Positions 1 through 64,000 of a stretch of 64,000 bases of DNA are shown here, piece by piece. A program made the position numbers and the translations under genes. This DNA is from an uncultured virus (IMG/VR IMGVR_UViG_3300049791_000126) (taxonomy: Duplodnaviria > Heunggongvirae > Uroviricota > Caudoviricetes). The stretch's first letter is position 1, and each line of letters starts with the position of its first letter. The notes under the pieces were generated by a model that searched no databases, was not told the DNA's origin, and worked only from the letters and a program-made list of their open reading frames with translations. The DNA lies in IMG/VR virus record IMGVR_UViG_3300049791_000126; one strand, written 5' to 3'.

Positions 1-39
1 ACTTTGGGGCCTCCTAGCGAGCGCCAAGAGCCCGGCGTA

Positions 40-586
40 GTCTCGGATTCCGTCGGCCCCGAGCTGCCTCCACACCGAAATAGGCTCGTCTATTGGGCCA
101 CTTTCGAGACCTGGTCTCGGATTCCGTCGGCCCCGAGCTGCCTCCACACCGCTGCAATTGAGTAGGTCATGTACCAGCTCCAGGTATTGTCTCGGATTCC
201 GTCGGCCCCGAGCTGCCTCCACACGTGCGGAGGCGCAAGAAGGACTGATCAATGACCACACCGTCTCGGATTCCGTCGGCCCCGAGCTGCCTCCACACTT
301 GCGTCGATGACTCCGATGACGAGACAGATCAGCCCGTCTCGGATTCCGTCGGCCCCGAGCTGCCTCCACACATCTCGCCGTCCGCGTGGTCGGACAGAGT
401 GACCAAGTCTCGGATTCCGTCGGCCCCGAGCTGCCTCCACACTCGCCGAAGCACGCGGTGTAGATGACGGTCTTCATGTCTCGGATTCCGTCGGCCCCGA
501 GCTGCCTCCACACCCGCTACCGTCCGATCCACTCCGCCTGGGATCTGATGGTCTCGGATTCCGTCGGCCCCGAGCTGCCTCCACAC
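40..586 (-). CRISPR. CRISPR array: 8 identical 36-nt repeats (GTGTGGAGGCAGCTCGGGGCCGACGGAATCCGAGAC on minus strand) and 7 spacers of 35-39 nt; 1-39 is probably a further spacer cut by the window edge
   Basis: Exact repeats at 40-75, 114-149, 189-224, 263-298, 336-371, 407-442, 478-513 and 551-586. CTCGG/CCGAG hairpin and GAGAC 3' end. Orientation inferred from the adjacent co-directional effector gene. Confidence 0.98.
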
Positions 587-654
587 AGGTCTAGTTATCA
601 CAGAACGATTCCGACCACTTACAGGACGGATTGCGAGCGGTTCGAAAATCGCCT
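587..654 (-). promoter_or_regulatory. Short CRISPR leader between the effector stop codon and the first repeat
   Basis: 68-nt non-coding gap between the stop codon (655-657) and repeat 551-586. Confidence 0.6.
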
Positions 655-2120
655 CTATCCAGCCGCGTCGAGTAGCTGATTCTTCGCGTTATTTGCATCC
701 TGATCCCAGGCAGCACCGCAGCTCTCGCAATCGAGCCGAAGCTCACGCGCCTTGTCCCATTTGCAAAGCGCACCGCACGCATGACAGGTGAGCGTCCGCT
801 TGGCAGGCTTCAAAAGCTCACACCGTTTCCCGAACACCGCCTGCACCTCGGCCCGCAAGTAGTGCGGCTCCACCAGGAACCTATAATGGCGCGCGGCGGG
901 AATGTCGTCTTTGTTCGGGGCGCGCGTGACGACGCTGCGCATATCGAACGCTTCGTTGATGACCGAGTCGTAGCTCGCGGCGAGTTTTCTCGCCCACAGG
1001 CGATAGATCTCCCGGCGCGAGCGCAGCACGGACGTATACTCGTCGCGCTCCCATTGGTAGAGATGCCGATCGCGGCGCGCCCAGTGCTCTGCATCCTCCG
1101 GCGCATGATTGGCCGCTTGCTCGAGGGTGAAGCGAATCTTGCCGAGCCCCGGGTGAGTGGCATCCGGAGAAGCGAGCGCCTGGCGGCGTGATTTCGTCCG
1201 GCGTGCTGCGTCGCCGAGATACGCGTCAGCGACCTCATCGGCGAGACTACGTAAGGATTCGGCGTGCCTCTGCCGACCGATGAGCGATTCCGGGATCACG
1301 CAACTCGTCTCGTTGCCATCGTCATCCACCGCGTAGGCGACGCGGATGCCGCCGTCGACTCGGCGCCAGCCGAAGTTCACGGCGCAGCGACCGAGTCCGC
1401 CTTGAGCTACGTGCGCGCGGGGAGCGGCGTCGATCGTGAGGTGCACCGAATAGACCCAGCGATCACCGATGCGGTCGATCATCAGCCGCGCAAAGATCAC
1501 GCGCACGTCGTACGGCACTCCTTCCTTCTCGGCCCGCTCAGGGAGCGGCCGGTGATAGGCGATGGGGATCTCGAGCGAGAGTCCTTCGCGAAGACGAAGC
1601 GTCACCGTTCTGTGCTTGCCGTCGCCGGAGATCTGCACCGGGCCAGATTTTGAGAGCACCGCGCTTGCCTTGAGACCACTGCACCCCTGCACGGTAGCGG
1701 CGAGTAATCCTTCCCCGTCGAAGCGCGATGCCGGGGGCGAGCGCAAGTCATGATGCGCTTGACGAAGTCGTAGCCCTTCTTCGTTGCGCGTTGACGCGCC
1801 TTGAACTCGTCCGCTCGGCGCGTCTTCATCGCGGCCGCAACCATCTCGGTCACGGCCTGCTTCTGACCCCACCCGATGGTCGACGCTTGACCCGCAGCGC
1901 GGCAGGCGGCGTTGTAGGCCAACCGATGCTCGGTCTTCTGCTCGTCAGAGAGAGGCGCCGCTTGGTCTATCTCGATGATGTCTCGAGCGGCGATGCGCCA
2001 ACGCTCGACTTCGATGAGCGCGTTGTAGAAGACGTTCGAGTCGCGCTGGTAGGCGAGTAAATCGGCGAAGGATCCGCCGATGACCTTGGGTTTGAGCGCG
2101 CCGTATTTATAGACGATCAT
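655..2120 (-). CDS. Compact type V CRISPR effector, Cas12m (V-U1)-like TnpB derivative, ~488 aa when a 1-nt frameshift near 1723-1737 is corrected
   Basis: ORFs 1602-2132 and 655-1872 join at ...CARP/RFDGEG. N-terminal VYKYG, HRPLP, RuvC-I AVNFGWR, RuvC-II VINE, CxxC...CxxC zinc finger, RuvC-III WDQDANNAKN. Adjacent to the array. GGAG precedes ATG 2120. Confidence 0.82.
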
Positions 2121-2179
2121 GATGTAAGTCACTCCAGGAATTTGGGAAATGTCTCAGCTCTCCCGTAGGTGCTGAGCTA

Positions 2180-2416
2180 CTACGTCAGATCTTCCAGAAG
2201 CTTCCTCGCCACCTCGCGCATGGCCGTGAGCTGGTCATCAGGGATCTCAATCGTAATCACTCCGGTGCGGGCAGCCGAGCGTATCTCGCTGAAGGAGCGC
2301 ACTTCACTGAAGAAGCGATCAGCGCTCGGCCAGCCACCGCGTTTGGTCGTCACCACCTGGATCGAACAGCCGACGGGGAGAGCGATCGTGACGCGCGTCA
2401 GTTTTTCAGTAGACAT
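2180..2416 (-). CDS. Hypothetical protein upstream of the cas gene
   Basis: 78-aa ORF in a tight co-directional run. Confidence 0.55.
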   Translation of the reverse strand: MSTEKLTRVTIALPVGCSIQVVTTKRGGWPSADRFFSEVRSFSEIRSAARTGVITIEIPDDQLTAMREVARKLLEDLT

Positions 2417-2423
2417 TCAGCGC

Positions 2424-2708
2424 TCACTGGACGACCGAGCCGCATTGGCAGAGCGCGAGCGGAGTGCCCGAGCCCCATTCTTCCACGAACCTTTCAGCAA
2501 CCGCGATGGCTGTCTGCAGGTCGGGCATCTTCCCGATGAGCTGATGCGCATGAGAAGCGAGCACGTGCTCGACCTCACCCAACTCACCAGCCGGCTTCGT
2601 TGTCTCGAGCGCAACCAGCGTAAGCTCATCGACCTGTAACGAGACGACCAATACGCGCTGGCCCACCACGCGCCGTAAGGACAGCTGCGAATACGCCACC
2701 CAATCCAT
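2424..2708 (-). CDS. Hypothetical protein
   Basis: ATG at 2708 overlaps the stop of the upstream ORF. Confidence 0.55.
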   Translation of the reverse strand: MDWVAYSQLSLRRVVGQRVLVVSLQVDELTLVALETTKPAGELGEVEHVLASHAHQLIGKMPDLQTAIAVAERFVEEWGSGTPLALCQCGSVVQ

Positions 2709-2929
2709 CAGGCCAACCTCCCGACCTGATGATCGATCTTCAGCTGCGCCGCGATCATCCATTTGCCCGTGTGGATCAGGAGCGCGTGCATGCTCGTCGG
2801 GTTTTTCTGATAGCTCCGTTCGAGATCTTCTCGCTTGTCGAACGACACGTCTTCGAGCGCGGTCCACGGCCAATCACCAAACATCCAGCTCTCCATCCGA
2901 AAGGGGAGTTCGTCGCCGCCGCTCGTCAT
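2708..2929 (-). CDS. Hypothetical protein
   Basis: 73-aa ORF with overlapping start/stop on both sides. Confidence 0.55.
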   Translation of the reverse strand: MTSGGDELPFRMESWMFGDWPWTALEDVSFDKREDLERSYQKNPTSMHALLIHTGKWMIAAQLKIDHQVGRLA

Positions 2930-3123
2930 CGAGCGCGCGCGGCCTTCGGGAGCGAAGCCTCCCGCGTGGCGCGGAGTCCCTTGATCAAGATCTCCGTGTA
3001 TGGGACCGAGCGTCCCTCGGCCTCTGAAGACTCTGCCTTGCAGGCCTTCAGGTACTCATACTCCGGAGTCTTGAGGCGCACCGTAATCGTGTGGTAGGGC
3101 TTCTTCGTGGTCGCTTTCGCCAT
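2926..3123 (-). CDS. Ribbon-helix-helix-like DNA-binding protein heading the gene run that ends in the cas gene and array
   Basis: TITVRL beta-strand followed by two helices (PEYEYLKAC...YTEILIKGL). Confidence 0.6.
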   Translation of the reverse strand: MAKATTKKPYHTITVRLKTPEYEYLKACKAESSEAEGRSVPYTEILIKGLRATREASLPKAARAR

Positions 3124-3131
3124 GCAGTCAC

Positions 3132-3162
3132 CGTGCTATCACGATGCTGGCAACGGGTCAAG
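3132..3162 (-). promoter_or_regulatory. Putative sigma70-type promoter (TTGACC-N17-TAGCAC) overlapping a GTGATAGCAC motif
   Basis: Read on the minus strand just upstream of ATG 3123. Confidence 0.45.
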
Positions 3163-3184
3163 CGTTGGGGTAGGCTCGCCCTTG

Positions 3185-3613
3185 ATGAATCGCCCGACCG
3201 ACCCAGTATTCGGACTTTGGCACAACGGGTGGTGTGGGTTCATTACGTCCCGGAACCCCGACCGCCTAGGCTATGGGCACTCAGGGACCGAGGCGGAAGC
3301 GCGAGCAGGGCAGGCTCAGTTCGTGAGCGAAGGCCGCATCGCCTCTGAATACCTAGTCGTGGAATTTGATCCGAGCCGCGAGCCCGAAGCCAAGCCTGGC
3401 AAACCGTCACCCCGGCAACTGGAACTGCTGACATTCGTCAGCAAGCACGGAACCATCAACGGAGGCATGGGCTCCAGAAAAACCAGCGCCGTTATTTTCG
3501 ATCGCGGATGGGTGTGCCCTAATATCACCGCCGATGGGCAGGAGGGTAAGCCGACGCTTCGGTTGACCGCGGCAGGGCGCGCGCTACTGTCCAGAAGGGC
3601 CACCAAAGAGTAG
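3185..3613 (+). CDS. Hypothetical protein with a C-terminal winged-helix-like segment
   Basis: SPRQLELL...LTAAGRALL pattern; start uncertain. Confidence 0.5.
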   Translation: MNRPTDPVFGLWHNGWCGFITSRNPDRLGYGHSGTEAEARAGQAQFVSEGRIASEYLVVEFDPSREPEAKPGKPSPRQLELLTFVSKHGTINGGMGSRKTSAVIFDRGWVCPNITADGQEGKPTLRLTAAGRALLSRRATKE

Positions 3614-3717
3614 ACCCGCGTTGTGAGCGCGGTGCAGGATGGCGTAGGACGCACAACCCCACAGTGCCTCGAGTGCCCCGCTAGCCGGGTATGGGCTCCA
3701 CCTTCAACGGGCCCGCT

Positions 3718-4371
3718 CTACGTGAGCCACTGCCACAACGCGCCCGCCCACGCCGCGTAGCCGCGCGCTACCGGGTGAATCCCGTCCGGGCCTCGCGGGA
3801 GCGTCAAGCTCTGCGTTGGAAAAAAAGAGACACGCGGTTTTATTTTCGGGAGCGACACCTGATGCTCGCTCTCGATCAGTCGCATCACGCTCGGGAGTGA
3901 GATCGCGGCGGCGGGAAGCGTCGGTGGGCTCAGCCAGACGATGGCGCGTGGCCCGAGTCCATAGTCCGACTTGTGGGTGTACTGCTCGATCTTTTGGAGC
4001 AGCGCTTCCATATACGGCGCTTGGCGCTGGCCGATGTCTTGATTGGCAGAGGGCTGCATGTAGGCGTCGTTCGTGCCGAGGGAGATCAGGACTAGCGTCG
4101 GCTGGAAGCTATCGAGCAGCTGGCTGAGAGCATCCGACTGCGCCCATTGGTCGATACGCGTCCCGACGGTCGCCAGGGCCTGGAAGGGCACGCCGCGCTC
4201 GGCGGCGAGGGCCTTGAGCGGAGCCGTGAGCCCGACCGCGAGGGAGTCGCCGATGAGAAGAATGCGATCCCCGGGGCGGATCTTCGGGGACTCGAGCAGG
4301 CTGACCAGGCCGAGCGCCGTCGCGGCGCCGGCGGCGAGCCCCACGTAGATCCAGGCGCGGGAGGTCAGCAT
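3718..4371 (-). CDS. SGNH/GDSL hydrolase with N-terminal membrane anchor
   Basis: GDSL, GTND and DGIH blocks; hydrophobic N-terminus. Confidence 0.88.
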   Translation of the reverse strand: MLTSRAWIYVGLAAGAATALGLVSLLESPKIRPGDRILLIGDSLAVGLTAPLKALAAERGVPFQALATVGTRIDQWAQSDALSQLLDSFQPTLVLISLGTNDAYMQPSANQDIGQRQAPYMEALLQKIEQYTHKSDYGLGPRAIVWLSPPTLPAAAISLPSVMRLIESEHQVSLPKIKPRVSFFPTQSLTLPRGPDGIHPVARGYAAWAGALWQWLT

Positions 4372-4420
4372 GGCGCTTTCTTGCTAGTGGGACGCATCCA
4401 GGGGTAGCATTCATCCTGCC

Positions 4421-5077
4421 ATGCCGCAGGACTTCACCGCAAATATCTGTGGCGGTGTGCGTTGGCGCACGAGCCCCGGAGGGATCATCGAGCTCGAAGG
4501 GCTCGGGATCCCGCTGCTCGACCCGGCTTCGGCAAAGTTCCAGAACCTCGCCCGGACCTGGAAGAATTTTGGGGGGTATTTGGGAGCGGCCGCCGACAAG
4601 TCCGGGATCCCCCGCTCCTGGGCACTGGCCTTTGCGATGGTCGAGACCGGGTTTCTGTCGGCCGATTATCGGAAGCAGGCCGAGGCGGTGAGCGGCGCAG
4701 GAGCTGTTGGCGTGATGCAGCTCATGCCGCAGTATTTTTCGAAGTACTCGCTAGCGGAGCTGCTCGATCCGAGCGTCAACATCCCGGTCGGCGTCGGCTT
4801 CATCAAGACGCTGTGCACGAGCGCGAGCTGCCCGTGGCGCTGCGAGCTGCCGTACTTGGGATCGGTGTACAACGCAGGCAGCGGTAGCAACTGCGTGCAG
4901 TGCTCACCGGGGAAGAACGCCTTCAATTTCTTCGAGGACGCCGACTACTCGATGCAGCTCGTCACCTACAACAACTCAGCGATCACTTACCTGAAGCTAT
5001 CGGAGCCTGCATGGCCCTGGATGCTGGGAGGAGCGGTCGTGGCGGGAGCGTGGGCTGCCGCTTGGATGTGGCTGTAG
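4421..5077 (+). CDS. Lytic transglycosylase (SLT domain) with C-terminal membrane anchor
   Basis: VETG catalytic Glu, GAVGVMQLMP, YNAG; C-terminal hydrophobic helix. Confidence 0.88.
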   Translation: MPQDFTANICGGVRWRTSPGGIIELEGLGIPLLDPASAKFQNLARTWKNFGGYLGAAADKSGIPRSWALAFAMVETGFLSADYRKQAEAVSGAGAVGVMQLMPQYFSKYSLAELLDPSVNIPVGVGFIKTLCTSASCPWRCELPYLGSVYNAGSGSNCVQCSPGKNAFNFFEDADYSMQLVTYNNSAITYLKLSEPAWPWMLGGAVVAGAWAAAWMWL

Positions 5078-5357
5078 CGCCAGCTGGCGTAGCCCAAAAA
5101 TATCCCCCGAAGGTCAATTCGATTATTTTTTTGGCCATGTCGCTCACCTGAACGAGTACGACCCGCGGAGCATCCGCCATCACGATCCCAGACGGCAGCG
5201 CGAGCGCCGCAGCAGCGGCCGTCGTTCCCCGAAAGAATCCGCGGCGGTTCATGCCCGCTCGCACTAGGCGCTCGGAAGCTAGCGCATCTTCGATCTGATT
5301 TCCGCGCACGGAGAGCATGTCGGCTAAAGAATCGAGCGTGGCGCGAAGGATAGTCAT
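4983..5357 (-). CDS. Hypothetical protein with an internal twin-arginine-like motif (NRRGFF)
   Basis: NRRGFF followed by an Ala-rich hydrophobic stretch; 3' end overlaps the convergent SLT gene. Confidence 0.4.
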   Translation of the reverse strand: MTILRATLDSLADMLSVRGNQIEDALASERLVRAGMNRRGFFRGTTAAAAALALPSGIVMADAPRVVLVQVSDMAKKIIELTFGGYFWATPAGATATSKRQPTLPPRPLLPASRAMQAPIASGK

Positions 5358-5366
5358 TGACTTTTT

Positions 5367-5600
5367 TCAGCAGTAGGTGCCTAACCCGCCGGTTTCGCTA
5401 AAGTAGTTCCGGTGCAGGGAGTTGAGTTCCTGCTGGTGTTGCGCCGATCCAGTGCTGGGATCGATCTCGTGCTTGAATACCATCGCCAGGTGATTCTTGA
5501 GCGTCTGGGTTTGCTGTGCGGTCAATGGCGGCATGACGCCTTGAGCCTCTTGGAGTTCGAAGAAACCTTGGAGCCAGTAGCAAAACTCTCGTGCGGTCAT
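5367..5600 (-). CDS. Small phage-type hypothetical protein
   Basis: MTAREFCYWLQGFFEL N-terminus resembles a common small phage protein type. Confidence 0.65.
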   Translation of the reverse strand: MTAREFCYWLQGFFELQEAQGVMPPLTAQQTQTLKNHLAMVFKHEIDPSTGSAQHQQELNSLHRNYFSETGGLGTYC

Positions 5601-5702
5601 GGGACAGTGAACTCTTTTCTCAGCAGGGAAGATTGCCTCAGCTTCAGCGTACGTGCTATCACCGTACCATCAAGATAATGGCATAGTCAACCCGGGGTCG
5701 CT

Positions 5703-6657
5703 CATGCAAATCCACCCAGATCTCACGCTCCGCGAAGTCCAAGCCCGACTCGACAAGGCCGGGCTCAAGCTCCACCTGAACTTCGAGCACGGTGTCTACC
5801 ATGCCTACGTGCATGGGGACACGAGCGTGAAGTCTTACGACCGGGGAGATCTGGTCGATGCCATCGACGGGGCAACGAGGTTCGCGTGATCAACAAAGAT
5901 CCGCGCATGCCCGGACTCAACTCAGCGGTGACCGCTGCGATCTTTCACGCAGAAGACCTGCGCGCGAAGAGCTGGCGTGAATTCACGGAAGTCTCTCGGC
6001 TTGAAGAAGAGATCGCGACGATCTGTCCGGCCGGTACACTCGAAGGCGATGTCGCGCGACGCGGCGCAATCACCGCTGCGCTCAGCGCAAACGACCCGAT
6101 CCGCGCTCACGACTTAGCTGTGAGGTATCTCGGCGAATCTATCCAGACGCCAGGGATCGTCGCGCTCCTCGAGGAAGCGCACCGGCTCCATGAATCGATC
6201 CAACGATCGGCGGAAGCATGAGCCGCGGCGTCACCATCGGCGCCTTCCAAGTGAAGGTCAAACCGCGCCCGCTCGTCGGCACGAAGACCTTCATTCGCTC
6301 GACCGAGCGCGACATGCGGGACTGGGAGTGGAGCGAGAGCTTCATGCCCGATCGCTTTGGTCGACCATATCTCAGCGACCCGCGTGCCGGTCTCAAGTAC
6401 TTGCCACCGAAGCAGAACCGATGAAGATCTTCATCACCTGCGTGCGGGAAGACCCGAACAGCGACCACGCCGATCTGTTCTTGCCCTACCTTGCCAAGGC
6501 CAACTGGCGGGATGTGGAGGCGCGCGGCGACAATGCAGCCGCCGCCATGGCGCAGGTCAAGGGCATCATCCTGCACGCGCTCGGCAACTTTCCTGAGCCT
6601 CCTGACCAGATTCGATTCAGCTGTCTTGACCTATCAAAAAACCAAAGGGCCCCATGA
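5703..6657 (+). CDS. Run of four small coupled hypothetical genes (5703-5889, 5886-6221, 6218-6424, 6421-6657)
   Basis: ATGA/GTGA start-stop overlaps between consecutive ORFs. Confidence 0.55.
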
Positions 6658-6968
6658 ATCACCGCTTCTTCATCCTCGCTCTACTCCTCGCCTGCGAGAT
6701 CCCCGTCAACCACACGCTGCCTGAAAACGCTGCCGCGAAGTTCGCGATCGATCTCGGGCTTAGCATCCGCGGCAAGCCCTCGTGCGCGGGCGTCGACACC
6801 GACAACGACGGCTACGTCACCTGCACGCTTGCGCTCGGAAGCGCGGACGCGCCGAAGCTCATGAGCATCCAATGCGCGGCAGTTGAAAGCAGCGACGGGT
6901 GCTCAGTGAAGTACGCGCAGGGTTGCAAAGAGACGCCTGTCAAAGCTGCCGTCGTACAGCAGCAGTAG
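6654..6968 (+). CDS. Putative Cys-rich lipoprotein
   Basis: MNHRFFILALLLAC signal peptide with lipobox. Confidence 0.6.
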   Translation: MNHRFFILALLLACEIPVNHTLPENAAAKFAIDLGLSIRGKPSCAGVDTDNDGYVTCTLALGSADAPKLMSIQCAAVESSDGCSVKYAQGCKETPVKAAVVQQQ

Positions 6969-6974
6969 CGGCGC

Positions 6975-7535
6975 CTAGACCGCCATTTTCCGCCCCCACC
7001 GAGCGCTGAGTGTCTCTCTCGCCGCGCCCATGATTTGACTCACCCGCGCTGGGGTGACCCCGAGTTCTTTCGCAATCTCTGACTGTATCTTCCCCCCGAA
7101 TGCCGCCTGCATCACTGCCCGCTGCTGCGGAGGCAACGTCTCGATGGAATCGGTGAGCCAACGGATCTGGGTTTGCTGATCGAGATCTTCTTCGATGTTG
7201 TGCGCGACTGTGTACTGCCGGATGGTTTCCGTGGTGCTGAAGCCGTCGGAGTACAAGATCTGCCAGAGTTTTCCGAAGGTCTTTCGAGCGCGTCGCGGGA
7301 AGTCGTCTCGGGTGCGGAGATCGTCGATGATGGCGCCCCGGATCCGCACCATGGCCATCGCCGTAAACTCCCCATCCGGAAGCTGGTGGTGGCGGAGAGC
7401 CGCGTCCCAGAGTCCGCCGAGTGCGACTGTTTGGACCTCGATTGCCTCGATCGATCGCGGGAGCTTCCTCAGGTAACCCATCGCGATGCGATGCGCGAGC
7501 GCTCGATGCCGCTCGAACACTTCACTGGGAGTCAT
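6975..7535 (-). CDS. RNA polymerase sigma factor, FliA/WhiG-like (regions 2 and 4)
   Basis: GLWDAA...RIRGAIIDDLR (region 2) and LPPQQR...SEIAKELGVTPARVSQI (region 4). Confidence 0.88.
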   Translation of the reverse strand: MTPSEVFERHRALAHRIAMGYLRKLPRSIEAIEVQTVALGGLWDAALRHHQLPDGEFTAMAMVRIRGAIIDDLRTRDDFPRRARKTFGKLWQILYSDGFSTTETIRQYTVAHNIEEDLDQQTQIRWLTDSIETLPPQQRAVMQAAFGGKIQSEIAKELGVTPARVSQIMGAARETLSARWGRKMAV

Positions 7536-8172
7536 CCTTCGATCCAGATCGTGATGGAAGAAGCGCCCAGGACCCCACGCCGACGACGGCCACGGAAGCC
7601 GCTGCCCACGGCAACACCGAGTCGCTCGCGCGCCCCGCCAAGAACGGCTCCACCGAGTAGAACGCCGCTACCGCGGACTTCGGCACGACACTCGAGCTCA
7701 CGGCGCCTCCCGTGCCGTTGCCGTTGACGAGCTGCACCAAATCACCCTGCACACCGATCACGACCGCCTGGTGCTGGTTGTGATCGAAGTAAGCGATGTC
7801 CCCAGGCTGAGGATTATTTGTGGTCGGGAAATCGTAGAGGAAGCCCGTGCCGATCAGCCAAGGGCGGTCTCTCAGGACGCCCGCCTGGTGCAGCGCCCAC
7901 AGCGCGAACGCACCGCACCAATCTTTGGGCCAGCCCGAGGCTGGAGTGCCCGGCAGGACGTTTTCCCAGTAGGGGGCGGAGCTCGCTTTGCCGAGCTCCG
8001 ATTGCGCGTACTGAGCGATGCGGAGCCGCGGTGGCACGGGCCAGAAGGCCCAAGCGCTGAGGGCTGCGCCGAGAGCCCCCAGAGCGGTCAGGGCCCAGCC
8101 GGCGGGGCTCTTCGGCAAGATCTGTCGCAGGGCGGGCATCAGGGTGAAGGGGTCGGGCGGTCTCGGTCTCAC
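7522..8172 (-). CDS. CHAP-domain amidase/peptidase with N- and C-terminal membrane segments
   Basis: WCGAF, PQPGDI, HQAVV and NGN motifs; hydrophobic ends. Confidence 0.82.
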   Translation of the reverse strand: MRPRPPDPFTLMPALRQILPKSPAGWALTALGALGAALSAWAFWPVPPRLRIAQYAQSELGKASSAPYWENVLPGTPASGWPKDWCGAFALWALHQAGVLRDRPWLIGTGFLYDFPTTNNPQPGDIAYFDHNQHQAVVIGVQGDLVQLVNGNGTGGAVSSSVVPKSAVAAFYSVEPFLAGRASDSVLPWAAASVAVVGVGSWALLPSRSGSKDDSQ

Positions 8173-8255
8173 CTAGAAAAGTAGCATCCTCCGAGCTGGA
8201 CTGATAGTTTTCGAGGGGAAGAAAGCCCGAGAGCGGGCGTAGGACTGATCAGACC

Positions 8256-9329
8256 ATGCCGCATTATCAGGTTCGGACGAAGAATGGGTCGATCGATCTC
8301 GACACCCACGACCTAGCTGAGGCGACAGCGTGCTGGCAGCGCCTGCCGAACGGGGCGAAGGTCATGGAATACACCGAACGTGACGGCTGGGTAAAAGTCG
8401 ATCCTACCCGACCTGCGCGCTTGGAACCCAACCGCGCCCTCGCGCGCGCCAAGCTCGAGACTCTGGCCTGGGAGCAGACGCCGGAGGGTCGGCGCGGCCG
8501 GTCGGGCTCGCGGCGTGAGGTGCTGCTCGACACGACGGACGGCACCGGAATGGTGCCCCTGGGCGAGCTCACGGACTTTCAGCTGAGGCGATACATTGGG
8601 CCGGGACGGCTCGAGGAAGCGGGAGATATGCGCAAGAACGGACGTGGGATTTATTCGGGTACGGCGGCCAAAGCGAACCGTGGTCTCCGCCGGAACGCCC
8701 GCCGCCCACAATCCTCCCTTGGCCTGCATGAGGACCATGAGCTGATGCAACAGCTCGTGGAGATGGCCGCCGAGTCGATGGAGCTCCCGAACTACAAGGA
8801 CGCGGACCGATCCGCTCAAGCCGACGAGACCGCCGCCCGCAAGCTCTCCCTCTACATCGAAAACGAGTACTCGCTCGTCGGCGCTCCCAACTCCCAGGGC
8901 AAGGCCATCGAAAAGAACCTTCTCGGCCACATGCGTCGCGGCAACTTCGACATCAAGAAGGCCGAGATCGCCTACATGCTCCTCATGGAGACCGGCGCCA
9001 AGAAGTACGCGAAGGAATTCGCGGACGGCAAAGACTGGTCTAAGATCTTCAACAAGCCTACCCTTGAGCTCGTTGCGCATGAGTTCGCGACGAGCTTCGC
9101 CGAAGAGCACGGCGCGCGAGAGCTGGCCCCGAACGCTCGCATCCGTGAATGCACCAAAGCGTACATCCGCACGTATTCGGATACGGATCAGATCACCGCC
9201 TACGTCGAAGGCATCGGCACCGACGGGAAGACCTTCCGGACCGAAGGCGATCCCGACAATACCCACATCCAAGCACTCCTCGCGCGCTGTAAGCGCGAAG
9301 GGATCCCCGTCAAGAAAGAAACCTGGTAA
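8256..9329 (+). CDS. Multi-domain hypothetical protein with repeated (L/M)x(P/R/K)N linkers
   Basis: 357-aa ORF with GC-biased codon usage. Confidence 0.75.
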   Translation: MPHYQVRTKNGSIDLDTHDLAEATACWQRLPNGAKVMEYTERDGWVKVDPTRPARLEPNRALARAKLETLAWEQTPEGRRGRSGSRREVLLDTTDGTGMVPLGELTDFQLRRYIGPGRLEEAGDMRKNGRGIYSGTAAKANRGLRRNARRPQSSLGLHEDHELMQQLVEMAAESMELPNYKDADRSAQADETAARKLSLYIENEYSLVGAPNSQGKAIEKNLLGHMRRGNFDIKKAEIAYMLLMETGAKKYAKEFADGKDWSKIFNKPTLELVAHEFATSFAEEHGARELAPNARIRECTKAYIRTYSDTDQITAYVEGIGTDGKTFRTEGDPDNTHIQALLARCKREGIPVKKETW

Positions 9330-9331
9330 CC

Positions 9332-9730
9332 ATGGCCGCTCGACGCAAAGCAAAACCCACCCGCTCCTCCGCTTCGAAACGCATCACCGACGATGACGTG
9401 AAGGCCGCGGTCGACGTGATCAGCTCCGAGTACTGGCAACAGGTGCGCGAATGCGCGGCTGACTTCGTCGAGCAGTTCAAGAATGGGGAGTTCAAGGACG
9501 AGGAAGACTACCGCGAGCAACTCGAGCAATACGTCGATGGGTCCCAGCGTGTGATCTACCCGTACTGGGCGCGACTCGGACTGCTCGCGACCAATAGCGC
9601 GGACGCCATGGAATAAGAGACCGGCGAAACCCCTACCGGAGACTCAGCTGGCATCTCCAAGCAGATGTACTTCGCGTATCTCCAAGACATCCAGAACGCC
9701 ATCGGCTCGGACATCGACTTCGACGAGTGA
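9332..9730 (+). pseudogene. Acidic protein (possible Ocr-like DNA mimic) with in-frame TAA at 9614-9616
   Basis: The frame continues in coding style after the stop (ETGETPTGD...DIDFDE) to TGA 9728-9730. Confidence 0.55.
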
Positions 9731-9752
9731 GCAGCGCGAGCAAGCCGTAGGG

Positions 9753-10064
9753 CTACGGCGATGGGTTCCAGCGAGATCGGAGGCGAGCGCCGGCCTGCAC
9801 GCCGCCTATTTCCGCGAGCAAGTCGCACAGCTCATTGATGTTCGACTCGCCGGGGACGCGGCGCATGAGCGCGTGACCCATCCCGTGCTCGAGAGAAGCA
9901 ACGCCGATCTTCAACACCGTGAAGAAGAGCGCCGCCTTGATGGGCGAGACACCGTAGACGCCCGCGGCGAAGCCGAGGCCGAAGTGAAGCGGCGTATAGA
10001 GATCGACCGCGGCTTGCCCGTACTCGGAGCGATTCTTCGCGATGAACCCGAGGGCGCGCGGCAT
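9753..10064 (-). CDS. Small membrane protein
   Basis: Gly-rich hydrophobic segments. Confidence 0.6.
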   Translation of the reverse strand: MPRALGFIAKNRSEYGQAAVDLYTPLHFGLGFAAGVYGVSPIKAALFFTVLKIGVASLEHGMGHALMRRVPGESNINELCDLLAEIGGVQAGARLRSRWNPSP

Positions 10065-10071
10065 GCTAAGA

Positions 10072-10794
10072 TCAGACCTGATTGATGACGACCGTGTAGT
10101 GCGAGAACGTCTCGCTGCCGCTACCAGCAGCGGCAGTGACCCGACGGATCATGTGCTGCACCGTATCGCCGGAGTTCGGGGAAATGATGTCGGTCATCGA
10201 AAAATTCGCGTAGATGCCGGATGATCCGCTGATGAATTCGGAAGTCGAAGTCGCCAGCGCACCAACCGTGCCGATCAGCGCCCCGTTGATCGTGTCGTTC
10301 AGGTCGTACGCGATTGGAGTGCCGAGCGTATTTTTGCTGAATGACAGGTTGGCCTGCATACTGAACTTCAGACCCGATGGGCCATTGTAGGTGAAGACGC
10401 CCGTCGTCGTGTTGAGCGACCACATGAGCGAAGTCGGGAACGCTTCGTAAAAGTTCGTGCCGGTCGGTAGCGCCACCCAGGTGCCAACCACGGCCGTAAC
10501 AAGAAACGCGCTGCCCGCGAAATGAGCGGTCGTGCCATCGAACCCTACGGTGTAATCGCTCTGAGCATTCTGCTTGAACCAACATCCTCCGCCACTCAGC
10601 GGCACGAGGAATGTATCACCGATGGTCGTCTGCGTGGAGCTCGCGCTGTAGCGGTAGACGGATTTATTCGCGACGCAGTAGACCTCGGCCCCGTCGCCAC
10701 GGGCAGCCACGTTGAGCGACGTGACGGAATCCACTGTACCAGTCGTCGTCGCGACGACCAGCGAGCAAAATGATCCAGAGGAAGAGTGGTTCAA
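10072..10794 (-). CDS. Putative virion spike/receptor-binding protein (paralogue 1)
   Basis: Ser/Thr/Gly-rich, beta-prone; N-terminal ~75 aa nearly identical to the next gene. Confidence 0.7.
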   Translation of the reverse strand: MNHSSSGSFCSLVVATTTGTVDSVTSLNVAARGDGAEVYCVANKSVYRYSASSTQTTIGDTFLVPLSGGGCWFKQNAQSDYTVGFDGTTAHFAGSAFLVTAVVGTWVALPTGTNFYEAFPTSLMWSLNTTTGVFTYNGPSGLKFSMQANLSFSKNTLGTPIAYDLNDTINGALIGTVGALATSTSEFISGSSGIYANFSMTDIISPNSGDTVQHMIRRVTAAAGSGSETFSHYTVVINQV

Positions 10795-10827
10795 TAGGCC
10801 TCAATCAACGATGGGGGATCCCGTGAC

Positions 10828-11556
10828 TTACGCGAGTGGCGTAATCACGACCGAATAGCGACTTGCTGTAAATGTGCCAGGGCTGGGCGAGATGCACCGC
10901 AGCGCGTGCTGGATATTGGACCCATTTTGAGGAGTCAAGATGCTGTCGAGAGAGATCTGGGTGAGGTTGCCGCTGAGTCCAGACACGGACGCCGATGACT
11001 GCTTCGCCGAAGCGGTCGTGGTGCCGATGATGCTACTGTTTTCCGTGACCGCAAATTCGATCGTCTGATCCGTGCGCCCACCGACTGGATTGTCATCGCT
11101 GACCGACAACATGGCATTCAGCAAAAAGGAGAGCCCGGTCGGGCCCACGTAATTGATGACGCCGCTCGTCGTGCTCATATTGAATAGCGCCGACTGGATG
11201 ACCGCTGCAAAAAAGTTCGCCCCGAACGGCAGCACGTGCCAAACGTTCTGGGCAAGCCCTCCGAACACGGCGCCGTTGAACGACGTGCTCGTGATGATCT
11301 GCTCGCCGAATAACCCCTGGGTGTTCTGCCTAAACCAGCAGCCTCCGCCGGAGAGCGGCACCAGGTAGGCGTCCGTGTTGGGGACCGCCACCTGGGTTGA
11401 GTTCGCGTTGTACCGATACAACGCCTGGTTTGCAATGCAGTAGCACTCCGCCCCATCACCACGGGCGGCGACATTGAGGCTCGTGATCGAATCTACCGCG
11501 CCGGTCGTCGTCGCGACGACCAGCGAGCAAAACGACCCAGCGGAGGAGTGATTCAC
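10828..11556 (-). CDS. Putative virion spike/receptor-binding protein (paralogue 2)
   Basis: Shares NHSSxGSFCSLVVATTTG...VPLSGGGCWF with 10072-10794. Confidence 0.7.
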   Translation of the reverse strand: MNHSSAGSFCSLVVATTTGAVDSITSLNVAARGDGAECYCIANQALYRYNANSTQVAVPNTDAYLVPLSGGGCWFRQNTQGLFGEQIITSTSFNGAVFGGLAQNVWHVLPFGANFFAAVIQSALFNMSTTSGVINYVGPTGLSFLLNAMLSVSDDNPVGGRTDQTIEFAVTENSSIIGTTTASAKQSSASVSGLSGNLTQISLDSILTPQNGSNIQHALRCISPSPGTFTASRYSVVITPLA

Positions 11557-11563
11557 GATTTCC

Positions 11564-12346
11564 TTAGGCGGGCTGAATGATCAGATTGTATTGCGTGACA
11601 GTCAGGTTATGGGCACCTGAGCGGTTTCGGACGGCTCCGAAGAATGTGTCACCAGTCGTCATGCCTTGTGACCTTTGAGTCGTGAGCTGCGCACCGAGCG
11701 CTACCGTCGTCGTGTCGACCGTCGTGCGACCTGCTGAGCCGACGAAGGTCGTCGTGCCGATGACAGATCCCGAGCCAGTCATCAACGCGAACTCGATCAC
11801 TTCTGCGGCGGTCGCAGAGGCGACTGTCGCTTGCGCGGTCATGAGGAATGCGGCGCCCGTTGGACCTGTGTACGTGTAGACGCCCGTCGTGGTGTCCAGA
11901 GTCCAGTAGCTGCTCTGGCGTCCAAAGCCGTAGAAGTTCGACCCGGAGGGCAGAGCGATCCAGGTGTCCTGCACGACCGCGAATGAGCTCGACGATTGGA
12001 GCCCGACCCCACCTTGGCTTTGCGCCACGCGCGGATCGCTTCCGATGCTGTTGCCCACGAAGAACCAGCGACCCGGACCGGCAAGGGGCGCAATGACCGA
12101 GCCATCCACAGTTTGCGCCGTCGTCGAATTGAGCTTGTTCAGGCGATAGGTACCGCCGCCGTTCGTGAGCACGTAGGCAAGGGCGCCGTTCGGGAGCTCG
12201 GTCGTGTTGACTCCGTCGAGGGAGTCGGACGGATCAGTAGAGTCGACCACGCCGAGGGACCCGACGATGATGTTTCGGAGAGCGACGGCAGCACGTTGGG
12301 TATCGGACATGGAGGCAAAAATCCTTGCTTGGGGGATGAGAAGCAA
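11564..12346 (-). CDS. Putative virion spike/receptor-binding protein (paralogue 3)
   Basis: Shares WxALPxGxNFY and TTTGVxTYxGPxG with the two downstream genes. Confidence 0.7.
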   Translation of the reverse strand: MLLIPQARIFASMSDTQRAAVALRNIIVGSLGVVDSTDPSDSLDGVNTTELPNGALAYVLTNGGGTYRLNKLNSTTAQTVDGSVIAPLAGPGRWFFVGNSIGSDPRVAQSQGGVGLQSSSSFAVVQDTWIALPSGSNFYGFGRQSSYWTLDTTTGVYTYTGPTGAAFLMTAQATVASATAAEVIEFALMTGSGSVIGTTTFVGSAGRTTVDTTTVALGAQLTTQRSQGMTTGDTFFGAVRNRSGAHNLTVTQYNLIIQPA

Positions 12347-12406
12347 GGGCGATCCTGCCCGAGAATACCCCGGGGACGCAACTTTTTGGGTCGAGTGGGG
12401 ACTTTC

Positions 12407-12640
12407 CTAGTTTGATCCCAGGCCCTGGGAAGCCTTTTCTGGAGGCTGCGGAAGCGCTCGCCAGTGCGTGATGCGCTCGGGTTGCCCAAACACTGGGGCA
12501 AAGTCGACCACCTGACCCTCATACCATGCACCGTTGTACCGGTGTGCCAGCTCAAATCCGGCTTCGAAGTCGACCGACTCGGAGAGCCAGACCAGAACGA
12601 GCACCGAGTCTGGTGGCAAATCGACGACCGGGAGCCACAT
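12407..12640 (-). CDS. DUF551-like small phage protein
   Basis: WLPV..LP...VLV and ITHWRALPQPP motifs. Confidence 0.7.
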   Translation of the reverse strand: MWLPVVDLPPDSVLVLVWLSESVDFEAGFELAHRYNGAWYEGQVVDFAPVFGQPERITHWRALPQPPEKASQGLGSN

Positions 12641-13257
12641 CAGATCACCGACCAATCAATGCTCGCCATGTCGCCCTTGCCTGACTCGATCTGGATGTAG
12701 TTGTAGCCGTCGTTAGCGCGGGGCCCTGCCGTGAATTTCATCCCGCAGCGCACGACCTGAGCGTTGACGCGGACTTCGCGCGTATCCCAATTCGTGCAGG
12801 CGATGTGGTTGAGATCGTCGGTGGTCTTCAGGCACCAAGCGATCGTGCCGAGGTCCATCCGCACTTTGCTCGAGACGTTCGTGGCGGGGGAGCAAGGGGG
12901 CTCGGGGGGTGGTACGGCGGCAGTGCCGCCGGAGCCCGCGCTCGGGCCGCCAGAGGAGCTGCCCGCGACGCTCGTCGAGCCTCCGTTCGCTGCGGAAGCG
13001 CCGGCCGCTGAGAGAGCGCCTGCGACTCCAATGCTGTCAGGCGCCCCCGCTGCGGCATCCGGCGCGCCAGCGGCGCCCACTGCCACCGCCTGCCCGGCTT
13101 CGCCCGCTGTCGGCTCCGATCCGATCAGCTGCTCCGGCCCAAACGGCTCGCCGCCGCACGCGGACAGAGTGAGCAGCACCAGACCCAGAAAAAAATACAG
13201 GACCTTCATTTGGCTTCTGAGAGTCCTACGGCGGCGTTTGCGGTTCCCTTCCTTCAT
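12640..13257 (-). CDS. Lipoprotein with Gly/Ala-rich linker and Cys-containing C-terminal domain (myxobacterial style)
   Basis: LLTLSACGG lipobox, AGxAG linker; start at 13257 or 13209. Confidence 0.7.
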   Translation of the reverse strand: MKEGNRKRRRRTLRSQMKVLYFFLGLVLLTLSACGGEPFGPEQLIGSEPTAGEAGQAVAVGAAGAPDAAAGAPDSIGVAGALSAAGASAANGGSTSVAGSSSGGPSAGSGGTAAVPPPEPPCSPATNVSSKVRMDLGTIAWCLKTTDDLNHIACTNWDTREVRVNAQVVRCGMKFTAGPRANDGYNYIQIESGKGDMASIDWSVI

Positions 13258-13280
13258 GACACTATGGTACTAGCACGGTA

Positions 13281-14618
13281 ATGGCAAATACTCCCCCAGA
13301 TCCTCATGACGCGGCCTTTTTCGAGCAAATGCGGCAATGCCGCGAGCCCTATCGGCGACTCGCCGACTGCTTCGACGCGGTAGTCGGGAAACAGGAGAGC
13401 TGCCTCGACATCGGGTGCGGGATCGGTCTCCAGACCGCGCGGCTCAAGGATCTCGGTTGGGGGGCCGTAGGCGCAGAGCACTCGCCCTATGCGATCGAGA
13501 TGATCGAGCCGGGGGTCACGGTCCTTCCCTTCGATCTAACGTTACCGAATCACACGCTCGGCGAACCCTTCTCGTGCGTCGTGTGCACGGAGACTGGCGA
13601 GCACATACCCGCCGAACATGCGATGGCTGTCGCGCGCAATGTCGCCAGCTCTGCAACCAATTTCATCATCTGGTCTGCGGCCGCTCCCGGCCAAGAGTGG
13701 GAGGGGCACATCAACCTCCAGCACCCCGAGTATTGGCTCACTCGCTTTCGGATGCTCGGCTGGGATCTCGATGACGACCGCACGGCGAAGCTCCGCTACC
13801 TGATGAGCAAAACCAACGCGCAGCACGTGCTCGGCAAGGAGAACTTCTGCGTGCTCGTGCCGACGGGTAGGCCGCTTCACATGACGATCGTGAGCACGAT
13901 CCTGAACGGCGAGAAGTGGATCGAAAAGCATGTCGAGAGCGTGCGTCGGCAAACCTTCCAGTCTTTCACTCACGTCGTGATCGACGCGGCGAGCAATGAC
14001 GGAACGAACGACATCGTCAGAGAGTTGCTCCGCGGAACCGATGGGCAACTTATCTTGAAGACCAACGATCCGCGCAAAGCCGCGCTCGAGAACCTCTGGG
14101 AGACCATCCACGATCTCCGCCTCCCTGACGACGAAGTCATCGTGTGGCTCGACGGAGACGACTGGCTCGCGCACGACCAGGCGCTCGAGATCGTGGCGCG
14201 CGTTTACTGCTCGGACAAGGAGCCCTGGCTCACGTTCGGGCAGTTTATGTTCCAGGACGGAGGGATGGGATTTGCGAGCCCCTACGCACCTGGCGCGCAC
14301 GCACGGCTCGATCCAGTGTGGAGAGCGACGCACTTGAAGACATTCCGCGCGGGGCTCGTGAAGAAGCTCAACGTCGAGGACATCAAGCATCCCGACAGCT
14401 CGTGGGTCGATCTCGCGATCGATCGCGCCATCATGTGGCCGCTGCTCGAGATGGCGGGCGACCACTACGCCTGCATCCCGCAGATCGTCTCGGTCTACAA
14501 CTACGACGCCTCCTGGGCCGCGAACCGCCCCGCCGATCAGCTGAAGATCGAGCTCGATGAGGTCGCGCGCCTGCGCGGGCTCACGCCGTATCCGGCGCTC
14601 TCGAAGCGCCCTTGGTGA
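13281..14618 (+). CDS. Class I SAM methyltransferase fused to a GT2 glycosyltransferase
   Basis: LDIGCGIG and EHI...GHIN (MTase); IDAASNDGT and LDGDD (GT-A). Confidence 0.88.
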   Translation: MANTPPDPHDAAFFEQMRQCREPYRRLADCFDAVVGKQESCLDIGCGIGLQTARLKDLGWGAVGAEHSPYAIEMIEPGVTVLPFDLTLPNHTLGEPFSCVVCTETGEHIPAEHAMAVARNVASSATNFIIWSAAAPGQEWEGHINLQHPEYWLTRFRMLGWDLDDDRTAKLRYLMSKTNAQHVLGKENFCVLVPTGRPLHMTIVSTILNGEKWIEKHVESVRRQTFQSFTHVVIDAASNDGTNDIVRELLRGTDGQLILKTNDPRKAALENLWETIHDLRLPDDEVIVWLDGDDWLAHDQALEIVARVYCSDKEPWLTFGQFMFQDGGMGFASPYAPGAHARLDPVWRATHLKTFRAGLVKKLNVEDIKHPDSSWVDLAIDRAIMWPLLEMAGDHYACIPQIVSVYNYDASWAANRPADQLKIELDEVARLRGLTPYPALSKRPW

Positions 14619-14647
14619 CAACCGTAATAAAAAAGAAAGGCCGAGTA

Positions 14648-14869
14648 ATGAGTGAGTTCAAGCAGTACCGCCGCAAACAAATCGCCGAGCTTCGCACCTG
14701 GGAGCCCGGGGACGACATAGCCGGAGTGAGCATTTCGCCAGAAGACACGAAAGCGGGCTCCCCGAAGGCCGGGGACATGATCGCGCGGAATCCAAAGAAC
14801 CACGCCGATCAATGGCTCGTGTCGGCGGTGTATTTCGCCGACAATTTCGAGCCAGCTAACGCAGGCTAG
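14648..14869 (+). CDS. Small phage hypothetical protein
   Basis: FKQYRRKQIAELR...GDMIARNP...YFADNFE. Confidence 0.65.
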   Translation: MSEFKQYRRKQIAELRTWEPGDDIAGVSISPEDTKAGSPKAGDMIARNPKNHADQWLVSAVYFADNFEPANAG

Positions 14870-15843
14870 ACCAACCGCTTGCCCGATCGCGCCTGGTAGC
14901 GCCGCTCGATGCGAAACCCGTGAGCCTCCGGATCTCTGCCGAGGCTCACGGCGCGATCGTGGACGCCTTCCGTCGCTCCAATACGCGCCATCTGCTCGGC
15001 GATCCTGAGCGGATGCGGGCCGTAGGGGCCTTCGCTCGAGAGCGGCGTGTCCGAGTGCGGCGCGACTACCCAGACGTAGTAGGAGGCGTTCGGATCCATG
15101 CCGAAGCGGCGTCCTTCTTGCTCTTCTTCGCTGAGCAGGTCCCAGTCATTGCAGACCGGAAGCGTATTCGTTAAGCCGTAGCGCTGTCGGTAGGCGCGTG
15201 CATCCGGATGATCGCTCGTCCAACCGATGCGCCGACGCGCAAGATCTCGCGCGTCCCGTGCTTCGGCTTCGGCTCGAGAAGGGTTCGGGAGCAGGACCAC
15301 ACCATGCCGATCCCGCACTTCCCGGTAAAGCAATTCGCCACCCGGCACGTTGGAAAACCCAGCCTGCGCCCAGGTGGCGGGGCGATTGAGCTTTCGAGCG
15401 AGCTCCCGATCGACCGACACGCCCGCCGCCTCTGCTGCAAGCAGCAGAGTCTTGCCGGTCACCCGATCACCTCGGGCGACTTCATCGAGCGATGGGTGGC
15501 GAGCGGCGGAGATTGCCCACTTTCCCGGAGCGCGTTCAACGCCACTGCGCACTAGATCTTGCGGCGCATCCAAGTGCACTTCCCAGATCGCCCAGCCTAC
15601 TTGACTCGATCCGAAGCGCTTCGTCGTCACGCCCTTGCGGCGCTCCTTGTCTTGACTGACCAGGCCTTTCCTTGCCGCTGCCTTGAGCAAACGATAGGCA
15701 TCTACGGTCGCCACACCGATCCCTGCGGCTACCTCATCGGTCGTCGCACGCCCCCAGCCGTAGCCATTGGCTCCGCCGAGCCCATCATAGTCTTCCGACT
15801 CGAACGCGATCCAGTTCGCGGCGTCCTCTACCGTCGCCATCAC
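14866..15843 (-). CDS. Multi-domain hypothetical protein (N-terminal HTH-like segment, PN linkers)
   Basis: 325-aa ORF in a co-directional run. Confidence 0.65.
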   Translation of the reverse strand: MMATVEDAANWIAFESEDYDGLGGANGYGWGRATTDEVAAGIGVATVDAYRLLKAAARKGLVSQDKERRKGVTTKRFGSSQVGWAIWEVHLDAPQDLVRSGVERAPGKWAISAARHPSLDEVARGDRVTGKTLLLAAEAAGVSVDRELARKLNRPATWAQAGFSNVPGGELLYREVRDRHGVVLLPNPSRAEAEARDARDLARRRIGWTSDHPDARAYRQRYGLTNTLPVCNDWDLLSEEEQEGRRFGMDPNASYYVWVVAPHSDTPLSSEGPYGPHPLRIAEQMARIGATEGVHDRAVSLGRDPEAHGFRIERRYQARSGKRLV

Positions 15844-15919
15844 GGACCCGCCGGCATGGGCATGAGCCCCACCTCGAAGGCCGCTGTGACGTATCCACGC
15901 GCCTCTTGTTGGCTAACGC

Positions 15920-16141
15920 TCATACTCTCACCGGTCCCCTCACCATCACCGTGTGCTGAGATTTGCAGATCGCGCAGATCCCACACGCTCCGCAGATCCG
16001 AAGCGTCGCGTGAAGCCGCGTGTCCTTGTGCCCGCAGTACTGACACGACAAGTCGACAACAACCGGCACAGGCTCGGGGGGTCGGCTGTAATGACAGCCG
16101 CAGCCCGAGCACGCGTGCCTGCCGAGCGCTGGCCGCTCCAT
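15920..16141 (-). CDS. Small Cys-rich (zinc-finger-like) protein
   Basis: Four CxxC motifs. Confidence 0.5.
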   Translation of the reverse strand: MERPALGRHACSGCGCHYSRPPEPVPVVVDLSCQYCGHKDTRLHATLRICGACGICAICKSQHTVMVRGPVRV

Positions 16142-16482
16142 CACTTCACCAGTTTTTCCACCGTCGACTGCACTTGACCCCATTGGGACACGAGAGTCGG
16201 CAGCTCCGCCAAGATCGAGTACACGCTCGCGCACATCGCCACGAAGCGCACGCAGTCACCGAGCTTCACGTGCGCATCGCGCGGAGGCGGCGGGGACTCT
16301 TGAATCGGACCGATGAAGGCTTTGCGTGCTTTGGCTGCGCCCATGTCGCCCACTAACCCATCGATCATGAGTTTCCCGACGACAGCGGCTCCGCCGAGGA
16401 GAAGCCCGTAGCCGATGAGCTGCTCGGTGCCTCGGGAAATCGGCGGCAGCGGTGTGGGCGTGGGGGGGGCGAGCGCGAGCAT
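16141..16482 (-). CDS. Membrane protein
   Basis: Two hydrophobic segments; coupled to neighbouring genes. Confidence 0.6.
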   Translation of the reverse strand: MLALAPPTPTPLPPISRGTEQLIGYGLLLGGAAVVGKLMIDGLVGDMGAAKARKAFIGPIQESPPPPRDAHVKLGDCVRFVAMCASVYSILAELPTLVSQWGQVQSTVEKLVK

Positions 16483-16730
16483 CAGGAGTTCCAGAGGCGA
16501 AGGTAGCGGACGACTTCAGCTGTCTTCAGGTGGAGGCGGAGGAACTTACCGACGGATTTCGAGACGGCAAAGCATTGCTCGTCGATGTGCTCAGAAACCC
16601 ACTCGCGCAGCGCTCGGATGTCGTCCGTGGGGAATTCTTTGGTCGCAAAGAACTCTCCCGCGAGATCCGGATCATCGAGTTGCTCCTGCAGCTCACGCGC
16701 AAACTGCTCGTTGAGATCCGGGGCTGCCAT
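16482..16730 (-). CDS. Hypothetical protein
   Basis: MAAPDLNEQF... start chosen from gene packing. Confidence 0.55.
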   Translation of the reverse strand: MAAPDLNEQFARELQEQLDDPDLAGEFFATKEFPTDDIRALREWVSEHIDEQCFAVSKSVGKFLRLHLKTAEVVRYLRLWNS

Positions 16731-16737
16731 GAGCGAG

Positions 16738-17364
16738 CTACCCCATCGTGACGGACATTGGCAGGAGCGCATAGCCCGATGGCGCAGGGAGCTCGGTGCC
16801 GCACTGCGACGCGATGGTCTGCGGCACGACGAGCTTCCGACCGCCCGAGCACCAGGCCGCCTGCGGGCTCGGCACATGGAACTTCGCGCTGATCTTCGCA
16901 CCGTGCGTCGCGAGCCAGCTCGCGGGCTCGACGGCTGTCCCCATGGCCGCCTGGCCCGCTGAAGTGCGGGACAGATTCCAGACCGCGAACGTAAACCGAC
17001 TCGCGAGCCCGATCTGCTCGCCTGCGCCAACCGAGTCGCCCGAATGCACCTGGGCGAGGAAGGAGTTCGGGTCACCCGTGTATTCGAGCACGACGGCTTG
17101 ATCCGAGGGGATGATCAGGATGCGGCCCGGCATGGAGTCCGCGACGACGCCGCGGACGGGGCAGTAGACTTCCGTCTGGCCCGAGAAGCTCGTGATGGTC
17201 ATCGACGGATCGCAGGACCCATCGCCCGAGCAGCGGGAGGCAAAGCCGTCTTTGACCAGCGTGCGCCAGGGGTGATAGAGCGCGCGGAAGGCGCACAGGG
17301 CGCCAACGGTCCCCCAGAAGAGCGCGCCGTAGGGGTGTTTTTGCTTCTTCGGGGAATCGGCCAT
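16738..17364 (-). CDS. Membrane-anchored protein with a degenerate M23 peptidase-like fold
   Basis: VYCPVRGVV, VHSGDSVGAGEQIG and VEPASWL resemble the M23 scaffold, but the His ligands are absent. Confidence 0.55.
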   Translation of the reverse strand: MADSPKKQKHPYGALFWGTVGALCAFRALYHPWRTLVKDGFASRCSGDGSCDPSMTITSFSGQTEVYCPVRGVVADSMPGRILIIPSDQAVVLEYTGDPNSFLAQVHSGDSVGAGEQIGLASRFTFAVWNLSRTSAGQAAMGTAVEPASWLATHGAKISAKFHVPSPQAAWCSGGRKLVVPQTIASQCGTELPAPSGYALLPMSVTMG

Positions 17365-17384
17365 CGTATTACCTTCCGCAAAAT

Positions 17385-18116
17385 CTACCCGGATCCCGGA
17401 TCCGAAGCAACTTTTCGACGGGACTCCTGTCGGCGGAGGCGTTGACTGAGGTTTCGGCGCGTCAAAGGGGCCGACTCGCGACAGCTGATGGGTTTCCCTG
17501 CGCCCTGAGCGCGCTCGGGGAAATCGCGACGCAGGGCTACCTGGAGCTTACCGAGGGCGCTCTTTTCGAGCTGGCGGATGCGCTCGCGGCTGACGCCGTG
17601 ATCTCGGCCGATGTCCGCGAGCGAACGCCCATGCACAAACCGCTCTTCGATGATCTTGCGCTCGAGGGGGCGGATGCGGCCGAGGGCTAGAAGGAGGCGG
17701 GCGCGCTGGATTTCGCTCTCCATGTCTTCCGCTACCGACGGCGCTTCGCTCGCGAATTGCCTCACGGGCTCGCCGTCCGCGTACGTCTCGTCCATCGAGA
17801 CCGACTTCAACGAGTCGCGGCGGCGCTCGGTACGCCAGAAGAGATGGAGCGCTTCGAAGCGTCTCTGGATGGCCCGGTACGCATACGTCATGAAGGTCGC
17901 GAGCCCGAGCGATCCGTCGTACCACTTGCTTGCGTCCCAGAGCGCCATCTGCCCCTCGCTCATCAAGTCCTCGAACTCATACCAGCGACCGAGACGAGAC
18001 CAGTAGCGCTTGGCGACCGATTTCACGAGCGGTGTCCATTGACGTAGGAGCGCCTCCCGCTCTTGCCTCGTGCGGTGATCTTTCGGACTGATTGGTTGTG
18101 ATGAAAGCTCGCTCAC
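17385..18116 (-). CDS. RNA polymerase sigma70-family factor
   Basis: LVKSVAKRY...EDLMSEGQMALWDASKWYD...FMTYAYRAI; SLADIGRDHGVSRERIRQLEKSALGKL. Confidence 0.92.
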   Translation of the reverse strand: MSELSSQPISPKDHRTRQEREALLRQWTPLVKSVAKRYWSRLGRWYEFEDLMSEGQMALWDASKWYDGSLGLATFMTYAYRAIQRRFEALHLFWRTERRRDSLKSVSMDETYADGEPVRQFASEAPSVAEDMESEIQRARLLLALGRIRPLERKIIEERFVHGRSLADIGRDHGVSRERIRQLEKSALGKLQVALRRDFPERAQGAGKPISCRESAPLTRRNLSQRLRRQESRRKVASDPGSG

Positions 18117-18150
18117 TCGAGCGGAGACTACAGAAACGGTTCAGGGGTCG

Positions 18151-18702
18151 CTAGCGCAATCCCATCGGCCGCGCGCGGGTCGCGTCGAAGCTTTGGATGA
18201 GGCACGGTCCCTGGTAACCGTAGGGCACGCCCATCACACGCTCGGCGATGGCATCGGCCGTGAGCTCGACCACATCATCGTCGCGCTGGTGCCAGGCCTT
18301 GAGCCATTTGCTCCACTGTTTTTCTTCGATCTGAGCCTTGGGCCGGCGCGCCGCTGGGCCGCCGTGATCGAGTACGAACTCTCCCGGATAGAGAAAGTCG
18401 GTCGCGTGCCCGAACTCGTGCGCCATGATCGCGAGCATCACCGTGTCGGCCACGTCCGCGAGCTCGGGGGCGAGCAAGATCAGCGATCCGTCGTCTCTGC
18501 ACGCGCCAAAGTGGCGCGCAGAGTCGTGCATCGCGGGCGCGACAAAGAGCCGAACTCGTTTCACGAGCTTCAGCCCGGCCTTCAAGTAGTCGTCGCGAAC
18601 GGCGTTGAAGTAGGGCTCGAGAACGGAGTACGCCTCGTCAGCGTCGAGCGGGCGGTAGTCGGCGGTGTCGATACCAGGAAGACAGCGCGCGGGGCTCGCC
18701 AT
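18151..18702 (-). CDS. Zinc metallopeptidase-like protein
   Basis: AHEFGH (HExxH) plus downstream ExxAD. Confidence 0.7.
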   Translation of the reverse strand: MASPARCLPGIDTADYRPLDADEAYSVLEPYFNAVRDDYLKAGLKLVKRVRLFVAPAMHDSARHFGACRDDGSLILLAPELADVADTVMLAIMAHEFGHATDFLYPGEFVLDHGGPAARRPKAQIEEKQWSKWLKAWHQRDDDVVELTADAIAERVMGVPYGYQGPCLIQSFDATRARPMGLR

Positions 18703-18718
18703 GTGCGGACCCGCTGAC

Positions 18719-19132
18719 TCAGCGACCCGCGGCGGCTCGTGCTTGTTGAGCGATTTGAGTCGCTTTCCGTGGATCGAGGACGCCCGAAGCGACGCCCATC
18801 TGCACGTAGCGTTGTAGCTCGTCTGGGGTGTAATGGATGTTTAAGAGCACGTGGCAGTTGCCGAGGGCGCAGCCGACGTTCGGGTAAAGGGTGCCGGCGC
18901 CGACGTTCCAGTTTTGGGGCACGAGCGATTGCGATCCGACGATGATCTCTTCCCAGGTGAAGTAGATCTCATTTTTTCGACCGCAGTTGTTGCAAGTGCA
19001 GCGCGTCCGAAGTAGCCCCGACTTGGGGTCGACCGCCGTCGCCACCTTGCCGAATTCTCTGACCGCGTCACCGGCAAATACGCCATCGCCCTGATTTGCG
19101 AGATCGTCGTCTTCGAAGTCTGCTTTGCCCAT
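18719..19132 (-). CDS. Zinc-binding hypothetical protein
   Basis: CNNC and CALGNC motifs. Confidence 0.6.
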   Translation of the reverse strand: MGKADFEDDDLANQGDGVFAGDAVREFGKVATAVDPKSGLLRTRCTCNNCGRKNEIYFTWEEIIVGSQSLVPQNWNVGAGTLYPNVGCALGNCHVLLNIHYTPDELQRYVQMGVASGVLDPRKATQIAQQARAAAGR

Positions 19133-19181
19133 GGGTGCCCCAAAGCTACCAGGTTGTGGCTCACGCGCTCAAGCTTTTCTG

Positions 19182-19637
19182 TCAGGCCGCATTCGGCGGG
19201 GGCTTGGACCCATCTACCGGAGTCTTCTCATCGTCGGCGGCATCCTGGAGGGGCGGAATGATCGGGAGCTGAATCGGGGTGGGGGCGACCGCTGGTTTTG
19301 TGGGAGCGGGGGCGCCGCCTGCGAGCCCGCTCCAAGGCAGGGGCGATTCTTTCAAAGCGGCAGCTCCGCCCATCGCCGACAACGCAATTTTCAACGCATC
19401 CCAGATGGAGGCCGCTGCCGTTTCGTGCGCTTCGAAGCCATGCACGAAAGCCGTCAGGCTGGCCGCGATGACGGGGACGCTCCAGCGGTAGCCGACGGGG
19501 ATCTTCGCCCAAACCTGGGCTCTGAGCCAGGGTAGGCTTTTCAGGAGCTGCGTGCCGATCATGACCGCGAGCGCGGCGCTCGCAAACCAGTTTTGGGTAG
19601 TGAGGGACGTGTACAAATCGACCAAGGGCTGAGGCAT
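19182..19637 (-). CDS. Holin-like membrane protein
   Basis: Three hydrophobic segments and a charged Pro-rich tail. Confidence 0.55.
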   Translation of the reverse strand: MPQPLVDLYTSLTTQNWFASAALAVMIGTQLLKSLPWLRAQVWAKIPVGYRWSVPVIAASLTAFVHGFEAHETAAASIWDALKIALSAMGGAAALKESPLPWSGLAGGAPAPTKPAVAPTPIQLPIIPPLQDAADDEKTPVDGSKPPPNAA

Positions 19638-19647
19638 GGCGGGGCTT

Positions 19648-20427
19648 TCAGGGTTTAGGCGGGACCGGGTACGGATCTCGCGGCTGCACGATGTGGGCGC
19701 CCGTCACCTTGTGGGCGTCAACGAGCGGGGGCGGATAGAAGCGGAGCGGATCTCGGGGAGGCGTGCCGGGGGGATCATCTATTTTCACGCTCGCGGCGCG
19801 CTCCAGCACGTCCGTCACCCAGCTCCGGACTTCGATCTTGTAGCGATAGTCTTCGTTGAGATCGTCGGCGCGCTGTTTCGACTCGGACTCGATGTGGGCG
19901 TCGAGCTTCTTGTCGACCTTGGCTTGCGCCCCTTCGATCGCCTCGAAGTGCTTCATCACCTCGGCGCTCGGCTTCTGCGCGTTGAGGATCATCGCGATGA
20001 GGCCCGTGAGAGCAACGACGAAGGCCGCCACATACTGAAGGTGACTCCACTCGAACTTCTTCCTCAGCTCAGGAAGAGGCGGAGGCGGGCAGGTCTTTAC
20101 CTCGTTCACGACGAGCTTTCGGATTTCGCTCCGGAGTTGCTCTTCGAAGGCGCGCTGGCGCTCGACCTGGCGGGCTTCTTCTTCGTCGCGCTTGTCGGAT
20201 ATTTCGGCCAGCATGCGGCCTTCGGTCGCTGCGATGGCACGAAGGAGCGCGTTCTGCGGGTCGAGATCGGCAGGGCTCACTTTGGGGGCGCGCGCGGCGA
20301 TGCGGGCGATCGGCTCGCCCGTAATGGAGTGAGCGGGGAGCGCGCGGTACACGCCCGGCGGGGGGTCTTCACCGCGATCATGTGACGGCGGGGTAGTCGG
20401 GCGAGAGCGCTTGGGATCATCGGGCAT
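19648..20427 (-). CDS. Single-pass membrane protein with coiled-coil segments
   Basis: One central hydrophobic helix. Confidence 0.65.
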   Translation of the reverse strand: MPDDPKRSRPTTPPSHDRGEDPPPGVYRALPAHSITGEPIARIAARAPKVSPADLDPQNALLRAIAATEGRMLAEISDKRDEEEARQVERQRAFEEQLRSEIRKLVVNEVKTCPPPPLPELRKKFEWSHLQYVAAFVVALTGLIAMILNAQKPSAEVMKHFEAIEGAQAKVDKKLDAHIESESKQRADDLNEDYRYKIEVRSWVTDVLERAASVKIDDPPGTPPRDPLRFYPPPLVDAHKVTGAHIVQPRDPYPVPPKP

Positions 20428-20812
20428 GGCGCTTGGCCTCGCGTAGGATCACGCGGCGGATGAGCCCGGGATCCATATCTTTGGTCAGTACGCGGACGCC
20501 GGCTTCGAGCACGATCTCTGAGTCGGGTTGGCCCGTAAAGAGCAGGCGGGACATGTCGGGGTAGAGACGGCCGACTTCAGCGAGGAGCGCAATGCCGTTC
20601 ATGCCTTTCATCCAATAGTCGGCGACGACCAGATGCACCGTTTCTCGCTTGAGCAAATCGAGGGCTTGGAGACCAGACGCCGCGGTCAGAACGACCAATG
20701 GGTCACGAGCAAAGAATCGACGGAAGATCTTCAGCGCTGCTTCTTCGTCGTCCACGAAGAGCACGACGGGATGATCACTGGGACGGGATCCCTCGGATCG
20801 CTCGGTCGTCAT
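20417..20812 (-). CDS. Stand-alone response regulator receiver (CheY-like)
   Basis: LFVDDE, ADYWMKGMNG (phosphoacceptor Asp), LFTG and LTK. Confidence 0.88.
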   Translation of the reverse strand: MTTERSEGSRPSDHPVVLFVDDEEAALKIFRRFFARDPLVVLTAASGLQALDLLKRETVHLVVADYWMKGMNGIALLAEVGRLYPDMSRLLFTGQPDSEIVLEAGVRVLTKDMDPGLIRRVILREAKRHAR

Positions 20813-21122
20813 GACTGATAGTGCTCGATTCTCCGTGAATGTGCTTGTTGAGGCTCTCAATCAGGTCGAAATTCGTCTTGGAGAGCTCGGTCACCCCATC
20901 GAGGGCCTGGGTATGCTCACGCTGGAGTACCTGGATTTTTCCAACATCCTCCTCGATCACATTGAGGGTCGTATGCATGAGGCCCATGCCGCTCCTCAAG
21001 TCGTCGATTCTATTGTTGAGATCGCGCCTGAAATCGTCGATGGCGGTCAGCGTGTCGACTCGCGTCTGGGCCATCATGCCGATCAGCTGATCGAATTGTG
21101 CGTCGGAAAGCTCGACAGTCAT
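20775..21122 (-). CDS. Coiled-coil hypothetical protein
   Basis: Heptad-like pattern. Confidence 0.6.
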   Translation of the reverse strand: MTVELSDAQFDQLIGMMAQTRVDTLTAIDDFRRDLNNRIDDLRSGMGLMHTTLNVIEEDVGKIQVLQREHTQALDGVTELSKTNFDLIESLNKHIHGESSTISHDDRAIRGIPSQ

Positions 21123-21255
21123 ACGGCCTCAGCGCTCTTCGGTGTCGCCATTACGGAGCTAAATCTACCGGAGATGTGGGGGTTCCAGCAACTTTTCGAG
21201 TCGAGAGGGGAGCCCTGAGGGAAGACAAATCCTCCCGGGCGGGTACAATCCCCCC

Positions 21256-21672
21256 ATGTTGACCCACTTCGCCGCATGGCAACTGCTCGCCGTCGTCCTC
21301 GGGATTTTATCGGCACTGGTCTTTGCCTGGCGCGCGCATCGCGCGGCATGGCTTCGTCGCGCGGCTGAAATCCGCGCCGACCTATCGGACGCCGTCCTCG
21401 AAGAGGACAGCTTGCCGTGGCCACCGGTCCAGCGTCTCACCGGCGAGCGCTTGGACCGAGCGAGGGAGATCGTCCTCACCGAGCGCGAGATCTTGTGGGC
21501 CTCCAGCATGCTCACCCGCTGCGATCCAGAGGTCGAGGGCGTCTGGGTGCGCGCCCTCAAGGCGGGCCAGAAGCGGCTCCAGCGGTTGAAATTCGAGCAG
21601 ATTACGTCAGGGCCGAGAGCTGTTCCGCCACAATCCGAAGCGTGTAGGTCGGCAAATCACCCGGCGCCGTGA
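21256..21672 (+). CDS. Membrane-anchored hypothetical protein, probably leaderless
   Basis: N-terminal TM helix; TACAAT lies 6 nt before the ATG. Confidence 0.55.
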   Translation: MLTHFAAWQLLAVVLGILSALVFAWRAHRAAWLRRAAEIRADLSDAVLEEDSLPWPPVQRLTGERLDRAREIVLTEREILWASSMLTRCDPEVEGVWVRALKAGQKRLQRLKFEQITSGPRAVPPQSEACRSANHPAP

Positions 21673-22000
21673 TTGCGACCGCATACTGAATCGGAGCGAC
21701 ACCGTCGCACTCGCAGATGAACGCGTCCTGCGCGATGGCGAGCTGGCCCACTGCCGTATTGAACGACGCAAGCGACTGCGTGACGACGACTGCATTGTCA
21801 CCCTTGGACAGGATGCTCGCGGTCACCTGCGTCCCCACGTCCGTGCCGACGGTAACTGCGATGGCGAGCGACACGCGATAGAGGCCCTTCGGCGGCGTCA
21901 CGAGAGTGGTCACGCCGATGGCTACATCTTGGTTTTTCAGGTAGATGTTCGCGAGGCGTCCGATGGGAAGCGTCCACGGGCCTGCTCTCAAATCGCTCAT
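21602..22000 (-). CDS. Small beta-rich putative virion protein
   Basis: Coupled to the collagen gene by an ATGA overlap. Confidence 0.6.
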
Positions 22001-25000
22001 GACAGGTTCTGGGCTCCGACGTAGGTGATGCTCAAGAGATCCTCAGAGGCCTGGAAGAAGTAGCGGGCGGGCACATCCGTGCTGAGGATCGCCCTCAGAG
22101 TGACGCTCGCGAACTGCACCGTGAGGGTATGGCCGTTGGTGCCGTAGACATCGATCGGAAGTAAATCGAGGGCTGCGGCTCCCGTGAGGCTCAGCTGAAT
22201 GATGCGGTCGGCAGTCAGCGTTGGGATGGCGAGGTAGAGCCGATCCGCCGTATTGAACGTGTAAGTCGTCGCCGAGTCGAGGAGCTGTTGAGCATTTGGC
22301 TCGGTCTGATCGAGTGATACGAGCGGCGTCAGTGTCGCCGTGACGGAAGCCTGGCCATTGCCCGACGAGAAGAGACTCCGCTCGCTCATCGCGTCGAGCT
22401 GAATGCCCATCGACGAGCCAGCGAGGTTCACTCGACCTGAAGACTTCGGGCCGAAGCTCGTGTTCCGGCAGTTGAATACTGCCCAGGCGCCACTGATCGA
22501 ATGCGAGAGCGTGGCGCCGGTGCCGACCTTGCAACCAGACAGAAATATCTGATTCGTGCCGGTTGCTGCGGTGATGTCCAGATCGATCGTGCAATTGTTC
22601 AGGCGGCTGATCGTTGCCGCGCCAGCCGGTGCCGTGATCCCCTGTCGGAACGAACAACCGTCGCAGAGCAGCGGACCCGCAGTCACCGTGTCGACGAACA
22701 CGCAGTAGTTGAACGTGTGCGGCGTTGCTTCCCCAGCAGACGCTTGCGAATTCGAGAAGGTCGCGTTCACGAACACGTACTCACCAAACGCTTGCGACAC
22801 GAGGGAGATCTCTGCCGTGCTCATGCCGTCCAGGCGCGCGCTCGGCAGCACCGAGCTCATCCGAAGGACCGTGTTGGAAGCGCCCGACCCAGAGCCCTGA
22901 ATGATCCCCGCCTGCACGTCGATGAGCTGGATGTTCGATTGCACTGATGAGGCGTCGGTGATCGAGTTGGTGGTGCAGTTCTGGAGCGTGAGATTGAAGC
23001 CCGGGGTCGTCGTGAAGGTGAGATTCACGAAGGAGAGGGCGATCGTTTGATCGGTCGGGCCGCAAAGCCCGATGAGCGTCACATCGCGCGCAGTGTTGAT
23101 CGTCCAGCCGCCATAGTTGCCCGGCGCGACGAGCAGCGTGACGCTGCCGGTCGTGTGTGCTGCGAGGGCGGCTGTCGGCGTCGCGTACGGTTGCTGGATC
23201 GATCCAGTGGCTGCGCCGACGTTGGCAGCGTCCACGTAGAAGACTTGCGTCAGAGGCCCGACGGTGGTCGACCCCTGAAAGCCCTGCGTACCGGTTGCGC
23301 CTTGGAAGCCTTGAAAGCCCCGCGCACCTTGAAAGCCCTGTGCGCCTTGAAAGCCGCTGCCTTGGAAACCCTGAACGCCGGTCGCGCCTTGAAAGCCCTG
23401 ACCACCTTGACGGCCTTGACTACCTTGCGCGCCACCCGCACCGAGCCCACCTTGGAAACCTTGGGGGCCCGTGGCACCCGTCGCGCCTTGCGCACCGGTC
23501 GCGCCTGTATTGCCCGCCCCGCCCTGCGCGCCCTGCGAGCCAGTCGTGCCCGTCGACCCAGTATTTCCCTGGCGCCCTTGGGCGCCCTGAAAGCCTTGCG
23601 CGCCCTGGGCACCGGTCGTGCCCGTCCCGCCAGTAGCTCCTGTCGCGCCCTGGAAGCCTTGAGTTCCGGTCGCTCCTTGGAAGCCCTGCGCGCCCTGGAA
23701 ACCGCCGCCTTGCGCGCCTTGATTGCCTTGGGCTCCGGTCGTACCCGTTGCGCCCTGCGCGCCCTGGCTACCGGTTCCGGTTGCTCCTTGGAAGCCCTGA
23801 GCGCCGATGCCGGCTTGCGCGCCCTGCGCCCCTTGGAAACCGCCACCTTGGAAACCCTGGGCTCCTTGAAAGCCCTGCACGCCAGTCGCACCTTGGGCGC
23901 CCTGCGCGCCGCCGCCGGCGCCCTGCGCGCCGATGCCGCCTTGCGCGCCTTGGAAGCCCGCGCCCTGCGTACCTTGAGCACCTTGGTTGCCTTGCGTTCC
24001 GATCGCACCCTGGAAACCTTGCGCGCCCGTCGCGCCCTGAGCTCCTTGCGACCCCGTACCCGCTGCGCCTTGAAATCCCTGCGTTCCGGTCGCGCCCTGG
24101 AAGCCCTGCGCGCCCTGCGATCCGGTACCGGCGGCGCCCTGGAAACCCTGCGCACCCTGAAAGCCACCACCTTGGAAGCCCTGCACGCCCGTCGCGCCCT
24201 GAAAACCCTGGCCGCCTTGGCGACCCTGGCTACCCTGCGCCCCGCCGCCGTTTTGGCCCTGGAAGCCTTGCGTTCCGGTCGGACCCTGCGCGCCTTGCGC
24301 TCCGCCGCCAGATCCCTGAAACCCCTGCGCCCCTTGAGTGCCCTGCGCACCCTGGAAGCCCTGCGATCCACTGGTCGCAGTCGGATCGGGATTGATCCCA
24401 AACACGCACGCGGCGCGCGGGAAAAAGGTCGACGCGGGCACGTCGGAATAGTTCAGGTTGTGGCCCGTCAGCGAGAGTTCTTGCGTCGCGAGGATCCCGA
24501 GTAGGGACACTGCCGTCGTCGTAGCAGTACATCCACTGTCCAGCTGGAACCCAATCGAGTAGGCCGCGCCAAACCCGAACTGTTGGCCCGCTACTTCGAG
24601 CGTCGTCCCAGCGGCAAGCGACACCGCAGAGCTTGCGATGCCATTGACCCACTCTACGTCATTGAGTCTAGTTGTGGCACCGCTGGTCGAGACCACGCCA
24701 CCCAAATGAAGGGTGCCGCCATTGAAGCAGTTGGCGTGAGCAAATAAAACCGAGGTTTCGGTGATGAACTGACCCTGGACGACACATCCGAAGAACACTG
24801 GTTGAATCAGCTGGAATGCGCTCAACAACGACGCTGTCGAGCGGCAATTCCGGAGCTGGATATTGCCGTTCACCCGACATGATCCGCTCCCTCCGCCTAT
24901 CTCACACTGCGACAGCTTCATCGCCGCGCTACCCACGATGAAATCTTCGATATCGCAGCCGTTTGCCAGGATGATATCGGAAATCGTGAGCGTTCCGCCA

Positions 25001-26805
25001 ATCGGATTTCCGTTGGTCCTGATCTGTACCCGCGCAATCGTTGTGGTCAGCGTATCGACCACACACGTCGTGCCAGCGGCAATGTTGACCGCGGTGAGTC
25101 CCGACTCGAGGAACCAACTCTTCACGAACGTATCGGTAGCGCTCGTGATGCCAGTGCTGTAAGTGACCGCGCCGACGCTTGCGCCGCTCGTCGAGCGAAT
25201 GCGCTTCTTGTCCACGAACGTGCCCGACGCAGTCGTGATCCGGCCGCGCACCGGCGTCGCTGTTGGTACGGTATCAACGACAGTCGCAAGCGTGATGGGC
25301 GCGCTGCTCGTCACCGCTCCATTGATCGTAAGCGAGAACGCCGTGCCCGATGGAAAGGAGACGTTGAACGCGATCTCCCCGTAGGAGCCCGCCCCAATAG
25401 TGATCGTCGTATTTTGCCGAACGACGTATGTCTGCCCGCCAGGAGAAAGCCTCCGGCACAGCTCCTCCGTCGTCTTCAGCGCAGTGATGCTGGACGTGCC
25501 GTTGTTCGTGTCGTTGCCCGTCGCATCGTCCACGAACCAACCCGCCACGAACGCATTGGCGAGATTGACGAGCCCCAGGCGCTCCCACACATTGCCGGCG
25601 ACGGTAGTCGCCGCGACGACCTGAGTCGCGTCGATCCCGGCCGTCTCACCGGCGGTCGGTGATTTGTTTAGGCGATAGAGATCACCCACGGTAGCCGTGT
25701 CGGCGAGCGTGCCCGAAGTGAGCCCCGTCGTGTCGACGGCCTGGAGAGCCGCAATGCTCGCGGGGTTGATCTGCGCCGTGCCGCCCTGGGCACCTTGAGC
25801 ACCCTGCGCGCCGCCACTCGAGCCCTGCGCACCTGCACTACCTTGAGCGCCTTGAAACCCAGCGCCCTGCGTACCCTGCGCGCCCTGATTGCCTTGCGCG
25901 CCCTGAAAGCCCTGCGATCCTTGCGCGCCGCCGCTCGGTCCCTGTGGACCCGTCGCGCCCTGCGAGCCGGTGACGGCTTGACCTTGGAAGCCCTGAGTGC
26001 CTTGGCCGCCTTGAGATCCTTGGGATCCCTGCGTGCCCGTCGCGCCCTGAAAGCCCTGAGTCCCCGCGCCCGTCGCGCCTTGGAAGCCCTGCGTCCCGGC
26101 GGCGCCTTGAAAGCCCTGGGCACCCTGGTTGCCCTGCGCGCCGGTCGTACCAGTCGCGCCTTGCGCACCCTGCGAGCCTTGAAAGCCCTGGCTTCCTTGG
26201 TTGCCCTGAGCGCCCGTCGTTCCAGTCGCGCCTTGGTTGCCTTGCGCACCCTGCGCGCCGCCGCCCGAGCCCTGGCTACCGGTCGCGCCCTGCGCGCCCT
26301 GAAAGCCGCTGCCCTGAAAGCCCTGCGCGCCCTGAAAGCCCTGGACGCCAGTCGCACCTTGGGCGCCCTGCGCGCCGCCGCTCGGACCCTGAGGCCCCGT
26401 CGACCCCTGCGCGCCCGTGACCGCTTGGCCTTGAAAGCCCTGCGCACCCTGGTTGCCCTGAGCGCCTTGCGTGCCCGTCCCGCCCTGCGATCCCTGGAAA
26501 CCGCCGCCCTGAAACCCTTGCGCGCCCTGGGCGCCTTGTCGGCCTTGCGGACCCTGGTTGCCCTGCGCGCCGCCACCCGCCGGAACCCAGCGACCGATAT
26601 TGCAGATCGGCTTGATGATGAGCGGGGGGTTCGGCGGAGACGTATCGAACTTGTGGAGCTCGTAGTGCTTGAGCTCGGATTCGACATAGGCAAAGCACCC
26701 ATCATCGAGAATGGCGGTGCCGACATTCTCGAGAGAGTCGCCCGCCCCGAGGAGGGTCGTGACAGCTCCAATATTTCTACTAGCCACGCTGGATCGATCG
26801 GTCAT
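21997..26805 (-). CDS. Collagen-like fibre protein, 1602 aa: N-terminal module, two Gly-X-Gln blocks, each followed by a beta-helix-like domain
   Basis: Long [12 protein letters not shown] triplet runs (about 25780-26570 and 23270-24370); FVDDATGND and FYVDAAN...GS..PY motifs typical of beta-helix starts. Confidence 0.92.
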
Positions 26806-26966
26806 GGGATAAAGGACGGAGCTTTGCGATGCTCTGCCGTCCCGTTGCTCGGATCCCGATGGAACCGACCCAAACCTGGCCTAGTGGAGGAAGCCTACCT
26901 TGCCCGAGGCCCCCGGCTCAAGTTTTTGGGTTGAAGTTCGAGATCAGGCTCTGGCAGAGTCCCCGG

Positions 26967-27596
26967 ATGGCGCTCCCATCCACGAATTTCCATTCACGCA
27001 CACCGGCTCTCCTGGTAGTCGACAACTTTTACCGGTTTCCGGACGAAGTCCGCGACGAAGCGCTCGGGGCGGAGTACGAGGCCGACGGGCGCTACTTCAA
27101 AGGGCTCCGATCAAAGAAAAAGTTTTTGTATCCCTGGGTGAAGGAGGAGTTCGAGCGGCTACTCAGGGTAACGATCACCGACTGGCTCGACCAGCCGGCG
27201 AACGGTTCCTTCCAGAAGACCACGATCCAGGATCCCCTCGTGTGGCACTCCGACACGCAGAGCTATGCAGCAGCGGTGTACCTCACCGACCATCGCGACT
27301 TTTTCTTCAATACCCACGTTCCCGATGTGCGAGTCGGCGCCGGCACGAGCTTCTGGCGGAACAAAGTAACCGGCGCGCGGCGGCCGCCTTCGGGCGCGGC
27401 CGACTACCAGGAGACGTACAGCGAGTTCAATCTGACGCACCCGGACAACTGGGAGCTCGTCGATCGCGTGGGCTCGGTCTACAACCGCCTCGTGCTCTGG
27501 GACGCGCAGTTGATTCACTCGGCGACGAGCTACGAGAGCTTCTCCTCAGAAGATCCGCGCCTCGTGCAGCTCTTCTTCTTCAACGTGGCGCGGTGA
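26967..27596 (+). CDS. 2OG-Fe(II) oxygenase-like protein (DUF6445-like)
   Basis: VVDNFY..PD.VR, HSD, GTSFW, YNRLVL, IHSA and RLVQLFFF. Confidence 0.78.
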   Translation: MALPSTNFHSRTPALLVVDNFYRFPDEVRDEALGAEYEADGRYFKGLRSKKKFLYPWVKEEFERLLRVTITDWLDQPANGSFQKTTIQDPLVWHSDTQSYAAAVYLTDHRDFFFNTHVPDVRVGAGTSFWRNKVTGARRPPSGAADYQETYSEFNLTHPDNWELVDRVGSVYNRLVLWDAQLIHSATSYESFSSEDPRLVQLFFFNVAR

Positions 27597-27601
27597 TCCG
27601 G

Positions 27602-28282
27602 ATGAAGACCGTCATCTACACCGCGTGCTTCGGCGATCACGACCAGCCCGCTGAGCTTCCAGGCTTCGAAGGCCAAGCCGATCTGGTCTGCTTCACCGAC
27701 TCGCCGACGCTCGCGCGCGAGCGCTCCACTTGGAGCGTGATGCGGCGCCGCTCGCGCTTCAAGACCGCGCGCATGGACGCGAAATGGTACAAGATGAGCG
27801 CGAGCCATTTGTTTCCGGAACACGATTTGTCGATCTACATCGACTCGAGCGTGCGCTTCCACAAGACCGAGGGATTCATCGAGCATTGCCGGCACTCGAT
27901 CGGAGGCAACCGACTTGCATTTTACTCGCACCCCGAAGGGCAACGCACCCTTCGCGAAGAGGCAGTTTTCTCCATGTCGATGGGGAAATACATCGGCGAG
28001 CCCCTCATCGAGCAAGCCTGCCACTACTACGCCGCCGGGTACCGCGACGCAGAGCTGCTCGCAGGAGGGTGCATCGTGCGTTGGCACTTCGACGCTTACA
28101 ACGAAGACATCGTCTCACGCTTCGAAAAGGCGTGGTTCGATGAGTGCATGCACTGGTCGGCGCAAGACCAGATCTCACTTCCGTATGTGCTACAAAAGGA
28201 AGGGATCGCGTACTCTCTGCTCCCCGGCAGCATCTACCAGAACGATTACTTCTCGCGCGTCTGGTCGGGTCCCGATCGCTAG
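27602..28282 (+). CDS. DUF616/TOD1-MUCI70-like glycosyltransferase; target of CRISPR spacer 443-477
   Basis: VIYTACFGDHD, CFTD, HLFPEHDLSIYIDS and DQISLPYVL. Confidence 0.8.
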   Translation: MKTVIYTACFGDHDQPAELPGFEGQADLVCFTDSPTLARERSTWSVMRRRSRFKTARMDAKWYKMSASHLFPEHDLSIYIDSSVRFHKTEGFIEHCRHSIGGNRLAFYSHPEGQRTLREEAVFSMSMGKYIGEPLIEQACHYYAAGYRDAELLAGGCIVRWHFDAYNEDIVSRFEKAWFDECMHWSAQDQISLPYVLQKEGIAYSLLPGSIYQNDYFSRVWSGPDR

Positions 28283-28857
28283 ACCGTTGCTGGAGGCGGC
28301 ACCCAGGCGAGCTTGGTCATCGTGGCCGAGATGTCCTGCGCTGCCTCCTTACAGAACGTGATCACGAGTTCTTGGAATTCTCGGTTCCGGGTGTGGAGTA
28401 GCTGGTGCATCGAGTAGCCGTAGCCCGAGTTGAAGTGGCAGCTCAACCCATTTGGGTTGTACTCGATGTCGAGATGGGGCGCGTTCTGCATCCGCCAGGT
28501 GCGGTCGAAGTAGAAGAACGACATCTCGACGACTGGCGGCCAGGCGTGACTGAGATCACCAAAGGCTCGCCCGCTGAATCCGTAGGGGCAGGTGACGGTC
28601 GCCTTCGCGTCGACCTTCATCACACGGTAGAGCTCGTTCATGAAGTGAATGCGACCGGGTGGGTCGAGGTGTTCGAAGAAGTGCGAGCAGTTCACCTCCT
28701 CGATCTGATCGTCCCCGAACGGCCAGGAGGCTCTGCCGAGATCGAGGAGCAGATCGACGCCGGGCATCTGAAGCTGATCGATGCCGAAGAAACCGGCACG
28801 TTTGTTCTTGCCGCAGCCGAGGTCGAGCTTGGTCACTGATGTGAAATCGGTCGTCAT
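28279..28857 (-). CDS. Class I SAM methyltransferase
   Basis: LDLGCG, SHFFEH and NELYRVMK. Confidence 0.85.
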   Translation of the reverse strand: MTTDFTSVTKLDLGCGKNKRAGFFGIDQLQMPGVDLLLDLGRASWPFGDDQIEEVNCSHFFEHLDPPGRIHFMNELYRVMKVDAKATVTCPYGFSGRAFGDLSHAWPPVVEMSFFYFDRTWRMQNAPHLDIEYNPNGLSCHFNSGYGYSMHQLLHTRNREFQELVITFCKEAAQDISATMTKLAWVPPPATV

Positions 28858-28861
28858 TGAG

Positions 28862-29593
28862 TCACCACATGAAATCGGGGATGCCGAAGTCGCCTTTGAG
28901 ATCGTAGTGACCGACTTTGACCGAGCAGTCGATAGCAAAGCGGTAACCGCATTTTCTAGCGTCGGCGGCGAAGTAGAGATCTTGGGTCGAGACGCCATCC
29001 TTTGTCTGCGTCTTAAACCACGGCCTCCGCAGTCTCTCGTCCTTGAACATCTTCATGCGCCAGAGATTGAAGCCCATCCCGGTGCCGTTGCACTCGACGA
29101 GGCCGCCGGCAGGATCGGGGAGCTGGGGCCGAAAATTCATCAGGGGGTCTTTCACGTCGCCCCAGATTTGAGCGCAGCCGTGCGGCCCCTTGGTGAAGTA
29201 GAGGCCGCCGATGCATGCGTACTCCGGATGCGCTTCCATCTGCTCACAGAGCTTGATGACTCCATCACCCGGAGGCGCGTTGTCGTGCTCGATGGTCAGG
29301 ATGTATTCCCACTGCCCGAGTACGGGATGGTTCACGACCGACTCGATCGCGCTCGAGTAGGCATCTCCCACTTCCATACCGAGCGCGAGCATGCGGTGCA
29401 CCCCGTTGTTCGGGGGGAAGGCGAGGCACAGGTGCGATAGATAGACGCGAGTCGCGATCGTGTCGGCGGCGGGGATGATGACGACGATCCGCTGGTGCTT
29501 CCAAGATCCGCCCTTGAGCAGACGCGCAGTCGTCGCGTCGAGATCGGCGTTATGGGCCCCGCCGACTTCCTGCATGACGATCTGAGGCTTCAT
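28862..29593 (-). CDS. GT-A fold glycosyltransferase
   Basis: IEHDN, GGLYF, GMGFNL, QDLYF and VKVGH. Confidence 0.75.
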   Translation of the reverse strand: MKPQIVMQEVGGAHNADLDATTARLLKGGSWKHQRIVVIIPAADTIATRVYLSHLCLAFPPNNGVHRMLALGMEVGDAYSSAIESVVNHPVLGQWEYILTIEHDNAPPGDGVIKLCEQMEAHPEYACIGGLYFTKGPHGCAQIWGDVKDPLMNFRPQLPDPAGGLVECNGTGMGFNLWRMKMFKDERLRRPWFKTQTKDGVSTQDLYFAADARKCGYRFAIDCSVKVGHYDLKGDFGIPDFMW

Positions 29594-29641
29594 TCCTGAG
29601 CCACGAGCTGTACCAAAGAAGCCGTGGCTTGGGAAGAGCCG

Positions 29642-30352
29642 TCACGCGGTCGTGCACGAGAAGCGGCTCGTCCCTGCAGACACGGAAGCGGGCAGCGACC
29701 AGGCCGAGAAGGCCGAGCCACAGAAGAGCGTCGGATCGTCGGGGGTGCCATTATTTTGCCGAAAGAAGGCCAGGCCCGGATTACCGACGCGAAAGAGCGC
29801 AGCGTCCGTCACTGAGCCGAAGACCGTCTCGACGCCGCCACGGATCATCGACACCGTGACGGTGCCCATGCTGGTACCCGTGTTCAGCGTGAGTTGAGCT
29901 GCTAGGATGTCGCCGTTGTTGATCCCGAAGGCGCTCGCGGTGGACGAAAAATTGGCCACCTCCAGTTCGAGGTAGCGAGCGACGAAGCACAAGATCCCGA
30001 ATTCCCCCAGCGTCAAGTTGATCTCGATGCCATCGGTGTGCGTGTCACCGAAATGCGGGTGCCGTAGCGCGCCGACCGACATACCGAGCAAGATCTCGAC
30101 CTCGAGATCTCCAACCGGCACGCCCGCTTTATGGATCGTCAGCTCAGCGCGATGATCGGATGGAAAGGCTTGCAGGAACGCCTGTGAGTCATTGAAGAGC
30201 GGCGGCACCTGTTGCCACTCGTCTCCGGTCTGCGTTCCAAAAACGAGCCCAGGCGTGCACTGCACCGCGGACTGGAACGGATCGATCCCAGTCGTAAATG
30301 GGGAGGCGAGCTTGGCTTGCGTGCCTGGGAACGTGGTCGAGTAACTGGTCAT
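29642..30352 (-). CDS. Putative beta-sandwich virion protein
   Basis: Beta-prone composition; downstream of the fibre gene. Confidence 0.55.
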   Translation of the reverse strand: MTSYSTTFPGTQAKLASPFTTGIDPFQSAVQCTPGLVFGTQTGDEWQQVPPLFNDSQAFLQAFPSDHRAELTIHKAGVPVGDLEVEILLGMSVGALRHPHFGDTHTDGIEINLTLGEFGILCFVARYLELEVANFSSTASAFGINNGDILAAQLTLNTGTSMGTVTVSMIRGGVETVFGSVTDAALFRVGNPGLAFFRQNNGTPDDPTLFCGSAFSAWSLPASVSAGTSRFSCTTA

Positions 30353-30362
30353 GGGACGGACT

Positions 30363-31079
30363 TCATGCGGTCACGTAGTGATAACCGATAACGTTGCATC
30401 CCGTACCCACTGTCTCGGTAGGCTGCGTCGCTGCCGTCTGCAGCGTCGGGACCGCGGTCCAGTTGCCCGCCGTGCCGCCATTGGTCGTGGCGGTGGCGGC
30501 GTTGAGGAGTTGAAGATAGTGGAGGTTCGTGCCGGCGGGAGCCGTGTCGATATTTTGCGTCGCAGTGAGGAGCGCCGCGTCCGACATCACCACCGCTTGG
30601 CAGAAAAAGTCTCGCACGTCCGCGTCGGTGGCGCTCTCACCGAACTGATCGGTCCCGAGGAAAAGCGATCCCGCGTTCGTGATCTGGGTCGTGAGCGTAA
30701 AAATCACCTGCGCCCAGGTCGTCACATTTTCCAGTCGATAGCGAAGTGTGTAGCTCGCTGAGCCAGAAGCATGGCTGAGCGATATGGCGATCCAGTTGAG
30801 ATTACTCGCCGTGAGCACCGTCTGCGTCTGCACCTCGACGCCGCCGTCGCGAAACACGAACGCTTCCACCGTAGTATTGGCGGCAGCGGAGACGACGATG
30901 CCACCGCCTTCAGAGGCTCCCCCCGTCGACCCCCAGCCCTGGATCGCTGAATCCGCGCCGCCGCCATACTGGCCGGCGTTGCATTTATACCACCCGCCAT
31001 AGGTCCAGTTGCCTGTGATGGTCGGCTGCGTCGCGCTGCTGAGCGACGATCCTCCTGTACACCGAACGCTACTGGCCAT
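30363..31079 (-). CDS. LamG/concanavalin-like lectin-fold protein
   Basis: WTYGGWYK, WIAI and LFLG pattern. Confidence 0.55.
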   Translation of the reverse strand: MASSVRCTGGSSLSSATQPTITGNWTYGGWYKCNAGQYGGGADSAIQGWGSTGGASEGGGIVVSAAANTTVEAFVFRDGGVEVQTQTVLTASNLNWIAISLSHASGSASYTLRYRLENVTTWAQVIFTLTTQITNAGSLFLGTDQFGESATDADVRDFFCQAVVMSDAALLTATQNIDTAPAGTNLHYLQLLNAATATTNGGTAGNWTAVPTLQTAATQPTETVGTGCNVIGYHYVTA

Positions 31080-31083
31080 CGGC

Positions 31084-34000
31084 TTACTGCGTGCTCACAA
31101 ACTTCATGTAGGGGACGACCGTGCCCGATTGCGTGATCGCGCTCATGGCGATCGTCGCCGGGAGCACCGTCTGAGCGGCGGCTGAAAACTCACCGAGCGC
31201 GATCATCCAGTTGGCGCCTGCTCCGACACCGATGGCGTTCGTGCCAGAGTTCGAGGAGGCTGAGCCCAAGGGGGCCAGGTTCGTGAGCGTCATGGCGTTT
31301 CCGATATAGCTCTGGCGAAAGCCCGGATCGTTGGAGGAGCTTGATTGGCGTTCGAAGAGCCCAAGCCAGTACTGACCAGGGCTCAACGTCGATCCCACCG
31401 GGAACTGCAGGAGGTTCATGCCGATGTAGTTCGTACCGACGGTCCCGCTCGTCGTGCGCGTGCCGTAAGAGTTCGAGGCAGTGGTCGTCGGTTGATTGAT
31501 CGTGAACGACACCCCGTTTACGCTGAGACCCATGCTGTAGGTGAGGCTCGTCAGTGTCCCGAGCGTGCTAGAATTATTTCCGGTGCCGCGTGAATAGATC
31601 GCGTACTGATTGGTGATGGACACCGATCCAGCAACCGCGACCAGCCCCACGAACGACACCGACTGCACGACGTTGAGCCAGCCAGCCGCGACGTGCACCG
31701 GGATCACGAATGGAATGAGTCGCGCATTTCCAGAAGTGCCGGTCTGCGCTGAGAGCGCTGCCGTGCCCGTGTTGTGCATCGGGTAAGGCTCGAAGGTCGA
31801 GATGACCGGGGACGAAATGTCGATGGATCCGTTCGAGAAGCCGACTGAGATGCCGCCCAGGCCGTTGAGCGAGAGCGTGCGCGCATCGAAGGTGCTGCTC
31901 GAATTCTGGGTCGTATTGCCAACCGCAAACCAGCCTTCAGTCTGATTGGTCTGCGAAGCGACGGACGCCGTGATCGTCGTCGCTCCGGCCGAGCCGAAGG
32001 TCACGCCGTTCGAATTCACGAAAGAGACGGTGCCGTTCGGGACAGAGAGATCGATGGAGCCGTTCGAGAAGCCCGCGCTGATGGCGCCAATCGCGTTGAA
32101 CAGCAAGCTGCTCAGCGCAAGGGACGTGCTCGAGTTCTGCGTCGTATTGCCCGTCGCAAAGAACGTCGCCGCCGTCCCACCTCCGCCACCACCGGTTGCG
32201 CCGCTGATCACCATCGATCCGTTGGTGAAGCCGACCGATACGCCGCCCGCGCCCTGGAACGAAAGACTCCGCGCATCCACCGTCGTCGAGCTCGAGGCGC
32301 CCGTCGTTTGGCCAACGGCAAACCAGCCCTCACTCTGTGCGGTTTGCGCAAACGACGCCGTGACCGTCGTCGCATTGGCGGCGGTCGACGTGCCGAAGAC
32401 GACGTTGTTGGCGTTCGAGAAAATGAGCGATTGGCCAGCGACCGATAGATCGACAGAGCCATTCGAGAAACCGATGCTGAGGACGCCGAGGCCGTTGAAG
32501 GTGACGCTCCGCGCGTCGAAGCTTCCAGATGTGTTCTGGGTCGTGTTGCCGGTCGCGAAGAAGCTCAGCGTATTGACGCCGCCGGTGCCGGCCGCACCTT
32601 GGAAGCCTTGGAATCCCTGCGCGCCCGTCGCGCCTTGGAATCCCTGGGCTCCCTGAAAACCCTGCGCGCCGGTGTTACCCGTCGCGCCCTGAAACCCTTG
32701 AGCTCCCGTCGCGCCTTGGGCGCCAGTGGCTCCCTGAAACCCTTGGGCCCCTTGGAAGCCCTGCGCGCCCGTGGCGCCCTGCGCTCCTTGGAAGCCGCCA
32801 CCCTGAAAGCCCTGGGCGCCCTGGAAACCCTGCACGCCAGTCGCGCCCTGGTTCCCTTGGGCACCCTGCGCGCCCGTCGCGCCGGTCGCGCCTTGGAAGC
32901 CCTGAGCACCCTGAAAGCCGCCACCTTGGAAACCTTGCGCGCCTTGAAAGCCCTGGGTTCCGGTAGCACCTTGGAAGCCCTGCGCGCCCTGAAATCCCTG
33001 GGTTCCGGTAGCGCCTTGAGCACCCTGGAAGCCGCCACCCTGGAAGCCCTGCGCTCCCTGAAACCCTTGTACGCCGGTCGCGCCTTGGTTTCCTTGAGCA
33101 CCCTGCGCACCTGTGTCGCCGGTCGCACCTTGGTTCCCTTGAGCACCCTGGAAGCCGCCACCCTGGAAGCCCTGCGCCCCTTGAAAGCCCTGGGTGCCGA
33201 TCGATCCCTGGAAGCCCTGCGCTCCCTGAAAGCCTTGCGATCCAGTGGCGCCCTGGAAGCCCTGCGCTCCCTGAAAGCCCTGCGCGCCAGTCGCGCCTTG
33301 GTTTCCTTGAGCGCCCTGCGCACCTGTGTCGCCGGTCGCTCCTTGATTGCCTTGAGCACCCTGGAAGCCGCCGCCCTGGAAGCCCTGCGCTCCCTGAAAG
33401 CCTTGTACGCCGGTCGCACCCTGGGCGCCCTGCGCGCCACCACCAGCGCCCTGCGCGCCGGTGCCACCTTGAGCGCCCTGAAAACCGCCCCCTTGAAAAC
33501 CTTGCGCGCCCTGAAAGCCTTGGACGCCCGTCGCGCCCGTCGCGCCCTGGGCGCCCTGCGTGCCCGCTCCGGTTGCACCTTGATTGCCCTGGGCGCCTTG
33601 CGTGCCCTGCGCGCCTACCCCGCCTTGGTTGCCCTGTGATCCCTGATTTCCCTGAGATCCTGTGGCTCCCTGAGCGCCCTGCGCGCCGACTCCGCCCTGC
33701 GCGCCCTGCGCGCCAGATCCCTGGGCGCCTTGCGCGCCCGATCCGCCCTGAAAGCCCTGCGTCCCCGCCGCGCCTTGCGCTCCCTGAGATCCAGCGCCTT
33801 GCGTGCCCTGGGCGCCCTGGCTACCCTGGACTCCGGTCCCGCCCTGGGCGCCTTGAAAGCCTGCGCCCTGAAAGCCCTGCGCGCCTTGTCGGCCCTGCGC
33901 GCCCTGAAAGCCCTGCGCGCCGATGCTGCCGCCAGTGGCGGGCACCCAGCGGCCAGGGCCCGCGATCGGCACAATGACGAGCGGGGGGTTGGAAGGGGCG

Positions 34001-34164
34001 GTCGAATCGCGGTGGAGCTCGTAATGCTCGTGTTCAGATTCGACATAGGCAAAGCAGCCATCGTCCAGGAGCGTCGTGTTAACGTTCTGGAGCGATTCGC
34101 CTCCGCCGAGGAGCGTCGAGACGGAACCGATATTTCTGCTGGCAACGCTCGATCGATCGGTCAT
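31084..34164 (-). CDS. Collagen-like fibre protein (~1026 aa) with Gly-X-Gln block, four ~42-aa repeats and a C-terminal head
   Basis: [14 protein letters not shown]-terminus identical to the 26805 gene; collagen block about 32590-33925. Confidence 0.92.
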
Positions 34165-34299
34165 GGACGGGGAAGGATTCTTGGCCGCAACGCACACCGC
34201 GGCCTGATCTCTACCGTCCTGATTCGAGCAGCCGCCCGAATCCCGATCGAGTGGGAGAAGCCTATCCCGATGGGGGAGTAGGCCGCAACTTTTTGGGGG

Positions 34300-35730
34300 C
34301 TAAATCTCGACGAGCCCCATCGGCTCGTAGCCGTCTTTCAGGGCGACTAGGTGCGCCTCTACGTACGGGATCGCGTGCTGCTGGTGGAAATCGTCCGGGT
34401 AGAACGTCCGCAGACGAATGGCCTGAAAGCGAGCCTCGAGCCTGCTCAGGTAGCGGGCGTGACCGCGTTTCGTGTAGTACCAGAAAGAATTTTCGTTCCA
34501 GAAGGAGACATGGGTGGGGTCCTGGAAGGCGCCGCGGCCGGCGCTCGCGACCCAGTGGAAATCGCCGCCGTCGGGCGCGACCAGCGTGTCTTTGATGGGA
34601 GTGCGGATCATGGGGCCCGTGGTCGATGGGACGCGGATGAGGAAGAAGCCACCGGGGGCGAGCACCCGGTAGGCTTCGTTCATGGTGTGGACGGGATCTT
34701 TGAGGTGCTCGATGGCGTCGTGGGCGCGGATGACGCCGACGGAATTGTCTTCGAGCGGCCAGCGCTCGTCGAGATTGTGGCCAAGATTGATGTCGAGCGG
34801 CTCGTAGCCGGGGGCAGTATCGATTGCTCCGCAGAGATCGATCATTTTTAGCGGGCCATCGTGCGGCTCCACTCCAGGCGGGGAGACGTAGAGCTCGCCC
34901 TGCGCGAACTTCTCCGCCAGCGCGGTGATGTTGTTGTCGTACACGTTTTGAGTGAGCTGCTGAATGAGCGCGTTGTCTCTTGCCACCGTGTTTCCCGCGT
35001 GGACGCGATAGAAATACAAACACTCGGGAATGTGTTTGAAGGTGAGCCCTGAGAGAAACATGCGCACGATCAGATCGTGGTCGTCGATGACCGGGAGCTC
35101 TGGGTTGTGGCCGCCCACCGCCCAGTACGCAGCCTTCCGCCAAGCGCGGAGGTGATTGGGGGACCACTCGACGCGGCGGAGATTTTGCGGGGTCGCGGGC
35201 GGCTGCACGTGAGCCTGAAGCTCGTGGCCTTGGAAGGTGACGGGGTACGTCTTCCATCCGTATTCAGGGGAGTAGGTGTTCGGGATCCAGCGAGCGTTTT
35301 GATACGCTGTCCGATGCGCTTTGATCTGAACGGGAGTCAGATCCGGATCGCGTTCGATGGCGGCCAGATCGAGCGGGTAGTCCACCTTAAACTCCGCCGT
35401 GTCCGAGTAGACGAAGTCCGCATGCTCGAGGGCCGCGAGGGCTTTCTCGAGTGCGGTTTCGTGGAGCAAGTCGTCGTGGTCGAGCTCGAGGAGGAAGTCA
35501 CACTTGGCGAGCTCGCAGCAGCGGCGCTTGATGGCGCCGATCCCTTGGAGCGCCTCGTCGCTGTAGACCTGCACTCTCGGATCTTTGCGGATCTTCTTCG
35601 GCAGCACGCCGCCATGATTCTCGAGCACGACCCATTCGAAGTCCTGCACGGTCTGCGCCTTCAGCGTCTCCCAAGCGGCTTCGATGTAGTGGTTTCCGGA
35701 GGCAGTGAGCGGAGTGAAGACACTGATCAT
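34300..35730 (-). CDS. GT2 glycosyltransferase fused to a methyltransferase-like domain
   Basis: ISVFTP, ELDHDD, DDHDL, YRVH; C-terminal HDAIEHL...YRVLAPGG...DPTH. Confidence 0.85.
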   Translation of the reverse strand: MISVFTPLTASGNHYIEAAWETLKAQTVQDFEWVVLENHGGVLPKKIRKDPRVQVYSDEALQGIGAIKRRCCELAKCDFLLELDHDDLLHETALEKALAALEHADFVYSDTAEFKVDYPLDLAAIERDPDLTPVQIKAHRTAYQNARWIPNTYSPEYGWKTYPVTFQGHELQAHVQPPATPQNLRRVEWSPNHLRAWRKAAYWAVGGHNPELPVIDDHDLIVRMFLSGLTFKHIPECLYFYRVHAGNTVARDNALIQQLTQNVYDNNITALAEKFAQGELYVSPPGVEPHDGPLKMIDLCGAIDTAPGYEPLDINLGHNLDERWPLEDNSVGVIRAHDAIEHLKDPVHTMNEAYRVLAPGGFFLIRVPSTTGPMIRTPIKDTLVAPDGGDFHWVASAGRGAFQDPTHVSFWNENSFWYYTKRGHARYLSRLEARFQAIRLRTFYPDDFHQQHAIPYVEAHLVALKDGYEPMGLVEI

Positions 35731-35748
35731 AGCGCGCGAGCCTACCGA

Positions 35749-36561
35749 CTACGGATGCGTTTGGATAGTGGGAATGAAGCGCGGTTGGCCCACGACGCGG
35801 TATCGGGTAGGCGTTTTCTCACCCGTCACGATCTCGATATCGATCTCGCCCGCCCCCGTCACCGGGAACTCCAGCGTGTCCGTGTGGAGATGACCCGCAA
35901 TGAAGCGCCCACGCGTCTGCTCCCAGGTGTGCTTCGCCCCCGCGTACGAGCGCCGGTAGAGGTAGTGGTAAATGGAGAGGCCGCGGAGACGCGCGCCCTG
36001 GGCGCGCATGCGGTCGCACCAGTCGATGTCTTCGGCCGGTACGGCGCGGTACGGGAGTGCGGTCTCCGCCCAGCCGCTGATCGTGCCGCCAGTAAACCAG
36101 GGAGCGGGATCGAGATTGGCCTGGAGGCGTCCCGTGAGGAGGAGTTGGGGGGCGGGATCTTGGATGTCGTCGCCGAGCGAGACGAAGTGGCGCTGCTTAC
36201 CGAGCGCATCGTACGAGCGTGCATGGCCAGCGACCTCGTCGAGGTAGCCCGGACCGTACCAGTCATCGTCATCCATCGTCGTGAAGAAACCACCGCCCTG
36301 TTTTTTTATGAAGTCGAGGGCGGCATTCTTGGCGTGGGAGACGTGCTCAGGCGAGTGCAGCACGAGGCACGGCGTAGGCTGCGGAACCGATCCGAGCGCG
36401 CCGCCATTTTCGACGATGATCAGGCGCTTGCCGATGAAGCGCTGCCGCGCAAAGTTCCCGAGTACGCGAGCAAGGTGCCCAGGTCTCGAGAACGGCACCA
36501 CTACCCAGATCTTGTCGATCTGAGATGGGAGCGGCCCCGGGTAGGGCTTGAGCAATGCCAT
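35749..36561 (-). CDS. GT2-like glycosyltransferase
   Basis: VVVPFSRP, MDDDDWY and ED motifs. Confidence 0.75.
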   Translation of the reverse strand: MALLKPYPGPLPSQIDKIWVVVPFSRPGHLARVLGNFARQRFIGKRLIIVENGGALGSVPQPTPCLVLHSPEHVSHAKNAALDFIKKQGGGFFTTMDDDDWYGPGYLDEVAGHARSYDALGKQRHFVSLGDDIQDPAPQLLLTGRLQANLDPAPWFTGGTISGWAETALPYRAVPAEDIDWCDRMRAQGARLRGLSIYHYLYRRSYAGAKHTWEQTRGRFIAGHLHTDTLEFPVTGAGEIDIEIVTGEKTPTRYRVVGQPRFIPTIQTHP

Positions 36562-36734
36562 CAGGTGGCGGGGGGAGGCTCTTCTACGGGCGGGGTCGGT
36601 GGTGCGAGTTCGAGTTGTTCTTCCAGCACGCGGAGGAGCGGCTGGAGCACGAAGATCGCTCGCTTGCCGCCATCTAGTTCAGTCCTGGCTGTGACCGTGG
36701 CTGCTCGGATGGCATCTTCAGTCGCTTGTTCCAT
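36561..36734 (-). CDS. 57-aa hypothetical protein (not in the ORF track)
   Basis: ATG 36734 to TGA overlapping ATG 36561. Confidence 0.4.
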   Translation of the reverse strand: MEQATEDAIRAATVTARTELDGGKRAIFVLQPLLRVLEEQLELAPPTPPVEEPPPAT

Positions 36735-36768
36735 TGCGATCGAAGGTAACTGACTTCAGCTCAGGCGG

Positions 36769-37611
36769 TCAAGTCGTGCCGGTCATCACCAAGATCGAGG
36801 TGAATGGGTTCGGTTGGTTCTGACCGTTGCCGTTGCCGAAGGTGTTCGAGAAGGCGAGATCGCCGGGGTCGGCCACCGTGAAGTCCCAGGCCGGGGGCGA
36901 ACCTTCGCCGGGCGGGATCTTGTAAGCCAGGATGGCGAGTTCGTCACCGACTGCTTGCTCGAAGGTGTACGTCAGCCAGCTCGGACCGCCGTTGTTCGGT
37001 TGAGAGGAATTGACGTAGACGCCTTGCTGCCAGACGCCATCGGCGCCTGATGGCGTCAAGGGCTGCACCCAGACCGGATCGAGCGTCGGCTGCAAACGCT
37101 CGCCAGTGAGGTGGATCGTAGCGGGGAGACCGAACGCGGGCTCGGCCTGCACGAAGGCGCGGGTCTGGCTCGCGCCCGGAAGGAAGAAGCGCTGGTTGAG
37201 TGCGCTCGGGGGCGATACGTTGGCCTGGGGCTGACCGAGACCACTCGTCGTCAGATGGTAGCTCGAGTAGTTTTGCGTCGCGGTCAACAGCCCCTCCGCT
37301 TGGCCCACTCGGTAGTCGCGCACGTTTCTCAGGCGCCAGATCGCCTGGTACTCGTAGAGGGCGTTCACGTCGTAGCCGGCGATTGTTTGCGGGATCCAAA
37401 TCGTGACCCGCGATCCCATCGGGACCGTGATCGCACCGAGGAGGTTCGGGTCGAAGCCCGTCGTGCCTTTTTCGGCGTAGAGATCGAGGACGCCTGGGAA
37501 AGCGATGGGGCGCGTGCCATCCGCGCCCTGGTAGACACGCTCGAAATTCGGGAAGGGCCGGAGGAAGCGGCACATCGACCACTGGGGATCAAACAACACG
37601 ACTTCGCTCAT
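36769..37611 (-). CDS. Putative structural protein
   Basis: 280 aa, beta-prone, heads the fibre/glycosylation run. Confidence 0.55.
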   Translation of the reverse strand: MSEVVLFDPQWSMCRFLRPFPNFERVYQGADGTRPIAFPGVLDLYAEKGTTGFDPNLLGAITVPMGSRVTIWIPQTIAGYDVNALYEYQAIWRLRNVRDYRVGQAEGLLTATQNYSSYHLTTSGLGQPQANVSPPSALNQRFFLPGASQTRAFVQAEPAFGLPATIHLTGERLQPTLDPVWVQPLTPSGADGVWQQGVYVNSSQPNNGGPSWLTYTFEQAVGDELAILAYKIPPGEGSPPAWDFTVADPGDLAFSNTFGNGNGQNQPNPFTSILVMTGTT

Positions 37612-37649
37612 CGGGATACTTTCTTGGGGGGCGGGGCTGGGCTAGCGGA

Positions 37650-37970
37650 TCAGAAGCTCGACTGCACAGTCGTCTTCCGCCACTGTTTGCCGTCCCATTG
37701 GTAGAGGGTGGCCTCTTGGCGGATGCCGGCCGAGTAGTTTGTGAAGGACATGCTGTAGCTGAGCGCGTCCCAGTTGGATAGATACTTCATGGGGGCCCAG
37801 CGGTAGGAACGCTGAGCGGTTGTGTTGTTGATCTTCTCGACCAAGGGCAGGTACCACGCGCTCGTGAGCACGTTGGCGTCGAGCATCGATCCGAGGCCTT
37901 TGAGCCCGCGGCCGAAACGTGAGGGGTCAAGCGGCCGAACGAGGGGATGAGGGGCAGAGGCGTAGCTCAT
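37650..37970 (-). CDS. Hypothetical protein
   Basis: 106-aa ORF containing GLKGLG. Confidence 0.6.
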   Translation of the reverse strand: MSYASAPHPLVRPLDPSRFGRGLKGLGSMLDANVLTSAWYLPLVEKINNTTAQRSYRWAPMKYLSNWDALSYSMSFTNYSAGIRQEATLYQWDGKQWRKTTVQSSF

Positions 37971-37979
37971 GGGGTCCTT

Positions 37980-38414
37980 TCAATCGTCTCGAGCTTGCTG
38001 GGCACGGTAGCCGAGGTAGCCGGCGAGGCCCAGCCCGAGCACGGTCATCACGGTGGTTTTGACGGCTTCTTTGCGGTCGTCGGCGAAGTCCGAGCGCCAG
38101 AGGGAGTTGGCGCGGTAGGCGTTCGAGAGGGCACCGGCGAGGAAGAGGCCAGAGCCGGCTCCCCAGGCGCCGCCGACGAGGGCGCCGGTGCCGACGCCGA
38201 CGCCGACCAGCAGGACAGCAGCGCCAGCGCGGCGGGAGGCCTTCGGATCCGTGGCTGGCGCGGGGGCGGGAAGCGCCTGCTGCATGGGCCGGGGAGCCAT
38301 AATGGGCGGACTCGGCATGGGAGCGGGGGCCGGTGGCTCAGCGGCGGGAGCAGGCGCGTCGTCGCCAAATCCCGGGTACATCGGGCGGGGGCGGTTTTCC
38401 GGATCGAACTCCAT
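37980..38414 (-). CDS. Pro-rich membrane protein
   Basis: Three Gly-rich TM segments; start at MEFDPE is approximate. Confidence 0.6.
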   Translation of the reverse strand: MEFDPENRPRPMYPGFGDDAPAPAAEPPAPAPMPSPPIMAPRPMQQALPAPAPATDPKASRRAGAAVLLVGVGVGTGALVGGAWGAGSGLFLAGALSNAYRANSLWRSDFADDRKEAVKTTVMTVLGLGLAGYLGYRAQQARDD

Positions 38415-38510
38415 GCCCGGGTGAGGATACTCGGGAGCCGGGAGAAACGAAAGTTTTGGGGGTGACCGGGCAGTAAACTGCCTCCTTTGGCCGCATGGTA
38501 TCGTCTCAGT

Positions 38511-39083
38511 ATGAAGAGATTCCAACAGGTGCGTTACGAAACCTCGCTCATCATTCCAGCGATTGGGCTGCCATCCCCTGGCGTGATCGGGAAAGTCTAT
38601 TTCCACGATGCGGACCGCATCCGCTTCGAGCCCTCGGATGGAATGCTCCCAGCCAAGTCGTTCGTGGTTTGGGATCGCGGAAACGCCATGATGCAAGGCG
38701 AGCACGGGTCGTACTGGACCGTAGACCGGCTCGTACTGTCCGAATCAGCCAGAGATCTCGTCCTGCACCAACTCGACATCGGCTGCCGCCTGTACGTCCG
38801 AAATATTTCTTCGAGTCACTTCATTGGTATGAGGGCGCCTGCTCGGGAGGACGAGGACTCACTCATCGCTCAGTTGCAGGACTGCTTCCGCTACAAGGAC
38901 CACACGCGAGAGGATTTCGCGCGCGCGATCAATCTCCTGCGACCCAAGCACCAGGTACTCGATTGGCCGACTACGCCCGCGCGTCAGAGTTGGGATCTGT
39001 CGTTTTACAATCCGACAGACCAGCCAGTGGCGTTCAGCGCTACGATCGCGGGCGAGTACGTCACCACCTTCGATATTGACTGA
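38511..39083 (+). CDS. Hypothetical protein
   Basis: ~190-aa ORF with slightly lower GC. Confidence 0.55.
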   Translation: MKRFQQVRYETSLIIPAIGLPSPGVIGKVYFHDADRIRFEPSDGMLPAKSFVVWDRGNAMMQGEHGSYWTVDRLVLSESARDLVLHQLDIGCRLYVRNISSSHFIGMRAPAREDEDSLIAQLQDCFRYKDHTREDFARAINLLRPKHQVLDWPTTPARQSWDLSFYNPTDQPVAFSATIAGEYVTTFDID

Positions 39084-39467
39084 TACTCCTGTGCTCAGGA
39101 GGGGTCGAGCCCGTGGCTGGCCGTGTCACAGCCCTTTGGACTCAGGCTCGACCCCATGCGTTTTACATGCCCTTCGACCCGCATGTTCCTGAACCGAGGA
39201 TCGCCCGATTCAGTGAATCTTACTCAGCAGGGCGGAGAAGGATGTTCCCGTCGACCTCTGGCGGTAAACTTGGCGAATCGAGATGAGCCGCATGCCAGTT
39301 ACGAGTTTTCTCCGCGAGCGCTAGCAGCAATTCCGCCGTCGCAAACGCAGCCTCATGCGTTTCAAATTCGACCCGCATCCCAAATTCTCCCGAAGGATAA
39401 ACCACCTTCACTGCATTGGCTCCAACGGGTAATGTGATCGTATCAAACCAAAATCTAGGGTACTGGG

Positions 39468-40370
39468 TCAATTTGAGTTTTCGCCGCCATCGGCCACGCG
39501 GCCTACTTTCTTCGAGCCCCACGGCGCGGCTGCGCGGTCCGGGAGCAGCGCGACCAGCTCAGCCAGTGTCCACACGTGGTCTGTGATGCCAGCGGCCATG
39601 GCCGGCGTCATCTTCTTCAGCGACTCGTGCTTGCGACAGAAGTTGTAGTGCATGAAGTGCAGCGCGATGGCGTGCTCGTGGTTCTCAATTTTCTTTGAGA
39701 ACCCGTTCGTGAGTCGGGTGAAGCGGCGCATGCCCATCCGCATCGTCAAGTTCGCGCGCTCGACATAGGACGTGGAAACGTGGTCGAGATCTGGGTTGCC
39801 GTGCCGCACGTCGACCTTGGTGCCGATGCACTCCGGCTGGCTGTACTTGCCTGCTGAATCGGTGCCGGTCTGCCCGGCGTAGATCTTCACGAGTTGCGCG
39901 TAGTCAATGTCGCCGTCGAAGGCTAACGTGGTCGCGTAGCGATACGACTTCAGGGCGTCCGTGGTGAGCTGGATTCGCCCTTCCATTCGGCTTGCCACGT
40001 CGAGCATGAACTTCATCGCAGAGTCCTGGCTGCGGTCGCCCACGAACCACGTGATGGCGAGCTTCGAGTCCGCGTCGATCGCTGTCCACGTCCAGACAGA
40101 GCCCACGCCGGGCATGCCTTTCATGCGCCCCGGGACGTTTTTTTCCTTGGCATAACAGAAGGACCAGATCTCGTCGGCTTGCACGCGCTTGCACGGCAGG
40201 CTGCGTAGGGCCTGATCTTGGTACTCGTCGCAGGCCGCTCCGAGATCGGCGACCAGTCGGAGCACGGTGCCCTTCGCGACGCCCGTCATGCGGCACGTCG
40301 CGCGGACGCTGCACCCTTCGACGAGTGCAGCGATCACTTGCTGCCTCCGCTTGCTATCGAGCCGGTTCAC
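39468..40370 (-). CDS. IS1-family DDE transposase (HTH + DDE)
   Basis: LVEGCSVRATCRMTGV HTH, QADEIWSF, TTDA and ERANLTMR...RFTRLTNGFSKK; stop lies inside the TIR. Confidence 0.92.
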   Translation of the reverse strand: MNRLDSKRRQQVIAALVEGCSVRATCRMTGVAKGTVLRLVADLGAACDEYQDQALRSLPCKRVQADEIWSFCYAKEKNVPGRMKGMPGVGSVWTWTAIDADSKLAITWFVGDRSQDSAMKFMLDVASRMEGRIQLTTDALKSYRYATTLAFDGDIDYAQLVKIYAGQTGTDSAGKYSQPECIGTKVDVRHGNPDLDHVSTSYVERANLTMRMGMRRFTRLTNGFSKKIENHEHAIALHFMHYNFCRKHESLKKMTPAMAAGITDHVWTLAELVALLPDRAAAPWGSKKVGRVADGGENSN

Positions 40371-40444
40371 GCCCGATCTTATGCTCGCGCGCGCGTGGAC
40401 CTTCCGCAATGGGCGGACATAGAATGTCCGGAACGGGGCGCCGC

Positions 40445-40612
40445 CTACGAGGCTTTGCCAGTTTTCACGGCGTTAGCCTTGGCGCGGGCGCGGCCAGCCT
40501 TGGTGGCTTCCCGGCGCGCTTCTCTCGGGGAGATCTTTGGCTTTTGCCCCGTAGCCTGAGCGACGACACGAGCGGCGATCTGGTTGAAGTCGAGCGACTT
40601 GCGAGCGGCCAT
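40445..40612 (-). CDS. 55-aa basic protein of the kind accompanying such IS1-like elements
   Basis: MAARKSLDFNQIAARVVAQATG...KAGRARAKA; not in the ORF track. Confidence 0.65.
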   Translation of the reverse strand: MAARKSLDFNQIAARVVAQATGQKPKISPREARREATKAGRARAKANAVKTGKAS

Positions 40613-40644
40613 AGACTGGCAAGTCTAGCATGAGGTGCGCTTGG

Positions 40645-41274
40645 CTATACCCAAGGCAATCTCTGCATTTTTCCTAACCAAGCTTTCCCACGTTGTTCCG
40701 CGGTTGCCACATCTTCGGGGCGCCATTCTTTGCTGGGATCGTTGAAAATGGCTTCGATCTGAACTGGCCCCCCTATAAAATTGCAGCCCTCGGAGGAGAT
40801 CCTCACGCATGCCCAGCAAATCGCTGCCGCCTCAGCCACGGAGAGTTGGTTATTCCAAAGGAAACTCATGAGCGAATGGGTCGTAGCGCCTAACCCCATG
40901 GCTAGCCATCGATTGGGAATTGGCGTGGCAGATCGCCAGCTGAGTAGTCCCTCTTGGGTACGCTCTGCCTGCACTACCGCGAGACCATCTACTGGATTTC
41001 CGCAAACGCACCCGGCATCAGGGAAGCCAGGGGTTGACGCGCAATATTCACGAACCAATCGGGCCAACTCAAGTGCTGATCCCGCGCTTTCCCAAGCTGA
41101 GATCTTTGGGCCTGTCAGCCACTGACCTGCACCACAGACGCCCATCAGATTATTCCCATAGCGCAGGACCTTTTTCTGGTCGTCGCGTGACGAGCGAGAT
41201 CCCAAATTGGTCTCACGTGAATCTGAAGCCACGACAATGCCGTCAGCCGTACAGGCGGCCATGACGAGCGTCAT
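40645..41274 (-). CDS. Proteasome-beta-like Ntn hydrolase (IS passenger)
   Basis: Met-Thr N-terminus, GIVVASDSR, KK, GVCG and IGGPVQI. Confidence 0.75.
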   Translation of the reverse strand: MTLVMAACTADGIVVASDSRETNLGSRSSRDDQKKVLRYGNNLMGVCGAGQWLTGPKISAWESAGSALELARLVREYCASTPGFPDAGCVCGNPVDGLAVVQAERTQEGLLSWRSATPIPNRWLAMGLGATTHSLMSFLWNNQLSVAEAAAICWACVRISSEGCNFIGGPVQIEAIFNDPSKEWRPEDVATAEQRGKAWLGKMQRLPWV

Positions 41275-41409
41275 GTCCGAGCTCGGCGAGCTTCCCACGC
41301 CCCAATCGGATAAACCCCACGACGCTTCGTTATCCCAGCCCACAGTTGCCTCGCGATAGCCATGGGAATTGCTTACTAGCGTGCTCTGGCACCCAGAGTA
41401 AGGCGGGGC

Positions 41410-41697
41410 TCAGTCGGCAGCGGGCGCTGACGCCAGGAACGCCGAAATCTGCTCCAAGGCGGCTCCCGCGGCCAGCAACTCGGAAGCGATAGCCGCCGCG
41501 TGTAGGGCCGCGCTGCGCAGCACGGTGGCGCGGGCCCGGATCTCGTCGGCGTCGCTGAAGAAGTCCAAGCCGCTGGTCAGCGACCTGGCAATATCGGCCA
41601 GCCGCTCGGCTTGGGTGTGGGCGCCGCTGATCGCGTCGCGGGCGTGCGCCCGAAGCGTGGCGACTTCGATTTCCACGATCTGGATTTTCCGCTTCAT
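41410..41697 (-). CDS. Helical hypothetical protein (IS passenger)
   Basis: 95-aa ORF just inside the TIR. Confidence 0.5.
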   Translation of the reverse strand: MKRKIQIVEIEVATLRAHARDAISGAHTQAERLADIARSLTSGLDFFSDADEIRARATVLRSAALHAAAIASELLAAGAALEQISAFLASAPAAD

Positions 41698-41786
41698 TCC
41701 GAACGGAATCGCGCGAATCGCAGGCGTTTTCTAGGGCTAACTCAAATTGACCCATTACCAAATCTAGCCATGTTCGTATCTACCTT

Positions 41787-42386
41787 TCATTCAGCTGGCA
41801 ACGTCGCCAAGATCTTTCGCACCGCTGCCGCCTGGTAGGCGACTTTCTTCGGCGCCATCCCCATCGTGCAGCTCCCCGAGAAGCCCGCGATGGCGGCCTG
41901 GATCTCGTCCCCCGCGAACGCCTGCTTGCACATCGCGCGCGATCCAGCGAGGAGCTTGGCGGCGTGCCAGGCGGCGAGCTCGGTCGCTTCGGGGGTAGAG
42001 GCGTGCATCGCATCCCAGTCGGCCTGCGGGAAGACGGAGAGCTTCCACTGCTGCCAGGGGCCGTGAGCTCGGGCGACACCGAAGCGGTCCGAGTCGCAGC
42101 GCGCGCCGACCGGTCCCTGATCGCAGTGGCCCTCATGCACGTACTGCGCGAAGTCGGATTCGAAGTGGCCCTTGCCGAGCAGCAATGACGCGAGCAAGCG
42201 GCGGTCGCTGAAGATCGGGCGGCACTGCTCGACAGGGAGGCCCGTGCAAGCCGCGCGCTTGGTGACGTTATTGATTGAGTCCGCCACGATGTGCATGCGC
42301 GCAGCGCGCTCCGCCTTGGACTCCGTGTCCGTCTTGTGGGGCGTCATGCGCATCAACGCTTCGAAGATCGAGGTAAGTAAATCCAT
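41787..42386 (-). CDS. Lytic transglycosylase-like protein
   Basis: FESDF (candidate catalytic Glu) and GPWQ. Confidence 0.5.
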   Translation of the reverse strand: MDLLTSIFEALMRMTPHKTDTESKAERAARMHIVADSINNVTKRAACTGLPVEQCRPIFSDRRLLASLLLGKGHFESDFAQYVHEGHCDQGPVGARCDSDRFGVARAHGPWQQWKLSVFPQADWDAMHASTPEATELAAWHAAKLLAGSRAMCKQAFAGDEIQAAIAGFSGSCTMGMAPKKVAYQAAAVRKILATLPAE

Positions 42387-42700
42387 GGGGAGTGTTTCTA
42401 GCGGGGAGGGGTAGGGGAGTCAAATTCAACAGTTCGGGCCGAGGCACAGCACGAATGAATGATGCGGTGATCCGGGCGTGGGACAGAGGAGCGCTGGGCT
42501 GCCGTACCATTCTTCGTAGGTCTTGCCGGGTGGCAGGTGAGAATCCGGACCCATATCCCAAAGCCGATCGCAGGTCGTTACATCAGCGCCCTGCACAAGC
42601 GCGAGCAGCCACACGAGGAGCATCCGGATCACGAACGAAAGCGTCATCGCTTCCTCGCCCAGAACAGCAGCAATCGATCCGCGCGTCCTTCGATACCGTT

Positions 42701-43614
42701 CTATTTGAAGCGAGGGGCGTCTGACGATAGGCGCGAGCACTCCTCGGCGTGCACCTCGAATTCGAGCAGCGCTCCACCTGGGGTACGGACGCTCACGTAC
42801 ATGGGAGGAACGTAGTCGTTGTCCGCCCAGCGTTTCTCCATGAACGACTGCGCGAGCACCCGGATCGGTGCACTGTCAATGTCGAAGGAATTGTAACAGC
42901 TGTCGAATACGGCTTCCTCCGCGCCTTCTTCCTCTTGGTTCTCCGGATCCCAGATCTTGAACGTGACCTTCATGGCCACTCGTAGTGCGGCGTGATACCG
43001 ACCAGCGGGATCTCTTCGGATGGCGGCGGCTTCTGCTCGGTGAGGGACGGGTGGGCCCTGAAGTACGGATCCGGCCATTCGTAATCGAGCCGCGTACGCG
43101 CGCCCGTCGCTTCGCGCTTGCCCTCTTCCAAGAACCGATCGCTCTCCGCGACGTGCCGGAGCACCTCATCACGGATCTCGGGCGTGTCGCAGACGCCACC
43201 GATGGCAACGCGATGAGTCAGCCGCCAGCCGGCGCGTTCGTGTTCGTGTTTCCTGCACACCGCAACCAAGCACTCTGGGTGCTGCGGCTCGGCCACTCCC
43301 ACGCAGAACGCGCAGCTCCCCTCCGGTTTCTGCTTCGCGTCCTCTACCGCCTTGTCGATGAGCCAGCGCTTGCCATAGCGGAGCGACTCGGCGCGCGTCG
43401 CTTCCGTGTCGACCGAGCCGTTGGCGCAGCGCTCTTCGTGGAAGTGATGCGCCACTGTGCAGTCGGCGGACGCGCAGATCTGCCAGTCCCCGCTGCCCCA
43501 ATGACCAGCGGGCCCTTCCGCGCAGAAGGAGCAGAGCCCTTCGGGAGCTGGCCTAGGATCTGGATCGAAAACCGATCGAGCGAAGCTTTCAACGCTGATT
43601 TTTATCTGGAACAT
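42701..43614 (-). CDS. Two coupled hypothetical genes (42970-43614, Cys-rich; 42701-42973)
   Basis: ATGA overlap; CxxC motifs. Confidence 0.55.
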
Positions 43615-43641
43615 TTCGTATTTTCTTTCTCTTTTTTTTGC

Positions 43642-44097
43642 TCAAAGCGTCACCGGGAACTGCTCGACCTGCACGGCGACGCCCCGCTGGGCCACCATCT
43701 TGGTCACGAGATCGATGGTGCGCCCAGTGCCCGTGCTCCCCGTCGGGAAGGCAATGAAGGCGATCCGGTAGCCCGCCCCCTTGAACGCGAACAGCACCTC
43801 GGCGCACAGCCGATTACGGATCGGTCCTGCTGGTTTCTTGAGCCGCTCCCAATCCGCGGGGAAGCCGTAGCAACGGAATCCGAGCTTCTCCGCGGCGTGA
43901 GCCGCGAGCTTGTCGAAACCAACCGATCCGTTTCTGCCTTCGCCGTCCCCGTGAATGAAGACCCCTCCGCTGGGCGCGGCGTACTTCTCGAGCGCGGCAA
44001 GGATCCGCGGGTAGTGATCACGACGGAGATCGCGTGATCCCGAACCGAAGACGCACCAGGGTTCTGCCCCGGGACAGTTTACATGTATGTTGGTCAC
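43642..44097 (-). CDS. SLOG-superfamily (DUF2493/YspA-like) protein
   Basis: GSRD, HGD, GFDKLA, FPADW, AGPIRN and GT motifs. Confidence 0.8.
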   Translation of the reverse strand: MTNIHVNCPGAEPWCVFGSGSRDLRRDHYPRILAALEKYAAPSGGVFIHGDGEGRNGSVGFDKLAAHAAEKLGFRCYGFPADWERLKKPAGPIRNRLCAEVLFAFKGAGYRIAFIAFPTGSTGTGRTIDLVTKMVAQRGVAVQVEQFPVTL

Positions 44098-46100
44098 GAC
44101 TTCACCGCCAGCCGCCGCTCGAGTTCGTGGATAGCCTTCAGTGCGCCCCGAGTATCTACGCCATCCTTTGGGCCATACACCTCGACAAATTCACGCAGCA
44201 TCCCCGCTGGCCAATCTTCGGGAAGGTCATCATTGCTGGGATGCGGGGGATCGGCTGCTTTTGGTGGCCTATGCCCAACTGACTCGTAACACTCGGCCCC
44301 GCAGTAGCAGCACTTCGCGCAACCATCACGCCGACACTTGTGTGCACCTTCGCAGTTGCACACAAACTCCACCCCACCAACGCTAGCCGGCTGCGTGGGT
44401 TCACCGGCGCGGGCGCGGTAGCCTCGGACGACGGGTAGCGCGACACACCAACAGGCAGGGTCGGCGGTGAGGGATACGCGGCGGACGGCTGTGACGGCGC
44501 AACCTGGGAAATCCCAGAACCACACCTTCTTATTTGCAGTATCGCCCCAGACTGCCCGCAGCAGTCTTCCGGAAATAGTAAGCCTATTCCCTGTTTTGAT
44601 GTCGTCGTACTCGCCCGGCTCCAGCGTCACGTCCGCGGCTGCGCGGATGATGGTGGACGGATCGCATACGGGTCCCGCGTTGCACTTAGCGTGGTGCGCG
44701 CGGTAATGCTCAACGCGATCGGCATCGACCGATTGGATAAAGTCAGTTGAATTGTTTCCGCAGTTGAGGCAGCTCAACGTGAGCTTCACGTGTCGCAATT
44801 CGAGTGGCGTCGCCTCAGCTTGCGGGGCTTGCTCTGGTAGCGGGTCCGCGAGCCAGAAGTGCTTCTGCCGAAATTCCGCTTCTTCTTCGGGAGCAACTGG
44901 AGTCTCCAGGACGTGCTTTGCCCACGTAATGCGATGTCGCCAGGTTGAGCCGACCAGGATTGGGCGATCGGCTTGTCGCTGCGCCTCAAACCACTCCCGC
45001 GAGTGAGCCCCACACGACCAGCAGGGGCGAGCGAGCAGTGTCCCCACGGTCAATTCGCTCTCATCTTCCAAAGGCGGCGTTGGGACCTGTTTGCAAACCG
45101 CGATCGCAACCCAGTCACCGGTCGAAAGACGCACGACTCCGTAGCCGTACCTCACTTCCTCAATCCTAGCTGGAGGATCTCCACTTGCGCTGACCCATAT
45201 CCTAGCGTCTGGGAACCATCCGCTATCTACCGACACTTGACGATTCCTTCTGCGCGCTTTGGGCGCTGTGGCACGCGAGCGCGCGCTCGGCGGTACTCCT
45301 GCTTCAGAAATGTCTGGTGCTCCGGGACGACGCGCCAGTGGCGCAAGCGCTCCGCGCTTTGACCGGATCCGAGGATCGTGCCCGATCGCGGAGCGATCAG
45401 GTAGTCGCCAGCGATGGGCCAGTGGATCTGAGCCCGGAGCGGCTCGCCCGACATCCCAAGATACTCGACGACCTTCTCGGCACCGGAGAGCGCGTGGCGG
45501 AGCTTGATGCAGCGCGGCACGCGCGGGGCGGCCTTCTTCAGGCGAAGCTCGAAGAGCGCTCGGTCGACCGGATCGCTCATACCCCTAAACCTTCCACGGC
45601 GAGGAGCGCCTCATCCGGAAGCGCGAAGCAGCGCGAGCACAGGTACCCTCCCGAGCGCCCGACCACCTTCACGACGAACGCGCCCGGCCTCTCGCTCGAT
45701 CCCAAACGCCACACGACGCTGCGCGTGTAAGTGATGTGCGCGACGCCTCGATCATCGACGAGCACGACGCGCGTGCCGGGCGACGTGTCTTCGGTCACGC
45801 CACCGAGCTCGACCGACTGCTTCATTTTTTCTCCATGGCGAGTGCCATGTCCTCGCCGAGCTTCTTGGCGAGGCTGACCACGATCTTCTGGGCGTTCGAG
45901 TCGTTGACCTGCACCGGCTGGAGCCGGCTCGTCAGACCCATGAGGGCGAAGGCCGCGAAGGTCTCGCTCTTGTCGAGGGGCCAGCAATACACTTTTTCGA
46001 TCGCCACCTCGATGCCTTGCAAATGCTGCATTAGCCGTTCTTCTTCTACCATGGCGTTTCCTACGTATCGGTCCCGGGGGATCTTTCCCTGCGGGCGCAT
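44094..46100 (-). CDS. Run of four hypothetical genes (44094-45236, 45227-45580, 45577-45825, 45822-46100)
   Basis: Consecutive overlapping ORFs. Confidence 0.55.
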
Positions 46101-46117
46101 TTCGGTCTCGACGGCGG

Positions 46118-46147
46118 AAGCTAGCACTGCTATCACGGTGATGTCAA
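46118..46147 (-). promoter_or_regulatory. Putative sigma70 promoter TTGACA-N18-TAGCTT (extended TG) at a divergence point
   Basis: Read on the minus strand upstream of ATG 46100; contains GTGATAGCA. Confidence 0.55.
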
Positions 46148-46209
46148 CGTCCTGGCAAACGAGGCTCCCTCGGGAAGGTCTCGAGCACCGCTGGCGTAGC
46201 ACATCACCG

Positions 46210-49202
46210 ATGACGATCATCATCCACCTGCCTGACGGCACCGGCCGAACCCTCTGTGGCAAGATCTGTCAGCAGATCTCCGTGCGTGGGGTGATGTACT
46301 GGCGCACGCGCTGGCTCCCGGTCATCTCTCCGAGCCAATGCGTCGAGGAAGCCACCTGCAAAGCGTGTCATCGAGTCGACGACTCGCGCGCAGTCAAGAA
46401 CTACCTCCGCGAGTGCCGTGAAGCTGCGGTCGATCCGGACACCCTACAGCCTCTACCGAAAGCCAAGCCATGAGCCTCCTCGATCCCGATTTACTCAATT
46501 CCCGCAACCCTCGCCTATTTGCTATCCTTTCGGGGGCGCGACCTGCTGCTCGCATCAGCACGGGCATCTATTCTGTGGCGACGTTCAATTTTAATCTCCT
46601 GCTCAGCAGCGATTGGGATGACTTCCCGAATGATCTGCCAGGTGGGCTCGAAGGGTACGGGGTCGTCGACTCTGTCGAGCAATTCATCGATCGGTTCTGG
46701 GGTGCGCTCTCGGATGACCCTCATGGCTACTGCGTAGCCTTCACACGCGTCCGCAAAAGCGAGCAGCCAGCGGAGGGTGGTGGCGCTGGTGCAAGTGGGG
46801 CCCGTACCTTGGCGCGGGCTCGCCGCAATGTGACTACCTTCACGATGAGCCGCACTTCAGCGAAGTCTTTTGCTTCCACGTGTTCCGCCACAAGAGTTGG
46901 CGTTTACGGCTGGCACGAGGAACCATGACCGACTCCAGCCGCCCTCCCGCCTTCAAGATCCCGTCTCCCAAGACCGCTCCGCTCTTCCTCTTCTTCGGCA
47001 AGGGCGACTACGTCGTGGCGCGCTCAGCAAACGAGGCCGCCTGTCTATGGATGGACCACTTCGATGATCTCGGCTACGCATGGGAATTTCAGCAACTCGC
47101 CAATAGCGATCCCATCGACATCTACCTCGACTCGGATGACACTGCCTGCACCCTGACTCCCATGACCCTCGCCGATCTCGACAGCGAGCGGGCGCGATGT
47201 CAGTCGCCGGAGATCAATACTTGGAGTGCAGCAGAGCTCGTTGAGCGCTTCGGGCTCGGCTACCTCGCTTCCACAGAGGAATGAGTCATGTGCGAAGGAA
47301 CCGACTGGGAGCCCACGGTCACCGCTGAGGTACGGCGGAAGGCGCGTAAGGCGCACCGCTGCGCCGAGTGCCGGAACCTCATCCCGGCCGGCACGCTCTA
47401 CATGCGCTGCTCGTCGCTCACCGATGGCCATTGGGGCGACTGGGCCGCGTGCCTCAAGTGTCACCGCGTCGAGAAAGCGCACGCCGCCGCCGAGCGTTCC
47501 ATGGGCGGCTCTTCGAGCTACTACGTCGGCCAGCTCCTCGAGCAGGTCAAGGAGTGCATCCGAGAAGAGCCGCACTACGTGGTCGCGTTTCGAGCGGCAT
47601 GGAAGGGTGCGCCGGTGCCTCCGGCGCCCATCGATCGATCTCGATATTCAACGGTGCTCTCGGGGTCCACATGAGACTCACCGCTGCCCAATGGCGCCTG
47701 CTCGCCGATCTCGCTCAGCCCAAGCCTCCGCCCGTTTGGGATCTGTATTGGTACTTCCAGAAGAAAAACCTCCCAACGCTCCAGGTGCTCGCGAGCCTCG
47801 GCTACGCCCAGGCAGGCGAGTGGGACATCAACCGCTACGGCTATCAGATCACCGAGGCAGGCAAAGCGAAGCTCGCAACGTACGGGCGGAGCTACCGATG
47901 ACTGACGACGCCACCCGTCGCCCCGGCACCGTGCACCGCCAGAAGGCGCGGCGGCAGCACGACTGCGCCGAGTGCCCCGATCCGATTCTGAAGTGCCAGG
48001 AGTACGTCTTCCTCAACACCTTCGATCGCGGCCAGTGGTCGCGGTACGTGCTCTGTCTCGAGTGCGAGCGCATCCTCAATTGCCACCGCGTGGCCGAGCT
48101 TGCGCTCGGTGTCACCCTGGCTTTTGGGGCGGGCACGATGCGACGCGAGCTGAAGGAATGGTTCGAGGGGGACGCAGCGTATCAGGTGGAGTTTCGGAAA
48201 GCCTGGCGCGTGAGCGCGCCGATGAAAGAAAGTGAGCCAGCATGAGCAAATCACCCCCTAACTTCTGCAAGAATCGCCTCCCCGATCACACCGATTTTTA
48301 CACGTGCGGAAACATCACGCTCCCGAACAACACGTCCTGCCTCACGTGTAGACCGGAACAACTAACGCGGCACCGACGCCTCATGCAACTCAAGGAAACA
48401 GGATTCCTGGCCGCGAAGTACGCTTACGAGAAGCTGCTCTCCGAAGGCATCCCCAAGTGACCGAGCATCGTACCCCTCAGGGCAACGAATGTCTCGGCTC
48501 GGCGTACGGCTACCAGGGCGGAGAGATGCAATGGTGCTGCGCACCGACGAAGCCCGGGCGGCGCTTCTGCGATCGGTGTCAAGAGGAACGCCTGCGCATC
48601 GCGACGCGCCTCGTTGGACAACTCCAAGCCAGACTCGACTGGGAGACCGAGAACCTCAATCTGTTGAGGCAAGAAACACTCCTATGACCCTCATGGATCT
48701 CGCCCACCTCGCCCACCCCGAAGGCGACAAGTGCTACCAGGTGACCAACGAATACCGCGAGTGCTCGGTCTTCGTGTGGGCGCGCTTCCACGCCGAGGCT
48801 CGCCGCCACGGCGCCTCTGTGCTCGACGGCGAGTGGGACGACGTTGACTGCGAACGCTTCCCCGAGCTCGATCACTTCGAAGGCGATCTCTTGGCCCACC
48901 TCCTCGATCGCGGCTGGGCATTTGACTGCAGCGAGTGTGACCAGCGCGTCGGCCTACCGGAAGCCTATCGCGACGAGGACGACATCTTCTGCTCGAAGGA
49001 GCAGGCTGTGAAATACCGCGCGCACTGGGGCGCCGTCCACGCGCTCGAGAAACGCTTCCTCGACTACGCTCGAGAGAAGTACCCCGAAGAAAGTCCTTCC
49101 CGCGCGCATGTCAATGTCGAAGGCGACGGCATCCTCTATACCGACCGCGGCTGCCGCATCATCGATCGCTCCGAACTCGACCCAAAGGATCCTCATGTTT
49201 GA
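46210..49202 (+). CDS. Run of small coupled early-type genes (46210-46473, 46470-~46930 frameshifted, 46925-47284, 47288-47674, 47671-47901, 47898-48245, 48242-48460, 48457-48687, 48684-49202), several Cys-rich
   Basis: ATGA/GTGA overlaps throughout. Confidence 0.6.
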
Positions 49203-49851
49203 AAATCTCAAAAAGGGCATGGTCTCTCTCGGCCTCGCCGAGAACGAAGAATCCGTACCGCCCCCGGCAGCGCTTCCGCCTACTCCCAGCACGCCGCCCG
49301 GCGCGCCCAATGCGCTCGTCACGCGCGAATGCATTGCCGACACGAACCGCTCCGACAAGTACGACGAGTCAGCGAAGGCCGCCCTCGCCGAGGTCTTCCA
49401 GAACACCAACGTGCGCCTCATCCCCGAGCTACAGTCGCTGCTCGCAACCTTGGAGGCCGCCATCCCGGTCGAGGCCCTACGCTTTCAGACCGCGCTCAAG
49501 ATCTTCTCTTCGAAGGGCACGCCCATCGCTGCCATCCTGTCCGAGTACGACGTGTATGCAGGCGCGCTCGAGGAGAAGAATCGGGTGTTCTCGAAGGAGA
49601 TCCAGGATCAGTTCGAGGCGCGCGTCGGATCCAAGATCAAAGCCGTCGAGGGCTACGACGCGCAGATCGCAAACCTGCAGAAGCAGGTCACCGAGCTCTC
49701 GGCGCAGCGAGAGACCGACCGAGCGGGTATCGCTGAGGCGAAGAGCAAACTCGAGCTGCTCCAGCAGCGGTTCGGGGTGCAGTACAACGCCACGCGGGTA
49801 CGCGTGGAACAACAGAAAGCCCAAGTGGCAGAACACGGGAAAGGTCTGTGA
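49195..49851 (+). CDS. Coiled-coil protein heading the transporter operon
   Basis: Heptad-rich C-terminal half; AAGGA before ATG. Confidence 0.7.
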   Translation: MFENLKKGMVSLGLAENEESVPPPAALPPTPSTPPGAPNALVTRECIADTNRSDKYDESAKAALAEVFQNTNVRLIPELQSLLATLEAAIPVEALRFQTALKIFSSKGTPIAAILSEYDVYAGALEEKNRVFSKEIQDQFEARVGSKIKAVEGYDAQIANLQKQVTELSAQRETDRAGIAEAKSKLELLQQRFGVQYNATRVRVEQQKAQVAEHGKGL

Positions 49852-50882
49852 TGGAAGAAACGAAAAAGCCCGCTTGGTCGCGGCCAGAAAACTGGGTCGC
49901 TTGGCTCGGGCTCGGCGTGGGCGGGTACTTCGCCCTGAAATTCCTGGACGTGCTCCTGCCGCTCCTCGAGCGCGTGCTCGAGAACACCATATACACCGCC
50001 GCGCTCGCCGCAATCGTGGGCGTGCTCGGTTGGATCGTCGTGAGCAAAGACTTCCATCGACTTGCATGGATGGGATACAAGATGGCCATGCGGTGGCTGA
50101 CATCGCTGGTAATCAACATCGACCCCATCTCGATCCTCGAAGGGTACGTCGAAGAGTTGAAGAAGAAGTTCGGGGAGATCTCTTCCGCACTAGCGTCGCT
50201 CCGCGCGCAGTCGCGCGAGTTGACCCAGCTCATCCAAACCAAGACCTCCCACTACGAGCACAGCATGAATCTCGCCAAGGAGGCGCGCGATCATGGCGCT
50301 CAGGCGGGCATGAAGACACAGTTCGCGATCCAGTCGCGGAAGGCCGGGCGACTCGAGAAGACCGCCCTCACCTACCAGGGTCTCCTGAACAAAATCAAAG
50401 CGCACATCGCGCTGATGGAGAAGGTCCAGGAGGCGTCCAAATACATGATCGCCGACATCGAAGACACCGTCGAAGAGGAAACGGAGAAGCGCAAAACCAT
50501 CCGCGCGAGCTACCGCGCCATGGCCGCCTCCAAGGCCATCCTCCAGGCCGACAAGGATCGCGAGATGTATGACCTCGCTCTCAGCAACGTCCAATCTGAC
50601 TACTTCAACAAACTCGGCGAAATCGATCAGTTCATGGAGGACTCCAAAGACTTCATCAACACCATGGATCTCGAAAATGGCATCGCCGATCTCGACGCCA
50701 TGGCCAAACTCGAAGCTTGGGACCAACGTGCAAGCTCGCTGCTCGAAGGCGGCAGCGGAAAAACCAAATTCCGCGTCGGCGGCGACTCTCCCCTCGCTCG
50801 CCACGACGAGCTCGATACCGAATCCTCCCCGGACACAAAGAAGCCACAGTCGTTCGCGAGCTTGTTCGACAAGCTCGACTGA
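49848..50882 (+). CDS. Two-TM protein with a long PspA-like coiled coil
   Basis: N-terminal TMs, then DPISIL followed by long heptad helices. Confidence 0.7.
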   Translation: MMEETKKPAWSRPENWVAWLGLGVGGYFALKFLDVLLPLLERVLENTIYTAALAAIVGVLGWIVVSKDFHRLAWMGYKMAMRWLTSLVINIDPISILEGYVEELKKKFGEISSALASLRAQSRELTQLIQTKTSHYEHSMNLAKEARDHGAQAGMKTQFAIQSRKAGRLEKTALTYQGLLNKIKAHIALMEKVQEASKYMIADIEDTVEEETEKRKTIRASYRAMAASKAILQADKDREMYDLALSNVQSDYFNKLGEIDQFMEDSKDFINTMDLENGIADLDAMAKLEAWDQRASSLLEGGSGKTKFRVGGDSPLARHDELDTESSPDTKKPQSFASLFDKLD

Positions 50883-50917
50883 GCTCCGTCACTCACTCCC
50901 ACAAAAAAAGAAAATCC

Positions 50918-52735
50918 ATGTCGAATCAATTCAAAATCAAAAAGGGCAAATTTATCGCCCTGATCGTACTCGTCGCTATGGTGTTCGGCCTGCGCTATGC
51001 CCACAACAACGGTCTCCTCGGTCCAGCCGGAGCCGGCAGCGCATCCGTTCCACAAGTCGCAGCCCTCCCTGAAGCTGAAGCGACGACCGCCGCCATGAGC
51101 CAGATCTCACAAGCCGCTCTCCCGAGCCAGACCGCAGTCAGCGTCCCCGGTCCAGAAATCCGCTCGCTCGTGATGGCCTGGAACTCCCAAATGGGAGAGG
51201 TATTCGCCAACGGCGGACCGACGCCTACAACGGGAAGCCTGATGGCTCAGCGCGGCGTCAACCTCCACATCATCCGCGAAGACGACGTGGGGAAAATGCA
51301 GACTCAGCTCGTCGCCTTCGCCAAAGCACTTCGTGACGGGAACGCGCAGCCGACCGACGGCGCGCAGTTCATGAGCGTCATGGGCGACGGCAGCGCTGCC
51401 ACCATCGCCGGGATCTTGTCCATGATGGACGAGGTGAAGCCCAAGCTCGGCCCGGAGTACATGCCGGAAGTGATCGGCAGCGCCGGCTACTCACGCGGCG
51501 AAGACAAACTCATGGGCCCACCAGCCTGGAAGGAGACCCCGAAGCTCGCCAAGGGATCGCTCATCAGCGGCTACCTGCGCGACGGCGACTGGAACATCGC
51601 CCTCAAGTGGGCGAGCGACAACGGCATCAAGAACAACCCCGACGAGAAGACCTGGGACGCGGACGCCATCAACTGGTACGCGGCCAATGACTTCATCGAA
51701 GCCGGCGCGAAATACATCGAGGGCGTGTGCGAAGATCGCCCAGTCGTGAGCCTCGGCAAACGCACCGGCGGGGCCATGCACGTGTGCATCAATGGCGTCG
51801 TGACCTGGACGCCGGGCGATGTCAACGTGGCCCGCGACAAGGGCGGGCTCGTCTCGATCGTCTCGACCAAGGAGTACCGCAGCCAGATGCCGAACACCAT
51901 CATCGGCATCCGCAAATGGGACCAAGACAACCGGAAACTCGTCGAAGAAATGCTCGCTGCCATGTACGAAGGCGGCGACCAGGTGAAGGCGTATCCGGCC
52001 GCGCTCACGCGCGCCGCGGCGGCCTCCGCACTCGTGTACAAGGAGAAGGACGGCGCGTACTGGGAAAAATATTACAAGGGCACCATCGAGACGGACAAGC
52101 AGGGATTGCAGGTCGAGCTCGGCGGGTCGAGCGCCAATAACCTTCAAGATGCGCTCTATCTGTATGGGCTTGTGCCAGGTTCGGCGAATTTGTTCGCGGC
52201 GACCTACACGATCTTCGGCAACGTCGTGAAGCAACAGTACCCACGCTTGGTACCAAGTTTTCCGCCTGCCGATCAGATTCTCAACACCTCCTACACGACA
52301 AACATCGCCGCGCGCAGCGGCGGGCAGGTCGCAGGCAAGGCGGACACGCCGGTGTTTAGCCAGTCGCCCATGAAAGAGAAGGTCAGCACGCGTTCCTGGG
52401 CCATCAACTTCGCCACCGGGAGCGCCACCTTCACTCCTGACTCGACGACACAACTCGAAGAACTGAAAAACGGTCTCCTCGTCGCCGACGATCTGGTCAT
52501 CAGCCTGGAAGGCCACACAGACAACACGGGTGATCCCGGGAACAACATCACGCTTTCGCAGGCACGCGCGGGCGCGGTCGAGACTTGGCTCACGAAGCAA
52601 TCGCCTTCGAGCTTTCCTCGGGATCGCTTCGTGTCGGTCAAAGGGCTCGGGGATACTCACCCCGTCGCGTCCAACGACTCGGAAACCGGGCGCGCGAAAA
52701 ACCGCCGCGTCGTCGTCACCCTCGGCACCAACTAA
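50918..52735 (+). CDS. ABC substrate-binding protein fused to a C-terminal OmpA-like domain
   Basis: N-terminal anchor, PBP-like core, then INFATGS, EGHTDNTG, LSQARA and NRRV. Confidence 0.85.
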   Translation: MSNQFKIKKGKFIALIVLVAMVFGLRYAHNNGLLGPAGAGSASVPQVAALPEAEATTAAMSQISQAALPSQTAVSVPGPEIRSLVMAWNSQMGEVFANGGPTPTTGSLMAQRGVNLHIIREDDVGKMQTQLVAFAKALRDGNAQPTDGAQFMSVMGDGSAATIAGILSMMDEVKPKLGPEYMPEVIGSAGYSRGEDKLMGPPAWKETPKLAKGSLISGYLRDGDWNIALKWASDNGIKNNPDEKTWDADAINWYAANDFIEAGAKYIEGVCEDRPVVSLGKRTGGAMHVCINGVVTWTPGDVNVARDKGGLVSIVSTKEYRSQMPNTIIGIRKWDQDNRKLVEEMLAAMYEGGDQVKAYPAALTRAAAASALVYKEKDGAYWEKYYKGTIETDKQGLQVELGGSSANNLQDALYLYGLVPGSANLFAATYTIFGNVVKQQYPRLVPSFPPADQILNTSYTTNIAARSGGQVAGKADTPVFSQSPMKEKVSTRSWAINFATGSATFTPDSTTQLEELKNGLLVADDLVISLEGHTDNTGDPGNNITLSQARAGAVETWLTKQSPSSFPRDRFVSVKGLGDTHPVASNDSETGRAKNRRVVVTLGTN

Positions 52736-53514
52736 TGCTCAACGCCTTCCGACCCAATCGCATCTTGTCGAGCAAGGCGTGGAGCCTCATCCTCGGCGTC
52801 CAGCTGGGAGCGCTCTTGCTCGCCTGGACGCTCGGGGGGGCTTTTCTCATCCCGAGTCCACTCGGCGTCGGGCGCGCTTTCGTGGGGCTCGTTCGGAACG
52901 AAGGCCTCATCTACGAGCTCGGCGTCAGCCTCCGCGTCAACATCGAGGCTCTCGCTATCAGTACGGCGCTGTCGATCGGGCTCGCCTACTTGACTGTCAT
53001 GCCGTTCATGAGGTCGGTAGTGGGGCTCTTGTCGAAGGCGCGGTTCTTTGGGATGTCGGGGTTCGTGGTGATATTCACGATGGCCTTCGGCGGGGGGCAC
53101 GCGCTCAAGGTGTCCTTGCTCGTCTTTGCGATGACCGTATTTCTGGTCACGACGATGGCGAGCGTCGTGGCCCAAATACCGCGGGACAAGTTCGACCACG
53201 CCCGGAGTCTGCGCATGGGCGACTGGCGCATCGTCTGGGAGGTCGTCGTGCTCGGCGGGGCCGACCAAGCCTTCGAGGCCCTGCGCCAAAATGCGGCCAT
53301 CGGTTGGATGATGCTCACGGTCGTCGAGGGGCTCGTGCGCTCGGAGGGCGGCATCGGGGCGCTGATGCTCAACCAATCTAAATACATGCAACTCGACGCC
53401 GTCTTCGCGGCGCAGCTCACCGTGCTGACTGTAGGCATCGGACAAGATCTCTTCATCACTTGGATGAAAGAACGCGTGTGCCCGCACGCGAGCCTCTCAC
53501 TGGAGCGTCGATGA
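52735..53514 (+). CDS. ABC transporter permease (nitrate/sulfonate type)
   Basis: IPSP, multiple TMs, EAA-like FDHARSLRMG and EGLVRSEGGIG. Confidence 0.88.
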   Translation: MLNAFRPNRILSSKAWSLILGVQLGALLLAWTLGGAFLIPSPLGVGRAFVGLVRNEGLIYELGVSLRVNIEALAISTALSIGLAYLTVMPFMRSVVGLLSKARFFGMSGFVVIFTMAFGGGHALKVSLLVFAMTVFLVTTMASVVAQIPRDKFDHARSLRMGDWRIVWEVVVLGGADQAFEALRQNAAIGWMMLTVVEGLVRSEGGIGALMLNQSKYMQLDAVFAAQLTVLTVGIGQDLFITWMKERVCPHASLSLERR

Positions 53515-54350
53515 CTCCGTTGCCCTACGAGCTCAAAGAGACCCTGGTCAGCATCGCGGACGTATCCCTGAAATTCGGGGACAAGGTGATTCTCAAACCC
53601 ATCCACGCCGAGGTCCGGGACATCATACGTCCCGGGATGTGCCAGGGGCAGATCGTCGGGATCTTGGGACCGAGCGGCATCGGCAAGACGCAGTTCAGTC
53701 GGATCTTGTCCGGGCTGCAGCAGCCCACGACGGGCTCGATCAGCATCGAAGTCGAAGAAGGCGGCAAGCGAAGCCGCATCCCCGTGCGCGCGGGGCTCGT
53801 CGGCATGGTGGCGCAGGACTACCCGCTCTTCAAGCATCGCACCGTGCGCGGCAACTTGCTTGTCGCCCTCGAGCACACGCCCGAGAAGGAGCGCTCCCCG
53901 CGCGTTGCCGAGTACTTGGAGCGCTTCGGGATGACGGACAAGGCGGAACTCTACCCGGCCCAGCTGTCTGGCGGCCAGCGCCAACGGGTGAGCATCATCC
54001 AGGAGCTCCTGAGCTCCGAGCACTACATCGTCATGGACGAGCCGTTCACGGGGCTCGATCCGGTGATGAAGGACAAGGTGTGTGACTTGATCGTGCAGGT
54101 AGCCAACCTCGATGAGCGGAACACGATCTTCGTCGTTGCCCACGACATCGCGAGCCTCGTCGCCATCTCCGACACTCTTTGGCTATTTGGCAGAGACCGT
54201 AACGCGCAGGGGAGCCCGATCCCAGGCGCCACCATCAAAGCCACCTACGATCTCATTGGGCGCGGGCTTGCGTGGCAGCCCGCGCTCACCACGACGCGCG
54301 AGTTTTCTGACTTCGTGAGCGAAGTCAAAGAGCAGTTTCGAAACCTGTAA
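53511..54350 (+). CDS. ABC transporter ATP-binding protein
   Basis: GPSGIGKT, LSGGQRQR, MDEPF and AHD. Confidence 0.95.
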   Translation: MTPLPYELKETLVSIADVSLKFGDKVILKPIHAEVRDIIRPGMCQGQIVGILGPSGIGKTQFSRILSGLQQPTTGSISIEVEEGGKRSRIPVRAGLVGMVAQDYPLFKHRTVRGNLLVALEHTPEKERSPRVAEYLERFGMTDKAELYPAQLSGGQRQRVSIIQELLSSEHYIVMDEPFTGLDPVMKDKVCDLIVQVANLDERNTIFVVAHDIASLVAISDTLWLFGRDRNAQGSPIPGATIKATYDLIGRGLAWQPALTTTREFSDFVSEVKEQFRNL

Positions 54351-54378
54351 GGATTCTTTTTTTTCTGGAGCGTCACCC

Positions 54379-55533
54379 ATGCAAATCGTTCTCAATCGTC
54401 AAGACTTGCTGACCGTCCTCAAGCGCGTCGGCAGCGCCGTCAACTCCACCGACATGCTGTCGGTCCGCCGCAGCGTGCTCATCGTAGCCCCTGACGGCGG
54501 CGGGCCCCTCACCTTCGGGGCCACCGACGGCATGCTCGGGATCGTCTGCCAAGCCGCGGGCGAGACCAAGGCACCGGGGCGCGCGCTCCTCAATCACCGC
54601 GATCTCGTGAGCCGCGTCGACCGGCTCCCCGAGGGGCACGTGGAGCTCACGGTGGATGGGAAGTTCCACGTGCTCATCCGATCGTCGGCTAGCAAAATGA
54701 AGTTCACGATGACCGGGTTTGCGCCCGAGGACTTTCCGGCGCTCTTGAGCGAAAAGCCAGGCGAGCCCATGTACTCGATCGAAGCGAAGATCTTGCAGCA
54801 GGCGGCAAGCGAGGTCGCCTTCGGGATCGCAAAGGATCGCATCGACGGGGCCCTCCTCGCGCCGGGCGAGGACAAGCGCTTTCACCTCGTGACCCTGAGC
54901 GGGCATGCCATGGCGGTCGCGACCGGCTGGTTTACTGAGCGCCACCAGTCTGGCGATCTGCTCCTCCCCCGCACTCTCCTCGAAGCCCTCGGGAGCATTG
55001 ATCCGAAGGCCACTATCACGCTCTCCACGGACGCTTCCAGCATCTACGCCGAAGCCCCCGGGATGCTGGTCCGCGCTTCCCAGCTGCAAGCGAAACTTCC
55101 GGCAGACTTCCAGCGCGTGCTCGCGAGCGCGCCTCAGGCCAAGCGCTTCAGCGTCTCGAGCGACGCATTCCTCACGAGCGTGAAGGCCGTCTCGGTCGCG
55201 GCCGACTACGTCGAGGGAGCCGAGCGGTTTATTCAGATCGACGTGAGCTGCGACGAAGGCGTCGCCACCGTCCGAACGCGGCAGAGCGAGCGGAGCCAGG
55301 GCGAGGACGATCTCAGCGTGACCGACGCGGGTCCGGGCGCGTTTGAGTTCCACGTGGACGCGGCGGTCTTGTCGCAGGCGCTTCGCTCGTTTGCGCCCGC
55401 TGATCTCGATCTGTATTACGACATGGTGATGGGGCAGGACGCGCTCTTCCTCAAGAACGAAACCCTCAGCGTCATGATGTCGCTCATCAGTGACATCAAA
55501 GCCAAGCCGCCGGCGGCAAAGGACAAGAAATAA
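54379..55533 (+). CDS. dnaN: DNA polymerase III beta sliding clamp
   Basis: 384 aa, three-domain pattern (FGATD, EDFP, TLSGH, DFQRVL). Confidence 0.85.
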   Translation: MQIVLNRQDLLTVLKRVGSAVNSTDMLSVRRSVLIVAPDGGGPLTFGATDGMLGIVCQAAGETKAPGRALLNHRDLVSRVDRLPEGHVELTVDGKFHVLIRSSASKMKFTMTGFAPEDFPALLSEKPGEPMYSIEAKILQQAASEVAFGIAKDRIDGALLAPGEDKRFHLVTLSGHAMAVATGWFTERHQSGDLLLPRTLLEALGSIDPKATITLSTDASSIYAEAPGMLVRASQLQAKLPADFQRVLASAPQAKRFSVSSDAFLTSVKAVSVAADYVEGAERFIQIDVSCDEGVATVRTRQSERSQGEDDLSVTDAGPGAFEFHVDAAVLSQALRSFAPADLDLYYDMVMGQDALFLKNETLSVMMSLISDIKAKPPAAKDKK

Positions 55534-55535
55534 GC

Positions 55536-56562
55536 GTGGCCAATCCAATCACTGAGGAAGACGCATTCATGCGCGTCAACCTCTACCTGACGCGACAGAC
55601 CGCTGGCCCTCAAGAGAGCCAGTTATCGTGTTTGTTCTGTTTCAATAGCCACGGGGTCGAGTGGGAGACGAGCTTTCGTCCAGAGGGAACCGGCAAGCTC
55701 ATCACGGCGGGCGTCTGCGAGGGATGCCGCGCGCGCCTTGAGCGCGTCCACGGTGAGATCCTTGCTGACCTCGCTCTAGCCTTTGCGGAGTTCGAGCACG
55801 AGCTATTGCTCTGCCCAGCGACGACCGTCCACGGCATGGAAGAATCCACCTCCGTCTGCTCGAACTGCGGCACATCATCCGAGGACTTCCACACCATCCG
55901 CGACTGCTTCGCCCGGTACAAGCAGGCGGAGGACAACGCCCACAACCAGGTCTGCGATTATCTCAGTGCGCGCATCGCGTATCTCGAAAAAGAGCTCCAC
56001 GTCTTCTGGGATGGCGACTCGATCTGGGTCGTGGCGCATGACAGCGACGACGCGGCGCTCGTCTATGCCGAGCACATCGGCGACGTGGATTCGTTCGACG
56101 CGCTACAATTCACTCGCGTCCCTGACGAGCAACAGATTGCGATCCGTGTCTGGGTGAGCGGGCCAGACAAGGGCGAGATCGCTTCGGCCGACGAGGAGGA
56201 CGGCACGGACGCGATTGCCCCGCGCATGGAGAGCGCGCGCTTCTGGGCTCGGCTAGAGGGGCGTGGGTTCTTGTGCACGACGGACTACTGATGACCTATT
56301 GCCACCGCTGCGGGTGGTTCGAGAGGAAAGAGAAGAGGAGCCCATGACCAACGACGACGACACCAAAAAAGCCCCCGGCCTCACCGTCGGACAACTTCGC
56401 AAGGCCCTCGATGGCGTCCAGGACGACATGGAGGTGACCATCCGAACAGATGCCTTCTGCGGGGGCATCATCAGCGCGAGCGCCGAGCTTAGCTGCTACG
56501 ACATCGAGCACTTCGCCATCGACTGCTCGGATGACGAAGACGACTTCGACGAGGTCGAATGA
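55536..56562 (+). CDS. Two hypothetical genes (55536-56291, 56344-56562)
   Basis: ORF packing; GAGGAG before 56344. Confidence 0.55.
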
Positions 56563-56843
56563 AACCCGGATACGAGCCCAAGACCCTCGGCGGAAAACTC
56601 ACGTGGCTCATGGAGGAGTGCCACGAGGTCGGTCAAGCGGTCGACAAGACGCTGCGACTCGCCTTCGAATGCACCAACGCAGACGAAGCAGGTGTCACAC
56701 CAACCATGCTCGTCCTCTGGGCGCTCAACGGCGGGAACCCCGAGCTCGACCCTTGGACGCGCGAATCGAACCGCGATTGGATCCTGCGCGAGCTCACCGA
56801 TCTCGAGCTCGCCATCTCCGCCGTGAAGAAAGCCCTCGCTTGA
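56559..56843 (+). CDS. MazG-like all-alpha NTP pyrophosphatase
   Basis: LMEECHEV...RELTDL (EExxE...ExxD). Confidence 0.55.
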   Translation: MKPGYEPKTLGGKLTWLMEECHEVGQAVDKTLRLAFECTNADEAGVTPTMLVLWALNGGNPELDPWTRESNRDWILRELTDLELAISAVKKALA

Positions 56844-57029
56844 ACACCCACCCTTCCGCTCTTCCAAAGCCCGATCACACCTGCATCTCCGGCGTCGTCA
56901 ACTGCGGCTACGCCCTCAGCCAAACCTTCACTTGCGCCAGCTGCCAGCGCGATGTCTGCTGGTGTGATGGCGGCAGCGGATGCGAAACTGACGGCGATCT
57001 CTGCTCTGCATGCGCCAACAAGAAGCACC

Positions 57030-58251
57030 ATGGCAAGACCAAAACATAAACCGAAGACCGCACGCGATCTCCGCTTCGAGCTGATCGCTGCCAAGCAACT
57101 CATCATCGAGCTGAGAGAGCACATCGAGCACCTCACCGAGTCGCTCCGACAATCACGCGCCGACGCCAAAGCGCTCGCCACCCTCACCCGCTAGGATCCC
57201 CATTGGCCTCCAAGAACAAACCAAAATCATCCAAACTCCCGAAGCGAAAGAAACGCCCCAAGCTCACCGAGCGCAACCGCCGCGCTGGCGGCTCTGTCGT
57301 CACAACCGACATCGGTCCGAGTCTCGATCGCCTGCAGGTCGTAGGCAAAGATCTGCCCGAGAGTTACGCTGGCCTCGGCGTGCTCGGATCGCACCAGATA
57401 GAAGCCGGCATGGTGGCGCTCGCACGCGGCACCGATGCGCTCGTGACGCGCGTCGTCGAATCAGCACGCGAGGGCTCGCGCGATCCCGCCGAGCACCTGC
57501 TCGACTTGTCGCGTTCCTACTACCAGGAGGAGACGGCGCAAGGCAGTCACAACGTGCAGTGTGATCGTTGCAAGTTGAAATCCCCGGGCATGGCATCGAC
57601 AGCAAAGGCCTCCACACTGGCCCAGTCCTTGGGCTGGATCGTGACCGATGATTTCGATCACTGCCCTGCCTGCAAAGACGGAGGCCTGATGCTTCCGGGG
57701 GCGAGCGCTGCGCTCGCAGTAATGCCGGCGCTCACGCCGGCCGAGATGATCTTCATAGTCCGCATCCGCTACATCGTGGACAAGATCGAAGAGGGCGCGT
57801 CGGTGGATGCATTCCTCAAGAATGCTTCCCGATCCGGCCACCGATCGATGCTGAGCGATTTGGCCGCGAGCACCCGCTACGACACCATCCCGCTCACCGA
57901 ACAAATCACCGCGCTCATCGAGCGCGGCGCGGATGTGCACGCACTCTTCTCTTCGGACTCGACAAAAATATGCTCTTTCTTTTTTCGGCTGTACGAAGCG
58001 TTGAGGAAGGAGGACGCCGGGTAATGGGCCTCATCGACAACATCAAGGCCGGCATCGAGCAGGGACTCCAGGAGCAAGACACGACCGATCTCGAGACCGA
58101 ACTTCACCTCACTCGGATCCAGGCGATCGGCTTACACCGCTGGGCCCTAGACATCGCCTGGGTATTCTTCTGGTGGGGATTTCGAATCGGGATCGGTGTC
58201 AGCATGCTCGTCGCCATTGTCTACGCGATCGGGCGCTGGTGGCTTCGATGA
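57030..58251 (+). CDS. Three hypothetical genes (57030-57194, 57203-58024 with CxxC pairs, 58024-58251 membrane)
   Basis: Consecutive ORFs. Confidence 0.55.
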
Positions 58252-58360
58252 AAGCTCCGCATGGAAACCCCGAGGCACGCTATTCGCAACGCACGCGGCA
58301 AGTCACGCTTCCCCCGAATAAACACCGTGACGTAACGCCCCACCTGCGGAGAAAAGTCAC

Positions 58361-58558
58361 ATGACCCTCATCGGATTGATCGTCGTTCTCATCGTCATCG
58401 GCGTGCTCTTGTACCTCGTGAATTCCATCATCCCCATGGACGCCAAGATCAAGCTGATCCTGAACGTCGTCGTGGTGCTCGTCGTCTGCTTGTGGCTGCT
58501 CAGCAGCTTCGGACTCTTGACTGGCGGTGCCCTCGGCACGCCGATACGAATTAGGTAA
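58361..58558 (+). CDS. Small two-TM membrane protein (Thivi_2564-like)
   Basis: LIVIGVLLYLVNSIIPMDAKIKLILNVVVV. Confidence 0.7.
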   Translation: MTLIGLIVVLIVIGVLLYLVNSIIPMDAKIKLILNVVVVLVVCLWLLSSFGLLTGGALGTPIRIR

Positions 58559-58565
58559 AAACACA

Positions 58566-59284
58566 ATGAGTGACGACCTCAATCAACTCGAGAATGCCGC
58601 TGATGATGTGCTCAGCGCGCTAAACCAGCATGCCCCTAATCTTGAGTGGATAGCCGCGATGCGGCGCATGCACTCGCTCCTTTCTGCTCCCCGAGTACTC
58701 GAGTTGGTTGCCGAGCTTCGTGCGCTACGCGCGCGAGATCCAAAGCCATGAAACACCACCTCAAAGCCCTACGCGAGTTTCTGTGCGACCACAACGCTGG
58801 GGATGCTACGCACTTCGCGCTCGACGCGATCACGCACCACCTCCGCATGCTCCCCGAGGAGCGCGACAAGCGCGCCTTCGTCGTCGGCGACTGGGTGCGG
58901 ATCCCCGTGCCCGATGGCGACGGTCCGGTCGCGAAAGTGATCGCGTTCACGGAAGGGGGGCTCCGCCTCAGCGGACTCGTCAGCACCTTCCAGCCCTACC
59001 AACTCGAGCACTGGTTTCCGTTCCAAGGCGAAGATCTCTGGAACAAGAAAGATCTCAAGCGAGCCACCGCCGAAGAGGCTCTCGCGCGCGGCGCCGACTA
59101 CATCTGGGTGCGCGACGGTCACAACGACGGTGCCCACTGGGATCTCGTCGACTGCGAGCCGTACGTCGGGCAGAATCGTGAGCAGAGCGTGCCCCGTACC
59201 CCGCGAGTCCCGCCGTGCCCTGTCGGCGAGGAGTCGGGCATCCCCGCGTGCGGCGACCCGAACTGCAAAGGGTCGCACGCATAA
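58566..59284 (+). CDS. Two hypothetical genes (58566-58751, 58748-59284)
   Basis: ATGA overlap. Confidence 0.55.
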
Positions 59285-59304
59285 GTGAATCCATGCCGTA
59301 CGGG

Positions 59305-59595
59305 TCACGGCCAAAGCTCTAGCTCAAGGCGACGCCGCAGATCTCGGATGCGAGCCCGCGCGAGCGCGTTGGGCGTCGTGAGTTCCAGCCAGTCCTCGGC
59401 GGCAGTGAGCGCAGACGCCATCGCCTCCCGCGCTGATCTTTTGTGACCGAATGAATCAGCGTCAAAACCGCTGTCGTAAAATTTGTGGAGCAACCACACG
59501 CGCACTTTGGACCCCGGCACGGCTCGCAGCACGTCCGACCATCCCAAAACGCTTCCTGAGCGACCCACCGAATTTTCGCCAGCTGAATTCCCCAT
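59305..59595 (-). CDS. Hypothetical protein
   Basis: AAGGAGG directly upstream. Confidence 0.6.
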   Translation of the reverse strand: MGNSAGENSVGRSGSVLGWSDVLRAVPGSKVRVWLLHKFYDSGFDADSFGHKRSAREAMASALTAAEDWLELTTPNALARARIRDLRRRLELELWP

Positions 59596-59603
59596 GCCTC
59601 CTT

Positions 59604-59632
59604 GTTTTACTGAACATTCATTCAGTAGTCAA
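59604..59632 (-). promoter_or_regulatory. Promoter TTGACT-N17-TAAAAC with overlapping palindrome TACTGAA-N6-TTCAGTA (59608-59627)
   Basis: Read directly in the divergent intergenic region. Confidence 0.6.
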
Positions 59633-59756
59633 CGCTTTTTAGCCTGCTCACCGGGTAGTCAGATGTCGCCTCACAGCTGCTCAAGCGTCGAGTAACATTT
59701 TCGCACCAAAATATCTTGCGCCTACACCGGAGGATCGCTTACTGATCGCCTCCCGC

Positions 59757-60002
59757 ATGTCGCAGCCCCCCGACGATTCGCCCCCTGAAACCTCAGAAGA
59801 CTCGCAAAAACCCATCCACATCAACCTCCGCCTGGACCCAGTGCATTACGCGGCGCTCCAGCGCATCGCGGCCGGCGCGCACCTGAAGGACCAGCAGGTT
59901 TTGCGGCATTTGATCCGGATTGCTGACCGGTTCATGCAGGGCAAAGCGTCGCCGTTCGTGGACAAACTCGAGGGGATTTTCCCTCAGCGCAAGGCTGGGT
60001 GA
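59757..60002 (+). CDS. Ribbon-helix-helix-like DNA-binding protein
   Basis: IHINLRLD...YAALQRIA...QQVLRHLI. Confidence 0.6.
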   Translation: MSQPPDDSPPETSEDSQKPIHINLRLDPVHYAALQRIAAGAHLKDQQVLRHLIRIADRFMQGKASPFVDKLEGIFPQRKAG

Positions 60003-60006
60003 GCCG

Positions 60007-61089
60007 GTGGGCACACTGCTCGACGAGCAATTTTGGCTGAGCAACAAGGTCCACGAGCTCGGTCCCATCGGCATCGCCGTCTGGAGCTGTATCATCCAGG
60101 GCAAGCACGCCGCCGCCATCAACCTACCGGGCTTGTACAGCATTTCGGTCGAGGATGTCTTCTGGCAGCTCGGCGGCGAGCTGATGGGGCCGAACCTCAA
60201 GCGGGAGGTCGAGAACGGTTTCTGGCTCATCGTGGGCAAAGCAATGGCCATCTACGACCCTGTCACGCGCCAGCTTCGGATCCCCAACGTTTGGAAATAC
60301 GCCCCGACCCCCAACCCAAACCAGATCAGCGGCTGGAAGTCAGCCTTCCTCAAGGCGCCTAAATCCGATTTTAAGTTCGCGCACTTGCCGACGCTTCGCA
60401 AACTCGCCGAGCGCTGCACCAACGGCGGGGTTCAGATGTTCGATGCGCGCTTCGGGCAACTCGTGCCCGGTGACCCCCGCACCTACCGCCTCGGCGACCG
60501 CTGGAAGCCCGGCGATGAGTTACATCCGGGTACCAAGCCTTGGCTGGATCCTACAGATCAGGATCTCCCAGAGAAAAAAATAGACCATTTATTTTTGTCC
60601 AGGAGAGAGGATCCCAGATCAGGAACTCTTAATCTAAATGACACTCTTAATCTTACTCTTAATCTTAATGGGGGTTCTCGAAGGGTTTCGAAAGGGTTCG
60701 AGAAGGGTTCCCCCCCCCCTCACGATGAGACTGAGGAGGAAGGTGGGTCATGTGACACCCCTGAAGGGTTCTCGAAGGGTTTCGAAAGGGTTCGAGAAGG
60801 GTTCGAGAAGGGTTCTGAAACCATTCAGGAAGGGTTTCCAAACCGTTCCGTAACAGAGGACAGCGATGGCCGACGAACAGATCACCGACCTGCATCCGAC
60901 AGACCCATCCCTGGACAGTCCGGACCCGCCCCCCGACTCGAGCCCCCTTCGGGACCTCCCGAGGAACCTCCAGCTCCGCTGGGAGTCGGTGGAGGGACCG
61001 TTCCTGAGGGAGCTGGAGGCGGAGGGTGGGCGGATGTGGTTGAGCTCCCGGTGCCCGACGGTCGCCCGGGTTCTCGAAAGCGACAGTAG
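60007..61089 (+). CDS. Putative replication initiator (replisome organiser)
   Basis: LPGLY...IPN.WKY...NPNQ N-terminal domain, repeat-rich linker, followed by a DnaC-like gene. Confidence 0.65.
   Translation: MGTLLDEQFWLSNKVHELGPIGIAVWSCIIQGKHAAAINLPGLYSISVEDVFWQLGGELMGPNLKREVENGFWLIVGKAMAIYDPVTRQLRIPNVWKYAPTPNPNQISGWKSAFLKAPKSDFKFAHLPTLRKLAERCTNGGVQMFDARFGQLVPGDPRTYRLGDRWKPGDELHPGTKPWLDPTDQDLPEKKIDHLFLSRREDPRSGTLNLNDTLNLTLNLNGGSRRVSKGFEKGSPPPHDETEEEGGSCDTPEGFSKGFERVREGFEKGSETIQEGFPNRSVTEDSDGRRTDHRPASDRPIPGQSGPAPRLEPPSGPPEEPPAPLGVGGGTVPEGAGGGGWADVVELPVPDGRPGSRKRQ
60626..60849. repeat. Putative replication origin: CTTAAT hexamer run and about nine AAGGGTT-core direct repeats (iterons)
   Basis: AT-rich 60626-60669; repeat blocks 60671-60710 and 60763-60840 with 10-11-nt period. 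Confidence 0.65.
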
Positions 61090-61810
61090 CGTGACAACGG
61101 AATCGTTACCTGAGCTGTTGCGCAGTGAGACCAAGGCGTTTTGGTTGGGGGTCGAGGCGCGGCTGAGCGAGTGCGCGCGCTGCCCGAAGGAGGGTGCCGT
61201 GTGCGCGGAGACGGCGAGCCCGACGTTTGGCGCGGGGGCCGTCGTGCGGCTCCGCGTGCAGGGGGAGGTGGCGCAGGCGGAGCTCAAGCCGTGTGATCGG
61301 TTTGGTGAGTTTCGCGTGGCGCGCCGCATGGTGGGACTCGGGGTCGATCAGCGGCTCAGTCGCGTATCTCGGGCGAAGCTGAAGAAGCCCCCGCACATCG
61401 TGGAAGCGCTTGATGCCTTCTTGAGCAAGGGGACGCTTCGCTCTCCACCGAAGGGTGTGCAGCTGTGCATCGAGGGGGAGTTTGCGCGCGAGTATGGCGC
61501 GGCCCTGCTCCGCTCGGTTGCCGAGCGTTACTCCAACCACCCACTCAAATCCGTGCATGCTCCGACTCTGCTCCGCGATGTCAAGAACGCGATGACGGTG
61601 AAGGAAGAGTCACCGATGAAGGCGCTCTTGGAGGTGAGCGTGCTTGTGATCGATTCGGTCGACGGGGAAGTACTCGGCGACAAGTGGTTTAGGAAAGAAT
61701 TGGTTTGGCTCTACGAGCGTAGGCGAGACCAAGCTCTCGCGAGCGTCGTGACCAGTAGCGTTGCGCGCGTCGGGGAAGCTTTTCCGGGCGCTGTCGTATT
61801 GAAGGTTTGA
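60866..61810 (+). CDS. DnaC/IstB-like helicase-loader homologue with degenerate Walker motifs
   Basis: CxxC...C...C N-terminal part, LLRDVK, VLVIDS, LYERRRD...VVTS; no GKT. Confidence 0.6.
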   Translation: MADEQITDLHPTDPSLDSPDPPPDSSPLRDLPRNLQLRWESVEGPFLRELEAEGGRMWLSSRCPTVARVLESDSSVTTESLPELLRSETKAFWLGVEARLSECARCPKEGAVCAETASPTFGAGAVVRLRVQGEVAQAELKPCDRFGEFRVARRMVGLGVDQRLSRVSRAKLKKPPHIVEALDAFLSKGTLRSPPKGVQLCIEGEFAREYGAALLRSVAERYSNHPLKSVHAPTLLRDVKNAMTVKEESPMKALLEVSVLVIDSVDGEVLGDKWFRKELVWLYERRRDQALASVVTSSVARVGEAFPGAVVLKV

Positions 61811-61848
61811 CCATGCGGAAGCAAGGAAACGAAGCGGTGGAGTGGACG

Positions 61849-62232
61849 ATGAAAAACGTAGAGCCATGGAAGTCTCGCTTGAAGAGTCCGGATGGATTAA
61901 GTCTCATTGAGCTAACGGTCATTGTTGCAATGGTGTGGGTATGTGCCGCGCTGGCAGTGTCCTTGATTCGGCACATGAACGAGACTTCGGAAGTAACGAT
62001 TGGGCCGGATGGAAAACCAGCGCTACTGATCTCCTGCAGTAATTCTGCGGATTGTATTCGTGATGCAGCGAAGAGTTGCCCGAATGGTTATTCGCTGGCG
62101 TCGCAGCAGCAAGAGAAGGGATCATCAACGGTGTTCGTGGGGGGAGGTGACGCGCCATTGGTTCCGTTGACGAACCAGACCTGGGAAGGATCGATGCTGA
62201 TTCGCTGTCGAGCAGAGAAGGCAGCGCCATGA
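61849..62232 (+). CDS. Protein with a prepilin-like N-terminus and a Cys-rich C-terminal domain
   Basis: G-LSLIEL followed by a hydrophobic helix. Confidence 0.55.
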   Translation: MKNVEPWKSRLKSPDGLSLIELTVIVAMVWVCAALAVSLIRHMNETSEVTIGPDGKPALLISCSNSADCIRDAAKSCPNGYSLASQQQEKGSSTVFVGGGDAPLVPLTNQTWEGSMLIRCRAEKAAP

Positions 62233-63832
62233 ACTACGCACTAGTGTTTCTATTTGGAGCGTGTTGCAGCGCGGCTGGCATCTGGATGCTCTGGCGCCGC
62301 GCCCTGTCCGAGGATCTTGTCATCACCTTTCTTCACGGTTTCTTCTTGGCTCGCCCCGACATGATCAATGCTTGTCGAAACATGCTGTCTGCGGTCGAGA
62401 GGGCAAATAAAAAGGACTTAGATGACTGACAAGACAGAATCACAACTCGAGCAAGCCCTCATCGACGCCGCCCTCAACTGGGCGAGCGCACAGCGCGCTC
62501 AGGTACCACCTGAGCAGAAGCGAGAGCTGGAGGAGTTGATCTCGGCTTCCTCACTCGGTACGCCGGAGGCGATAGCGATCCGGGCGCAAGCTGATCCGGA
62601 AGTCGTGAAGCAGGCGCTGCGCCGCGCTGACGAGATCGAGGCCGAGGCGGCATACTGGGAGATCAGAAATCAAGAAAATAGCAGCTGGAACTATGAAGAC
62701 GAAGAGGCGTGCTTCGTGGCGGGTTTTTTGAAGGCGCGTGGCCATGGCTGATACGCTGAACATCTCCGTCACGGATCACTTTCTTGAGTACGGTAAGCGC
62801 TCCAGTCTCGAGCTATTCAATCAATTCGAAGTGCTGCTCGTGAGCGCCGATACTGGCGGCGTGACATTGACGGTATGTGAGACTTCCGACCAAACGAAAA
62901 TGGAGTTTTGGTTCCATGTGGTCCAGGCGCCTTTCGTGATGGATAACCCGACTTGGCGGAAATGGTGGATGATCGGGAGCGCGATGGGAGTAATGGGATC
63001 GCTCCATGTATTTTACGAGATCCCTACTGAGGGAAAACGCTGATGGCCGCCTGCGCTGATCCGTCGAGGTCGTGGTTTGGGGTTGATTTCCTGACCTGGA
63101 GTCCGCCACCGAAGCCTGTTCAGTACTGCGAATGCTGCGGACTCCTGGACGACGACTGGATGAGCGTACGCGCTCAGCAGGTGTTCGTGGGGGGCGAGCG
63201 CCGTATCTGGCCATTCACGGTGTGCGCGACGTGCGCTGAGTTGCCCTATGATTACCTCGCGACGCGAGCGGAGGTTTATTTTTCGCTCGTGCTTGGGAGA
63301 TGCCTGACGTGAAGCGCCACATTCCAGGCGACTACCCGAAGACGCTCTGCGGTCGAGCCGAGCTCACCGTGATCTGCATCTCGCACGAGGGGGAGATCGG
63401 GATCGGTCGCGACATTTGCAAATCTTGCGCGAGGCTTCATCAGAAAACGCTCGACCGGGATCGCGAGGACAAGGCGCGCTCTGCTCGCTTCGAGCGCACG
63501 CTCGCGAGCGTGGACAAGCTGCTCTCCGAGCCGTGCTGCGAAGGAAGGTGTGGATCATGAAAATCGCTCAATATGTCTTTCCGATTTCGGAAGAGCAGGT
63601 CCTGTGGCTGATTCCCGGCACCCAAGTGCTCGGCGCATCCAACGACGTACGCAGCGCAACGGGTACGATCCAGATCGCCCTCGGCGTCCTCGAGCCATCC
63701 ATCGTGTCAACGCGCATGATCCGGGTGTTTCAATGCTTCTACCCGAATCAAGAAGTGCCGGACGGCTATCAGTTTGTGTGCGTCGCGTCGGGCGGCTTCA
63801 CGGGCTACATCTTCGAGTTGACTGGATCTTGA
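62229..63832 (+). CDS. Run of small hypothetical genes (62229-62429, 62422-62751, 62744-63043, 63043-63312, 63300-63560, 63557-63832)
   Basis: Consecutive overlapping ORFs. Confidence 0.55.
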
Positions 63833-64000
63833 TGCGCACCGAGTGCCTCCTCTGCGAAGCGCCCGTCATCAGGCCGGGGAGCATCGCTCACTCCAAAGAG
63901 TGGTTACTCTGCCCGATGTGTCGCGCTGAGCTGCAGGCGAAGGTCAACTACGCCGTCAGGCGTATCGAACTCGAGATGGTCAACGGTCCTACGCGGCGAG

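Follow-up and report, generated by a model that had tools for sequence, protein, structure and literature searches.

The closest described relatives of the effector treated here are the Cas12m proteins of type V-M. According to the accessible portions of two papers, Cas12m proteins with DED, HDD or NDD active sites bind DNA and silence it without cutting (PMC11013384, PMC10442227). Their PAMs have been given as TTN, YTN, YTTS and TTV, and are T- or C-rich overall, in the accessible text of three sources (PMC10442227, PMC11013384, bioRxiv 10.64898/2026.03.26.714355), and the accessible parts of two preprints held no data on strand dependence of Cas12m. A preprint on MvCas12m, as far as its accessible text goes, calls its case the first phage Cas12m (bioRxiv 10.64898/2026.09.14.751636). 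The phage locus described here combines a frameshifted, compact relative of Cas12m with an array in which one of the two newest spacers matches its own carrier perfectly and the other very likely does so as well.

Self-targeting spacers on bacterial chromosomes were reportedly described by Stern et al. in 2010 as autoimmunity accompanied by decay of cas genes, in systems that cut their targets. Medvedeva et al. are said to have found in 2019 that archaeal viruses carry mini-CRISPR arrays whose spacers match close relatives and serve kin exclusion by means of host Cas proteins. Silencing with spacers acquired in trans is a feature of type IV-A3 systems, and pairing of the guide with the template strand at the start of an ORF is the orientation that is effective for dCas12a roadblocks.

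The window, that is, the whole stretch of DNA that was analysed, comprises 64,000 nucleotides of an uncultured virus assigned to the Caudoviricetes (IMG/VR record IMGVR_UViG_3300049791_000126). It is collinear over the whole 64 kb, at ~65-87% identity, with 25.7-91.4 kb of G002, a complete IMG/VR genome of 135,429 bp with terminal repeats and 100% CheckV completeness. This relative has a 23-repeat array (22 spacers), an intact effector and, 33 kb further on, the glycosyltransferase gene. We infer that the window belongs to a near-complete soil phage genome of ~132 kb (131,781 bases) opened at the array, since the 67.8 kb beyond the window fit what is left of the G002 circle. The term phage is used here on the strength of the IMG/VR classification together with terminal repeats, integrase, DnaB, sigma factors and fibre-like collagen genes; no terminase, capsid or portal gene was recognised in the window or in the part of G002 that is non-syntenic with it. 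Searches against GenBank phages gave no match to the window array and a single distant match to the effector (Virus Rctr197k, 31.6% identity), so the family appears to be uncultured. The effector profile had no match among genome contigs and thus gave no clue to the host. Two segments of the window, 38466-41780 and 49182-54353, are missing at the syntenic places of both G002 and a further IMG/VR relative, G001; one includes an IS1-like transposase gene (39468-40409), the other has genes for an ABC ATPase and for an OmpA-domain protein of 672 aa.

Features of the array, the effector gene and the self-matched region in the window (positions in nucleotides from the first letter of the window)
Feature	Position	Strand	Remarks
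CRISPR array	1..586	-	8 identical 36-nt repeats and 8 spacers; transcribed from the effector side
Spacer 2	443..477	-	35 nt, second from the leader; crRNA sense equals 27602..27636
Spacer 1	514..550	-	37 nt, leader-proximal
Leader	587..654	-	between effector stop and first repeat; same layout in relatives
Compact Cas12m-like effector gene	655..2132	-	RuvC triad Asn-Glu-Asp; reading frame disrupted by a 1-nt deletion
Effector frames	2132..1602 (N-terminal); 1872..655 (C-terminal)	-	two frames of one gene
Missing base (frameshift)	1725..1726	-	relative to three intact homologues, which read CG(G/C)-CGC
Degenerate repeat-like hairpin	2151..2180	-	solitary; lies ~19 nt before the start codon of the effector
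Collagen-repeat fibre-like gene	21997..26805	-	1602 aa
DUF6445 / phrog_1644 gene	26829..27596	+	upstream of the glycosyltransferase gene and co-oriented with it; stop at 27596
Intergenic gap	27597..27601	+	TCCGG, 5 nt; side of a would-be type V PAM
Spacer 2 protospacer	27602..27636	+	first 35 nt of the glycosyltransferase ORF
TOD1/MUCI70 (DUF616-like) glycosyltransferase gene	27602..28282	+	intact, 226 aa
Collagen-repeat fibre-like gene	31084..34197	-	1037 aa

The exact repeat occurs in its eight copies at 40-586 (plus-strand letters), with spacers of 35-39 nt. The window opens within the array, and the first spacer stretch (1-39) is cut by the window start or abuts it. No adaptation genes were found within the 64-kb window, and the exact repeat had 0 matches among viral contigs, a set in which neither this search nor one with the effector profile recovered the window's own contig; nor did the effector profile recover it among metagenome contigs. 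Read on the minus strand, which is that of the effector, the repeat folds near its 3′ end into a 6-bp stem with AC after it, and the loop pairs with three bases on the 5′ side of the stem in a 3-bp pseudoknot. This combination of stem and pseudoknot exists on the effector strand only. Across 13 repeat variants of the family the pairing was kept in 117/117 cells, with compensatory changes in five of the nine pairs; the covariation score was reached by none of 500 shuffles, and pairing in slid controls went down to 31-44%. In the main array of G002, the eight effector-proximal repeats are identical but for one single-letter change, and the distal fifteen vary. The strand of the hairpin and this gradient of repeat variation place the leader on the effector side and thereby set the numbering of spacers 1 and 2. 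Transcribed from that side, spacer 2 yields a crRNA of mRNA sense, whose pairing partner is the template strand.

Degenerate repeat-like hairpins also stand just upstream of the effector start in relatives, three of them in G002 (28975-29122), separated by 'spacers' of 15 and 25 nt, and two in the related locus L028 (3855-3962). No targets were found for the 'spacers' between such hairpins, which may form a crRNA-like element in the 5′ region of the effector gene. A third relative, G003 (IMGVR_UViG_3300048892_000198), has a second cluster at 110303-110692 (L068 10303-10692), in which 6-7 degenerate repeats alternate with short spacers (17-35 nt). It is located at the other contig end and oriented opposite to the main array, and its spacers had no matches.

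The reverse complement of spacer 2 recurs once in the window, at the start of the glycosyltransferase gene, with 35/35 identical positions and 0 mismatches, and two matches were obtained in 0 of 100 dinucleotide shuffles. It is the only one of the eight spacers with an in-window match longer than 16 nt; the other seven have none. The first base of the protospacer is the A of the ATG of an ORF with a GC3 of 0.79, which matches Pfam TOD1_MUCI70 (E 1.7e-7) as well as a PHROG glycosyltransferase. An earlier note on this DNA had described this match as perfect, as beginning at the ATG of a DUF616-like gene, as belonging to the second spacer from the leader with a crRNA of mRNA sense, and as flanked on its 5′ side by the 5-nt gap TCCGG. 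The match is unique and absent from shuffles, its first base is the first of the TOD1/MUCI70 ORF, the repeat hairpin and the G002 repeat gradient confirm rank and orientation, and the upstream gene ends directly before the gap, so that all of this description stands.

The exact protospacer of spacer 2 is also present in two IMG/VR contigs, those of G001 and G002. Such identity is uncommon across the window: of its 63,966 35-mers, only 268 (0.42%) recur unchanged in G002, and 33 (0.05%) do so in both relatives. These last form seven blocks when the spacer's own array copy is excluded; three of the blocks, the protospacer among them, lie at 27552-27723. The protospacer covers the conserved motif VIYTACFGD in a gene with strong codon bias; by our own estimate, ~1-3% per lineage pair, the bias and the motif explain part of its conservation. 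Had a spacer been acquired at this site from any of the known siblings, it too would match the carrier perfectly. The surroundings, 21997-36561, hold the two collagen-repeat genes interleaved with the DUF6445 gene, the TOD1/MUCI70 transferase, methyltransferase-like genes and a GT2-methyltransferase fusion (34300-35730), and look like a fibre modification cassette.

A second self-match emerged from the Logan contigs of soil run X1. Of the words sampled from 1-3000, 82% occur in this run, which is probably the sample behind the window. A contig of 6,643 bp from this run contains 514-551, that is, spacer 1 plus one adjoining base, at 38/38 with 0 differences. The depth of the contig is 11.7, against 12.1 for the phage contig; the site has non-array flanks that resemble those of the target site in G002, and its 5′ flank is GTC. 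Spacer 1 matches siblings at 33/37 in G002 (flank ATC) and 31/37 in G003 (flank GTC). Given a 38/38 match at the phage's own depth with G002-like, non-array flanks, spacer 1 very likely has a second perfect self-match, in a conserved gene outside the window, an assignment based on equal depth and synteny. Sibling contigs in runs X2, X3 and X4, from two other studies, contain both window protospacers with 0-1 differences. For the G002 genes matched by window spacer 1, by spacer 4 of L028 and by spacer 5 of G002, no Pfam or PHROG family was found.

The effector was compared with known proteins through its intact orthologue in G002 (488 aa). Residues 178-483 of this protein match the Cas12m structure 23vw_A in the PDB with an E-value of 4.2e-36; UnCas12m4a follows at 3.4e-10 and the next match, a TnpB-like protein, has an E-value of 0.058. 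With an AlphaFold model (pLDDT 85.5) as query, Foldseek placed Cas12m2 (8hhl, 8hhm, 8hio) and GoCas12m (8pm4) in ranks 1-4 (E 1e-15 to 1e-17), with Cas12f and TnpB behind them; TM-scores were 0.55-0.65. The effector is thus closer to Cas12m than to other Cas12 or TnpB proteins in both sequence and fold, and it has the Cas12m traits of an adjoining array and a repeat with stem and pseudoknot. It lacks the described size and REC architecture of Cas12m: members of the compact clade are 445-520 aa long, below the ~570-620 aa of Cas12m, and the alignment to Cas12m begins only at residue 178.

The active site sets the compact clade apart. In an alignment of 80 homologues, the RuvC-I position is Asn in 50/50 compact members (435-520 aa), with Glu and Asp kept, and among the 30 larger homologues it is Asp in 18, Asn in seven, His in four and Ala in one; N249, E390 and D475 are invariant in 38/38. 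The canonical RuvC site is Asp-Glu-Asp, and the Asn-Glu-Asp of the compact clade is a combination outside the HDD, NDD and DED given in the accessible text of PMC11013384. On this analysis the effector is a compact and probably binding-only relative of Cas12m. A k-mer scan found an effector-adjoining array, 70-170 nt downstream, in the window and in 21 of 40 related loci. A sister effector clade, L031-L034 (e.g., Ga0265318_10000044, 127 kb; 61% identity), has no array or repeat-like element within 4 kb.

In the window, the effector frame ends ~175 codons in, and both effector frames are otherwise still open. Over 557-3000, a 23,352-bp Logan contig of run X1 is identical to the window (0 differences, 0 indels); as X1 is probably the source sample and its data are contigs, what reproduces the frameshift is a second assembler and not a set of independent reads. 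The X1 contigs leave array bins 1-200 and 301-400 uncovered. In the sibling contig of X3 the alignment breaks exactly at 1725, and the loose end implies an extra base and an intact frame. Programmed frameshifting was rejected by eye, there being no slippery heptamer around the deletion. The earlier note's identification of a Cas12m-type effector, now borne out by the PDB match and the top four fold matches, and its report of an effector frameshift, now seen as one base missing against three homologues and present in the X1 contig, are both upheld. The deletion would be expected to abolish effector function. Because both frames remain open and the eight repeats are identical, any such loss would have to be very recent, or else the gene may still function in another way.

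To place the self-matches among the targets of the family, 79 spacers from nine arrays were searched, at a threshold of E ≤ 1e-5, against the array-masked sequences of ten loci, the window and the relatives G001, G002 and G003. Seven of the 79 match the window, G001, G002 or G003 outside arrays. Spacer 2 of the window is identical (35/35) in the window, G001 and G002, with 5′ flanks CGG, GGA and CCG, and matches G003 at 28/35. Spacer 3 of L028 (flank CCG) matches a DUF1643 gene at 33/36 in G001 and 29/36 in G002, and spacer 4 of the same locus matches G002 at 34/35 (flank CGG). G002 has spacers against its own genome, namely spacer 5, at 30/34 (flank CGT; positions 7 and 10 are mismatched), and spacer 4, over 20 contiguous nt. 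Spacer 3 of G003 matches the N-terminal part of that genome's own effector gene (G003 1850-1887) at 36/38, with a mismatch at position 6 (flank TTC), and sibling effector genes, including window 1974-2011, at 31-33/38 (flank CTC); this guide is thus aimed at the CRISPR effector genes of both kin and carrier.

The arrays of the window, G002, G003 and L028 therefore contain spacers that match close relatives of their carriers. The sites lie in the middle of genes or near their starts; two are in sense and four in antisense orientation, and no strand rule is apparent. The unit of effector and array is conserved across the family, and these sequence matches suggest that it serves in conflict among kin. 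In the two relatives with intact effectors, G002 (22 spacers) and G003 (four spacers in the main array, which the contig start cuts), the self-matches are only imperfect (30/34 and 36/38), with mismatches within the PAM-proximal ten bases. With only three genomes compared, a restriction of perfect self-matches to genomes with a broken effector is anecdotal.

The reading that accounts best for these observations, and has roughly an even chance of being right, is that the two newest spacers are derived from self or kin and are tolerated because the effector is dead, or that loss of the effector was selected by self-silencing. By homology, an intact effector would bind DNA under crRNA guidance and block transcription without cutting, and the normal role of effector and array would lie in conflict between kin phages. 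The two newest spacers may have been taken from the phage's own DNA or from near-identical kin DNA, and with the effector killed by the 1-nt deletion the self-matching spacers would do no harm. They could have accumulated after the effector was lost, or the loss could have been selected since the spacers silenced the phage's own genes. With both of the newest spacers matching self and the effector broken, these matches are most likely not a regulatory switch, and the self-match taken alone is most likely a by-product. Of the three alternatives raised in the earlier note, the one linking autoimmunity to the effector frameshift is the best fit, given the reproduced frameshift, the second perfect self-match and the imperfect self-matches of relatives with intact effectors.

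A different account, rather unlikely in our judgement, is that spacer 2 is aimed at the conserved gene start in siblings and that the carrier's own copy is protected by a 5′ flank that is not a PAM. The earlier note had raised this possibility too, and its first half has held up: the protospacer is exact in G001 and G002 and is found in the sibling contigs of X2, X3 and X4, and arrays of the family do match sibling phages. The 5′ flanks also differ between genomes. The five nucleotides before the protospacer are TCCGG in the window, CCGGA in G001 and X3, GACCG in G002 and CCCGG in X2, and in G002 (59902-60068) ~165 bases separate the upstream gene from the glycosyltransferase start, as opposed to five in the window, so that the PAM-side flank is wholly different. 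The 12 flanks available from six spacers have no single motif. The two clearest sets, those of spacer 1 (ATC, GTC) and of spacer 3 of G003 (TTC, CTC), both read NTC and so agree with the published PAMs TTN and YTN of Cas12m, which have a T at -2; the CGG before the window's own protospacer lacks this T. Protection by the flank, the other half of the idea, fares worse. A T at -2 is absent from all five known flank variants of this spacer's target, which leaves spacer 2 with no known competent target; the flank of the spacer 1 self-match is GTC, the same as in G003, and cannot explain why that site would be spared; and with C-rich Cas12m PAMs in the accessible text of PMC11013384, neither CGG nor CCG can be called a non-PAM. 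In this genome, moreover, the broken effector makes the question moot.

That spacer 2 and a binding-only effector repress the phage's own glycosyltransferase, and hence its surface glycosylation, as a programmed switch is improbable. By homology the effector class would be suited to it; pairing of the crRNA with the template strand falls right at the beginning of the ORF and leaves the PAM side upstream; only seven window blocks, the opening 35 nt of the gene among them, are exact in both G001 and G002; and a second perfect self-match exists for spacer 1. A regulator of this kind calls for a functional effector and for a guide conserved among the relatives that share the target. Instead, the effector is frameshifted, and spacer 2 is found neither among the 22 spacers of G002 nor among the four main-array spacers of G003, although both genomes carry the target; it is therefore not a conserved regulatory guide, and the switch that the earlier note had put forward is not supported. 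Other spacers of the family match mid-gene sites on either strand, and codon bias and the VIYTACFGD motif account for much of the conservation that had seemed to favour regulation.

A slim chance is likewise given to RNA-guided homoimmunity, in which a naturally nuclease-dead compact relative of Cas12m with guides derived from its own or kin genomes would act as a programmable immunity repressor of the resident phage and of superinfecting kin. Its targets would be surface and structural genes, the self-matches would be there by design, and the frameshift would be a recent escape or a variant of the sequenced population. G002 encodes an integrase, so lysogeny is possible.

Least probable is an artefact of assembly or strain mixing, with the array and its targets merged from different co-occurring strains: unitigs across the repeat/spacer 2 junctions in X1 (window 415-504) have a depth of 5.2-7.3 against 12.1 for the flanking contig, the 35-mer common to spacer 2 and its target has a depth of 17.6, and the independent contig on the array side ends near 23.9 kb, in collagen repeats, short of 27.6 kb, but the gene order from array to target is the same over the whole 64 kb in the complete G002, the spacer 1 target is internal to the 6.6-kb contig with 0 differences and no site variant, and all long contigs have a depth of ~12 with no second target allele seen. 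The same depths weakly hint that the array is perhaps polymorphic for spacer 2 in the sample, with about half of the genomes carrying it.

Among known systems, Cas12m of type V-M (MmCas12m2, GoCas12m, PmCas12m) is the best relative in sequence and fold. The likeness extends to the single effector beside an array, a non-canonical RuvC site, and a repeat with stem and pseudoknot, as in the Cas12m2 crRNA according to the accessible text of PMC10442227. Unlike those proteins (577-614 aa), the effector described here is ~100 aa shorter, its first ~177 residues cannot be aligned by sequence, its site is Asn-Glu-Asp and not HDD, NDD or DED, and it is carried by phage genomes of ~130 kb. MvCas12m of myxophage MV-1 resembles it as a Cas12m-type effector with an array in a phage that lacks cas1, cas2 and cas4, and differs in its 610 aa and D-E-D site; its authors, in the accessible part of the preprint, found no protospacers (bioRxiv 10.64898/2026.09.14.751636), whereas the compact Asn-Glu-Asp system has targets in kin and self. 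Unlike those of the one published phage Cas12m, the targets here can be named: they are genes of sibling phages and, in one case, the effector gene of siblings and of the carrier itself.

The CRISPR systems of huge phages, as presented in the accessible text of PMC7162821, are similar in their compact arrays without adaptation genes and in the suggested role of a dCas14-like repressor; they differ in having targets in other phages and hosts, with no perfect self-matches of the carrier, and in using another effector family. Plasmid-borne CRISPR in conflict between plasmids is comparable in its mobile carrier, in often having no adaptation module, and in being aimed at close competitors, and differs in the type of element and the effector class; self-matching is not described in the accessible text (PMC9071438). 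Among the papers listed on Cas12m, self-targeting and phage-encoded CRISPR, within their accessible portions, no compact Asn-Glu-Asp phage clade and no kin or self targets of such a clade were found. The present data point to a widespread, uncultured family of ~130-kb soil phages that carries a very small (~480 aa) relative of Cas12m whose Asn-Glu-Asp site is conserved. DNA binding under CRISPR guidance would then be a testable weapon in phage-phage conflict, and the compact effector may interest tool builders.

The mini-arrays of archaeal viruses differ from the present system in that this phage brings its own effector. The pattern attributed to Stern et al. recurs here in the perfect self-match and the inactivated cas gene; the differences are a probably binding-only effector and a phage as carrier. 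The locus offers a natural case for the question of regulation versus autoimmunity in self-targeting, in a system that would not cut.
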